32,000 nt of DNA, taken from NCBI GenBank assembly GCA_964570665.1, contig CAZMZH010000007.1:29319-61318 (forward strand). Reading direction: 5' to 3'. Positions within the stretch are counted from its first letter, which is position 1. Every line of letters starts with the position of its first letter. The notes under the pieces were generated by a model, which was not told the origin of the DNA, did no database searches, and saw nothing but the letters and a program-made list of their open reading frames with translations. Origin of the DNA: an uncultured Nitrospinota bacterium (lineage in GTDB: Bacteria > Nitrospinota > Nitrospinia > Nitrospinales > JAJDAT01). Both the position numbers and the translations under genes were made by a program. Below, one piece after another: positions 1 through 32,000 of the stretch.

Positions 1-510
1 TCTAGCGGTAGTTTTAGTGAGGCCAATTAAACCAGCCTTAGCGGCTGAGTAGTTAGCTTGGCCAAAATTACCCATAACGCCCACTATAGAAGCAATATTA
101 ACAATAGAACCTGATTTTTGCTTCATCATTTGTTTTGTCGCTTGCTGAGTACACAAGAAACAGCCTTTAAGATTGGTAGATAAAACCGCGTCCCAATCGC
201 TTTCCTTCATACGAATCAACAATCCATCCCGAGTAATCCCTGCATTATTAACCAAAATATCTACCAGTTTTTGCTCTTTCGAAATGGAGTCGAAAACTGA
301 TTGAATATCCGCTGAATCGGTAACATCCAAACGCTTGGCCGAAGAAGACCCGCCAGCGCTTTTGATCTCTTCGGAAGATTTTTCGGCAACTTCTAACTGA
401 ATATCCGCGAGGACTACATGGGCTCCATCTCCGGCTAATTTTTTGGCAATAGCCAAACCGATTCCTTGAGCTCCACCGGTAACCAGGGCTATTTTACCAT
501 TTAATCCCAT
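1..510 (-). CDS. fabG: 3-oxoacyl-[ACP] reductase FabG, N-terminal part (C-terminus lies beyond the left edge)
   Basis: Manual minus-strand translation from ATG at 510-508 gives MGLNGKIALVTGGAQGIGLAIAKKLAGDGAHVV...VNNAGITRDGLL...NYSAAKAGLIGLTKTA. This shows the SDR TGxxxGIG, NNAG and YxxxK motifs. It follows fabD as in canonical fab clusters. Confidence 0.9.
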   Translation of the reverse strand, partial: MGLNGKIALVTGGAQGIGLAIAKKLAGDGAHVVLADIQLEVAEKSSEEIKSAGGSSSAKRLDVTDSADIQSVFDSISKEQKLVDILVNNAGITRDGLLIRMKESDWDAVLSTNLKGCFLCTQQATKQMMKQKSGSIVNIASIVGVMGNFGQANYSAAKAGLIGLTKTTAR

Positions 511-580
511 TTATCACTCCAATATATATTTTCAAAAATTTATAATTTTTTAAAAAACAAAATCAAAAAAATTCTAGCGA

Positions 581-1522
581 TTAAGATTCCTTCAAAGTCG
601 CCACCGCTTTTTCAAGCGATTCCCTATCGCCAATTGGAATACAAGTTTTCGATTTATCATAACGTTTTATTAATCCGCATAAAACCTTTCCAGGGCCGAA
701 TTCAATGACTCTTTCAATTTTTTCATTTACTAAATAAGTCATAGTTTCCGTCCATCTAACTGGAGAACAAACTTGACGAACTAAAGAGTCTCTTGCTATT
801 GTTCCATCAGAGACAGCTTTACAGTCTACATTTGTAATTACAGGAAAAATTGAATCTTTAAAGGTTATTTCTTCAAGTTTTGCTTTAAGTTTAATTTCGG
901 CAGGTTTCATGAGGGAGCAATGAAACGGAGCGCTGACCGGCAATAAAATTGATTTTTTAGCGCCAGAATTTTTAGCTTCTTCAGCCAGTTTTTCTACTGC
1001 ATCTTTATGGCCCGCTGCAACAATTTGAGTTGGACTATTCATATTAGCAGGTTGGACAAAACATTCAGCCTTGGAAATTTGGTTACAAAGTTTTTCGACT
1101 TCGTTTAATTCCAAACCAATAATAGCCGCCATGGCGCCAACCCCAACAGGAACCGCTTCTTGCATATATCGGCCCCGATTCTGTACAACTTTTACTGCAT
1201 CGGCAAACTCTAAAGCGCCTGCGGCAACTAAAGCGGAATACTCTCCTAAGCTATGTCCGGCGGCAACCACGGCATCTATATCATGTTCCCTAAGGCTTTT
1301 CAAGGCTATTATACTGTGTATTAATATTGCCGGTTGGGTGTTTTCAGTGAGCATTAATTCGTCTTCCGGACCTTCAAAACAGATACGCGCAATATCTTTC
1401 TCAAGAAGTTCGTTTGCTTCTTCATACATGGATTTAGCCCAATCAAAACCATCGTAGAAATCTTTCCCCATTCCTACAAATTGAGCTCCCTGTCCTGGAA
1501 ATACAAAGGCCGTTTTTACCAT
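581..1522 (-). CDS. fabD: malonyl-CoA:ACP transacylase
   Basis: 313 aa. Has FPGQGAQ at the N-terminus and the GHSLGEYSALVAAG active-site serine motif. Its start overlaps the fabH stop. Confidence 0.95.
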   Translation of the reverse strand: MVKTAFVFPGQGAQFVGMGKDFYDGFDWAKSMYEEANELLEKDIARICFEGPEDELMLTENTQPAILIHSIIALKSLREHDIDAVVAAGHSLGEYSALVAAGALEFADAVKVVQNRGRYMQEAVPVGVGAMAAIIGLELNEVEKLCNQISKAECFVQPANMNSPTQIVAAGHKDAVEKLAEEAKNSGAKKSILLPVSAPFHCSLMKPAEIKLKAKLEEITFKDSIFPVITNVDCKAVSDGTIARDSLVRQVCSPVRWTETMTYLVNEKIERVIEFGPGKVLCGLIKRYDKSKTCIPIGDRESLEKAVATLKES

Positions 1523-2502
1523 TTAACCAACGCCGCTCCCCAAGTTAATCCCGCTCCTAAAACGGGCATTAGAATTAGATCTCCAGATTTTATTTTACCG
1601 TCACACACCCATTCATGCAGCGCTATAGGAATAGAAGCAGCTGAAGTATTACCATATTTATGGATATTAACGGCTACTTTTTCTGTAGGTACCTTTAGTT
1701 TTGCTCCCACCGCGTCAATAATACGCTGGTTTGCCTGGTGAGGGATTATCCAATCCACATTTTCTAGCGAAAAACCATTGAATTTTAACGCTTCTAAGGA
1801 CACTTCGGTCATTCTTCTGACCGCTAATTTAAAAGTTGGGCCCCCATCCATTTTTATCACAAATTTGTTATCATCCAACGCTTTCTGAGAAATTCGTTCT
1901 TTGCCAAAACCTCCAGGGTTTTGGATTAATTCAGAATGGCCGCCATCTGAATAAATATGAGTTGAGAGTAATCCTGTTTTTTCGGAAGATTCGGTTTTTG
2001 ATAAAACTACAGCTCCAGCGCCATCGCCAAAAATAATGCAAGTTGAACGATCTTTCCAATCTACAATACGAGAATTGACTTCGCTAGCGACGACCAAAAC
2101 ATTCTGGTATCTACCAGATTTTATATATTGCTCCGCTATAGACAAGCCAAAGATAAAACCGGAACATACGGCTGAAATATCATAAGCTGCGCAATTCCCT
2201 GCATCTAATTTTTTTTGTAAAAAACAGGCTGTTGATGGAAAGATGATATCTGGCGTAGAAGTACAAACGATGATCATATCCAGGTTTTTAGCCTCTAATC
2301 CGGCTGAGTTTAGGGCTATTTTGGACGCCTCCAATGCCAAATCCGATGGGGCTTGATCTTCTGCGGCAATTCTTCTTTCTTTAATACCCGTTCTTTCGCT
2401 AATCCACTCATCCGAAGTATCGACCAACTTTTCCAAATCGAAATTAGTTAAAACCTTTTCGGGAACATACATTCCCGTGCCCTTAATTTCAGCGTTAAAC
2501 AA
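1516..2502 (-). CDS. fabH: 3-oxoacyl-ACP synthase III
   Basis: 328 aa. Has the AVCSGF active-site Cys region, HQANQRII and GNTSAASIP (Cys-His-Asn triad context). Lies in the fab cluster. Confidence 0.95.
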   Translation of the reverse strand: MFNAEIKGTGMYVPEKVLTNFDLEKLVDTSDEWISERTGIKERRIAAEDQAPSDLALEASKIALNSAGLEAKNLDMIIVCTSTPDIIFPSTACFLQKKLDAGNCAAYDISAVCSGFIFGLSIAEQYIKSGRYQNVLVVASEVNSRIVDWKDRSTCIIFGDGAGAVVLSKTESSEKTGLLSTHIYSDGGHSELIQNPGGFGKERISQKALDDNKFVIKMDGGPTFKLAVRRMTEVSLEALKFNGFSLENVDWIIPHQANQRIIDAVGAKLKVPTEKVAVNIHKYGNTSAASIPIALHEWVCDGKIKSGDLILMPVLGAGLTWGAALVKW

Positions 2503-2545
2503 AGAGTTTTTCTCCAGTCAGAACAGTAAGAGTTAGATAAAAGGT

Positions 2546-3811
2546 TTATTCTGCAGCCTCAGGCTTGGGATCGGATGGTTTGGGCGGAGTGGAATCGGAT
2601 GAATCAGGAGAAATGGGCCCTGACTGATCAGATAATTCTTTTGACTCGCTTGATACGATAGTTTCGTCTGATTCCTTTAAATCGGAAGGGTTTTCCAATG
2701 TGTCAGATGATTCCTCTGTCGGCTTTTCATTATCATTTGCCGAGTCCGTACCAAAATGAATACTTTCTTTCAAGTGTTGCCAAATTATTCCTTTTCGCAT
2801 CCAAAGATCTTGATCTTCTAAATTCTCTTCAATATCTTCTTGAATATGTTCATTGACCTTTTTTTCAATAAACTCTTTTGCTCTTTTTATAGCATTTTTA
2901 ATTGCTTTTGGAGAAGAACTGCCATGCGCAATGATACAAACGCCATTAACTCCTAACAGTGGAGCTCCACCCGTTTCAGAATAATCGACGGATCTTTTAA
3001 AACTTTCCAAATAGGGTTTTAATAATAAAGCTCCTAACTTACTAATCCAGTTTGTCAAAAATATTTTTTTCAAACTTACGCCAATCATATGGGCCAAACT
3101 TTCACTTATCTTTAAAGCAACATTTCCTATAAAACCATCGCAAACAATGACGTCGGCGTTACCCTTGTAAACTTCTTTTCCTTCAATATTTCCCATGAAA
3201 TTGATATGGCTTTTTTTAAGCATTTGAAAAACTTCTTTGGTAATTTCATTACCTTTTGAGTCTTCCTCTCCAATGCTTAGTAATCCTACCTCTGGTTTTT
3301 CATTTCCTATAATATATTTTGCGTAAACATGGCCCATAATTGCAAATTGGAACAATTGAGCGGCTTTGCAATCCACATTGGCGCCAGCATCTAATAGAAT
3401 AGAAGTTCCTTTTAAAGTAGGTAGTTGAATGGCTATGGCAGGTCTATCTACACCTTTAAGCGGTCGAAGAATAATTGTGGAGTAAGCCAATACGGCCCCA
3501 GTATTGCCAGCGCTCACAAAGGCGCCGGCCTCCCCTTTTTTAACTAGGTCTAAACCAATCTTCATAGAAGATTTGCGTTTACCTCGCAAGGCTTTGCTAG
3601 GGGAGTCCTCCATCGTGACAATTTCATCGGCGTGAACCACTTCGATATTGAGACGTTCGCTAGCAGGAAACTTATTAAGCTCTTTTTCGACTAAATCCTT
3701 AATTCCTACAAGGATAATCTCTATATCATATTCTTTAGAGGCCAACACAGACCCCTCGACAATCGCCTCTGGAGCATGATCTCCGCCCATTGCGTCAACG
3801 ACTATTTTCAT
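2546..3811 (-). CDS. plsX: phosphate acyltransferase PlsX with an extra roughly 85-aa acidic Ser/Pro-rich C-terminal tail
   Basis: N-terminus MKIVVDAMGGDHAP is typical of PlsX. Position between rpmF and fabH is canonical. The tail ...SDTLENPSDLKESDETIVSSESKELSDQSGPISPDSSDSTPPKPSDPKPEAAE is low-complexity. Confidence 0.9.
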   Translation of the reverse strand: MKIVVDAMGGDHAPEAIVEGSVLASKEYDIEIILVGIKDLVEKELNKFPASERLNIEVVHADEIVTMEDSPSKALRGKRKSSMKIGLDLVKKGEAGAFVSAGNTGAVLAYSTIILRPLKGVDRPAIAIQLPTLKGTSILLDAGANVDCKAAQLFQFAIMGHVYAKYIIGNEKPEVGLLSIGEEDSKGNEITKEVFQMLKKSHINFMGNIEGKEVYKGNADVIVCDGFIGNVALKISESLAHMIGVSLKKIFLTNWISKLGALLLKPYLESFKRSVDYSETGGAPLLGVNGVCIIAHGSSSPKAIKNAIKRAKEFIEKKVNEHIQEDIEENLEDQDLWMRKGIIWQHLKESIHFGTDSANDNEKPTEESSDTLENPSDLKESDETIVSSESKELSDQSGPISPDSSDSTPPKPSDPKPEAAE

Positions 3812-3949
3812 TCTTCACCAAATTCAGTAAAATTTGCCATACAGATCGAAGAGAGTTGGAGAATAAGGCGTTCCTTTGCTTGAGGCAACACATTGGCCAC
3901 TTCCATCAAGCCATCTACTCCAATATAGGTAGGAAGTTTGGAAGGACCT

Positions 3950-4132
3950 TTATGCGTCGTCAATCTCCAAAATCTCTTTTTCTTTATAATGTCCACAATA
4001 AGGGCATACCATATGCGGTCGCTTCATTTCAGAACATTCCGGACACTCGGAATAAGCTGGAACTTTTAAAGCATGATGGGACCTTCTCATTCCTTTTTTG
4101 GATTTAGAGGTCCTTTTTTTAGGGGTTGGCAT
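3950..4132 (-). CDS. rpmF: 50S ribosomal protein L32
   Basis: 60 aa, MPTPKKRTSKSKKGMRRSH... with a CPEC...CPYCG zinc ribbon. Immediately downstream of yceD. Confidence 0.95.
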   Translation of the reverse strand: MPTPKKRTSKSKKGMRRSHHALKVPAYSECPECSEMKRPHMVCPYCGHYKEKEILEIDDA

Positions 4133-4684
4133 CTAACTATTCTCCTTTTGTTGCAATTTTTCTTTCAGTTGTTTCAATTTTTCAAACCTTGGATCAATGG
4201 CGGCATTTTCGCCGCATTTGCATTGAGATTCGTTTAAATTTTGACCGCAATCCGAACACAACCCCAGGCAATCTTTTTTGCACAATTGAATCATTGGCAA
4301 AGCTAACATAATGGCATCGCGAACAGAAGCAGCTAAATTGATTTTGGAATCTGTATAAAATTCCGCATCAATTTCTTCTTCCAATGTTTGCCTTTCCATT
4401 TCTAATTCGTTCGCCGAAGGCTTTGGAATAAATCTAGCAAAAACTTCGGTTTCCGCTAAAAACTGAAAAGGCGCCAGGCAACGGGAACATAAAAGCCTTA
4501 AATCAGCTTTCGCTTTCCCTCTAAAATAAATTTCTTTTTTAAATAGCTTTAATTCACCTTTAACGGCGACTGGTTTTTCTAGAACGCAATCATTTTGATT
4601 TATTTCAAATAGTTCCGCATTTGCGGAAACATCCAAATTAAACCCACTGCTTGGAATTCGGTTTATCTCAAATTCCATGATCAC
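4133..4684 (-). CDS. yceD: YceD/DUF177 family protein (large-subunit rRNA accumulation protein)
   Basis: 183 aa. Has a Cys cluster (CSRCL...CKKDCLGLCSDCGQNLNESQCKC) and conserved placement directly upstream of rpmF. Confidence 0.8.
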   Translation of the reverse strand: MIMEFEINRIPSSGFNLDVSANAELFEINQNDCVLEKPVAVKGELKLFKKEIYFRGKAKADLRLLCSRCLAPFQFLAETEVFARFIPKPSANELEMERQTLEEEIDAEFYTDSKINLAASVRDAIMLALPMIQLCKKDCLGLCSDCGQNLNESQCKCGENAAIDPRFEKLKQLKEKLQQKENS

Positions 4685-5383
4685 ATTTAGGAAAGTTGAT
4701 TAAAGCCCAAAATTATAGAAATACCTGGTGAGGCAAATTTTTATTTTATCTATTTCCCTTATCCTAGTCAAGCCAATTACTTTAATAAAATAAAGAGGTT
4801 AGAGACAAGCTTTTGAGGCTTTATAAATAAATATATAGTGGGGAATTAAAATATCTAAATTTAAGTATATGGGCGAAATTTATCCTGTATATCCAGAAAG
4901 CAGGTTTAAGCGATATGTGTATAAATATGAGCGGTAAAATTATCGAAAAGACAAACTTTTGCTGGGATAACCTTAAAATGTGCTAACCCTCGATAACGGC
5001 TAGTATCATCTCTGGAAACTATTCCACAAAGTTCTTTCCTTTTTAAATTCAAACTATTAATTAATTTGGAGAAATTTTTAATAAATAAAACTGGAAAGGC
5101 CTGGATAGTGATAATTATATTTCCATATATACTATAGAGGCAAAAAATTAATACTTAAGAGGGACAAAAAAGATTAAATTTTTCATATCAGAACCTTATT
5201 CAAGAAATTTTTCCAAATTTTAATAAATTTAATTTATTTTTCTGAAGAGGCTGATTGGATGACAGTATTATGATGTACGCGAAATGATACTTGATTAGGC
5301 CATTAGAGATCCATTACCTCCTCACACTTTTAGTCGCTTATTTCTTTTTTTAATTTAACAATCAAGACTAATACAAAACCAAA

Positions 5384-7099
5384 ATGATCAAATTAAGAAT
5401 ATTTATCAACGTCTTATTTTTTATCATTTTTTTATATGTGAATATAAAAACTAGCGAAGCCGAAATAACCTTTCTTACCTTGCCCGATTCTCCTTATGAA
5501 AATAAGGATTTTTATTTAGCCGAAAAAGAATTAAAAAACCTTCCAAAAAATACCAATTTTATTATTCACATTGGACATAAAACGGATGCACAAGAAGGAG
5601 ATTGTGATGAAAATAATTATAAAGATTTAAGTTTTTTACTAAAACAGTCCCCCCTACCCGTTTTTATAATTCCCGGCGCAAATGTCTATTGGAATTGCAA
5701 AAATAAAAATAAAAGAAATCCATTTTGGGATAAATACTTTGGACAATTTGAAAATAATTGGGATTTAAATTTTTCAGTCGCCAGACAAAAGGAACAAAAA
5801 GAAAACTTTGCGTTTTTATTGGAAAACACCCTTTTTATCGGAATCAATTTATTTGAAAAAAGAGATAGAGAAGTTATTAAATTTAATAAAATATTACGAA
5901 ATAATATTTCCTGGGTTCAAGAAAACTTAACTCAAAATCAAAACTTAGTTAAGAATTTAGTTATTTTCTCTCATGACTTTAGCGGACTTAAAGACGAAAA
6001 TTCTGATTATTTTGCTTGCGGTGAAATTCAATTTAACTCTTGGAATATTCATAAAGATTATAAGCTTTTTAGAGATCAATTTATTGAATTAGCCAAAAAC
6101 TTCAACAAACCAATCCTTTACATTCATGGGAATAAACAGTGTTGGACATATGATCGTCCTTATAAAGAACTAAAAAACATTGAAAGGATTATTTTAGATA
6201 AACTCGGAAATCAACCAATGGTTAAAATCACCGTAGGAAAAGGAGGTTTTGCTATAGATCAAAGAACCCATAATAGATTTGATTTCTACCTTCATGAAGC
6301 GATTCAAGGAAATCCAAGGTCGCAATATTTTCTTGGTTTAGAATACTTAAAAATACAAGACTACGAGAATTCAACAAAATGGCTAACAAAAGCGTCTCTT
6401 CAAAATTACCCTCCCGCACAAATCCTGCTAGGCGAAATGCTTAAAGGCAATAACAATGAAAATAAACTGAAAGATTATGCAAAGGCTATAGAACTGTTTC
6501 AGTTGTCAATAGATCGGAAAAATTTCAATATTAACAACGTCAAAAATAAAAAAACTGATAATACTCCTCTTACATACCAAAAAAGAATTAATCAATTTCA
6601 TAAAGAAGTAATAAAAAACTCTTTATATAAAGCTAATTTCAACCTAGGGACTATGTATTTTTTGGGTCTTGGGACCTCTCAGGACTATAAAAAAGCCTTA
6701 AATTATTTCAAAAAAGCTGGAAAAGGAGTTGGTAGCGCTTATTATAATATTGCAACAATCTACTACAATGGCCTAGGAGTTAAAAAGGATGTCAACGAAG
6801 CCAAAAATTGGTGTATCAAAGGGGCTTTAAATGGAATAAAAGAATGCAGTTTTTTGGTTGGTAACATTTATCGAACGGGTCAAGATGGCGTAAAACCAAA
6901 TTATTTGGAAGCTGTAAAATGGTTTAAGCTTGCAGGAAAACATGGAAAAAGTTTATTTAATCTTGGCGTTTTATATTTTAAAGGCTTAGGAGTCTCGCAG
7001 AATATTAAAACAGCAATCAAATATTTTAAAAATGCTGAAATAAATGGAAGTTTAGAAGCAAAAAAAGTATTAGAAAGTCTCCGCAGCGCTCCCAAATAA
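5384..7099 (+). CDS. secreted protein: degenerate metallophosphoesterase-like N-domain plus C-terminal Sel1-like repeats (paralog 1)
   Basis: Hydrophobic N-terminal signal-like segment ending SEAE. Metallophosphoesterase-like motif positions are PDSPY, IIHIGHKTD, IIPGANVY, IFSHDF and IHGNKQCW, with several metal ligands replaced. The C-terminal half has about 6 Sel1 units (e.g. ANFNLGTMYFLGLGTSQDYKKALNYFKKAG). Confidence 0.7.
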   Translation: MIKLRIFINVLFFIIFLYVNIKTSEAEITFLTLPDSPYENKDFYLAEKELKNLPKNTNFIIHIGHKTDAQEGDCDENNYKDLSFLLKQSPLPVFIIPGANVYWNCKNKNKRNPFWDKYFGQFENNWDLNFSVARQKEQKENFAFLLENTLFIGINLFEKRDREVIKFNKILRNNISWVQENLTQNQNLVKNLVIFSHDFSGLKDENSDYFACGEIQFNSWNIHKDYKLFRDQFIELAKNFNKPILYIHGNKQCWTYDRPYKELKNIERIILDKLGNQPMVKITVGKGGFAIDQRTHNRFDFYLHEAIQGNPRSQYFLGLEYLKIQDYENSTKWLTKASLQNYPPAQILLGEMLKGNNNENKLKDYAKAIELFQLSIDRKNFNINNVKNKKTDNTPLTYQKRINQFHKEVIKNSLYKANFNLGTMYFLGLGTSQDYKKALNYFKKAGKGVGSAYYNIATIYYNGLGVKKDVNEAKNWCIKGALNGIKECSFLVGNIYRTGQDGVKPNYLEAVKWFKLAGKHGKSLFNLGVLYFKGLGVSQNIKTAIKYFKNAEINGSLEAKKVLESLRSAPK

Positions 7100-7280
7100 T
7101 AAATTAAAGATTTATTACCTATACTGTATTTCGATTTTTTATGGATACAGGATAACTAAAAACAAAATCAATAACCGTTTAAATTTCTTTTTCTATAAAA
7201 CTCTTGGAAGTTATAAAACGTCAAAAAACATTTTATTGATAATATCCTCATTATTCGATTTGAAATAAACCAAATTTTTT

Positions 7281-8981
7281 ATGATAAAACCTATACTTTT
7301 TTTAAAAACCTTATTTCTTATTATTATTTTCATATTTACGAATATTGATAACAGCAAGGCAGAAGTAAGTTTTCTTGCCATGGCCGATTCTCCTTATACC
7401 AACAAAGCTTTTTATTTAATTGAAAACGAATTAGAAAATGTTCCTCAAAACACAAATTTCATAATTCACCTTGGGGACATAAAACCAAAAGAAAAGAATT
7501 GTACAGAAAAAGATTATAAAGATTTTAGAGACCTTCTAAAACAATCGCCCATACCTGTTTTTATAATTCCGGGAACTAATGGTTATAGTGTTTGCGGCGA
7601 CCATTCCCAGGCAAAACAATTTTGGGATCAATATATCTTGAAATTTGAAAAAAATTGGAAGTTGAAATTTTTAGTAAATAGACAAAAAGAACAAAAAGAG
7701 AATTTTTCGTTTTTATTAGAGAATACGCTTTTTATAGGAATTAATTTATTCGAAAAAAAGAATCCAGAAAAAAATAGTTATAAAAATATATTAAAAAATA
7801 ATATAACTTGGCTACAAAAAAACTTAAAACAGCATCAAGATCAAGTAAAAAACCTTGTAATCTTTGCCCACGATTTTATCGGTCTAAAAAACAAGAATTA
7901 TTCCAATAAATCTTGCGGGAATATAATTTTAAAGTCTTGGAAAGCCCATAAAAGCAATGACTATTTTAGAAATCATTTTTATTCACTTGTTAAAGAATTT
8001 AAAAAACCTATCCTTTATATCAACGGTAACGATCATTGCTGGACCCATGACCGTCCTTATAAGGGAATAACTTTTTTTGAAAGAATTGTAATAGACAAGA
8101 TTGAAAAATTGCCAATGGTGAAATTTACGATAAAAGATAACAAGTTTCGTTTGGATCAACGAATCAAGGATAGAGAAAACATCTTAATTAAAAAAGCAAC
8201 TTTAGGAGACGTATGGTCTCAATACTTTCTTTCTTCAGAATACTTTAATTTAAATGAACTCCAAAAAGCAAAGAAATGGCTAGCTAAAGCGGCGAACCAG
8301 GAGTTTCCACCTGCCAAAGCTTTACTAGGAAAAATCCTTCAAGGTTTTTTAAATAAAACTTCAGGAGGAAACTATGACCAAGCTAATTTTTTATTACAAT
8401 CATCTATTAAAAAACAAGGCGCTGAAATTGATAATTTCTTAATTGGAAAAAACAATCTTCCATATCAAAAAAGAATTAATCAATTAAAACGAAAAATAAT
8501 AAAAGCTTCAAAATATGAAGCTCATTTTGACTTAGGCTTGATGTACTTTAGGGGGCTTGGGCAAAAACAAAATTATAAGGAAGCGTTAAAACATTACAAA
8601 AAAGCGAGCCAAGGCGTGGGTAATGCCTATTTTAATATTGCTATGTTCCACTTCTATGGTTTAGGAATTGCCAAAAATTCTAATGAGGCCATAAAATGGT
8701 GTACTAAAGGCGCCGTTCATGGGGTTACAGCCTGTATGTTTTTTATTGGCAAATTATATTTGGATGGCCTAGAAGTAAAAAAAGATTATAAAAAAGCCGC
8801 GAAATGGTTTAAATCTGCCGGCAATCATGCCCAAAGTTTATTACATCTAGGTTTTTTATATTTTAACGGTTTAGGAGTACCTCAAGACAATAAAATTGCG
8901 ATGAATTACTTTAAAAATTCTGCTAGAAATGGAAGTCAAGAAGCAAAAAAAATATTAGATATTATTAAAAACAATAAATAA
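7281..8981 (+). CDS. secreted protein: metallophosphoesterase-like N-domain plus Sel1-like repeats (paralog 2)
   Basis: Collinear with the upstream paralog over its full length (ADSPY, IIHLGDIKP, IIPGTNGY, IFAHDF, INGNDHCW). Sel1 units include AHFDLGLMYFRGLGQKQNYKEALKHYKKAS. Has a signal-like N-terminus. Confidence 0.7.
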   Translation: MIKPILFLKTLFLIIIFIFTNIDNSKAEVSFLAMADSPYTNKAFYLIENELENVPQNTNFIIHLGDIKPKEKNCTEKDYKDFRDLLKQSPIPVFIIPGTNGYSVCGDHSQAKQFWDQYILKFEKNWKLKFLVNRQKEQKENFSFLLENTLFIGINLFEKKNPEKNSYKNILKNNITWLQKNLKQHQDQVKNLVIFAHDFIGLKNKNYSNKSCGNIILKSWKAHKSNDYFRNHFYSLVKEFKKPILYINGNDHCWTHDRPYKGITFFERIVIDKIEKLPMVKFTIKDNKFRLDQRIKDRENILIKKATLGDVWSQYFLSSEYFNLNELQKAKKWLAKAANQEFPPAKALLGKILQGFLNKTSGGNYDQANFLLQSSIKKQGAEIDNFLIGKNNLPYQKRINQLKRKIIKASKYEAHFDLGLMYFRGLGQKQNYKEALKHYKKASQGVGNAYFNIAMFHFYGLGIAKNSNEAIKWCTKGAVHGVTACMFFIGKLYLDGLEVKKDYKKAAKWFKSAGNHAQSLLHLGFLYFNGLGVPQDNKIAMNYFKNSARNGSQEAKKILDIIKNNK

Positions 8982-9056
8982 CTTATCCGATATTTTAATA
9001 TTTATGAATTAATCAAAGTTACTAAAGATTATTTATATTAGGTTTTAAAAGTCTGA

Positions 9057-9953
9057 TTATGGACGTGGGTGATATTTTTCATGTATTTCACGCAAGCGCG
9101 TTTGCATAACATGTGTATAAATTTGAGTCGTGGAAATATCAGAATGACCCAACATTTGCTGAACCGACCTTAAATCGGCTCCCCCTTCCAATAAATGAGT
9201 CGCAAAAGCATGGCGAAGTGTGTGTGGAGATACAGGTTTTTTGATACCCTCTATTAAGGTATATCTTTTTATAATTTTCCAAAAACCCTGACGAGTCATT
9301 GCTTTACCCCGCCGCGTTAAAAATAATTCTGAAACATTGCGTCCTTTTGTAAAACCGGGACGCGCTCTTAAAACATAATCTTCTACGGCATGCTTGGCAG
9401 CGTCTCCTATTGGAATCAGACGTTCTTTCGAACCCTTCCCAAAAGCTAAAACAAAGCCCATTTGCAAATTAACTTTAGAAGCTTCAAGGTTGATTAGTTC
9501 TGAAACCCGCACCCCAGCCGCGTACAAGATTTCCAACATAGCTTTATCCCGGAGTCCTTCTTGTGTTTTTAAGTCGGGCGCGTTTATTAACCGATCAACT
9601 TCTTCCAAACTCAATACATCAGGAAGTTTTTGTAAAAGCTTAGGCGTTTCTAGTAATTCGGCAGGATTTTTATCGGTGATTTTTTCTTGAATCAAGAATT
9701 CGAAAAACGACCTAATAGACGATTGTAATCTGGCAATTGACCTTGTAGACAGCCCACTCTGCCGAAGCTTTAATAAAAATTCTCTAATATTATTAACGGA
9801 AATATCTTCTAAACGATCGTTTTTAAATTCATTGGCGAATTTGTTCATATCTCTTCTATAAGCTTCCGTCGTGTTTAACGAGCGACGCTTTTCGATTGAA
9901 AGATAATCAACAAATTCTCTTATATAATGTTGCAATTCTATCCTCAGTTCCAA
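9057..9953 (-). CDS. xerD: site-specific tyrosine recombinase XerD/XerC family
   Basis: 298 aa. C-terminal catalytic region HTLRHAFATHLLEGGADLRSVQQMLGHSDISTTQIYTHV, with an N-terminal SAM-like core-binding domain. Confidence 0.85.
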   Translation of the reverse strand: MELRIELQHYIREFVDYLSIEKRRSLNTTEAYRRDMNKFANEFKNDRLEDISVNNIREFLLKLRQSGLSTRSIARLQSSIRSFFEFLIQEKITDKNPAELLETPKLLQKLPDVLSLEEVDRLINAPDLKTQEGLRDKAMLEILYAAGVRVSELINLEASKVNLQMGFVLAFGKGSKERLIPIGDAAKHAVEDYVLRARPGFTKGRNVSELFLTRRGKAMTRQGFWKIIKRYTLIEGIKKPVSPHTLRHAFATHLLEGGADLRSVQQMLGHSDISTTQIYTHVMQTRLREIHEKYHPRP

Positions 9954-10006
9954 CAGTTTTTTTTACGTCACTATGTGGCTAAAATCGTAAGTTCCACTCT
10001 GAATTT

Positions 10007-10052
10007 CATCCTGGTCCTTCGGTAAACTCAGGATAAACTCTGTCCAAGGATC
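10007..10052. repeat. GC-rich hairpin mini-element (REP/MITE-like)
   Basis: catcctggtccttcggtaaactcaggataaactctgtccaaggatc. The arms atcctgg/ccaaggat pair. Same style as the elements at 17580, 17638, 24208 and inside the rhs-locus leader repeats. Confidence 0.5.
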
Positions 10053-10163
10053 ACACCTCGATTCAATAAATCTTTTCCTATATCTACTATATAATAATAG
10101 CAAAAACTCATTTATTATCAATTAGTTATATGCTATTAGATTTTTCATGAATTTAAAACCTAA

Positions 10164-11387
10164 TTACTGACACAAACTTTTCCCTCCTTCTAGAATAATG
10201 CAGTTGGTAGGATGCCCTCCAATACCATATTTTCTATCAGTTACCAATATCTGATTATTTAATATTCTTGCGCCATCTGTTTTCCCCAAATTTATACCTA
10301 AACCGCCGCTTAAGATGGAAGAGTTTTTTATTGTTGGACGGATTGAATTACGCAAATTAACGGCCCAACCTGATGTAGGTCCCTTAAAAATCTTAAAATT
10401 ATCGAAAACGACTTCTGACACATCATTACGGACGCTAATAGGACTGGAAACCCATGAACCTGTGATTTGCGTTTCCTCTAAATAAGCGCCTTTTCCACCT
10501 TTGACATCAATAGCTAATGTATTTTGGAATCCCTCCCCTCCGTCTATTATATTTTTTTTCGTTTTGACTCTCCCCGAATGGATCCGTATTCCATATTGAT
10601 TGCTATTTGAGAGGTATATCTTATTTTCTTTAATGGAAACATTGTTTGAAGAGTTCCCTACGTTAATTGCGGCTACATGATGATTCAAATGACTTATATT
10701 ATTTTTTTCAATTAAAACCTTGATGCTATTAGAAACTTTTATTCCGCTTTGAACGGTAATAGGGGAATTAAATGCAATTCCCGAGATTTCATTACCTATT
10801 AATCGTACTTCTCGACCAACACTTATATAAATACCATGTTGAGTGGTGTTAATAATTTTATTATTTGAAACTAATATTCCATCACCACTTAAGCCAATAC
10901 CAACTGTTGGCCCACCATCGATAAAGTTTTCCAATATTGAAACGTTAGAAACCTTTTCAAGATAGTTGTCTATTTGAATAGCCGCGCGTCCATGGCCTTT
11001 TCCATTTACAAATACAGGTTTTCCATGATTTACAAAACGAATTCCTTTAATCAATATATTTGAGATAGGAAAACCTTTCTCCGCCTGAATAACCAAAGAT
11101 TGTGAAATACTATCGAATATAATGGTCGAAGCTTTTTTACCAGACCCGATAAAAGAAGTATGGGATGTTTTAATTATTATTGGACGCGAAATTTTATAAT
11201 TACCAGGCGGTAAAAAAATTGTTCCTCCGGACGGAGGAAGAGAATCTAGTGTAGTCTGTATCGCGGTCGTGTCGTTGGTTATTCCATCCCCAATAGCGCC
11301 ATATTTTTGAACATTAAGTTTATCGGCGATAGCATTACCTTCAAAAACCAAAATCAGCCCCAAACAAAACCAAAAATATTTCATCAA
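10164..11387 (-). CDS. secreted right-handed parallel beta-helix protein (pectate-lyase superfamily-like)
   Basis: Signal peptide, then KYGAIGDGITNDTTAIQTTLDSL...GGTIFLPPGNYKI, typical of the Pectate_lyase_3 N-terminus. Repetitive I/V-x-N turns follow. The likely ATG is at 11384, overlapping the LOG stop as TGATG. Confidence 0.7.
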   Translation of the reverse strand: MMKYFWFCLGLILVFEGNAIADKLNVQKYGAIGDGITNDTTAIQTTLDSLPPSGGTIFLPPGNYKISRPIIIKTSHTSFIGSGKKASTIIFDSISQSLVIQAEKGFPISNILIKGIRFVNHGKPVFVNGKGHGRAAIQIDNYLEKVSNVSILENFIDGGPTVGIGLSGDGILVSNNKIINTTQHGIYISVGREVRLIGNEISGIAFNSPITVQSGIKVSNSIKVLIEKNNISHLNHHVAAINVGNSSNNVSIKENKIYLSNSNQYGIRIHSGRVKTKKNIIDGGEGFQNTLAIDVKGGKGAYLEETQITGSWVSSPISVRNDVSEVVFDNFKIFKGPTSGWAVNLRNSIRPTIKNSSILSGGLGINLGKTDGARILNNQILVTDRKYGIGGHPTNCIILEGGKSLCQ

Positions 11388-12112
11388 ATATTTTCTGATT
11401 TAAGCCAGTCCTGATGACACGATCTAATCAAGCCTATAGTTTCCTTAGCAGTTTGGACACATTGAGGAATAAGGAGGTCTTCTTTATTAGCCATTTCCAA
11501 TTCAGGACGCAGCATATATTTTTTACTCCACTCAACTAGATCTTCCCACATGTTTCCCATTAAAATTAAAGGGGTTTTTCGGAGTTTCCTAACTTGCAAA
11601 AGTTGCCAAACCATCATGAGTTCCATGGTTGTTCCTATACCACCGGGTAAGACCACAAATGCCTCGGAGACTAATACAAAATGATGAAGCCGTGAAAAGA
11701 AGGTGCGATGTTCAAAAACTTGTCCCACAAAAGGATTAGTTCCTTGTTCAAAAGGAAGATGAACCCGAATTCCCATAGACCTTTCTTTGGCTTCTGGTCC
11801 TGCCATAGCGGCGCCTTCGTTAGCAGCCTGCATTAAACCGGGGCCACCACCCGTAACAATACCGCAACCCATCTCCGCTAATTCAGTAGCTAAATCTCTA
11901 ACTGCCTCATAAACCCAATGTTCGGGTTGAATCCTCGCCGAACCAAATATTGTAACGTGAAATTCACCACGTTTAGAGGGTTTAAGGCGGGTTAGGTTAT
12001 TGACAACCTCCCAAAGTCTCATAACCGATTCTTCAAGCACCTTAATAGATTCGTCTTCGTCGCCAAGACTAACTTTGTCGTCGGTACCGGGCTGGTTTTT
12101 AGAATCGCTCAT
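11384..12112 (-). CDS. LOG family (TIGR00730-type) Rossmann-fold nucleotide-binding protein
   Basis: GGGPGLMQAANEGA and PGGIGTTMEL motifs. AGGAG Shine-Dalgarno upstream. Confidence 0.8.
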   Translation of the reverse strand: MSDSKNQPGTDDKVSLGDEDESIKVLEESVMRLWEVVNNLTRLKPSKRGEFHVTIFGSARIQPEHWVYEAVRDLATELAEMGCGIVTGGGPGLMQAANEGAAMAGPEAKERSMGIRVHLPFEQGTNPFVGQVFEHRTFFSRLHHFVLVSEAFVVLPGGIGTTMELMMVWQLLQVRKLRKTPLILMGNMWEDLVEWSKKYMLRPELEMANKEDLLIPQCVQTAKETIGLIRSCHQDWLKSENI

Positions 12113-12432
12113 AGAGTTGTCTCCTCTTTCAATTCAGAAACTATTTTTATATAAAATCAAAGGAAATGTAAATTAATAAATAGATACAACTAAAAGGATC
12201 AAGTAGGCTAAATTTATTTCCATATATACTATAATAATTAAGGTTCTAGAAAGAACATCAACAAAACTAAAATTTAATTGATGGCAAAGAATTCCCTAGA
12301 TCCAATAATAAATAACTAAATTAAACTCTCCTTCCAATGAGTGACTCAACTTAATAAAATTAAAAATGGATGGCGCTGAAAGTTTTACTGGGTGGCGTGG
12401 GTCGCTTTGAAAGTTTTCTTAAAGATGCTTTT

Positions 12433-13152
12433 TTATGAGAAGGCTTCTTCGTCGACAAATAGATGACAGTTGGAATGTTTCCATAAAGAAGAAACCGGTA
12501 CGGACGGATTAAAGCTTTTATTAGTTAACAGTTCTTTAATAATGGGTTTTTTCTTTAGTCCCGACGCTATTAGTATTATGACTCCGGTCTCTAAAATTTG
12601 TTTTAAACCTAAGGTGATTCCTTGGGTTAATTTTTGCTCAGTTTCAAAATATTTTTGACCAACATTTTGAGTGATTTCATCCAAAGAGACTAATCTGGCA
12701 ACTGATTCTAATGAGGAACCCGGTTCGTTAAAACCAATATGTCCGTTTACGCCAATTCCTAATAAAGCCAGATTAATAGGTCCATTATTTTCTATAAAAT
12801 TGTTTAATTGTTCGCATTGTTTAGAATAATCATTGCCTTTACCCTCAAAAAAATGAATCTTGGATTCTTTAATATTCAACGGTCGATACAAATCGCGATT
12901 TAAAGTAAAACGACAACTTCCAGAATCTTCGTCATTCAATCCCACCCATTCGTCTAAACCAACAAAATTGGCTTGATTGAAAACACCTCTACCTGATTGG
13001 TCCAATTTTACTAAGTTTTTATAGACTCCGGTTGGGGTATCGCCTCCAGCAAAACATAATAATGGAGCGGATAGTTCTTTAATTTCATCGACAATAAAGT
13101 TCGCGACTTTATTGCAAAGTTCTATATAATTTTTAGAGACAATAATTTGCAT
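12433..13152 (-). CDS. nagB: glucosamine-6-phosphate deaminase family protein
   Basis: 239 aa with GLDEWVGL and GIGVNGHIGFNEPGS motifs. Confidence 0.8.
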   Translation of the reverse strand: MQIIVSKNYIELCNKVANFIVDEIKELSAPLLCFAGGDTPTGVYKNLVKLDQSGRGVFNQANFVGLDEWVGLNDEDSGSCRFTLNRDLYRPLNIKESKIHFFEGKGNDYSKQCEQLNNFIENNGPINLALLGIGVNGHIGFNEPGSSLESVARLVSLDEITQNVGQKYFETEQKLTQGITLGLKQILETGVIILIASGLKKKPIIKELLTNKSFNPSVPVSSLWKHSNCHLFVDEEAFS

Positions 13153-13154
13153 AC

Positions 13155-14069
13155 TTATGTTTTTAGAAAACCTCCTAGGTTTTTCAAATTATCTAGCATT
13201 TTTTCTTCTGAAGAAATAACTGCGGCCCCTAAAGCGCTGGCGCGCTCGCCTAACTGGGAAAACTCAATTTTATTGGGGACAGGTGTCATTTTAGCTAATT
13301 TCTCTTTAATCGTTTCTATATAAGGTTCTAAAGGTTTAGATAAACCTCCACCCAATATAACCTTCTCAGGGTTTAATAAACAAACTGCGTTCGCAATCAT
13401 TATAGATAGATCAATTGAAAACTCTTCAAATGTTTCTAATGCTGATTTATCATTACTACCAAGTTTTTCAAAAAATTTCTCTGACGAAAAAAATCGATTC
13501 CTCAAAGCGGTTCCAGAAATCTTATTTTCTGAAGTTCCAAATTGACTCGGAAGATTTAGTTTCCCTTTTTTATAATCGTCTTTATCCAATTGATAACCTA
13601 TTTCACCAGCCATATTATTGGCCCCATGAATTATATTGCCCCCGACCATCAAAGCGCCTCCCAAACCCGTCCCTATAGAAATAAAAAAAACAGGATCGCA
13701 ATTTTGAGCGGCCCCCATTTTCCGCTCGGCAATTAAAGCGCAATTTACGTCATTCTCAATAAATAGTGGGAAAGAAAAATGAGGTTTTAAATTAGAAATC
13801 AAATCAAACAGCTTCCATCCTAAAGCCGGCGCGTCAACTACTTTATTTGTGGAGGGTTCTATAGCGCTAGCCACTCCTAATCCCAAACCGCCCACGTCAT
13901 TTACCGTAATTTTCAATTCGCCAATAGCTTCTTTAATAAGCGCTATTAAATACTTCCAGTCTTTTGACGAAGGAATTTTTTTTTCATAGACTCTATTCTG
14001 ATTAGAATCTAAAACGATCAATAATGTTTTAGTCCCGCCGATATCAATACCTATCCCATAATTTTCCAT
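13155..14069 (-). CDS. ROK family sugar kinase
   Basis: GIDIGGTKT N-terminal ATPase motif and ISIGTGLGGALMVGG. Packed between nagB and the ABC transporter. Confidence 0.8.
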   Translation of the reverse strand: MENYGIGIDIGGTKTLLIVLDSNQNRVYEKKIPSSKDWKYLIALIKEAIGELKITVNDVGGLGLGVASAIEPSTNKVVDAPALGWKLFDLISNLKPHFSFPLFIENDVNCALIAERKMGAAQNCDPVFFISIGTGLGGALMVGGNIIHGANNMAGEIGYQLDKDDYKKGKLNLPSQFGTSENKISGTALRNRFFSSEKFFEKLGSNDKSALETFEEFSIDLSIMIANAVCLLNPEKVILGGGLSKPLEPYIETIKEKLAKMTPVPNKIEFSQLGERASALGAAVISSEEKMLDNLKNLGGFLKT

Positions 14070-14071
14070 AA

Positions 14072-15028
14072 TCAGCGTCTTTTCCTGGCATAAGAATCTA
14101 AACCTACCGCAACTAAAATAATTGCGCCTTTAATAATCAGCTGAGAATAAACGGGAATTCCCATTAAATTAAAAGTGTTACCAATCACTGCAAGCAGCAA
14201 GACTCCAATTAAAGTTTTAAAAACAGACCCTTGGCCGCCGGAAACGCTGGTGCCTCCGATAACCACCGCAGCAATAGCGTCCAACTCATATCCTTGGCCA
14301 GCTAAAGGAGATACCGACAGTAATCGAGATGCGTATACAATTCCGGCAACTGCCGCTAAAGCTCCGCCAATAACAAACGTCAAGATTTGAAACTTATCGA
14401 CGGATACTCCAGAATAACGCGCCGCTTCTTTATTCCCGCCAATAGCGCATATATATCGTCCATAACGAGTTTTAACTAAAAACCACTGCCCTATTATTAT
14501 GGCCAAAAATAAAAGAATTACTGGAAATGGTATAAAACCAAAATTTCCTTGGCCAATAAATGTAAATCCTTCCGATGCGCCTTCTACTAAAGTAAAGGGA
14601 TAGCCATCGGAATATAAATAAACCAACCCGCGAACAACGCTCATCATTGCCAAGGTAACTATAATGGACGGTATACCAACGGTTACAGATAATAATCCAT
14701 TACATAGTCCAATAACAGCTCCTACAATTACCACAATGATACAGGCAAAAGCCCAATGCATCGAATATTGTAATCCTAAAGTCAATGCTCCACATAATGC
14801 CAAAACCGATCCTACGGAAATATCAAATCCGGCTCCAATAATGATGAAAGTTGCGCCCACAGCAATGATTCCAATAATCGAACTTTGCCTTAAAATGTTA
14901 AATATATTCTCGGTCGATAAAAAATTTGGAGCCATGAAGGACAATCCTCCACAGAACACTATAAATATGGTCAATATTAAATGATTTTCTAAGACTTCAT
15001 TTAGAAGGTTTTTCAATTTGGAATTCAT
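14072..15028 (-). CDS. sugar ABC transporter permease (ribose/RbsC type)
   Basis: 318 aa, polytopic and hydrophobic. Gly-rich C-terminal segment typical of the RbsC-type family. Operon context. Confidence 0.8.
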   Translation of the reverse strand: MNSKLKNLLNEVLENHLILTIFIVFCGGLSFMAPNFLSTENIFNILRQSSIIGIIAVGATFIIIGAGFDISVGSVLALCGALTLGLQYSMHWAFACIIVVIVGAVIGLCNGLLSVTVGIPSIIVTLAMMSVVRGLVYLYSDGYPFTLVEGASEGFTFIGQGNFGFIPFPVILLFLAIIIGQWFLVKTRYGRYICAIGGNKEAARYSGVSVDKFQILTFVIGGALAAVAGIVYASRLLSVSPLAGQGYELDAIAAVVIGGTSVSGGQGSVFKTLIGVLLLAVIGNTFNLMGIPVYSQLIIKGAIILVAVGLDSYARKRR

Positions 15029-15032
15029 TTAT

Positions 15033-16541
15033 TTATGGGTTCTCAACTTTTTCCGAATTAAAAATTAATTGCATCATTTTTTCGACACTTTCAGTAGGTT
15101 CAACCTCTCCCGTTAGTTGTCCGCCATGTAATAATAATATTCGGTCTGCGGCTAACTTCACTTCATTAAAGTCTGAGCTTAGATATAATACGGCGCAACC
15201 ATCGCTTGCCAGTTTTTTAACAATACTTATTATTTCTTGTCTAGCTTTAACGTCCATTCCTTTGGTGGGTTCGTCAAGAATGAGTAATTTAGGTTGGCGA
15301 TGCAGCCATTTGGAAACGACAACCTTCTGTTGATTGCCTCCGCTAAGCGTTCGAACTTTTTTGGAAGGCGTTCCTCCTCGAAAATTCATATTAGATAATA
15401 GTTTTTCCGAAACGCTAATTTCTTTATGTTGGATCAAACCAAACGCGCCAAGAAAACTCGGTAAATTGGTTAACGTAATATTTTTATAAATCTCAAAATC
15501 AAGATAGAGTCCCTGAGTTTTACGGTCTTCCGGCAATAAATAAATTCCTTCTTTAATGGCATCGTTAGGTTCGTTAGGTCTATAAGGAGTTCCATTAAAA
15601 AATAATTCTCCTTCGTCGAAATCCTCCAATCCAAATATTACTTTTGCCAATTCCGTTTTTCCGGCGCCAATCAACCCCGTTAGCCCTACCACTTCTCCTG
15701 AGTGCACTTCAAAGGATAATTTATTTAATATTCCCTCCACGCTAAGTTCTGAAAGTTTTAGGACAGGAGAACCGGTTACCGCCTTTTTCTCTGTAGTAAC
15801 ATTTATCTTTATAGACTCTCCCACCATCATGGTAATCACCTCGTCAAATGTACTGTTAGATGTTTGGGAAGTGAAAACATTTTGACCGTCTCTCAACACG
15901 GTTATCCTATCGGACACCTTAAATATTTCTTCTAATTTATGCGAAATATAAAGAACGCTTACATTTTTGGATTTTAAATTTTGAATGATTTTTAGCAACT
16001 GTTCCGTATCCATAGGGGATAAAGAATCGGTGGGTTCGTCCATAACAATAAATCGAGACTGTTTTGTTAACGCTTTAATAATTTCAACAAGCTTTTGATT
16101 AGCGGCGCTCAAGTTGCTAACTATCATATTGGGTTTCAGATGAATCCCAATATCCATGCAGTTTTTTTTAAATTGACCCAACATGGCCTGTTCGTCCAAA
16201 AGACCGAATGACTTTAAGATCTCTGCGCCTAAATAAACATTTTGCAAAACCGTTAATTGTGGAACAAGGCTTGTCTCTTGGAACATCGCGGAAATACCGT
16301 CTTTATACGCGGCATTTGGGGAAGAGTAATTTTTTAATTTTCCGTCAAACCAAATCTCGCCTGTATCTGCCGATTCAACACCTAAGATAATTTTGACCAA
16401 AGTCGATTTTCCAGCCCCATTTTCTCCTAAAAGAGCCAACGTTTCTCCTTGTCTAACTTCTAAATCCACTTGGCTTAAAGCTTTATTTCCTCCAAATGAT
16501 TTGGAAACCTGTTTGATCTCTAAGATATTTGGGTTATTCAA
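15033..16541 (-). CDS. sugar ABC transporter ATP-binding protein (duplicated ATPase, RbsA type)
   Basis: Two Walker A sites (GENGAGKST, GLIGAGKTE) and two signature-like motifs (LSAANQKLVE, LSGGNQQKVVV). Confidence 0.9.
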   Translation of the reverse strand: MNNPNILEIKQVSKSFGGNKALSQVDLEVRQGETLALLGENGAGKSTLVKIILGVESADTGEIWFDGKLKNYSSPNAAYKDGISAMFQETSLVPQLTVLQNVYLGAEILKSFGLLDEQAMLGQFKKNCMDIGIHLKPNMIVSNLSAANQKLVEIIKALTKQSRFIVMDEPTDSLSPMDTEQLLKIIQNLKSKNVSVLYISHKLEEIFKVSDRITVLRDGQNVFTSQTSNSTFDEVITMMVGESIKINVTTEKKAVTGSPVLKLSELSVEGILNKLSFEVHSGEVVGLTGLIGAGKTELAKVIFGLEDFDEGELFFNGTPYRPNEPNDAIKEGIYLLPEDRKTQGLYLDFEIYKNITLTNLPSFLGAFGLIQHKEISVSEKLLSNMNFRGGTPSKKVRTLSGGNQQKVVVSKWLHRQPKLLILDEPTKGMDVKARQEIISIVKKLASDGCAVLYLSSDFNEVKLAADRILLLHGGQLTGEVEPTESVEKMMQLIFNSEKVENP

Positions 16542-16553
16542 AATATATTTCGC

Positions 16554-17510
16554 CTATAATTCCGCTTCATAACGATTAACGTTTTGTTGATTTACAATCG
16601 TAGGAACAATTTCAACAAATTTTGGTATTTCTCTTTTATTAAGGAAAAGTCCCGCGGTTTCTACCGCTTTATAACCTTCCTCTTTGATTGAAAAATAAGT
16701 AGACATAGCAACTTCGCCTGATTTTAAATAAGGAATGAGTTCTCTAGAATACTCCAAGCCGAAAACCTTAACGCCCAATGTCTTTTTTTCTTTTAAAGCC
16801 ATGGCCGCCGCTATGGCCCCCGTCCACCATTGCGCCACAACCACATCGAATTTTTTACCGGTTTGCAAGAAATCCTGAACGCCATTCAATGCCCCTTCTT
16901 TGGTCCAACCTGGCACAAAATGATTAAAAATAATTTCCCAATTATTGTGTTTTTGCATTACCTCCATAAAACCTTTTTCACGCATTCTTTGGGCAGAAGT
17001 TCCGGGAGCTCCCTGCACTAAAACAATTTTTACCGACATATCTTTTGTTATCCCGTCGACCATTTCGCCTAATAGGACTCCACTCTTTACTTCGTCCCGG
17101 CCAATGTGGGCGATTACCCCTTCATACAACCCATGTGGATCTTCCCCAATCGTATTTGAAAAAGTCATTAAGGGAATGCCCGCCTTCTTGGTTAAAGGAA
17201 CGGCTCTCTGTAAGGCCAGATTATCCACCGAACACAAAAGTATGAGATCGACCTTGCGGGCAATGAAATTTTCGACTTGAGCCAATTGTTTTGCGGGTTC
17301 CCATTCCGCATCAGCGTATATAAGATTTAAATCAAACTGTTTAGCGGCTTCGTTTAACCCTTTTTTCTGAACGGCAAAAAATTCCACAGTACCGGGGATT
17401 AATACGGCAACTTGAAATTTCGAATTATCGGAATTACTGGAAGGTTTTGTCCAAAAAATCAACGCAAACAAAAAGGCAATCGTTATAAAAGCAATGGGCA
17501 AATTTTTCAT
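16554..17510 (-). CDS. sugar ABC transporter periplasmic substrate-binding protein (RbsB/LacI-type fold)
   Basis: Signal-anchor N-terminus, 318 aa, first gene of the transporter block. Confidence 0.75.
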   Translation of the reverse strand: MKNLPIAFITIAFLFALIFWTKPSSNSDNSKFQVAVLIPGTVEFFAVQKKGLNEAAKQFDLNLIYADAEWEPAKQLAQVENFIARKVDLILLCSVDNLALQRAVPLTKKAGIPLMTFSNTIGEDPHGLYEGVIAHIGRDEVKSGVLLGEMVDGITKDMSVKIVLVQGAPGTSAQRMREKGFMEVMQKHNNWEIIFNHFVPGWTKEGALNGVQDFLQTGKKFDVVVAQWWTGAIAAAMALKEKKTLGVKVFGLEYSRELIPYLKSGEVAMSTYFSIKEEGYKAVETAGLFLNKREIPKFVEIVPTIVNQQNVNRYEAEL

Positions 17511-17579
17511 AATACAGAACGGAAAACTTGTGGTGTGCTAAATAAAATAAGAACTGAGGCTGAGCAAACCCTATCGCTT

Positions 17580-17618
17580 GTCATTCTGACAAGCCGCTTT
17601 AGCGGTGAGGAAGAATCT
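17580..17618. repeat. GC-rich nested hairpin mini-element
   Basis: gtcATTCTgacaagCCGCtttaGCGGtgaggaAGAATct has nested inverted repeats. Sits in the 187-bp gap between two minus-strand genes. Confidence 0.55.
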
Positions 17619-17637
17619 CGCCCCGATTCAACTAATT

Positions 17638-17664
17638 GTCACAGTGAGCTGGTCGAACTGCGAC
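17638..17664. repeat. GC-rich hairpin mini-element
   Basis: GTCACAGTgagctggtcgaACTGCGAC; 7 of 8 stem positions pair. Confidence 0.5.
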
Positions 17665-17697
17665 AACTTCACTCAAACTTTATGACCACAAATTTTT

Positions 17698-18924
17698 TTA
17701 AACCTTAAATAATTCGTTTTTTGCCGCAAGCATATTCTTGAATGGAGTCAGGCAATAATCCCACGAAAGAATAACGCCTTCTGCCCCGCTTTCCATGGCG
17801 CACTGAACTCCTCTACGTATTTTTTCTTCCGATTCGGTACGAAGACAATTGATTCCAGGATAAATAGGTTTACCGGATAGTTCCCGCGCAAGTTTTACTC
17901 CCTCGCCTATTTCTTCAGGACTTAACGGTACATCATACGTGCAGGAATAAAACATGGGTTTAATCCAATCGCAATACTTGGAGAGTTCGCTAAATTGAGT
18001 CTGATATTTCCAATCGTCCTTAGCGCCATAAATATCCAGACCTACCTGATATTTACGTTGTTTAGACTTTATCCTTTCGTAAAGTCTTTGATGCAATCGC
18101 GTCATAATCGAGGACCGAAATCGTAGCCAATCCAAATATTCTGGAACGGATAAAAGAAACCGAATCGCCTCGTCGGCGGTTTTCATTTTTTCTACTTTGT
18201 GAGGAATGAAACCTAATGCGATCCCTTTCAATAACCCTTCCTTTACTCGGTTAACGTCAATTCCTTTGGACTGAGCTTCTGCGACACAAACGGAACAGAA
18301 ACAACTTAAACCCATTTCAGGATTAGCAAAGCTAGGAATTCCAAGAGTATCGGCAAGTTCGTCGGTTAATGATTGAAACCCAAACAAGGAATAGTGATCC
18401 AATAAGGCGAAACAATAACCATCTAACTCGTATTGATCGTCTAAATGATCGATCAAGCTATCGTAAAAATGAATAACGTCAGGTTGATTATGGCAAAGTG
18501 TTTTTGGAACGCTTTGGCCGTTAACCGTTTTCATATTCAATGTAGGATATCGGTCCACTTCCGGAAAACGATGCAAAATTAACGCATATACCTGAATATC
18601 AAATTTCTTGGCGGCTTCCGCTACTTCGCGAAACAAATCTCTTTCATTTAGAATAGAAATTTTGGTTTTAACAGGTTTGATCTGAGTATTTTGATAAAAT
18701 TCTAAACGCGGATCGCAATTAAACCCGTCGCAATCGTAGTTTTCATCAGTCGAGTTAGGTAAAGGACCCCATGTTTTCGTCGACTGAAAATCAATATGAG
18801 AAGCTAACAACAAAGTGTTGACTCCTCCTTTTTCAACCATATTTTTTAGCGCGTTATCTATTCCCTCATAAATAAACTGAGAAAAATAAAAAGCCTGCGC
18901 GCCTATAACAAGGGGTTGGCCCAT
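17698..18924 (-). CDS. cytoplasmic TIM-barrel-like protein, possibly glycoside-hydrolase-like family 10 (GHL10/DUF187-type)
   Basis: No signal peptide. GGVNTLLL..., AKKFDIQVYAL..., and CFCSVCVAEAQSKGIDV followed by W-x-R-F-R resemble my recollection of the GHL10 CxCxxC...W..FR region. Lies upstream of a sugar uptake operon. Assignment is from memory only. Confidence 0.35.
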   Translation of the reverse strand: MGQPLVIGAQAFYFSQFIYEGIDNALKNMVEKGGVNTLLLASHIDFQSTKTWGPLPNSTDENYDCDGFNCDPRLEFYQNTQIKPVKTKISILNERDLFREVAEAAKKFDIQVYALILHRFPEVDRYPTLNMKTVNGQSVPKTLCHNQPDVIHFYDSLIDHLDDQYELDGYCFALLDHYSLFGFQSLTDELADTLGIPSFANPEMGLSCFCSVCVAEAQSKGIDVNRVKEGLLKGIALGFIPHKVEKMKTADEAIRFLLSVPEYLDWLRFRSSIMTRLHQRLYERIKSKQRKYQVGLDIYGAKDDWKYQTQFSELSKYCDWIKPMFYSCTYDVPLSPEEIGEGVKLARELSGKPIYPGINCLRTESEEKIRRGVQCAMESGAEGVILSWDYCLTPFKNMLAAKNELFKV

Positions 18925-19091
18925 GATTCTATCTTACCTTCCATAAAAATTATCCTTTTTCAAAACCAGGTCAATTCTACAATATATTAAGGAAATAATG
19001 TGAACGGGAATAAATAACGAAGAATTAAACTATATTTAAAGGTAAAGTTAATTGTTTAAAGAAGAATTTCCTTATATTGAATTATTCATTT

Positions 19092-20057
19092 TCAAAGAGA
19101 CACTCCTTGATTTTCGGCCGCATATGCTTGAAGGAAAAAAATCACCGTTTCATGTCCCTTTTTTAGAGCGTAATCTAAAGCGGTAAATCCCGCCTTTGTT
19201 TTGATATTTAAATTAGCCTCGTTAGTTATCAACCGCTTGACCGTTTTATCATGTCCATTAATAGCCGCAATATGCAATGGAGTGAAACCTTTATTTGTCT
19301 TTACGTTTACGTCAGAACCGTGTTCGACAAACCATTCGATCAAATCATAGTGTCCTCTTTCAGCGGCCATGTATATAGGAGTGTAACCGCCCTTGGCTTT
19401 CTGGTTTAGTCGAGCGCCCTTCCTCGCCAAAAGTTCAATGATTTCTTTATAACCATCTAAAGCGGCTAAATGCATTGGGGTGTAATTTCCATTGTTTTTT
19501 GAATTAACATCGGCTCCTTCTTCAATCAACTTTTCCGCTAACTTTATATGCCCTCCCTTAACTGCGTAATGCAAGGGCGTACCTATCTTATCGCTCACTG
19601 CATTTAACTCGCTACCTCTTTCAATTAGCACTTCAACAACTGAATTTTGCCCCAAACTTGCCGCCATGTGTAAAGGCGTAATCCCTTCAAGAGTTTTTGC
19701 GTTTAGATTGCAACCTTTATTAATCAGCAGCATTGCAATAGATTCTTGATCGTTATTTATTGCAATATGAAGAGGTGAAAATCCGCTTTTACTTTGCGTA
19801 TTAATGTCTGCGCCGTTTTCAATGAGTTTTTCGGCGACGCCTAAATGTCCGTTAAATGCCGCAAAATGCAAAGGAGTGAACCCCTCTTTGTTTACTTCGC
19901 TAATTTTCTCCCCTTGTGCGATCAATTGCCGAACTGGGTAAAAATCTCCAATTGTCGCCGCATCATGAAGAGGGCTAGCCCACGCAGATTTAACCATTGA
20001 GACAAAAATGCACGCAACCAGCGGGAAATAGATCCAAAATTTAAAAAACCTTGTCAT
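19092..20057 (-). CDS. secreted ankyrin-repeat protein
   Basis: Signal peptide (..SMVKSAWA/SP), then about 8-9 ANK units such as GFTPLHFAAFNGHLGVAEKLIENGADIN. Confidence 0.9.
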   Translation of the reverse strand: MTRFFKFWIYFPLVACIFVSMVKSAWASPLHDAATIGDFYPVRQLIAQGEKISEVNKEGFTPLHFAAFNGHLGVAEKLIENGADINTQSKSGFSPLHIAINNDQESIAMLLINKGCNLNAKTLEGITPLHMAASLGQNSVVEVLIERGSELNAVSDKIGTPLHYAVKGGHIKLAEKLIEEGADVNSKNNGNYTPMHLAALDGYKEIIELLARKGARLNQKAKGGYTPIYMAAERGHYDLIEWFVEHGSDVNVKTNKGFTPLHIAAINGHDKTVKRLITNEANLNIKTKAGFTALDYALKKGHETVIFFLQAYAAENQGVSL

Positions 20058-20213
20058 TACGGTTTCCTAAAAAATATCTGAATAGTTGTAAAAAAAATCA
20101 CTTTCACACGGGATCAATTCTACAATAATTTTAGACCGTATGGGATTGCTTTAATGATAGAAAGAGGAAGGAAATACTAATTTATATTAATAGCGCTAAT
20201 TCAAAAATTATTC

Positions 20214-20759
20214 TTACTTGTAAACGTTAAACGTTTTAGAAAATAACAATCTATTATCCTGAAATATAGTAATAGTATAAAGTCCAGGTTTATCTTTTGT
20301 TTCATGCTGAATAAAGAATTGTCCCGCTTTGAGTTTAACTGGAAAATCCCAAGGAAAAGTTTGTTTCTTCTCGATTGTGGCGTATTCCATTTTTAAAGGG
20401 ACAAAATCATTAGGGCCGCCATTCAAAGCGACCCAATACACTCCAAATTTTTTTCCAAAAGGTATTTCTACTTTTGGAATTACCCTAAATTCCCCACCCT
20501 TGTTAAGAATTAATGTATCGTCTTCATTTAATTTTTGTTCTTCTAAAGTCTTGGAGTTTTTAATGGTTTCGACCAAACCATAAGAAAAATGTAATTTAAT
20601 AATTTTCCCATTTGAAGTTCTAACCTCGCTAATGGATTCTGATTGAGTATAAGTTAAAGAACGCGAGGTTTTAGCTTTAATAATTGATTGAGAAAAAGCA
20701 AAAGGCAAAAGGATTAAAAAAGATAAAACCTGTATAAATACTATTAAATAGATCTTCAT
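20214..20759 (-). CDS. secreted hypothetical protein
   Basis: 181 aa with an N-terminal signal-like segment (LLPFAFSQS). No motif recognised. Confidence 0.5.
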   Translation of the reverse strand: MKIYLIVFIQVLSFLILLPFAFSQSIIKAKTSRSLTYTQSESISEVRTSNGKIIKLHFSYGLVETIKNSKTLEEQKLNEDDTLILNKGGEFRVIPKVEIPFGKKFGVYWVALNGGPNDFVPLKMEYATIEKKQTFPWDFPVKLKAGQFFIQHETKDKPGLYTITIFQDNRLLFSKTFNVYK

Positions 20760-20955
20760 ATATTTTAAATTTTTAAAGCAATAGATAAGGTTTAAAAAAT
20801 TATATCTTCACTAATTTATATCAGTACTTAATTATTAAATCCGACAATTCCGCCTGCTATAACCTATACACCCACGTTAATTAAGCAACCCAAATCCAAA
20901 CCAAAAACAGTTCCAATAATAATGGATGTAGAAGACATGGCTAATCCAAAACACT

Positions 20956-21312
20956 TTAAGACAATGCCCATTTTTCTTTGGCTAATTTAATGGCTTTTTC
21001 ATCATTATCGGAAAATTTCCATCCGTTTCTTATTAAACTCCTTCCGCTAATTTTATTTCCTTTAATGGATAAAAAAATATTCATAGAAATTTGGACTCCA
21101 TAACCGTAAAATTCTCCAAAATTAAGTTCAATTTCAGGAAACGAGGCGATAGCAAAAACCAAAAGAAAAAATCCAGCCTCAACAAATTGTCTTCTTACTA
21201 AAAAAACTAAAACCCCAAATATTAAAAATCTAATACTAAAACCAACGGTTAATTTTTTTTCTTTATTCTGAGTAGCGTTTTTTAGTTTAACAAAGGGATT
21301 ATTATCCTCCAT
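20956..21312 (-). CDS. small membrane protein, hypothetical
   Basis: 118 aa with two central hydrophobic helices. No motif recognised with confidence. Confidence 0.45.
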   Translation of the reverse strand: MEDNNPFVKLKNATQNKEKKLTVGFSIRFLIFGVLVFLVRRQFVEAGFFLLVFAIASFPEIELNFGEFYGYGVQISMNIFLSIKGNKISGRSLIRNGWKFSDNDEKAIKLAKEKWALS

Positions 21313-21370
21313 TGTTAGGAGTTTGCTGCCAAATTTGTAAATAATTAATACTTCTTTCTCTCATGGAAAA

Positions 21371-21700
21371 CTAAACTTGAAGATTTGCTTTAGGCGTCTT
21401 TGATTTTTGGGAAGAGTTAAATAACTTAATATCTTTGAGATCTCCACCCTTTTCTTCGGCAACTTCTAAGTCGTATTTCTGTTGTAGATTCAACCAGATT
21501 TCTGGACCTGTTCCAAAAAACTTTCCTAATCGTCTAGCGGTATCTGCAGTAATATCTCTTTGCCCATTCAAGATTTGATAAATTCGGTTACTAGGCACAT
21601 TTAGAGCTTTAGCAAATTGATTGCCATTCATTTCAATTTCTTCCAGCTCTTCTGCCAATATTTCTCCGGGATGTATAGGAACTCTCCAATCATTCGCCAT
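21371..21700 (-). CDS. higA: HigA-family antitoxin (XRE HTH), pair 1
   Basis: IHPGEILAEELEE...NRIYQILNGQRDITADTARRLGKFFGTGPEIWLNLQQKYDL matches the HigA/VapI pattern. Lies 11 nt downstream of higB. Confidence 0.9.
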   Translation of the reverse strand: MANDWRVPIHPGEILAEELEEIEMNGNQFAKALNVPSNRIYQILNGQRDITADTARRLGKFFGTGPEIWLNLQQKYDLEVAEEKGGDLKDIKLFNSSQKSKTPKANLQV

Positions 21701-21711
21701 GTTTTTATCCT

Positions 21712-21990
21712 TTAATGATAGTCGACAATTTCCACATCAAGAGCATAGCCATCTTCCCATTTAAAACAAATACGCCACTGATCGTTTATCCTGATACTAT
21801 ACTGGTCTTTTCGATCTCCTTTTAACGCTTCAAATCGATTTCCTGGTATAGCGACCAAAGCCCCCAAAGTTGGGGCGGTCTCCAAAACACGAAGTCGCGT
21901 TAGCGCTTTTCGTGCAATGGGTTTAAATTTTTTTACAAATTCACGGCCATAAAGCTTTTCCGTGTTTTTACATTTAAAACTCTTAATCAT
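21712..21990 (-). CDS. higB: HigB-type (RelE/ParE superfamily) toxin, pair 1
   Basis: 92 aa, MIKSFKCK...RFEALKGDRKDQYSIRINDQWRICFKWEDG...VEIVDYH. Toxin-first gene order is typical of higBA. Confidence 0.9.
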   Translation of the reverse strand: MIKSFKCKNTEKLYGREFVKKFKPIARKALTRLRVLETAPTLGALVAIPGNRFEALKGDRKDQYSIRINDQWRICFKWEDGYALDVEIVDYH

Positions 21991-22006
21991 TCAGCTTTGG
22001 AAACAG

Positions 22007-22027
22007 GATTAACGTACTACGTCAATC
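22007..22027. promoter_or_regulatory. 10-1-10 palindrome, candidate HigA operator upstream of higB-1
   Basis: gattaacgta c tacgtcaatc has one mismatch between arms. It lies 17-37 nt upstream of the higB-1 ATG (21990). Confidence 0.45.
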
Positions 22028-22091
22028 GTAGCAAAAAATAGTTTATCAATCAATTTTCAATTGCTATTTATTCAAGTAAAACAACTGCAAC

Positions 22092-22385
22092 GGGCTCTGT
22101 AGCAGTATAACCCGCTTTCGTCCAACTCGCCTCCGGTCTAATGCAATCGATTGCCGTTTTCATTGCCGGTTTCGGTAATCAATTCGCCAAAAGGACCTAC
22201 TGCATCGTCGCTTGCGCGCTGCCTAACGATTCCACCAGGGACGTGACCGATCGTAAATGGTCGTGATGATAGGTCGCGGCGGTTTCGTTCCCGCTAGAAT
22301 TATAATGCAACCCATGCACCACCTCGTCCACCACCACGCCGCGAAAGTATTGATCCTCCAATTGAAATGTCTGGTAGTAAACGAA
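22092..22385 (-). pseudogene. Rhs core remnant (about 290 bp, frameshifted)
   Basis: Aligns by eye with 23350-23650 and 30400-30700 (..QTFQLEDQYFRGVVVDEVVHGLHY..HDHLRSVTSLVESLGSAQATMQ..). A 1-nt deletion turns TACGGT into TAGGT, giving a stop. It ends at the YYYRA-coding stub. Confidence 0.85.
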
Positions 22386-22426
22386 GTAAAAAATAATATC
22401 TCCATTTAAAAATCAAAATGCACAAA

Positions 22427-22455
22427 TTGACAAACGTCATTTGACATTTTACAAT
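22427..22455 (+). promoter_or_regulatory. sigma70-type promoter of higBA-2, probably giving a leaderless mRNA
   Basis: TTGACA (22427-22432), 17 nt, TACAAT (22450-22455). The higB-2 ATG at 22462 is only 6 nt after the -10 box, with no Shine-Dalgarno. Confidence 0.55.
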
Positions 22456-22461
22456 TAGAAA

Positions 22462-22740
22462 ATGATTAAAAGTTTCAAGCATCGTGGATTGAAAAAGTTT
22501 TTTGAGGATGGTGATTCTCGAAAAATACCACACGATATGTTAGATCGAATACGTTTAATTCTCGCTCGTCTAAATACTGCCCGAAACCTTGAAGCTATGA
22601 ATATTCATTCCTATCATTTGCATGAACTCAAAGGGAATCGCAAAGGAACTTGGAGCGTTACTGCTCGGGCTAATTGGCGGATTACTTTCCGATTTGAAAA
22701 TGGGGACGCTTTTGATTTAAATTTTGAAGATTATCATTAG
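22462..22740 (+). CDS. higB: HigB-type toxin, pair 2
   Basis: 92 aa, MIKSFKHRGLKKFFEDG...HLHELKGNRKGTWSVTARANWRITFRFENGDAFDLNFEDYH. Distinct sequence from pair 1. Confidence 0.9.
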   Translation: MIKSFKHRGLKKFFEDGDSRKIPHDMLDRIRLILARLNTARNLEAMNIHSYHLHELKGNRKGTWSVTARANWRITFRFENGDAFDLNFEDYH

Positions 22741-22752
22741 AAGGAAAAAAAC

Positions 22753-23073
22753 ATGGCCATTAAAAAATATCAAATGAAAAATCCACCTCACCCTGGATTA
22801 GGCGTGAAAGTTGATTGTTTAGAACCTTATGGATTGAGTATTACTAAAGGCGCAAAAATATTAGGTGTTACGAGACAAACCTTAAGCCTTCTGGTCAATC
22901 AAAAAACATCCTTATCGTGGGACATGGCAATCCGGCTTTCGAAGGCCTTTGGATCAACCCCAGAAGGATGGATGGAATTACAATTTCAATATGATTCCGC
23001 ACAAGCCGTTAAACGCGCAAAAAAAATAAAGGTGACCCCCTATCAGGGATCACTAGAACCCGCTTATCAATAA
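22753..23073 (+). CDS. higA: HigA-family antitoxin (HTH), pair 2
   Basis: PHPGLGVKVDCLEPYGLSITKGAKILGVTRQTLSLLVNQKTSLSWDMAIRLSKAFGSTPEGWMELQFQYD. Confidence 0.85.
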   Translation: MAIKKYQMKNPPHPGLGVKVDCLEPYGLSITKGAKILGVTRQTLSLLVNQKTSLSWDMAIRLSKAFGSTPEGWMELQFQYDSAQAVKRAKKIKVTPYQGSLEPAYQ

Positions 23074-23074
23074 T

Positions 23075-23210
23075 GGATCTTCCGTTAAGAACCTTCCGAC
23101 CTCCGGATCGTAATAGTGTGCTCGGTAGTAATATACTGAGGCCCATTCAAGTCCAAAGCTTAAAAAACTGTCCGCCTGAGGCTCTCGAAGGCCGAGCGGC
23201 GGAATACGTT
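23075..23210 (-). repeat. rhs-locus leader repeat copy R1 (truncated) with a 63-bp rhs core stub
   Basis: 23075-23137 encodes YYYRAHYYDPEVGRFLTEDP on the minus strand. 23138-23210 matches 25398-25466 of copy R2, including the hairpin ctgtc.gcctgaggctctcgaaggccgagcg. Confidence 0.8.
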
Positions 23211-24207
23211 ATTCCAAAATGATGAATTAGCGAAAGGAGCCCGCTAGGATCACTAGCATTTATTGGATTATTTTCTACATAAGCATAGAAATTAATTCCA
23301 GCACGGAAACCCATGGAATCTTCCGTTAAGAACCTTCCGACTTCCGGATCGTAATAGCGGGCTCGGTAGTAGTATAACCCGGAATCGTCCAACTCGCGTC
23401 CGGTGTAATGCAATCGGTTGCCGTTGTCGCTGCCGGTTTCCGTTATCAATTCGCCAAAAGGACCGTACTGCATCGTCGCCTGTGCGCTGCCTAACGTTTC
23501 CACCAGGGACGTGACCGACCGTAAATGGTCATGGTGATAAGTTGTCCCGCTTTCGTTCCCGCTAGAATCGTAATGCAACCCATGCACCACCTCGTCTACC
23601 ACCACGCCGCGAAAATATTGATCCTGCAATTGAAATGTCTCGTCATAAATCGCTTCTAAATGCTCCCCTTCTAAATAATAGTTCCGCGTATTAAACCCTC
23701 CATCATTATTCTTGATGCGGTAATCGCTCGGATCGTATTTAAAATAAAACGATTTACCCGGAGTCGACATTCCCGTCACTCGGTTTTTTTGATCGTAAAC
23801 AAAACTCTGTAGAGTCGTGTCGTCGACATTTCGCTTGGTTAATCGATTGCCGTTAGAATCGTACTCGTATTTGGCGACCAAAGGACCCATAACGCTGCCC
23901 TGGCGCACTTCCATTAACTGATTATTGACGTTATAAACGTAAACATGAACGACGCCGTCTTTCGTATGAGTCAATCGATTTCCCACCTTATCGTACGTAT
24001 AAGCATGATCGTTTGCGGTATTTGGCGCTTCCACTCCGATCAAACGATTGAGACTATCGTAGGTATAAAATGTGGTTCCTTCCCCTCCCTGGGGTCCAAC
24101 AGAAACGGTTGTGATATTTCCCACTTTGTCGTAAGTGTACAACGTACGGCTTATTTCCGTTCCTCCTAAACCTTCGTTGACCAAAGACGTCAACCGATTA
24201 TCGGCGT

Positions 24208-24243
24208 CGCACCTCTTGAGCTTGCCCTGAGCTAGCCGAAGGG
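24208..24243. repeat. GC-rich hairpin mini-element inserted in the rhs body
   Basis: cctcttgagcttgccctgagctagccgaaggg is translated as PSASSGQAQE in the upstream ORF. The flanking Rhs-like sequence (..RILSND / DADNRLTSL..) continues in a different frame. Confidence 0.65.
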
Positions 24244-24681
24244 TCGTTTGACAAGATACGATTCACCAATCGTCCCGCTTCGTCGTAGAAATAAGAAACC
24301 TGAACGTGATCCGAATTACTCTGCGCGATCAACCGATTGGCGGAGTTGTATTGATAATTCGTCGTCTTTCCCTGATAATCGGTTTTGGTAGCGACGTTGC
24401 CAACTTTATCGTAAGTCCAACTGAGAGTTTTGTTGGTTGTGGCGCCATTGTGATCGAGCCGTTCGTCGTTTTTACTAATCAAACGATTCTGCTGGTCGTA
24501 GGTGAACGAATAGATGATGCCGCCATTAGCAACCTGTTGCAAATTGCCAAAACTATCGTAAGTGCGCAGTTCCTGTTTGCCGTCATTATAAAAATCGGTA
24601 AATATCAACCGATTCAAGGTGTCGTACGCAAAGAAAAAGTTGTGACTGTAACTATAATAACAGTTATCTAGTCTGAAATAC

Positions 24682-24709
24682 TTGACCCCAAAGCTGTGTT
24701 TGGTAAAAT
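24682..24709 (+). promoter_or_regulatory. candidate sigma70 promoter flanked by CTAGTCT/AGACTAG inverted repeats
   Basis: TTGACC (24682-24687), 16 nt, TAAAAT (24704-24709). ctagtct at 24668-24674 and tagtct-t-agactag at 24715-24728 bracket it. Confidence 0.3.
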
Positions 24710-24715
24710 AAATAT

Positions 24716-24851
24716 AGTCTTAGACTAGTGTCCTGCGGTAGGTGGGTTAAAGGTCGTAGCTTTGGCAACGCCCCGCCCAAAGTAGGGAACTGGGGGTCGG
24801 TTTTCTCTTTACTGCTTCGGCAGTCGCTTGAAAGCTATCCCCCATTTTTTT
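24716..24851 (+). ncRNA. candidate roughly 135-nt structured small RNA, convergent with the 124-aa ORF
   Basis: Lies between the candidate promoter and a terminator-like structure. Contains a perfect ACTGC-TTCG-GCAGT hairpin (24811-24824). No convincing ORF. Purely structural inference. Confidence 0.2.
24791..24851 (+). terminator. terminator-like structure (TGGGGG...CCCCCA stem enclosing a UUCG hairpin, then T7)
   Basis: tggggg (24791-24796) pairs with ccccca (24839-24844), followed by ttttttt (24845-24851). The T-run overlaps the stop codon of the convergent ORF 24850..25224. Confidence 0.35.
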
Positions 24852-25224
24852 AGAACGTCGAAATCAAAAACAATTTTTTATCCTTCCCCTCTTTTTGCTC
24901 GCGTATGTGGATGGTAACGACTATTCCTTTTGACGTGATCCCTTTAAACTCGTTGGAAATACCCATCTGATCCCGTTTTTGATCAGTTAAATCCTTTTTT
25001 CTAACTTTCGCAATTAACTCTAATCCAACAAAGAAGCGACGTTTCCTTCGAGTTCGGTCATTACGGTCATTTGTGATTGCAAGATATCTATCTAAAAAGA
25101 CAGTTCTCTTTTTTCCTAACCCGTTAAAATTAATCCGACCTTCGATTTGTTCAATTTTTTGGTTTATCAGATCGTCCAGCGATTTTCCTTTTTGCGTTGC
25201 AATTTCCGTTTTCAACTTAAGCAT
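24850..25224 (-). CDS. basic 124-aa hypothetical protein in a cassette slot of the rhs array
   Basis: Open frame directly downstream of leader copy R2. Lys/Arg-rich (..NDRNDRTRRKRRFFVGLE..; ..VVTIHIREQKEGKDKKLFLISTF). No family recognised. Confidence 0.5.
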   Translation of the reverse strand: MLKLKTEIATQKGKSLDDLINQKIEQIEGRINFNGLGKKRTVFLDRYLAITNDRNDRTRRKRRFFVGLELIAKVRKKDLTDQKRDQMGISNEFKGITSKGIVVTIHIREQKEGKDKKLFLISTF

Positions 25225-25364
25225 GGAGCGAATTGTACAGCGAAATTAACGCAAACAAAAGCATCCTTTCTCTCTTTTGATTATGACAACAAGCAAGAAT
25301 TAAATTAGTAAACCCAGGCTCACCATGAGAGCGCTGATAGAAGAGAAATAATATGACTGATTTC

Positions 25365-25590
25365 GGAATCGTAATAGCGGGCTCGGTAGTAATATACAGA
25401 GGCTCATTCAACTCCAGAGCTTAAAAAACTGTCAGCCTGAGGCTCTCGAAGGCCGAGCGCCATACGTTAAAATAAAACGACTCCAAAACTTCCAATCAGT
25501 TACAAACCAATTTTCCCAATAAAATTAATTAGCTGTCATCCTTGAGTGAAGCGAAGGATCTACCCCAATGCGGTTTTAGAATTAATTTTC
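25365..25590 (-). repeat. rhs-locus leader repeat copy R2
   Basis: Core stub 25365-25397 (YYYRARYYD-coding). Hairpin elements at 25431-25459 and 25535-25560. Conserved blocks ccaatcagttacaaaccaattttcccaataaaa and ccccaatgcggttttagaattaattttc are shared with R3-R5. Confidence 0.85.
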
Positions 25591-25717
25591 TTATTAATCC
25601 AAAAGTAGTTTTAGCTTAATTTTAAAATGAAATGAAGATGAAAGTTTGTACCTATACATCCTATTTCCTTAATGTTTCCTTCTTGCTGACCTGATAAAGG
25701 AAGAGTATAATTTCCTC

Positions 25718-25987
25718 ATGGCTACTATTACAATCAAATTGGACATTGACAAAAAAGAACAAGGTTGTCTTTTCGAAGTCGACGAAAATGCAGAGCGACA
25801 AATAGAAAAAGAACGTCAACGTTCTGGCAAGGATCGCGATGCAATTATTCTTGACATAGCCCAACGAACACTCTCTCTAATGGAATTCAATGCTATTCGG
25901 GAAGAGTTAGCTCCCTATGCTGAAAAAGCAAATTTGAGCGAAGAAGAAATACTCGCTCTGCCAAGAATGTCTTCAAAAAATAGCTAA
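25718..25987 (+). CDS. putative antitoxin partner of a PIN toxin (VapB-like, possibly RHH)
   Basis: 89 aa. N-terminus MATITIKLDIDKKE resembles an RHH beta-strand start. Lies 12 nt upstream of a PIN gene. Confidence 0.55.
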   Translation: MATITIKLDIDKKEQGCLFEVDENAERQIEKERQRSGKDRDAIILDIAQRTLSLMEFNAIREELAPYAEKANLSEEEILALPRMSSKNS

Positions 25988-25999
25988 CCGATAAAGTAC

Positions 26000-26410
26000 G
26001 TGAGAGTTTTTTTTGACACGAACGTATTGGTGAGCGCTTTTACTAGCGGGGGAATATGCCTTAATCTAGTAAAAAGAACAATTGAAGACACGCAACACAA
26101 CCTGCTCGTAGGCACAGTTATTATTGACGAGCTAAGTCGGATTTTGACTCACCGGTTTAACTACCCTCCCCAAAAATTAGATCGCGTAATAGCCTTCCTA
26201 ATTAAATATAGGGCAATACTTATGCCCAAAACAAAGCCTCCCGTTTCTGTCCGCGATCCCGATGACGAACTGGTGCTCGCCTCTGCGCTGGAAACAGGAG
26301 CAGACATTCTAGTTACAGGAGACAAAGATCTACTAATACTGGGCGACACAGCGGGAATTAAAATAGTAGACCCACGCATGCTTTGGGAGATGTTGACAAA
26401 GGAAGATTAG
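26000..26410 (+). CDS. vapC: PIN-domain toxin (VapC-like, TIGR00305-type)
   Basis: GTG start. MRVFFDTNVLVSAF..., ...DPDDELVLASALETGADILVTGDKDLL gives the acidic PIN residues in the expected order. Confidence 0.85.
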   Translation: MRVFFDTNVLVSAFTSGGICLNLVKRTIEDTQHNLLVGTVIIDELSRILTHRFNYPPQKLDRVIAFLIKYRAILMPKTKPPVSVRDPDDELVLASALETGADILVTGDKDLLILGDTAGIKIVDPRMLWEMLTKED

Positions 26411-26437
26411 CGCATCCGGATTCCTAATCGTCAAATC

Positions 26438-26682
26438 AGGCTCTGTAGTAGTATACGGAAGCTCATTCCATAAGGCAGCCCCGCTTCCGGGCTCTAAAAA
26501 AATGTCACTCTGAGCCTGTCGAAGGCCGAGCGTCGGACGTTAAAATTAAATTACCTCTCTCCCGCCCCAGCCTGTCCTGAGCGAAGCCGAAGGATCTAGA
26601 CCAATTTTTCCAATAAAATTCATTAGCTGTCATCCTTGAGTGAAGCGAAGGATCTACCTTAATGCGGGTTTTGGCTTAATTC
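26438..26682 (-). repeat. rhs-locus leader repeat copy R3 (longest, three hairpin elements)
   Basis: Degenerate core stub aggctctgtagtagtatacgg. Hairpin elements at 26504-26532, 26573-26597 and 26629-26655. Shared blocks as in R2. Confidence 0.8.
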
Positions 26683-26806
26683 TTATTGATTTCAATCGTA
26701 CTATATACGCTATAACATTCAGTACAAAATCCTAACTTGATTGTTTATTTACGAATATTCCCGTAAAATAATTCTATTAAGCTTTTTTGTTACCGGAGAT
26801 TAGGGA

Positions 26807-27052
26807 ATGCCAATTAAAATCCTAGAGCATGTCAAAGCCCAGGAACTTCCAAAATCCTGGAAAAAGGAACTAAATCCCAGCCCCGAGGAAACGTTTCGAA
26901 TTACTATTGAACCCGAAAGCGAGCTGACTGACGAGCCGTTTGACGTAACCCATGATCCTATCTTTCAATTAGAAGGATATGACTCAGATGCGCCTTCTGA
27001 CTTATCTAAAATTTCAGATAAGTTACTTTATGGAAAAAACCATCCTGCATAA
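26807..27052 (+). CDS. putative VapB-like antitoxin
   Basis: 81 aa. Its stop overlaps the PIN gene start (TAATG). The acidic C-terminus ..DPIFQLEGYDSDAPSDLSKISDKLLYG resembles tails I recall from PIN-associated antitoxins. Confidence 0.55.
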   Translation: MPIKILEHVKAQELPKSWKKELNPSPEETFRITIEPESELTDEPFDVTHDPIFQLEGYDSDAPSDLSKISDKLLYGKNHPA

Positions 27053-27459
27053 TGGAAACGGTTTTCCTGGATGCAAATGGGTGGATCGCCCTTTCAAATA
27101 AAAGGGATCAATTAAACGCTAAAGCGGTTAATCGTAATAAAGAACTCCTTCAAAATCAGACTCGCTACCTAACAACCAATTTCGTTCTAGACGAAACCTA
27201 TACCACACTCATGGCAAAGGTAGGAAACTTTGCGGCTGTGGACTTCGGCGAAAGAGTCAGAAACTCAAAATCCGTCACGATTGTTCACATCTCTCCAGAA
27301 ATCGAAGAAGAAGCTTGGCAACTTTTCAAAAAATACTCCGACAAACAATTTTCTTTTACAGACTGCACTTCATTTGTTGTGATGCAAAGATTTAAATTGG
27401 AAAAAGCATTCACAAACGACCATCATTTTGAACAAGCAGGATTTTCAATTCTGTTATAA
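27052..27459 (+). CDS. vapC: PIN-domain toxin (VapC)
   Basis: METVFLDANGWIAL..., ..NFVLDETYT.., ..FSFTDCTSFVVM.., ..FTNDHHF follow the PIN acidic residue pattern. Confidence 0.85.
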   Translation: METVFLDANGWIALSNKRDQLNAKAVNRNKELLQNQTRYLTTNFVLDETYTTLMAKVGNFAAVDFGERVRNSKSVTIVHISPEIEEEAWQLFKKYSDKQFSFTDCTSFVVMQRFKLEKAFTNDHHFEQAGFSILL

Positions 27460-27534
27460 TCAAATTTTATAAACCAAATCCGTTTGCGAGAGAAACCTCA
27501 AAACTCCTTTTACAAAAAAACACTTAATCTAAGT

Positions 27535-27700
27535 GGGCTCGGTAGTAATATACGGAGGCAGAAGAACGCCGTACACTAAAATTAAACTTCTCCATTGCCT
27601 CCAATCAGTTACAACTTAATTTTCCCAATAAAACTCAATACCTGTCATCCTCGAACGAAGTGAAGGATCTACCCCAATGCGGTTTTGAAATTAATTTTCC
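27535..27700 (-). repeat. rhs-locus leader repeat copy R4
   Basis: Core stub gggctcggtagtaatatacgg. Lacks the first hairpin insertion. Hairpin element at 27644-27670. Shared terminal block ccccaatgcggttttgaaattaattttcc. Confidence 0.85.
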
Positions 27701-27775
27701 TTCTGGTTCAGAAGAAGTCTATGAGTAAAATTTTATAATTAAAGAAATGAAAAATATTTCTGGAAAAGATTAATT

Positions 27776-28090
27776 TTAGTTGTCTGGAAGGTTATATTCT
27801 TTTTTAGCATATTCAAAAGAAACTACTGATAAACGAAATGGCCCCAGCCCATGCATTGCACTATGGGGATATGTGTATTCCCAATATCGCCCCTTAAACC
27901 ATTCTCTATATAAAATATGAAAACCACCAGGTGCATCAGCAATCTTTTTCAGGAAAAATAGTCTAAAAAATTCTAATCTTCTTACGTTTTCACTCACTAT
28001 TCTTCCATTTATGACTTCCCAATCTTGATCAAGCTTGGTTTCACCTTTTGTTATTTTAAAAAAAATCTTTAAATATAAGTTTTTTAACAT
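27776..28090 (-). CDS. putative immunity protein for the decayed Rhs tip CT2
   Basis: 104 aa. Starts 21 nt after the CT2 stop. The segment GRYWEYTYPHSAMHGLGPFRL resembles, from memory, the W-E-x-x-Y-P-x-S-x-x-H-G-G-G-P signature of a small polymorphic-toxin immunity family (Imm27-type). Confidence 0.6.
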   Translation of the reverse strand: MLKNLYLKIFFKITKGETKLDQDWEVINGRIVSENVRRLEFFRLFFLKKIADAPGGFHILYREWFKGRYWEYTYPHSAMHGLGPFRLSVVSFEYAKKEYNLPDN

Positions 28091-28111
28091 GTCAAAAAGT
28101 TTAAAGAGAAA

Positions 28112-28884
28112 TCACTTTGAATAAACTTGTTGCATCATATTATTATTTGGCTTGTTTGGGTAGATTACAAAACCACCTTGTGCAGGTTCGCCCTGACTTA
28201 CCGCATTAATACCAAACCCAATTCCCGAAGCTCTATCTGAGACAATTCGGCCAGTTGCATCACTTGGAATAGAACCATTTGGAACAACGAACTCTCGTGC
28301 TCCACCCTGAGTAAATCCTCCATCTATAAACCCTGGTTCAGTACGATTTCTTGGAATATCAAGTTTAGAAAAGTTGCTTGAAGAAAATTCAAAAAGATGA
28401 AAAGATCCAGGATTCTCAATTATTAGTCGTTCAGCAATTTATTGAGCACTATTCAATCCCTCTAATGCTCCTGCGTCAGCAACAAAAGCATCTGGTCTCG
28501 TTTTTAAATTTAAAAGAAAATCTGGATTGAGGTCTTTAGAAGGAATTGTACGAACTAGATTTTCAGGTATACCGCTCCTTGTAAAAGTGGACGTACAGCT
28601 TGCCCACCGCCAGTAACAAAAGGAATTAATGCACCGCCAACGTCTAAAAGCAATGCAACTCCGTTTGTTAAAGTTAACCCCTCTTCGGCTATAAAAGCGA
28701 GATCGGCAACAATAAATCCTATATCCAATAATGTGTCTGCAAAGTTTCCTGTAGGATCATTTGCGTTAATTGGGTTATTGTGGACATATGCATAAAAATT
28801 AACTCCGGCCTTAAATCCTACAGGATCCTCAGTTAAGAACCTTCCGACTTCGGGATCGTAATAGCGGGCTCGGTAGTAATATAC
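28112..28884 (-). pseudogene. orphan Rhs C-terminal tip CT2 (core stub, PT-TG-like pre-toxin region, unknown toxin domain), disrupted
   Basis: Manual translation gives SVYYYRARYYDPEVGRFLTEDPVGFKAGVNFYAYVHNNPINANDPTGNF-ADTLLDIGFIVADL..LLLDVGGALIPFVTGGGQAVR.. There is then a frameshift near 28560-28610 and an in-frame TAA at 28439-28441. It ends ..GGFTQGGAREFVVPNGSIP..GGFVIYPNKPNNNMMQQVYSK. No start codon; an in-frame TGA lies just upstream. Confidence 0.8.
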
Positions 28885-29014
28885 GGAGGCAGAAGAGCGT
28901 CATACGCTAAAATCGAATTTAGCCAATGCATCCAACCAGTTACAAACAAATTTTTTCAAAAAAAACACCAATCTAAAATTTTGACCCCAATGCGGTTTTA
29001 AAATTAATTTTCCC
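28885..29014 (-). repeat. rhs-locus leader repeat copy R5 (no hairpin insertions)
   Basis: ggaggcagaagagcgtcatacgctaaaat...ccaaccagttacaaacaaatttttt...ccccaatgcggttttaaaattaattttccc is collinear with R4 and R2 minus their hairpin elements. Confidence 0.8.
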
Positions 29015-29075
29015 ACTTAAACAGAAACGATTTTGGTTTATTTTTTCGATTAAAAAAAGAAGGGAGTAAGTATTT

Positions 29076-29615
29076 TTAAGAACTAGAACTTTTTAGCGAA
29101 GAATTTTCTTTAGAAGTTTCTAATTTACTCTCTTTTAGTATTGAAGCAATTTTAGAATAATCAGAACCTATTTTTTTTCCAGCCCAATCAGAATAAACAT
29201 ATTTTAACTTATTATTATTTTCTGAAATAATTATCGAAATTGAATGATCAACTAGAAATTTTTTTTCATATAAGACATCAATGATCTTATTTCTTTCAAT
29301 TAACATTAAATAAGTCAATGAAGTTACTCCAAACAACACATACTTGCTAGTAATCGCTATTCCAAAATGACCAAGAATTAGGGGATCAATATCTTTTCTA
29401 ATTTTTTTACCATTTGATTCACTATATATCTTGAGGACACCTCGACGAACTCGGAAGATCACTTTGTCTTCAAGGTTTTTAATTAATTTATGCCCCAGTA
29501 AAATTCGGGTAATTCCAATAAAACCATAATCTAAGAATACTATCAGAACAATTAATGGAAATATTGCTTCGAGCCAAAAATCCCAACTCACAATCATTTC
29601 TTTTAGGTAGCTCAT
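29076..29615 (-). CDS. membrane protein, putative immunity protein for Rhs tip CT1
   Basis: 179 aa with an N-terminal TM helix (AIFPLIVLIVFLDYGFIGI) and a central hydrophobic segment. Lies 83 nt downstream of the toxin stop on the same strand. Confidence 0.6.
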   Translation of the reverse strand: MSYLKEMIVSWDFWLEAIFPLIVLIVFLDYGFIGITRILLGHKLIKNLEDKVIFRVRRGVLKIYSESNGKKIRKDIDPLILGHFGIAITSKYVLFGVTSLTYLMLIERNKIIDVLYEKKFLVDHSISIIISENNNKLKYVYSDWAGKKIGSDYSKIASILKESKLETSKENSSLKSSSS

Positions 29616-29698
29616 TTAAAAAACTAAAGTCTCAAAAAAATTAGATATTATTGAATAAATTACTGTACTAAAACTTTTTATCTCGAAAATACTTTTTC

Positions 29699-30844
29699 CT
29701 ATTTACTATACACTTGTTGCATAAAATTATTATTGGGTTTATTAGGATAGATCACAAATCCCCCTCCAGCGCCACCGGAATTAGATTGAGCGTTTCCAGT
29801 AAAAAAATTGGAAATACTATTGAATAAATTCTTTGCTCCATCAACAAAATCTCCAATAGCGTTGCTTCGAAAAGCCGATTCAGTATTCGTTATTGTAGGA
29901 CCTACTTCAGGAGTATTAATTCCAAAAGGAGAAAGACCAAACTCGAAAAATGCTTGAACATTATCTTTGGTGCTGGTGGTTGGAAATGTTGCCCCAAATG
30001 TAAAACTTCGCTTTTGAGTAATGGGAAATGATCCGCTAATAGACCTTGATCTACCCTCAAGGTTATCTAGCGTAGTATTTTCATTGCCAAATAAAAAGTT
30101 AACAAACAATCCACCACTCTCGCTTTGTCCTGAAAGGACTCCCCCTTCTTCATGTTGGGTAAAAATACCAAACTCCAATGTTTCCGTATCGATGGCAACA
30201 ATAGTACTTACAGAACCTTTTGCCCCAACTCCTTCGGGAGCAAAACCACCACCGCCTCCAAAATTGAAACCAACAGGCCTTTTCCCAGCTGGATCGTTAA
30301 AACTGATTGGGTTATTATTTACATAAGCATAAAAATTTGGTCCGGCTTCGAAACCTAAAGGGTCTTCAGTGAGGAAGCGGCCAACCTCAGGATCGTAATA
30401 GCGGGCTCGGTAGTAGTATAACCCGCTTTCGTCCAACTCGCGTCCGGTGTAATGCAATCGATTGCCGTTGTCGCTGCCGGTTTCCGTTATCAATTCGCCA
30501 AAAGGACCGTATTGCATCGTCGCCTGTGCGCTTCCTAACGATTCCACCAGGGACGTGACCGACCGCAAATGATCGTGATGATAGCTCGCCCCTGTTTCAT
30601 TACCGCTAGAATCGTAATGGAGCCCGTGCACCACCTCGTCCACCACCACGCCGCGAAAATATTGATCCTGCAATTGAAATGTCTGGTCGTAAATCGCTTC
30701 TAAATGCTCCCCTTCTAAATAATAGTTCCGCGTATTTAATCCTCCATCATTATTCCTGATCCTGTAATCGCTCGGATCGTATTTAAAATAAAACGATTTA
30801 CCCGGAGTCGACATTCCCGTCACTCGATTTTTTTTATTTTCCAT
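29699..30844 (-). CDS. Rhs fragment: last about 187 aa of the RHS core plus a 194-aa Gly/Ser/Thr/Phe-rich C-terminal domain (CT1) of unknown function
   Basis: Core part is collinear and nearly identical to 23330-23790 (..GLYYYRARYYDPEVGRFLTEDPLGFEAGPNFYAYVNNNPISFNDPAG). CT1 spans 29702-30283. The ATG at 30844 coincides with the point where rhs homology begins, so this is an N-terminally truncated module. Confidence 0.8.
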   Translation of the reverse strand: MENKKNRVTGMSTPGKSFYFKYDPSDYRIRNNDGGLNTRNYYLEGEHLEAIYDQTFQLQDQYFRGVVVDEVVHGLHYDSSGNETGASYHHDHLRSVTSLVESLGSAQATMQYGPFGELITETGSDNGNRLHYTGRELDESGLYYYRARYYDPEVGRFLTEDPLGFEAGPNFYAYVNNNPISFNDPAGKRPVGFNFGGGGGFAPEGVGAKGSVSTIVAIDTETLEFGIFTQHEEGGVLSGQSESGGLFVNFLFGNENTTLDNLEGRSRSISGSFPITQKRSFTFGATFPTTSTKDNVQAFFEFGLSPFGINTPEVGPTITNTESAFRSNAIGDFVDGAKNLFNSISNFFTGNAQSNSGGAGGGFVIYPNKPNNNFMQQVYSK

Positions 30845-30962
30845 TATTAATCACAAAAAGGCTTGATACTACTAAATGTTTCAATTTGAGAAAAGGAAGG
30901 AAATAAGTTAAAATCTGGAGCTTTTATTCCGTACTTTTTGAAAGGTTTTAAGGTTTCCTAAT

Positions 30963-31958
30963 ATGTCTGGAATCACTTTAGTTCAACATATCCGCGCGCA
31001 GGAACAGAAATCCCCTGGGGCTACCGGAGAATTCTCAGGTTTAATGAACGATGTACTGGTCGCGGCAAAACTAGTTTCGCGCGAAGTCAATCGCGCTGGT
31101 ATCGCCGAAGATATTATTGGATTGACGGGCGAAGTGAACGTGCAAGGCGAGGAAGTTCAAAAACTCGATCACTATGCGAATGAAACCTTTATTAAAGTGC
31201 TTTCTCAATCTGGCAAAGTTTGCGCTATAGGCTCTGAAGAAAACGAAAACGCAGTTATAGTCCCTAAAGACCAACAAACCAGCGGTAAATACATATTTAT
31301 GATGGACCCACTGGACGGCTCTTCAAATATCGACGTGAACGTAGGAATTGGGACCATTTTTGCCATTTATGAAAAGAAAAGTTCTGGCGATACGGTTACC
31401 GATGAAGACTTATTACAAAAAGCCGATCAACAAGTTGGAGCTGGTTACGTTCTCTATGGTTCCAGCACAATGTTTGTCTATACCACAGGTAACGGAGTTC
31501 ATGGTTTTACGCTCGATCCCGCTATCGGAGAATTTTATCTTTCTCACCCAGATTTAAAAATTCCCTCAAAAGGTTCCATTTATAGCGCCAATGAGGGAAG
31601 CGTATCCTTCTGGAACGACAAACAAAAAGCTCTTGTCCAATACTATAAAGAAACGGATAAAGAAACCGGCAGGCCTTATAAATTACGCTATATCGGAACT
31701 CTGGTGTCGGATTTTCACCGAACTCTTCTTAAAGGCGGTATTTTTATGTATCCTGGGGACAGTAAAAGTCCCAATGGGAAACTAAGGTTTGCGTTTGAAG
31801 CCGCTCCCTTAGCTTTTATTGTCGAGCAAGCCGGCGGCAAAGCGAGCGATGGGAAGTCCAATATTTTTACTCAATCGCCCACTGAACTTCACCAAAGAAT
31901 TCCACTTTTTATCGGCAGTAAGGAAGATGTTGAGTTAGCCGAAAAAAAATTGCAGTGA
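30963..31958 (+). CDS. fbp: fructose-1,6-bisphosphatase class 1
   Basis: 331 aa with DPLDGSSNIDVNVGIGTIFAIY and GKLRFAFEAAPLAFIVEQAGGKASDG motifs. Confidence 0.95.
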   Translation: MSGITLVQHIRAQEQKSPGATGEFSGLMNDVLVAAKLVSREVNRAGIAEDIIGLTGEVNVQGEEVQKLDHYANETFIKVLSQSGKVCAIGSEENENAVIVPKDQQTSGKYIFMMDPLDGSSNIDVNVGIGTIFAIYEKKSSGDTVTDEDLLQKADQQVGAGYVLYGSSTMFVYTTGNGVHGFTLDPAIGEFYLSHPDLKIPSKGSIYSANEGSVSFWNDKQKALVQYYKETDKETGRPYKLRYIGTLVSDFHRTLLKGGIFMYPGDSKSPNGKLRFAFEAAPLAFIVEQAGGKASDGKSNIFTQSPTELHQRIPLFIGSKEDVELAEKKLQ

Positions 31959-32000
31959 TTTGACGAGAACTCTGAAATCTTTTGAATACTAAAAAAATAA

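Follow-up and report, generated by a model that had tools for sequence, protein, structure and literature searches.

Toxin-antitoxin operons in the tip positions of an old, partly decayed rhs orphan-type array beside fbp

How do complete toxin-antitoxin (TA) operons come to stand where an rhs array would usually hold its spare tips? The question is raised by a locus that adjoins fbp in a Nitrospinales-like marine bacterium and is read on the minus strand from 30844 to 21371 of the window (the whole stretch of DNA analysed, 32,000 nt). It contains two Rhs pieces truncated at the 5' end, one core remnant, five non-coding leader copies ending in a stub of rhs core sequence, and four complete TA operons in positions usual for spare Rhs tips. 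The locus is an old, partly decayed rhs array of the orphan type, a type reportedly formed by C-terminal displacement. Its features, in reading order, are as follows.

29699-30844, minus: Rhs orphan unit 1, 381 aa; last ~190 aa of the core (KNRVTGMS...NDPAG), then the tip CT1
29076-29615, minus: putative CT1 immunity protein, membrane, 179 aa, directly downstream of CT1
28885-29072, minus: leader copy 1, no REP-like inserts; 5' anchor AAAACCGCATTGGGGT at 28984-28999
28752-28884, minus: full-length core stub heading orphan CT2, 132 nt, VYYYRARYYDP...NDPTG
28112-28751, minus: CT2, Ntox10-family pseudogene; frameshift near 28560, in-frame stop near 28440
27776-28090, minus: Imm27 immunity gene, 104 aa (PF15590, E 1.4e-6, above cut-off)
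27554-27759, minus: leader copy 2, one REP-like hairpin insert
27535-27553, minus: stub abutting the vapBC-2 slot, 18 nt, VYYYRAH
26807-27459, plus: vapBC-2; 81-aa antitoxin candidate (26807-27052) and 135-aa PIN toxin (27052-27459), ATGA overlap, 3' end toward the stub
26457-26760, minus: leader copy 3, three REP-like inserts
26416-26456, minus: degenerate stub, VYYYRA*FDD, ~17 nt clearly core-homologous
25718-26410, plus: vapBC-1; 89-aa antitoxin candidate (25718-25987) and 136-aa PIN_3 toxin (26000-26410, GTG start)
25398-25650, minus: leader copy 4, two REP-like inserts
25368-25397, minus: stub, 29 nt, VYYYRARYYDSE
24850-25224, minus: ORF124, a basic 124-aa protein; a real gene of a small uncharacterised family
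23147-24617, minus: 5'-truncated Rhs body 2, with RHS_repeat matches
23137-23215, minus: leader copy 5, 3' half only, 91% identical to 25363-25459
23074-23136, minus: stub abutting the higA-2 stop, ~60 nt, VYYYRAHYYDPEVGRFLTEDP; junction common to the related genome L006
22462-23073, plus: higBA-2; HigB 92 aa, HigA 106 aa
22091-22381, minus: Rhs core remnant, TFQLEDQ...LYCYRAR, two stops and a frameshift
21371-21990, minus: higBA-1; HigB 92 aa (21712-21990), HigA 109 aa (21371-21700)

The original prediction of an rhs orphan-type array, with its open reading frames and families, is borne out by Pfam and NCBIfam. The 381-aa fragment matches TIGR03696, Rhs_assc_core (E 2.8e-25); CT1, a tip of ~190 aa, belongs to no known family and ends in a C-terminal tail, GGFVIYPNKPNNNFMQQVYSK, that it has in common with CT2, and the 179-aa membrane protein behind it has no family match in profile searches. 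The second module had been read as a core stub, a PT-TG domain and a decayed CT2; the tip is indeed a decayed Ntox10 (the reconstituted protein matches PF15520 with E 8.3e-29), but a PT-TG domain was not detected. Comparison with L006 shows Rhs body 2 to be broken at ~24200-24250 by a REP-like insertion of ~30 nt and a frameshift, and it is tipless, as had been claimed, with just 11 codons between DPSGL and the leader. The predicted two higBA and two vapBC operons are confirmed as two HigB-like/HigA pairs and two PIN toxins by the same collections: higBA-1 (PF05015, E 1e-15; TIGR02607, E 2e-26) and higBA-2 (PF05015, E 3e-18; TIGR02607, E 4e-24), each with HigA above cut-off, VapC-1 (PF13470, E 7e-15; TIGR00305, E 9e-13) and VapC-2 (PF01850, E 4e-11). 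A strong sigma-70-like promoter (22427-22455, 11/12 positions matching) belongs to higBA-2. All four TA operons are intact, whereas the rhs-derived CT2, Rhs body 2 and core remnant carry disruptions.

What recurs before the modules is an rhs-core stub (YYYRARYYDP-coding), as first noticed, but not the stub alone: each is preceded by a shared non-coding leader, the two together forming a repeat unit whose leader part is ~150-250 nt. Counting close variants, the stub motif GTATATTACTACCGAGC occurs seven times in the window, all on the minus strand within the array (0.04 expected by chance); a seventh core end, LYCYRAR, terminates the remnant at 22091-22381. The leader/stub junction is fixed (GCCTCNGTATATTACTACCGAGC, exact in four window copies and two L006 copies); stub lengths vary (17-132 nt), and stub/payload junctions lie at differing positions (17, 18, 29 and 59 nt). 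Stubs use the codons GTA TAT TAC where resident cores use TTA TAC TAC, in both the window and L006, so the leader and stub form a distinct lineage that arose before the two genomes diverged (fbp dS ~1.2). Leaders are 70-90% identical within a genome and 67-84% between genomes; since the former is not clearly above the latter, recent exchange or gene conversion among them is not evident. The leader also follows ordinary immunity genes, namely the membrane immunity gene, Imm27 and a barstar-like gene (L004).

Within these repeat-bounded slots the TA operons occupy the whole slot, as proposed, with 0-75 nt from stub to gene 3' end, 47-125 nt from the promoter side to the next leader or core piece, and no space for remains of a tip or immunity gene. 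The close junctions described beforehand hold on measurement: the higA-2 stop codon (23071-23073) adjoins the P codon of LTEDP (23074-23076) with no gap, the vapC-1 stop (26410) is ~5 nt from the degenerate stub, and the vapC-2 stop (27459) is ~75 nt from its own stub. Gene orientations in the array are mixed. Full-text literature searches gave no description of TA operons in Rhs-tip slots, in agreement with the suggestion that the arrangement had not been described.

Comparison of the interval with related genomes reveals differing cassettes in equivalent slots. L006, a Nitrospinales MAG with a syntenic array (fbp 82% identical in nucleotides), has both the leader/stub junction and the stub/higA-2 junction in common with the window. 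The whole leader-stub-higBA-2-remnant block is common to the two (86% nt) and looks vertically inherited rather than mobilised; purifying selection on higBA-2 between them is strong (dN/dS 0.07 for higB-2, 0.06 for higA-2). Beyond the remnant, in the place that higBA-1 occupies in the window, L006 has a UPF0175/DUF3368-like TA and then leader-stub-parDE; its NTase-like tip is followed by PDC-S10 and PDC-S50 genes, two candidate defence genes. A 91% identical copy of the UPF0175 cassette, including flanks up to the leader 5' anchor, lies in a non-rhs context in L005, which marks this cassette as mobile; in L005, TA operons cluster among other repeats without rhs. In a third genome, L008, the junction of fbp and orphan unit 1 is collinear, with CT1 64% identical and the same-position membrane immunity gene 32% identical. 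L009, distantly related within this Rhs family, has the classical layout of a full-length Rhs followed by orphans, and arrays of the family from seven other lineages hold no recognisable TA in their slots. The arrangement has so far been seen in one lineage.

An assembly artefact, with rhs repeats collapsed or made chimeric in a metagenome contig, is barely credible. Repeats 80-90% identical are present and short contigs (L004, L008) do break at leaders, but several records (contigs of 145.9 kb, 146.8 kb and 209.9 kb) agree on the gene order, and two of the junctions, fbp/Rhs and stub/higA-2, reappear in L008 and L006 respectively, both independently assembled since they are only about 80-86% identical to the window. 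Also very improbable is that the leader and stub are a dispersed MITE- or REP-like repeat that chanced to insert between existing TA and rhs genes. The REP-like hairpin inserts of the leaders do occur elsewhere (blocks of L005 match window 10027-10079 and 17569-17621), one such insert interrupts Rhs body 2, and the leader 5' anchor also stands behind a TA operon outside an rhs array in L005. Against this, the anchor, the junction and both hairpin types have no copies in window 1-21000; a genome-wide scan found just two copies of the junction, both within one MAG's syntenic array, and a metagenome scan found the anchor in only three contigs. The unit shows no terminal inverted repeats or target duplications, and its 3' end varies. 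The leader, confined to the array in the window and rare elsewhere in scans, is thus not a generic dispersed repeat.

A more serious, if still unlikely, alternative is that a decaying rhs island became a hotspot for accessory genes, where TA operons arrived by independent illegitimate insertion and deletion with the repeats uninvolved. Random illegitimate joins predict stub/payload junctions that differ, as these do; the remnant, like CT2 and Rhs body 2, is a pseudogene; the family of VapC-2 is promiscuous and widely transferred (60-72% identity across many phyla); and the TA cluster of L005 and the defence-like genes inside the L006 array fit the same picture. However, all six non-rhs payloads of the two genomes begin within or just past the first ~60 nt of a core end, no slot still holds any part of a tip or of its immunity gene, and the arrangement has lasted over a dS of about 1. 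The locus is also not a pure graveyard because its core modules and fbp-proximal orphan are under purifying selection. Between genomes the Rhs core modules, truncated ones included, have dN/dS of 0.05-0.09 (0.06-0.09 for the core of orphan unit 1), which, with the conservation in place of the 381-aa fragment and its immunity gene in L008, indicates that the Rhs pieces have been under protein-level selection. For the same reasons the original prediction of a reservoir rather than a weapon is too simple. As first stated, the window lacks a full-length rhs, a secretion gene and intI; the 10 kb on the far side of fbp lack them as well.

TA cassettes are said to stabilise chromosomal integron and superintegron arrays against deletion, and here too type II TA operons are dispersed along an array bounded by direct repeats; the effect is likely the same, since deletions that lose an antitoxin gene would be lethal. 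Yet the array is not an integron. It has no intI, attI or attC, its repeat is a leader with an rhs stub, its orientations are mixed and its junctions variable; the earlier comparison with an integron lacking intI and attC was correct as to both absences, but the likeness is only pictorial. The wider possibility, that some recombinase or the host XerC/D acts site-specifically on the leader/stub, draws on the fixed leader/stub boundary, the same repeat bounding the cassettes, the grouping of payload junctions in one core stretch of ~60 nt and a XerD gene (9057-9953), the sole tyrosine recombinase found, 11 kb from the array. This gene is a bona fide XerD, passing the housekeeping equivalog cut-off and falling far under the IntI cut-offs. 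No recombinase gene lies in or beside the array in the window or L006, the leader folds into no hairpin or attC-like site (z +0.4 to -1.3), and payload-side crossover points are not fixed; we consider such a system improbable.

On balance the locus is probably a displacement array in which the leader and stub serve as portable homology and some slots have had their tip/immunity pair replaced by a TA operon. The leader always meets the beginning of the best-conserved part of the rhs core (YYYRARYYDP...) at one point, and we infer that ordinary homologous recombination would copy this junction, when it existed, with each newly inserted module. One crossover would fall in the core or leader and the other in the downstream stub or leader, which would account for the same direct repeat bounding every slot. 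One-off illegitimate joins within the stub may have swapped a tip/immunity pair for a self-contained type II TA operon (higBA and vapBC; in L006 the UPF0175-type and parDE, with defence-gene candidates filling another slot), and the resulting leader-short stub-TA-leader blocks would become exchangeable, gained or lost like other cassettes. The TA operons would be selfish passengers retained by addiction and would, as a side effect, penalise deletions between direct repeats, as TA cassettes reportedly do in chromosomal integrons. It is plausible both that they stabilise the array and that they are moved by the recombination that swaps tips. Counted against this explanation are an arrangement found in just two genomes of one lineage with no recombination event observed, leader identities that do not clearly separate within-genome from between-genome pairs, the apparently vertical higBA-2 block, the seven lineages whose arrays lack recognisable TA, and the absence of any full-length rhs known in these genomes as a source of new tips.

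The displacement model has close precedents. Formation of rhs orphan arrays by C-terminal displacement is described by Poole et al. 2011 (PMC3150448), where the words antitoxin and addiction are absent. As in such arrays, core fragments or stubs here head alternative tips, each with a downstream immunity gene, and the tips are diverse (CT1, Ntox10, the NTase-like tip of L006). The present array differs in having no full-length rhs at its head, in the non-coding leader that its orphan slots share as a boundary and that joins the stub always at one point, and in four slots (plus three in L006) where a complete type II TA operon takes the place of a tip. In the T6SS effector/immunity arrays of Vibrio cholerae, new modules are inserted before old ones by a proposed homology-facilitated illegitimate recombination, with an explicit integron analogy and no integrase (Kirchberger et al. 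2017, PMC5361080). Published models for such arrays therefore already invoke displacement and homology-facilitated recombination. The growth model and the analogy are alike, but there only immunity genes are kept, with no TA operons and no conserved leader repeat described. In Salmonella, internal expression of a truncated Rhs-CT and its immunity gene is possible, and the two can behave like a TA pair (Starsta et al. 2020, PMC7043789), which suggests what the conserved 381-aa fragment and its immunity gene may do, and a common logic for the whole island. Unlike the Salmonella pairs, those here are physically interleaved with canonical HigBA and VapBC operons.

Seven toxin/antidote modules had been counted. 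Six are demonstrable pairs; the seventh is not, because nothing marks ORF124 as a toxin or an antidote. The description of this protein as basic is right (pI 10.3), but the structured non-coding tail ascribed to it barely surpasses shuffled sequence in folding (z -1.9) and has no Rfam match. Searches of Pfam, PDB sequences and Foldseek gave no match for ORF124; it has 43 remote homologues, in which R60, H106 and E109 are invariant, and its AF2 model reaches a pLDDT of 97.3.

The array beside fbp, on the minus strand, mixes Rhs orphans and toxin/antitoxin (TA) operons in slots bounded by copies of one repeat. Rhs/polymorphic-toxin arrays are regarded as stores of spare weapons and shields for bacterial warfare, and TA operons are placed in another class, that of selfish or defensive modules; this locus holds both classes in one repeat-bounded array, across genomes about 18% apart in a housekeeping gene. 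The structural elements of the original prediction are all present, and profile searches confirm families for most of them (two higBA operons, two PIN toxins, Rhs_assc_core, RHS repeats and Imm27). The main elements discussed are these:

29699-30844, minus strand: Rhs orphan unit 1, a 381-aa fragment with tip CT1
28112-28751, minus strand: CT2, an Ntox10 pseudogene
24850-25224, minus strand: ORF124, a 124-aa ORF
23147-24617, minus strand: body 2, a 5'-truncated Rhs piece
22091-22381, minus strand: the remnant, a piece of Rhs core

The flanks are ordinary chromosomal genes: fabD, fabH, plsX, yceD, two Sel1-repeat genes, XerD, a sugar ABC transporter and an ankyrin protein on one side, and fbp, hisS, fur and acs on the other. 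The two Sel1-repeat genes are paralogous (571 and 566 aa) and lie in an AT-rich stretch, 5000-9000, with a GC content of 0.25-0.32 vs about 0.38-0.43 around it. This stretch, directly adjoined by the housekeeping-type XerD gene (9057-9953), may be another acquired island.

The 381-aa fragment matches Rhs_assc_core (TIGR03696, E 2.8e-25, above cut-off), body 2 contains RHS repeats, and the core-end motif YYYRARYYDP...DPxG can be read in three long pieces and five stubs. The Rhs piece nearest to fbp begins at KNRVTGMS, 118 nt from that gene. CT1 and a membrane-protein gene, its putative immunity gene, are kept as a pair in L008, a third genome. The second tip, CT2, had been described as a decayed toxin behind a PT-TG domain. 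The decay is real: CT2 matches Ntox10 (PF15520, E 8e-29) once one frameshift and one stop are repaired, and an Imm27 gene (PF15590, above cut-off) follows it; a PT-TG domain was not detected, Pfam giving none at E<=0.1. Body 2, interrupted by a 30-nt REP-like insertion, and the remnant are likewise disrupted. As anticipated, neither the window nor the 10 kb beyond fbp contains a full-length rhs heading the array or a secretion system within its reach. With a core domain and variable tips, each paired with a putative cognate immunity gene, the locus would be classed from its sequence as an rhs orphan (C-terminal displacement) array.

Very different Rhs tips share a C-terminal tail of about 21 aa, GGF(V/L)(I/L)YPNKPNTNMMQSVYSK, just before the immunity gene (window 29702-29765 and 28116-28178; 5137-5200 in L006, a related Nitrospinales MAG; 2341-2405 in L008; also among the Rhs-core homologue proteins P0002-P0118). 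It ends CT1, Ntox10, a nucleotidyltransferase-like tip and others, is present in 43 of the 120 best Rhs-core homologues, from many phyla, and occurs in the full-length 2371-aa Rhs of L009, a locus in another lineage. No Pfam model covers the motif, and a full-text literature search found no match to it. The tail could be a delivery or processing tag.

The repeat that bounds the slots had been recognized as a stub of rhs core sequence. The stub is there, but the repeat also includes a non-coding leader of about 150-250 nt that precedes every stub. Each leader has, in order, a 5' anchor AAAATTAATTYYAAAACCGCATTGGGGT, a conserved middle, zero to three short REP-like hairpin inserts, and the 3' end GCCTCNGTA, which is joined to TATTACTACCGAGC at exactly the same base in each copy. 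The stub motif GTATATTACTACCGAGC and its near variants occur seven times in the window, where 0.04 are expected by chance, all on the minus strand and confined to 23120-30421; the leader anchor and two hairpin types are likewise restricted to the array within the window. The stub codons are GTA-TAT-TAC and those of the long resident cores at the same place TTA-TAC-TAC, a contrast also seen in L006; leader and stub therefore form a single inherited unit that differs from the resident cores and is older than the split between the two genomes. Concerted evolution of the leaders is not apparent, their identity within a genome being not clearly above that between genomes. The stubs break off at different points:

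Length of the stub in each slot
Ntox10 orphan: 132 nt, complete to DPxG
higBA-2: 59 nt
ORF124: 29 nt
vapBC-2: 18 nt
vapBC-1: about 17 nt

In-frame start codons are missing from all the stubs, and what lies ahead of each is a stop codon or non-coding DNA; in their present form, stub-type orphans are therefore silent.

A REP-like element of about 30 nt, CCTTCGRCWRGCTCAGGRCARGCTCAAGA, is also found inserted in Rhs coding sequence, where it reads as 'S/PS(T/A)(G/S)SGQAQ' (window ~24205-24250 and 26560-26600; L006 ~6250-6290 and ~2130-2170). It is in frame in the L006 fragment and remnant (RNSPSTGSGQAQDGTRN) and is accompanied by a frameshift in body 2 of the window; a further copy lies in leader 3.

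All four TA operons, two higBA and two putative vapBC, are intact. A HigB-like toxin with HigA is found twice (PF05015, E 1e-15 and 3e-18; TIGR02607, 91 and 84 bits against a cut-off of 47.7), the toxin gene first in both copies, so that each has the predicted makeup of a type II HigBA system, a HigB/RelE-fold toxin upstream of a helix-turn-helix HigA. Two toxins with clear PIN domains each have a small ORF upstream; vapB-2 and vapC-2 overlap in ATGA, and profile searches gave no antitoxin-family match for either upstream ORF. Three of the four operons lie on the strand opposite the rhs pieces, pointing towards the stub. The junctions are as tight as predicted: the higA-2 stop codon abuts the last codon of LTEDP, and the stops of vapC-1 and vapC-2 lie about 5 and about 75 nt from their own stubs. 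The TA operon and its promoter take up all the room from the stub to the following leader or core piece, and no tip or immunity remains were found in these slots. VapC-2 homologues were uninformative on array context (hundreds at 60-72% identity in many phyla, none near-identical). A promoter and terminator scan gave totals not above those of shuffled sequences, with the higBA-2 promoter the single convincing one. Three leaders contain a weak promoter-like match directed at the stub (25510-25539, 26604-26633 and 27619-27648, minus strand), ATGACA-18 nt-GAAAAT/AAAAAT with a TG extension, scoring 9 of 12 and partly formed by a REP-like hairpin insert.

ORF124 had been proposed as a further module, basic and with a structured non-coding tail. 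Its pI of 10.3 is indeed basic, and the protein is a member of a real family, about 120-130 aa long, with 43 remote homologues, invariant R60, H106 and E109, the motif VHIREE...KDKKLFLISTF, and an AlphaFold pLDDT of 97.3. It has no significant Foldseek match in the PDB and no match in Pfam, NCBIfam or PADLOC; the family is uncharacterized, and ORF124 therefore cannot be counted as a toxin/antidote module. Given its position in an orphan slot, it may be a new toxin or defence protein. The structured tail did not hold up: its fold is marginal (z -1.9, not significant), and it is not a known RNA (over 20000-32000, an Rfam scan at E<=1 gave a chance snoZ40 match alone, and a tRNA/tmRNA scan was empty).

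An exact-match scan of a 185,579-species genome collection found the diagnostic junction of the array in one genome, L006 (JAYOZP010000006.1). L006 is syntenic with the window (fbp 82% identical in nucleotides, 90% in amino acids), which makes the window's organism most probably one of the Nitrospinota. Comparing the interval, which in the window runs from fbp to a 118-aa membrane-protein gene (20956-21312), as the original prediction had proposed, shows different cassette content around a common block. Away from fbp, L006 reads:

1: 5'-truncated Rhs piece with a different, nucleotidyltransferase-like tip
2: 3348-5030, minus strand: metallophosphatase (PADLOC PDC-S10, E 4e-12) and Schlafen/AlbA_2 gene (PDC-S50, E 6e-82)
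3: leader and stub
4: higBA-2 in reverse, its stub/higA junction identical to that of the window (86% nucleotide identity over 727 nt)
5: core remnant
6: UPF0175 and DUF3368-like TA
7: leader and stub
8: parDE in reverse

The leader-stub-higBA-2-remnant block is thus common to both, the TA in the slot following the remnant differs between the two, and an additional 6 kb or so of cassettes separates fbp from body 2 in the window. The PDC-S10 and PDC-S50 genes, between an Rhs tip and the next leader, are candidate phage-defence genes, not an obvious immunity gene. In L008 (fbp 81% nucleotide identity) the junction of fbp and the 381-aa fragment is collinear with the window, and both CT1 (64% amino acid identity over the protein) and the membrane immunity gene (32%) have diverged. 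In L004, a related contig, a leader directly follows a barstar-family immunity gene. Another related contig, L005, carries the same UPF0175 TA as L006 (91% nucleotide identity), the shared stretch running on for 40 nt upstream and about 110 nt downstream, as far as the leader anchor; its setting there is parDE-like genes, IS110, pyrG, kdsB and other repeats, with no rhs stub. With its flanks, this TA cassette has therefore moved between contexts. At 4700-8077, L005 has a TA cluster (UPF0175-type with frameshifted toxin; ParE-type), split by composite repeat blocks of about 170-300 nt that belong to a different repeat family, without rhs and adjoining the IS110 transposase, pyrG and kdsB.

Purifying selection was gauged by dN/dS (Nei-Gojobori) between the window and L006:

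dN/dS and dS, window vs L006
fbp: dN/dS 0.05, dS 1.2
higB-2: dN/dS 0.07, dS 0.70
higA-2: dN/dS 0.06, dS 0.75
Rhs core C-terminal module (window fragment 1 and body 2 vs L006 fragment): dN/dS 0.06, dS 1.1-1.2
remnant vs remnant: dN/dS 0.07, dS 1.4

These ratios indicate that the higBA-2 operon is functional and long retained, and that the Rhs pieces have evolved as protein-coding sequence for most of their history. Such pieces would be either in use or refreshed by gene conversion from a functional rhs elsewhere, and the locus is thus not a pure graveyard. The dS of higBA-2 (window 22462-23073 vs L006 2330-2940), 0.70-0.75, is clearly below the 1.1-1.2 of fbp and the Rhs core, which might mean that lineages exchanged the higBA-2 block at a later time, or reflect nothing more than constraints on codons.

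Repeat-bounded cassettes might be those of an integron. This reading we reject, in keeping with the predicted lack of intI and attC. The sole tyrosine recombinase, 11 kb off at 9057-9953, scores 380.8 bits as XerD (cut-off 329.6) and 138 bits as integron integrase (cut-off 265); leaders folded as DNA do no better than shuffles (z +0.4 to -1.3); payload junctions range over 17-132 nt along the stub; and orientations are mixed, not the one orientation behind a common promoter of integron cassettes. A dispersed MITE or REP-type repeat is rejected as well: in the window all copies lie inside the array, the related MAG has the junction in its syntenic array alone, and neither TIR nor TSD is seen at the leader+stub repeat. 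An exact-match scan of the JGI metagenome collection for the leader anchor returned three contigs only; this collection evidently lacks the window's own contig, in which the pattern matches exactly three times, so that the lack of other hits from this organism says little and the case against dispersal comes mostly from the related MAG and the window. Nor is the array an assembly artefact: the proteins of the window, itself part of the 146-kb contig Ga0114933_10000047 of JGI metagenome 3300009703, are also on NCBI, GEM and ENA records (146.8 and 209.9 kb), and the junctions are conserved in relatives.

We infer a displacement array whose leader+stub junction, after it first arose, would spread by legitimate homologous recombination. 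A donor [core-tip-immunity-leader-stub] would insert through one crossover in the core and another between the donor stub and the recipient core end, after which the same direct repeat would bound every slot. Stub/TA joins would arise by rare illegitimate events, hence their differing positions; [leader-short stub-TA-leader] could then act as a cassette, exchangeable by double crossovers in the leaders. TA operons would be kept because loss of the antitoxin gene is lethal, thereby shielding neighbouring cassettes from direct-repeat deletion. TA cassettes in chromosomal integrons have been proposed to protect their neighbours from deletion in the same manner. Published models of related arrays include the same recombination routes and the integron analogy (PMC5361080).

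A more ambitious reading, which we think improbable, makes leader and stub a dedicated integrase-free capture device: about 60 nt of the most conserved rhs core, with a portable leader, would serve as a homology-based attachment site through which any toxin/antidote-type module (tip, type II TA or defence gene) is captured, shuffled and exchanged between genomes. If that were true, the rhs tip-swapping machinery would transport addiction and defence modules generally and be a functional analogue of the integron driven by recombination. For the displacement array itself, the observations suggest that the homology used for toxin-tip swapping can also carry unrelated addiction or defence modules, and that TA operons may keep repeat-rich arrays from collapse. 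A single genomic niche may accept intracellular TA pairs and exported toxin/immunity pairs interchangeably, which fits the finding that Rhs orphans can themselves behave as TA modules (PMC7043789).

Every component is known. In line with the prediction, a full-text literature search turned up no account of rhs orphan slots filled by canonical TA operons, and the words antitoxin and addiction are absent from the classic rhs orphan paper (PMC3150448). The arrangement is documented in one lineage alone (two genomes plus supporting fragments), and it is from this single-lineage observation that we infer the mechanism. Distant-lineage arrays of the same Rhs family (L009-L017) are classical, with orphans either trailing a full-length Rhs (Transglut_core/DUF6531) or standing in runs of units of about 370-390 aa, and have no TA operons recognizable by Pfam in their slots. 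In relatives the N-terminus of Rhs carries Transglut_core and DUF6531, and two genes, of 449 aa and about 220 aa, lie ahead of it. Among these loci and the homologue proteins (L011-L015, P0068-P0118), Rhs orphans of about 360-390 aa begin at a near-identical core position, just before YDPSDYRI...YLEGEHLEA, and stand in runs, sometimes as inverted duplicates (L014) and often with no full-length rhs within 10 kb. This recurrent start and these runs give the final ~190 aa of the core the look of a standard, portable module.

Follow-up and report, generated by a model that had tools for sequence, protein, structure and literature searches.

The repeats between positions 23075 and 29014 of the window (the whole 32,000-nt stretch analysed here, from a metagenome contig of a marine Nitrospinia bacterium) belong to an orphan Rhs cassette array on the minus strand, with toxin-antitoxin modules in cassette slots, a setting that the initial annotation overlooked. 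Each full repeat combines an AT-rich, non-coding leader of ~130 nt with a stub that encodes the end of the Rhs core (VYYYRARYYDPEVGRF). The base at which the two are joined is identical in the alignment of 11/11 full copies from three genomes. We regard the repeat as probably a junction unit that has been inherited within an Rhs C-terminal displacement (orphan) array and whose copies stay similar through homologous recombination. The arrangement is a variant of known Rhs orphan arrays, not a new system. Arrays of this kind are regarded as stores from which silent toxins are reshuffled in bacterial competition, and the movement of their tips has mostly been inferred from enterobacteria.

The initial annotation listed five direct repeats, and five were found in shared orientation at the positions it gave (23075-23210, 25365-25590, 26438-26682, 27535-27700 and 28885-29014; R1 to R5). 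R1, however, holds only the 3' third of the leader (the H3 insert and the junction), so the set amounts to four full copies and one partial copy. The backbone that had been described is present; it was displayed on the plus strand, whereas the unit makes biological sense when read on the minus strand, where the array genes lie. As had been reported, copies differ by small GC-rich inserts that are present or absent, with none in R5, one in R4, two in R2 and three in R3. These inserts occupy three fixed sites within leaders (H1, H2 and H3). Read along the minus strand, the array is composed of the following features.

29699-30844, minus strand: 5'-truncated Rhs core fragment with C-terminal toxin tip, 381 aa (open reading frame; TIGR03696 Rhs_assc_core, E 2.8e-25)
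29076-29615, minus strand: 179-aa open reading frame where the first cassette would have its immunity gene
28885-29014, minus strand: leader R5, insert-free type (alignment; nhmmer, 105.8 bits)
28752-28884, minus strand: R5 stub and core-end coding sequence (VYYYRARYYDPEVGRFLTEDP...NDPTG; repeat comparison, stub match, translation)
28100-28751, minus strand: orphan toxin tip, a pseudogene, with the conserved tail at its end (three-frame translation)
27776-28090, minus strand: Imm27 immunity gene of the R5 cassette (PF15590, E 1.4e-6)
27554-27700, minus strand: leader R4, insert H1 only (alignment, nhmmer)
27532-27553, minus strand: R4 stub, 22 nt and then truncated (sequence, alignment)
26807-27459, plus strand: toxin-antitoxin cassette of an 81-aa antitoxin and a PIN toxin, antisense to the array (PF01850, E 4e-11)
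26457-26682, minus strand: leader R3, inserts H1, H2 and H3 (alignment, nhmmer)
26411-26456, minus strand: R3 stub, degenerate (repeat comparison, alignment)
25718-26410, plus strand: toxin-antitoxin cassette of an 89-aa antitoxin and a PIN_3 toxin, antisense to the array (PF13470, E 7e-15)
25398-25590, minus strand: leader R2, inserts H1 and H3 (alignment, nhmmer)
25357-25397, minus strand: R2 stub, about 40 nt (repeat comparison, stub match)
23147-24617, minus strand: Rhs core fragment in two open reading frames (RHS_repeat, E 1e-9)
23137-23210, minus strand: partial leader R1, reduced to the H3 insert and the junction (alignment; 91% identity to R2)
23075-23136, minus strand: R1 stub (VYYYRAHYYDPEVGRFLTEDPLLISG; stub match, translation)
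22462-23073, plus strand: HigB/HigA cassette, antisense (Pfam; 85.8% nucleotide identity to L004 9207-9932)
22091-22381, minus strand: further Rhs core fragment at the distal array end (repeat comparison)

The leaders separate cassettes that hold either a toxin tip with its immunity gene or a PIN, HigBA or ParDE toxin-antitoxin pair. The order in the R5 cassette is tip (a pseudogene with one frameshift and one in-frame stop), Imm27 and then leader R4, and R4, R3, R2 and R1 are followed by toxin-antitoxin modules or an uncharacterised open reading frame in place of a tip and immunity gene. At the head of the array, the 381-aa fragment adjoins the FBPase gene, bears a core-borne stub (30392-30421) and has the tail GGGFVIYPNKPNNNFMQQVYSK; a profile search with the neighbouring 179-aa frame returned no family match. 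The core fragment at 23147-24617 also bears a core-borne stub (23348-23377), is split by a GC-rich mini-insert at about 24213-24250 and has had its toxin tip deleted. The HigB/HigA cassette also stands after leader A in the related genome L004. A full-length rhs gene with which the orphans could recombine is absent from the window, the lead gene being the 381-aa fragment. The window array is a relic, with a 5'-truncated lead gene and a pseudogene for its R5 tip.

The most conserved block of the leader, TTAATTNNAAAACCGCATTGGGG, occurs 3 times where 0 occurrences are expected by chance, and the 30-nt stub occurs 5 times at <=3 mismatches (0 expected), a count that includes the two leader-less core-borne copies. 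The description of the leader as ending in a core stub holds, and the leader is, as proposed, distinct from leftover core coding sequence; the stubs translate to the core end. The TGA that had been noted in frame ahead of the R5 stub was recovered on translation (...FDFSV*RSSASVYYYRARYYDPEVGRF); it lies 6 codons upstream, and the R5 orphan has no start codon between it and the stub. The R5 'stub' extends into core-end coding sequence, 132 nt in length (28883-28752) and homologous to the core-borne copies, and stubs are cut after about 22 nt in R4, 46 nt in R3 and 40 nt in R2.

A conserved leader that is non-coding in appearance might encode a small RNA, and the 39-codon frame of R5 (GTG...TGA), which lies in the stub frame, might point to a small protein. 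This frame is not conserved, however: most other copies have a TGA at AACTGA in that frame, leader inserts shift it, and no conserved open reading frame was found in the leader. The RNA suggested by the initial annotation found no support: Rfam gave no match, whether at the gathering score or with E allowed up to 1, and in a covariation check of 13 copies RNAalifold returned -0.83 kcal/mol and 6 pairs, none of them with a compensatory change. An encoded product is the least probable of all the readings considered here.

The backbone is kept in related genomes, where seven further leader-stub units were found in two other Nitrospinia genomes. In the Nitrospinia MAG OFTM166, four leader-stub units, which carry tips and putative immunity genes (small open reading frames after the tips), come after a 1119-aa Rhs protein that has 13 RHS-repeat matches. 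The Nitrospinales MAG GCA_038154245.1 has three units in a syntenic island adjoining FBPase. The comparison comprises three genomes and two short metagenome fragments. When roughly 160 kb were searched with a leader profile, matches fell at array positions only, except for two leader-start fragments in the short metagenome loci L002 and L003. The only strain-level contigs recovered were 100% identical to the window and simply ended in the repeats, showing no gain or loss of cassettes at the unit. A Barstar gene also lies between units, as do defence-like genes (for instance Metallophos with SLFN/AlbA_2).

On the minus strand, a cassette consists of the stub and core end, a variable toxin tip, one or more immunity genes and a leader, with the next stub directly after. 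The stub encodes the most conserved end of the Rhs core. In the model that we favour, it would supply homology for recombining a silent tip onto a full-length rhs gene; the leader would be the non-coding 3' flank of the preceding cassette, presumably without a further role. Leader and stub would have been joined once, at a single base, and copied together since. According to the circular-intermediate model put forward for enterobacterial rhs arrays (PMC2935791), excision between two stubs would release a circle of stub, tip, immunity gene and leader, and a single crossover of this circle into the core end of a resident rhs gene would place the leader directly before the stub of the old tip. 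RecA-type recombination and gene conversion would then add, remove, exchange and homogenise cassettes, both inside one genome and from one genome to another, and the exchangeable cassettes would include toxin-antitoxin modules that replaced toxin tips. Because every slot is bracketed by the same kind of leader and about 40 nt of stub, ordinary recombination can exchange cassettes, and the leader-stub repeats look like the homology for cassette shuffling.

The proposal that the repeat is a recombination substrate is supported by cassette breakpoints between genomes that fall at or inside the unit, by leader mosaics and by equal conservation of leader and early stub. The ParDE cassette has genuine core sequence upstream in OFTM166 and leader B upstream in L004, and the switch of context lies exactly at the stub start. 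Window and L004 share the HigBA cassette, the shared stretch starting about 14 nt before the stub; the leaders upstream of that point are of different types. A UPF0175/DUF3368 toxin-antitoxin pair and the start of the leader are common to L004 and L003 (91%), and this homology stops in insert H1. Backbone identity among 10 well-preserved leaders is 58-92%, with 86% for the best pair between the window and OFTM166 and 69-78% between the window and L004. The O_b and O_d leaders share a 137-nt identical tract across the leader 3' half and the stub, while their 5' halves mismatch at about 1/5 of aligned positions; the N_A and N_B leaders present the converse mosaic pattern.

Synonymous third positions tell of the extent of the conserved tract. 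The identical fraction is 0.70 in stub codons 2-15 and 0.44 in codons 16-45, and four-fold sites of housekeeping genes (0.43-0.46 identical) are near saturation like the later stub codons. The leader, at 70-86% identity, and the synonymous sites of the first 14 stub codons are equally conserved. Mosaic tracts, together with DNA-level conservation that covers the spacer and ends after 14 stub codons, are what recombination-driven exchange predicts, and we infer that recombination maintains the unit. Note that leader and early stub are far more conserved than neutral sites, which selection at the DNA level would explain equally well; a promoter across the start of the stub is one possible target.

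These comparisons also bear on whether the unit is inert debris of an old, duplicated and decaying array, in which ongoing recombination and function are both absent and similarity comes from recent descent or lateral transfer only. Signs of a relic are indeed present (the 5'-truncated lead gene, the frameshifted tip, the truncated stubs and the insert-split core fragment). Furthermore, HigA four-fold sites are 0.64 identical between the window and L004, compared with 0.43 for FBPase, which suggests that the array DNA postdates the split of the hosts or was acquired laterally. However, copies within a genome diverge as much as copies between genomes, so the duplications are old. Nor would shared age alone predict the sharp synonymous drop past stub codon 15, and the 137-nt identical tract in an otherwise diverged leader pair is unexpected from simple shared age. 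We therefore consider inert debris rather improbable.

A candidate promoter in the leader, with or without a 5' UTR, that transcribes each orphan cassette separately is an unlikely alternative, and such a role could coexist with one in recombination. It would sustain expression of the orphan immunity genes, and perhaps of toxins translated internally, in the manner of the rhs promoter P2 of Salmonella, which lies within core-coding sequence and drives the toxin tips of main and orphan rhs genes (PMC7043789). P2 resembles the unit in being a DNA-level element at the core-end coding position just upstream of tips, and it is conserved before many different ones. Its -10, TACAAT, falls in codons for H-Y-N, which in the alignment stand opposite Y-Y-Y where the stub begins, at the leader-stub junction (PMC7043789, S2 Fig), and leader-borne stubs start with GTATATTAC, containing the -10-like TATATT at the homologous codons. 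In addition, conservation of the leader and of synonymous sites early in the stub lies well above the neutral level, the leader backbone is AT-rich and unstructured, and in R2, R3 and R4 the end of the H1 insert and block M2 form ATGACA-18-(TG)GAAAAT, pointing to the stub. Yet the -35 of P2 lies in core coding sequence that the leader replaces here, where no match to it was found, and on reading the sequences by eye TATATT has no -35-like hexamer 16-18 nt upstream in any leader type. A consensus promoter scan gave 20 sites against 21.8 expected from shuffles and reported none at the stub-start TATATT; the sole leader-linked site is weak (9/12) and missing from insert-free leaders. The inserts of 30-55 nt between conserved blocks would alter promoter geometry, and transcription would be antisense in the three full window units with toxin-antitoxin modules after the stub.

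Similarly unlikely is the view of leader and short stub as a selected portable docking module, an integrase-free cassette platform downstream of rhs that might also supply a cassette promoter. Gene pairs landing between two units would become exchangeable across Nitrospinia via circles and homologous recombination, and a leader promoter might keep displaced cassettes expressed as self-contained, toxin-antitoxin-like units. If the leader carries a promoter or is required for exchange, it would offer a handle for a direct test of the circular intermediate.

A unidirectional cassette array with a repeated element between cassettes, a junction uniform to the base and toxin-antitoxin cassettes in both orientations, as in chromosomal integrons, brings to mind an integron-like array in which the leader is a site-specific recombination site (attC-like or Xer/dif-like). 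When folded with RNA parameters, however, neither strand of the insert-free backbone is more stable than shuffled sequence (z -0.1 to +1.5), and consensus pairing is absent in 13 copies, so that the backbone shows no attC-like imperfect palindrome. No integrase was found among the open reading frames of positions 19000-32000. The only tyrosine recombinase is XerC/D-like (9057-9953), lies about 9 kb from the nearer island edge and is syntenic in L005, whose island is leader-free. Breakpoints, moreover, are spread across leader and stub and do not fall at one point. Site-specific recombination is consequently very improbable, and the inherited junction unit remains our preferred reading.

Rhs orphan arrays formed by C-terminal displacement were described by Jackson et al. 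2009 (PMC2935791), and orphan modules are summarised in bioRxiv 10.1101/2025.05.08.652813. Both these and the arrays studied here have, downstream of an rhs gene, rows of tips without promoter or start codon, each with a piece of the core 3' end bearing a conserved motif and followed by an immunity gene, and both are attributed to homologous recombination in the shared core, with a circular intermediate proposed. A full-length rhs gene lies upstream in the same orientation in OFTM166 (the 1119-aa Rhs), whereas in the window this place is taken by the 381-aa fragment. The enterobacterial arrays retained core fragments of varying length (PMC2935791), whereas the same minimal stub, fused to a conserved leader, recurs in 11 units across the three genomes compared here. 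Several slots are moreover filled by toxin-antitoxin modules, and the host is a Nitrospinia lineage. The literature searched yielded no description of a shared non-coding spacer in Rhs orphan arrays and no mention of Nitrospina together with Rhs. In the T6SS effector-immunity arrays of Vibrio cholerae, old modules are likewise pushed downstream by incoming ones and exchanged by homologous recombination, with an integron-like look but no integrase; unlike here, immunity genes are kept with effector 3' end remnants, and the portions of the account available to us describe no conserved inter-module spacer repeat (Kirchberger et al. 2017, PMC5361080).

With a non-coding spacer welded to a minimal core stub, the array is a clean natural marker of tip exchange, and the spacer-stub unit is common to three marine genomes related to nitrite oxidisers. 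It also indicates that Rhs arrays are able to take up toxin-antitoxin modules. At present it is an informative example rather than a new principle.

The inserts had been described as 25-35 bp hairpins at fixed points. They are GC-rich and fixed in position, but measure about 30-55 nt and fold weakly: against shuffled sequence z ranges from -1.1 to +1.2, with no stable palindromic stem-loop (H1 has a 6-bp stem, -2.5 kcal/mol, z -0.4), so that 'hairpin' is generous. The idea that mini-elements repeatedly colonised the leader is not borne out, since inserts lie at the identical three sites in different genomes and look as if they had been passed on together with the leader types. Small intergenic repeats of the REP or MITE kind are similar in being short, GC-rich, dispersed units with a common motif; the inserts differ in having no stable palindrome and no established terminal inverted repeats or target duplications. 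The inserts belong to a dispersed mini-insert family with the common motif CCTTCG...CTCAGG...GACA. Outside leaders, copies of the motif occur at 10016 and 24224 in the window, at 4096, 5944 and 10067 in L004, at 8233 in L005 and at 2515 in L011. The motif is scattered through intergenic DNA, in the window as in related loci, and is found even inside rhs coding sequence.

Read on the minus strand from 30844 to 22091, the window carries an array whose parts follow one another in a series of fragments, leaders and gene modules:

Parts of the array in the window, in minus-strand order
5'-truncated Rhs core fragment with toxin tip, 381 aa, TIGR03696 match, directly adjoining the FBPase gene
179-aa ORF
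Leader R5 and stub
R5 toxin tip, now a pseudogene
Imm27 gene
Leader R4 and 22-nt stub
PIN toxin-antitoxin pair, antisense
Leader R3 and degenerate stub
PIN_3 toxin-antitoxin pair, antisense
Leader R2 and stub
124-aa ORF without family match, 24850-25224 (-)
Rhs core fragment split by a GC-rich insert
Partial leader R1 and stub
HigBA, antisense
Last core fragment

This order identifies the leader, the AT-rich non-coding part of the repeat, as the sequence that separates the cassettes in an orphan Rhs array, each cassette being a toxin tip with its immunity gene or a toxin-antitoxin pair. The leader is placed after the immunity gene or toxin-antitoxin module, and the next cassette begins with a core stub, a core-end piece of Rhs, to which the leader is fused. 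The repeat is real and well defined, and its explanation, an orphan Rhs array, is of an ordinary and known kind. What is unusual is the conserved non-coding leader on a uniform minimal stub, the toxin-antitoxin modules in cassette slots, and the Nitrospinia host; the literature searched contained no mention of Nitrospina together with Rhs.

Sequence and repeat comparison confirmed the five copies of the initial annotation (R1 to R5, at 23075-23210, 25365-25590, 26438-26682, 27535-27700 and 28885-29014) in a single orientation, although the biologically relevant strand is the minus and not the plus on which their backbone was displayed, and R1 consists of the 3' third of the leader only. TTAATTNNAAAACCGCATTGGGG, the best-conserved block of the leader, was counted three times where shuffles predict none, and the 30-nt stub five times (at <=3 mismatches) against none expected, two of these matches being borne by core without a leader (23348-23377 and 30392-30421). 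The core stub was correctly recognized and in R5 extends as 132 nt of core-end coding sequence (repeat family D3); translation places an in-frame TGA before it, as described. The leader itself is indeed not leftover core coding sequence, being non-coding DNA fused to a core stub. Among 13 aligned copies, the 11 full units have their leader-stub junction at one and the same base, and insert-free and insert-bearing leader types are each present in more than one genome.

The window is part of contig Ga0114933_10000047 of JGI metagenome 3300009703. The closest genomes to the window are Nitrospinales and Nitrospinia MAGs, and the backbone is kept in both. The Nitrospinales locus (L004, GCA_038154245.1), with an FBPase of ~81% nucleotide and 89% protein identity to that of the window, has three leader+stub units at a syntenic island; the Nitrospinia MAG OFTM166 (loci L011 and L010, contiguous) encodes a 1119-aa Rhs with 13 RHS-repeat matches, followed by four units with tips and small ORFs downstream. 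In a third relative (L005-L009) the same flanking genes enclose no more than one ORF and a small core fragment; a profile search found no leader between them. Leader starts were also found in two metagenome fragments, after a Barstar gene (L002) and after a UPF0175/DUF3368 toxin-antitoxin pair (L003). In ~160 kb searched, no backbone-profile match lay outside the array positions and these two fragments. Viral contigs showed neither the leader-block nor the junction pattern. An exact scan of genome contigs for M1, a conserved leader block, returned 0 matches, as the block has one or two base differences in relatives; the junction pattern found two genomes. More distant Rhs loci (L013-L015, ~58-60% protein identity) have a single stub each and no array, and are consequently uninformative. 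Two candidate sources of the leader were rejected, as neither the region upstream of the full-length rhs (L011 1-270) nor the minimal-island flank in L005-L009 gave a profile match.

Exact-protein look-ups for strain variants returned only 100%-identical short contigs ending in repeats. L017 (window 26629-27564) and L019 (window 22317-23375) are independent short-read assemblies of the same organism, with contig ends that fall exactly inside leader and stub repeats. Most metagenome assemblies will break up or collapse arrays of this kind.

Several gene contents deserve separate mention. L002 (145-1081, minus strand), a 1.1-kb contig of the Ga0114932 series (a second JGI metagenome contig series), encodes a TPR-S domain protein and Barstar before a leader start 96% identical to R2, and is a further cassette type, or another array, of the same lineage. 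At L004 7193-8875 a Metallophos phosphoesterase and an SLFN/AlbA_2 protein replace the typical small immunity gene in the slot between Rhs tip and leader A, and are possibly a pair of defence-type genes that the array has captured. In the window, two HigB/HigA pairs flank the last core fragment in opposite orientations (21371-21990, minus; 22462-23073, plus) and, with the two PIN pairs, make four toxin-antitoxin modules within 6 kb of the toxin array. Elsewhere, a low-GC segment (26-32%; 5384-8981, plus) with two paralogous ~570-aa ORFs of weak TPR/Sel1-like similarity lies inside a stretch (~4790-9050) without counterpart in the syntenic relative L005, and is probably an inserted island.

The suggestion that the unit serves as a recombination substrate is supported by context switches, mosaic leaders and the pattern of conservation. 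Three cassettes found in more than one genome switch context at or inside the leader+stub unit. The ParDE cassette is preceded by genuine core in OFTM166 and by leader B in L004, the switch being the stub start; the HigBA cassette is common to the window and L004 (85.8%), with homology starting ~14 nt before the stub and different leader types upstream; and the UPF0175/DUF3368 pair with its leader start is common to L004 and L003 (91%), homology stopping inside insert H1. Leader copies are mosaics when aligned in pairs: O_b and O_d have a 137-nt identical tract over the leader 3' half and stub, with mismatches at about one in five aligned positions of their 5' halves; the 5' halves of N_A and N_B hardly differ, but their H3 types do.

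Identity of the unit and of reference sites
Four-fold sites of housekeeping genes, between these genomes: 0.43-0.46
HisRS-FBPase convergent intergenic region (329 nt), window vs L004: not alignable
Leader backbones, 10 well-preserved copies: 58-92%
Leader backbones, best window-vs-OFTM166 pair: 86%; window vs L004: 69-78%
Pooled synonymous third positions of the stub, codons 2-15: 0.70
Pooled synonymous third positions of the stub, codons 16-45: 0.44

These identities define the slowly diverging unit as the leader plus ~42 nt of stub, the segment present in all units, including those with stubs truncated by a toxin-antitoxin module. The pattern fits a common segment that recombination or gene conversion keeps homogeneous; DNA-level selection on an element straddling the junction would also fit. 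The sequences show the architecture, the uniform junction, the breakpoints, the mosaics and the pattern of conservation; we infer a circular intermediate, that recombination led to the conservation, and that the unit has no other role.

The best-supported account of this array is the model put forward for the rhs arrays of enterobacteria (PMC2935791), homologous recombination by way of a circular intermediate. The leader would be the circle-closing segment and, unlike in the enterobacterial model, is welded to a minimal stub as one inherited unit, so that an identical arrangement of 150-300 nt of homology flanks each slot. The main rival, which could coexist with recombination, gives the leader a regulatory role, and we hold it to be rather unlikely. 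In Salmonella an internal promoter expresses both main and orphan tips (PMC7043789). When aligned, the codons encoding its -10 box, TACAAT, fall on the Y-Y-Y codons that open the stub; leader-borne stubs start GTATATTAC. Reading of the sequences found no -35 partner in any leader type, and only the -10-like hexamer is in common with the Salmonella P2 promoter. A sigma-70 scan of 22000-31000 gave 20 sites against 21.8 expected, not above chance, and the sole leader-linked promoter-like site (ATGACA-18-GAAAAT) is weak (9/12) and dependent on insert H1; no convincing leader promoter is predicted.

An RNA encoded by the leader, also proposed, was not borne out: there was no Rfam match at gathering score or E up to 1, the folds of insert-free leaders were not superior to those of shuffles for both strands (z -0.1 to +1.5), and RNAalifold on 13 copies found 6 pairs at -0.83 kcal/mol with no compensatory change, a run on 3 leader copies being also negative. 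A 39-codon ORF of R5 in the stub frame was discarded, being interrupted in most other copies, as was an attC or dif-like site (no palindrome, no adjacent integrase).

The GC-rich inserts number none in R5, one in R4, two in R2 and three in R3, as the initial annotation counted. They are 30-55 nt long, not 25-35 bp, and fold no better than shuffled sequence, which removes them as true hairpins. Within leaders their three sites do not change from genome to genome, and a reading as markers of leader types, inherited and exchanged, suits them better than repeated colonisation. Their motif family (CCTTCG...CTCAGG...GACA) recurs in intergenic DNA, both elsewhere in the window and at related loci, and also within the coding sequence of rhs. 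Mini-inserts within Rhs core coding sequence lie at window 24213-24250, L004 5944-5961 and 10067-10084, and L011 2515-2533; those of L004 are in frame (adding ...STGSGQAQDG...) and that of the window splits the core ORF.

Another GC-rich stretch (24625-24850, plus), which separates the R2 cassette from the split core fragment and lies beside the 124-aa ORF, folds on the plus strand at -72.2 kcal/mol (z -3.3, 0/200 shuffles as good), with a promoter-like site (TTGACC-16-TAAAAT, 24682-24709) and a terminal stem followed by a run of T. It has no Rfam match and no homologue in related loci, and is a possible small RNA.

Finally, otherwise unrelated Rhs toxin tips have in common a ~21-aa terminal tail, GGFV[IL]YPNKPNxN[MF]MQxVYSK:

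Positions of the C-terminal tail
Window: 29699-29765 (-), 28100-28178 (-)
L004: 7014-7086
L011: 3555-3630, 4676-4728, 5653-5719, 7310-7385
L010: 803-875

The tail matched no Pfam or NCBIfam model, and its motif string was not found in the literature searched. Of 120 database Rhs fragments 21 have it too, some of them from MAGs with the labels Burkholderiales, Chloroflexota and Thermodesulfobacteriota.

Follow-up and report, generated by a model that had tools for sequence, protein, structure and literature searches.

A near-invariant C-terminal peptide tag closes unrelated toxins of one Rhs lineage

Two minus-strand Rhs orphan cassettes with the shared C-terminal tail GGFVIYPNKPNNN[F/M]MQQVYSK-stop were read from the translation of the window, i.e. 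the whole 32,000-nucleotide stretch of Nitrospinota DNA that was analysed. The coordinates of the features are presented in Table 1. A full-length Rhs gene with a YD-repeat shell and a delivery domain was not found in the window, where all that is present is one 381-aa orphan, a second orphan that has decayed and a remnant of ~490 aa; related loci do have such a gene. The remnant aligned with residues 444-910 of the main Rhs protein in the Nitrospinia locus L041 at 82-88% identity. The conserved element between the cassettes has more copies at 27532-27759, 26495-26681 and 25422-25650, all assigned to the same repeat families, and was 77-85% identical to copies in L041. Both tagged cassettes of the window are likely silent spares in a degraded Rhs array of a Nitrospinia-like genome, one of them having decayed. 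The placement near Nitrospinia follows from the fbp cluster and L041, and Leptospira, which the low GC content had suggested, was rejected.

The ORF of cassette 1 (CT1; 29699-30844) encodes in its 5' part no more of an Rhs shell than its C-terminal ~187 residues, and the predicted model of the ORF matched the solved Rhs, TcBC and teneurin shells in a structure comparison. As in Rhs polymorphic toxins, the core matched by TIGR03696 runs into the DPxG cleavage motif directly before the tip. In the AF2 model the CT1 body consisted of strands at residues 191-327 and a helix at 330-349 with pLDDT values of ~60-82. The CT1 body had no match in Pfam or NCBIfam; its relatives P0120 (36% identity over 159 aa) and P0246 bear either the tag or a variant form. 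The C-terminus of CT1 reads ...GGAGGGFVIYPNKPNNNFMQQVYSK-TAG. The following 179-aa ORF is, by its position, presumably the CT1 immunity gene; its product has a hydrophobic N-terminus as judged by eye and no family match in Pfam or NCBIfam.

Cassette 2 (CT2) consists of an Rhs core stub (YYRARYYDP... from 28878), a glycine-rich segment, a frame change at ~28555-28620, Ntox10, a linker and the tail, with ...EPAQGGFVIYPNKPNNNMMQQVYSK-TGA as the C-terminus. The core stub was matched by TIGR03696 with an E-value of 4.7e-18 and reads ...NNPINANDPTG. CT2 is a pseudogene: the Rhs-core frame stops at 28555-28557, and the frame with Ntox10 and the tail is interrupted by an in-frame stop. The Imm27 gene starts 21 nt past CT2, and Zhang et al. 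2012 (PMC3482391) assign Imm27 to Ntox10 as its primary immunity protein; CT2 thereby carries a toxin domain together with its cognate immunity gene.

Table 1. Features of the tagged cassettes and of the remaining Rhs array in the window.
Feature	Position	Strand	Evidence
Rhs shell C-terminal part and Rhs-associated core, ends ...NNPISFNDPAG	30284..30844	-	TIGR03696 E 2.8e-25
CT1 toxin body, beta-rich, family undefined, then one helix	29795..30283	-	AF2; no Pfam/NCBIfam match
Small-residue linker NAQSNSGGAG before tail 1	29765..29794	-	translation; AF2 pLDDT <50 at residues 350-371
Tail 1, GGFVIYPNKPNNNFMQQVYSK, 21 codons	29702..29764; stop TAG 29699-29701	-	translation, ORF list, motif scan
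Candidate CT1 immunity gene, 179 aa	29076..29615	-	position, 83 nt past CT1 stop
Conserved inter-cassette element, upstream of cassette-2 core stub	28884..29072	.	repeat families D6-D11
Orphan cassette 2, pseudogene	28112..28883	-	translation, TIGR03696, stop mapping; repeat family D3/D5
Ntox10 domain of CT2, broken by stop 28439-28441	28241..28570	-	Pfam PF15520 E 1.6e-28, profile 85-192/193
Tail 2, GGFVIYPNKPNNNMMQQVYSK, 21 codons	28115..28177; stop TGA 28112-28114	-	translation, motif scan
Imm27 immunity gene for CT2, 104 aa	27776..28090	-	Pfam PF15590 E 1.4e-6, above cut-off
Main Rhs gene remnant, two ORFs, YD repeats and core, truncated tailless tip	23147..24632	-	RHS_repeat, TIGR03696

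The two tails were identical at 20 of 21 residues, with 76% nucleotide identity over 63 nt. About 10.8 of the 11.2 synonymous sites differed (pS 0.96), compared with a pN of 0.08; serine is encoded as AGT in one tail but as TCA in its counterpart, and the tails end on different stop codons. In BLASTP only the last 31 residues of the two tips were aligned (24/31 identical, E 1e-12), and nothing else similar was detected outside of them. The DNA identity directly on either side of the tails was 25-40%, which is the random level, and no third copy of the tail was found in a motif scan of the window. The earlier note on this DNA had described the same tail, written in divergent codons with a switch of the serine codon family and different stops, on two tips with unrelated bodies. 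These observations held, one body being Ntox10 and the other having neither a Pfam match nor BLASTP similarity beyond the tail. That CT2 is a pseudogene, that both cassettes are orphans and that the tag is restricted to one Rhs lineage with accessory genes had been overlooked.

The 45 tails from other genomes gave a mean pS of 0.89 and a pN of 0.18. The frequency of the major base was 0.53 at the third codon positions, compared with 0.82 at the first and 0.88 at the second. The third-position identity was 0.46 for the tails of one array versus 0.41 between genomes; the tails in one array are no more alike than those across genomes. The conservation of the tag extends over phyla of very different GC content. 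This pattern argues that selection acts on the peptide and not on the DNA, as had been proposed for the two tails of the window, and the proposal gains from the saturated synonymous sites, the near-random third positions and the unrelated flanks.

The opposite explanation, that the tail is a 3' homology arm or a cassette-exchange scar carried over by recombination and kept as DNA, would make the tag a second conserved boundary in addition to the conserved core which bounds the cassettes 5'. It would also fit the CT1 tail regions of the window and L041, which were 81% identical over 90 nt, including ~13 nt past the stop, while the toxin bodies differ. The values above for synonymous and third positions, both within and between arrays, and the wide range of GC content speak against it. 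In addition, the immunity gene sits past the tag, and an exchange between core and tag would part the toxin from its immunity gene. Similarity reaching into the non-coding flanks, which the earlier note had named as the sign of simple recombination, was not observed in the window. The carry-over was rejected as largely refuted, mainly by the synonymous saturation and the random flanks.

The profile of the tail matched 493 protein clusters at E<=1e-3 among 1.84 billion, and 99 at E<=1e-10. The consensus, A-x-G-G-[FY]-[VL]-[LI]-Y-P-N-K-P-N-[TN]-N-x-[MLI]-x-x-V-Y-x-K-COOH, comprises ~23 residues. Among the best 150 matches, ~139 ended on the last residue of the protein and 10 others within 1-2 residues of it. 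In the logo of 127 tags the final Lys was the exact terminus in 117, the others carrying 1-2 residues beyond it, and the positions G-G, Y-P-N-K, N, N, V-Y and K were invariant or nearly so. Variants of the tag have YPNKIN, YPSKIN or YPNRLN in place of YPNKPN. The last 5 residues before the tag were 86% G/S/A/T/N in 142 homologues. Tag-bearing proteins were found in Proteobacteria, Desulfobacterota, Nitrospinota and Bacteroidota. Culturable candidates among the carriers are Thauera sinica CGMCC 1.15731 and Oxalobacteraceae GrIS 1.18 (L044, L050). Across phyla the identity of the tag was ~72-79%, compared with 38-56% for the Rhs N-terminal region or the accessory protein Up2 described below; this higher cross-phylum conservation would equally fit a partner outside the system.

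In a scan with a degenerate DNA pattern 61 stretches were obtained, and ~24 loci were accepted as true by a flanking GG[FY] and a terminal VYxK. The remaining stretches were chance matches, as in L064, where YPNKPN is internal to a membrane protein. Every true instance examined was preceded by the core end NNPxNxxDPxG, and in the tag-bearing loci the tag was located 444-804 nt downstream of the core for 28 of 29 cores. In the case of L001 an in-frame TAA lies between the complete toxin and the tag; either a toxin lacking the tag may be tolerated, or this copy may be defective.

No Pfam or NCBIfam model covers the tag, and the 150 members share only the Rhs core and repeat models. The PDB sequence search with the tag yielded 0 chains at E<=10. 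The string 'YPNKPN' was absent from the ~8 million papers of the searched literature, where the matches to 'PNKPN' were irrelevant. In the part consulted of a 2026 paper on a bacterial teneurin-like protein a C-terminal tag is not mentioned, and PMC12096838, in which an inactive transglutaminase and Rhs are mentioned, proved irrelevant to the tagged Rhs. By these searches the tag is previously undescribed. The 21-residue tail of the window represents a widespread, strongly selected peptide tag, which closes the C-terminal toxin of one Rhs lineage, whatever the toxin. Many other Rhs toxins thus end in the motif, which is not absent from them as the earlier note had allowed; it is terminal in hundreds of clusters, behind many unrelated toxin families.

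The tag followed at least 65 BLAST-unrelated bodies among the 110 compared. The tagged Pfam families include Ntox10, Ntox44, Tox-GHH, WHH, GH-E, Colicin-DNase, Tox-REase-7, SLT, Peptidase_M10 and Tlde1, and the bodies comprise nucleases, peptidoglycan hydrolases and, as judged by eye, glycine-rich hydrophobic bodies. These toxins are expected to act in the cytoplasm, at the membrane or on the cell wall; therefore, the tag is not part of the catalysis or of import into a single compartment. As the tag ends hundreds of different toxins of one lineage, it probably serves a delivery step common to all tagged toxins.

The extreme C-terminal peptide of another YD-shell protein, the teneurin TCAP, shows a superficial likeness to the tag (GYFVL...NNIHFMRQ). 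TCAP is part of the Tox-GHH domain, as judged from an alignment of its sequence. P0199 has a complete Tox-GHH domain at residues 100-173 (model 5-78/78) and the tag at 269-289, and in P0096 the domain is at 428-500 and the tag at ~604-624. Since a complete Tox-GHH and a separate tag, ~90-95 residues further on, occur in one protein, the two are not homologous, and the TCAP homology was rejected.

A signal for degradation or quality control, by which a protease of the producer would destroy toxin escaping the shell or made from orphan cassettes, would have the usual format of C-terminal degrons, as the tag is a flexible, cargo-independent peptide at the extreme C-terminus and is kept on orphan cassettes, the leftovers that pose a danger. 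The known bacterial C-terminal degrons end non-polar, and the polar Lys-terminated tag is unlike them. Furthermore, self-protection is already covered by the immunity genes, and the restriction to one Rhs lineage would be left unexplained; this role is highly improbable.

The five independent loci extending to the start of the gene (L001, L068, L071, L076 and L115) all have the same ~880-residue N-terminal region, with 38-47% identity. Transglut_core was present at residues ~43-190 in all four scanned Rhs proteins (P0085, P0110, the Rhs of L001, and L076) with E-values of 1e-9 to 1e-12. In 3/3 proteins checked the catalytic Cys is replaced by Asn, the site reading RGN[AD][LV]D, while His and Asp are retained. 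The Rhs of the full-length relatives carries a signal peptide as judged by eye. The full-length tagged relatives, and not the window, therefore have exactly the architecture signal peptide - inactive transglutaminase - RHS, a class that has already been described (Zhang et al. 2012, PMC3482391, section 19). In the table of that paper Ntox10 is listed with Imm27, RHS repeats and transglutaminase; within the part of its text covered by a search, no C-terminal tag was found and the accessory genes are not mentioned. The tag is specific to one lineage, which is this Sec-dependent class.

Two secreted accessory genes, Up1 and Up2, lie upstream of the full-length Rhs, Up1 being recognisable in some loci only. 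In Up2 a signal peptide was recognised by eye, and its leucine-rich repeat region matched the internalin family. Cyclase-like repeats in Up2 were indicated by faint or sub-threshold matches and by a QxxxDGSWG motif seen by eye. In scans that covered L071 and L001, IPTL-CTERM (TIGR04174) was detected on the Up2 of L071 with 22.5 bits against the cut-off of 20.5 and was not matched on the Up2 of L001. An exosortase-family gene lies nearby in L068.

Processing or covalent attachment is one role that these genes could suggest: cleavage or cross-linking (by an isopeptide bond or transpeptidation) would take place at the invariant Lys or Asn of Y-P-N-K-P-N-x-N or at the terminal Lys, an exosortase-processed accessory protein being one candidate reaction partner. 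The invariance of the Lys and several Asn, the conserved free terminal Lys, the IPTL-CTERM of L071 and the exosortase-family gene in L068 would agree with it. The hydrophobic strand of the tag followed by Y-P-N-K may also resemble the V-Y-P-K-N pilin motif, the Lys of which is a sortase acceptor; the order of N and K is, however, reversed. The transglutaminase domain of the Rhs is devoid of its catalytic Cys, the Gln positions of the tag vary and no enzyme accompanies the tag consistently. Such processing or attachment is very unlikely.

The tagged toxins share with other Rhs/YD-repeat toxins the core ending in DPxG, the variable tip, the immunity gene and the downstream arrays of promoterless spare cassettes that start with a core fragment; in contrast to them, the tagged lineage closes the tip with a second conserved module. 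The pre-toxin adaptors PT-TG, PT-VENN and PT-HINT are likewise conserved, cargo-independent modules beside a swappable toxin, but they are domains N-terminal to it, whereas the tag is a C-terminal linear motif of ~23 residues. PEP-CTERM/IPTL-CTERM, LPXTG, GlyGly-CTERM and the T9SS C-terminal domain are short extreme-C-terminal signatures on unrelated proteins that are served by dedicated machinery. Unlike such signals, the tag lacks both a transmembrane helix and a basic cluster, and it is far shorter than the T9SS domain. No NCBIfam sorting-domain model was found on the 150 members or the ORFs of the window, and the tag is without a hydrophobic stretch. In the Tc BC cocoon (TcB-TcC) the C-terminal toxin, released by autoproteolysis, is enclosed in a shell of YD repeats, and the shell fold matches. 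Tc toxins need TcA, whereas no TcA-like gene was seen here, and the Tc parallel is an analogy only. We know of no conserved C-terminal motif on the Tc cargo.

The tag could also act at the target cell, as an entry handle: once released, it would bind a conserved component of the target envelope, for example a machine for outer-membrane assembly or transport, and carry any cargo across the outer membrane. Its conservation across phyla exceeds that of every protein in the system, which would suit a universal target; the tag is common to periplasm- and cytoplasm-acting toxins and would serve the first step of both, and it is flexible and exposed in the AF2 models. The tag is not known to bind any receptor. 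The beta-signal of outer-membrane proteins is a C-terminal strand with an aromatic residue, usually Phe, at its end, which the tag lacks, given the Lys at the terminus of most tags. The known entry domains of CDI toxins are N-terminal to the toxin, and a role in the target only would not require the tag to be confined to a single Rhs lineage that has accessory genes of its own. Entry by this route is considered unlikely.

The roles listed in the earlier note, i.e. a sorting or export tag, a processing determinant or a docking site, remain the right candidates. Rhs toxins are cleaved from the core and kept inside the shell with the C-terminus free. In the case of Tc toxins the encapsulated enzyme goes into the channel C-terminus first (bioRxiv 10.1101/590430). 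By analogy with these, the tag would be a cargo-independent handle for a conserved partner, most likely the leading end or a docking peptide for the release from the shell (probability about 0.4). The conserved partner would read the tag in a step through which every cargo passes: the freed toxin would be held inside the shell with its C-terminus accessible, the tag would engage the shell exit, or an accessory or N-terminal component, and this engagement would start the release or the hand-over of the toxin.

In the AF2 model of P0151 (1157 aa), which comprises most of a shell, the toxin and the tag but has no N-terminal plug and no 880-residue N-terminal region, the shell was predicted with pLDDT values of 80-95, and the toxin and the tag were unplaced (~30); docking of the tag onto this part of the shell was thus not predicted. 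The tag of the 381-aa ORF of the window had pLDDT values of 40-50. The values for tag and linker, ~30-50 in both models, are as expected for a flexible linear motif which is read in trans.

A wider version would see in the tag the address label of an unrecognised Rhs delivery pathway of diderms, in which an accessory protein or the 880-residue N-terminal module captures every cargo, perhaps covalently via the invariant Lys; the candidate captor would be Up2 as an exosortase-sorted leucine-rich-repeat surface protein. This version is quite unlikely. If it is true, the system would be a tag-directed, cargo-agnostic loader or releaser of toxins, and ~23 appended residues might route any protein.

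In the accepted view of polymorphic toxins the front is conserved and the tip varies up to the stop codon. Contrary to this, a whole Rhs lineage keeps a near-invariant extreme end of ~23 residues. The universal tag and the two accessory genes provide a concrete entry to the question of how Sec-dependent, non-T6SS Rhs toxins are exported and enter their targets, and the tag is a simple marker for new toxin/immunity pairs in metagenomes. Should the tag turn out to act as a signal for loading or release, it may also offer a route to the engineering of cargo.

The earlier note had claimed that two Rhs toxin tips of the window, CT1 and CT2, share a 21-residue C-terminal tail, that the codons of the tail have diverged and that the bodies of the tips are unlike, and all of this was borne out. 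The translated tails were identical in 20 of 21 residues, with a DNA identity of 76%. About 10.8 of the 11.2 synonymous sites were changed, resulting in proportions of differing synonymous (pS) and nonsynonymous (pN) sites of 0.96 and 0.08, respectively. The tails also differed in their serine codon (AGT against TCA) and in their stop codon (Table). In BLASTP, the sole alignment between the tips covered their last 31 residues (E 1e-12). The similarity was not found to run into flanking DNA, a possible refutation named in advance: directly up- and downstream of the tails the identity was 25-40%, which is the random level. No third copy was detected across the window by a motif scan.

Over 45 distinct tail DNAs, pS averaged 0.89 (saturated) and pN 0.18. 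The major-base frequencies at codon positions 1, 2 and 3 were 0.82, 0.88 and 0.53, and the third-position identity was barely higher within an array (0.46) than between genomes (0.41). A similar pattern was obtained for the Rhs core stubs of both cassettes in the window (pS 0.74, pN 0.11), indicating that the tail is conserved in the manner of the core. The saturated pS, the low pN and the core-like pattern together rule out a recent exchange of DNA as well as an element at the DNA level. The selection acts at the peptide and not at the DNA, as had been proposed; the view of the tag as a recombination scar is largely refuted and hardly credible.

The profile of the two tails recovered nine short proteins with a matching ending. 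When a profile of eleven tails was searched against 1.84 billion cluster representatives, 493 proteins were obtained at E<=1e-3 and 99 at E<=1e-10, instead of the motif being missing from other Rhs tips, the second possible refutation. Among the best 150 matches, about 139 stopped on the last residue, 10 within 1-2 residues, and one tag was internal. In this only clear internal case, P0095, the tag occupied residues 74-100 of 188 and the frame continued 88 residues past ...VYSK, pointing to loss of the stop codon or to a wrong gene call. A DNA pattern scan with one genome per species resulted in about 24 true tag loci, the hosts being Beta-, Gamma- and 'Delta'-proteobacteria, Nitrospinia/Nitrospinales, a Bacteroidales MAG and a Bacillota-labelled MAG. 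Two carriers are cultured, Thauera sinica CGMCC 1.15731 and Oxalobacteraceae GrIS 1.18. A metagenome scan gave 188 further confirmed matches. The tail finding is real and generalises far past the window.

The logo of the tag was A-x-G-G-[FY]-[VL]-[LI]-Y-P-N-K-[PS]-N-[TN]-N-[MQ]-[MLI]-[QR]-[SQ]-V-Y-x-K, with exactly Lys as the final residue in 117 of 127 tags of the logo set; looser variants included YPNKIN, YPSKIN and YPNRLN. The five positions ahead of the tag held 86% small residues. In 24 of 142 tips, an aromatic helix-like segment, DF[VI]D....F[NS]..FF.G, was located ahead of the linker, so the C-terminal module is at times about 50 residues long. CT1 shares this segment with the main toxin of the Nitrospinia locus L041, to which it is unrelated. 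No Pfam-A or NCBIfam model covered the tag among 150 members, no PDB chain matched it at E<=10, and 'YPNKPN' did not occur in the searched literature, where 'PNKPN' gave unrelated matches; we found no sign of a previous description. A resemblance to teneurin TCAP was tested and rejected.

All true tags inspected were behind the end of an Rhs core (DPxG) or in short decayed remnants within an Rhs array. In the tag-bearing loci, 28 of 29 cores had a tag 444-804 nt downstream, in 25 cases without a change of frame, and the toxin body between core end and tag comprised 139-218 residues (n=32). The 110 bodies formed 65 BLAST-unrelated groups. Nucleases (Tox-GHH, WHH, GH-E, Colicin-DNase, Tox-REase-7), cell-wall enzymes (SLT, Tlde1 and, by eye, VanY-like), a metallopeptidase, Ntox44, Ntox10 and, by eye, glycine-rich hydrophobic tips were represented. 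Since the expected sites of action of these toxins are in different compartments, the tag cannot be part of a catalytic fold, nor can it serve immunity binding or import into one given compartment. Of the nearest core homologues whose tip was long enough, most finished in the tag or a variant. A sister group with about 40% core identity carried Cys-rich C-terminal sequences, e.g. ...CCSQKMGCCERRR and ...EECFKNCEKKCE, which may be a second, different sort of conserved ending. In locus L001 (9940-10243), the HNH-like toxin of a full-length 2277-aa Rhs is complete and stops at an in-frame TAA, past which the same frame runs 91 codons more through a GHH-type-tip-like segment to the tag. This TAA may have arisen by nonsense mutation or through an assembly error, or it may end a toxin that works without the tag.

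Table. Positions of features in the window and in related loci (L) or proteins (P)
Feature	Locus or protein	Position	Strand	Details
CT1 ORF	window	29699-30844	minus	381 aa; ends ...NAQSNSGGAGGGFVIYPNKPNNNFMQQVYSK, stop TAG
CT2 reading frame	window	ends at 28112	minus	ends ...NAVSQGEPAQGGFVIYPNKPNNNMMQQVYSK, stop TGA
Imm27 gene	window	27776-28090		downstream of CT2
Main Rhs gene remnant	window	23147-24632		~490 aa; 82-88% identical to main Rhs of L041
HigB/HigA modules	window	21371-21990, 22462-23073		between core stubs
PIN toxins	window	26000-26410, 27052-27459		small ORFs upstream
Inter-cassette element	window	25422-25650, 26495-26681, 27532-27759, 28884-29072		~200 nt
Inter-cassette element	L041	4765-5058, 6293-6680
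Aromatic segment (examples)	window	29795-29860
Aromatic segment	L041	3480-3560
Aromatic segment	L035	1-95
Aromatic segment	L031
Upstream accessory genes	L001	1036-3119
Upstream accessory genes	L068	2499-4424
Upstream accessory genes	L071	3-1123
Upstream accessory genes	L076	14-2114
Upstream accessory genes	L115	936-2099
Cys-rich sister group	P0187, P0192, P0204, P0230, P0238, P0241, P0245, P0255, P0261
Tandem paralogues	window	5384-7099, 7281-8981		571 and 566 aa

At the start of both window cassettes stands an Rhs-associated core (TIGR03696; E 2.8e-25 for CT1 and 4.7e-18 for CT2), and both are separate from any full-length Rhs gene. CT2 is a pseudogene, with a stop at 28555-28557 in the core-bearing frame and an in-frame stop at 28439-28441 in the frame of toxin and tail. 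Its toxin was identified as Ntox10 (PF15520, E 1.6e-28); the profile match stops about 42 residues short of the stop codon, and the linker and tail are therefore an add-on behind a complete domain. The Ntox10/Imm27 toxin-immunity pair, with RHS repeats and transglutaminase, is listed by Zhang et al. 2012 (PMC3482391). CT1 matched no Pfam or NCBIfam model and had two relatives, P0120, ending in the tag, and P0246, ending in a variant; AF2 predicted a beta-rich domain and one helix, followed by the linker and tail at low confidence.

The 21-31 kb region of the window is a decayed Rhs array with six core-end copies. Type II TA modules are situated between its core stubs (21371-27459), each adjoining a copy of a conserved non-coding element that lies 5' of each core stub; the orphan array seems to have turned into a landing site for TA modules. 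The element contains ...GTCATCCT[CT]GA[AG][CT]GAAG[CT]GAAGGATCTACCCCAATGCGGTTTT.AAATTAATTTTC..., and its copies in the window and in L041 are 77-85% identical. It may be a promoter, a recombination site or a mobile element. The tandem paralogues elsewhere in the window are unrelated to the array. Judged by eye, their N-termini resemble signal peptides and their C-terminal halves are repeated and Sel1-like.

The five independent loci extending to the start of the Rhs gene (L001, L068, L071, L076, L115) all had one layout. The full-length tag-bearing Rhs is about 2300 aa, with a signal peptide, a Transglut_core domain, about 700 unannotated residues, DUF6531, RHS repeats, core, toxin and tag in this order. 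The catalytic Cys of Transglut_core was replaced with Asn in the three proteins checked. These proteins belong to the Rhs class with an 'inactive transglutaminase' that was described by Zhang et al. 2012 (PMC3482391); text searches of this paper revealed no reference to a C-terminal tag. Directly 5' of every full-length tag-bearing Rhs gene, one conserved accessory gene, usually two, was observed. Up1 (about 210-270 aa, probably helical) has a signal peptide for secretion and no family; it was recognisable in some loci only, the similarity being weak or absent in L001 and L115. In Up2, a signal peptide was recognised by eye, and a leucine-rich repeat region matched the internalin family; cyclase-like repeats are possible, on the basis of faint or sub-threshold matches and of a QxxxDGSWG motif that was likewise picked out by eye. 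Neither gene appears to have been assigned to an Rhs system before. The exosortase signal IPTL-CTERM was above the cut-off only in the Up2 copy of L071. This signal on a neighbouring protein and the invariant Lys and Asn residues of the tag would fit a processing or covalent-attachment site, a quite improbable role.

The results show a flexible, strictly C-terminal tag that is specific to one lineage, does not depend on the cargo and is under strong purifying selection. Rhs tips are cleaved from the core and kept inside the shell with the C-terminus free. The cargo of Tc toxins exits the shell C-terminus first (bioRxiv 10.1101/590430). On these two grounds we tentatively favour, at a probability of roughly 0.4, that the tag acts as the leading end or a docking peptide in toxin release or hand-over; a conserved partner would read it in a step common to all cargoes. 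With a partial shell only, AF2 did not place the tag on the shell and lent this role no support. The tag is more conserved than the system's own proteins, which would suit a handle for target-cell entry, an unlikely function, and a degron is very improbable. The finding points to a conserved, undescribed module within a known kind of system, and the function of the tag is now directly testable.
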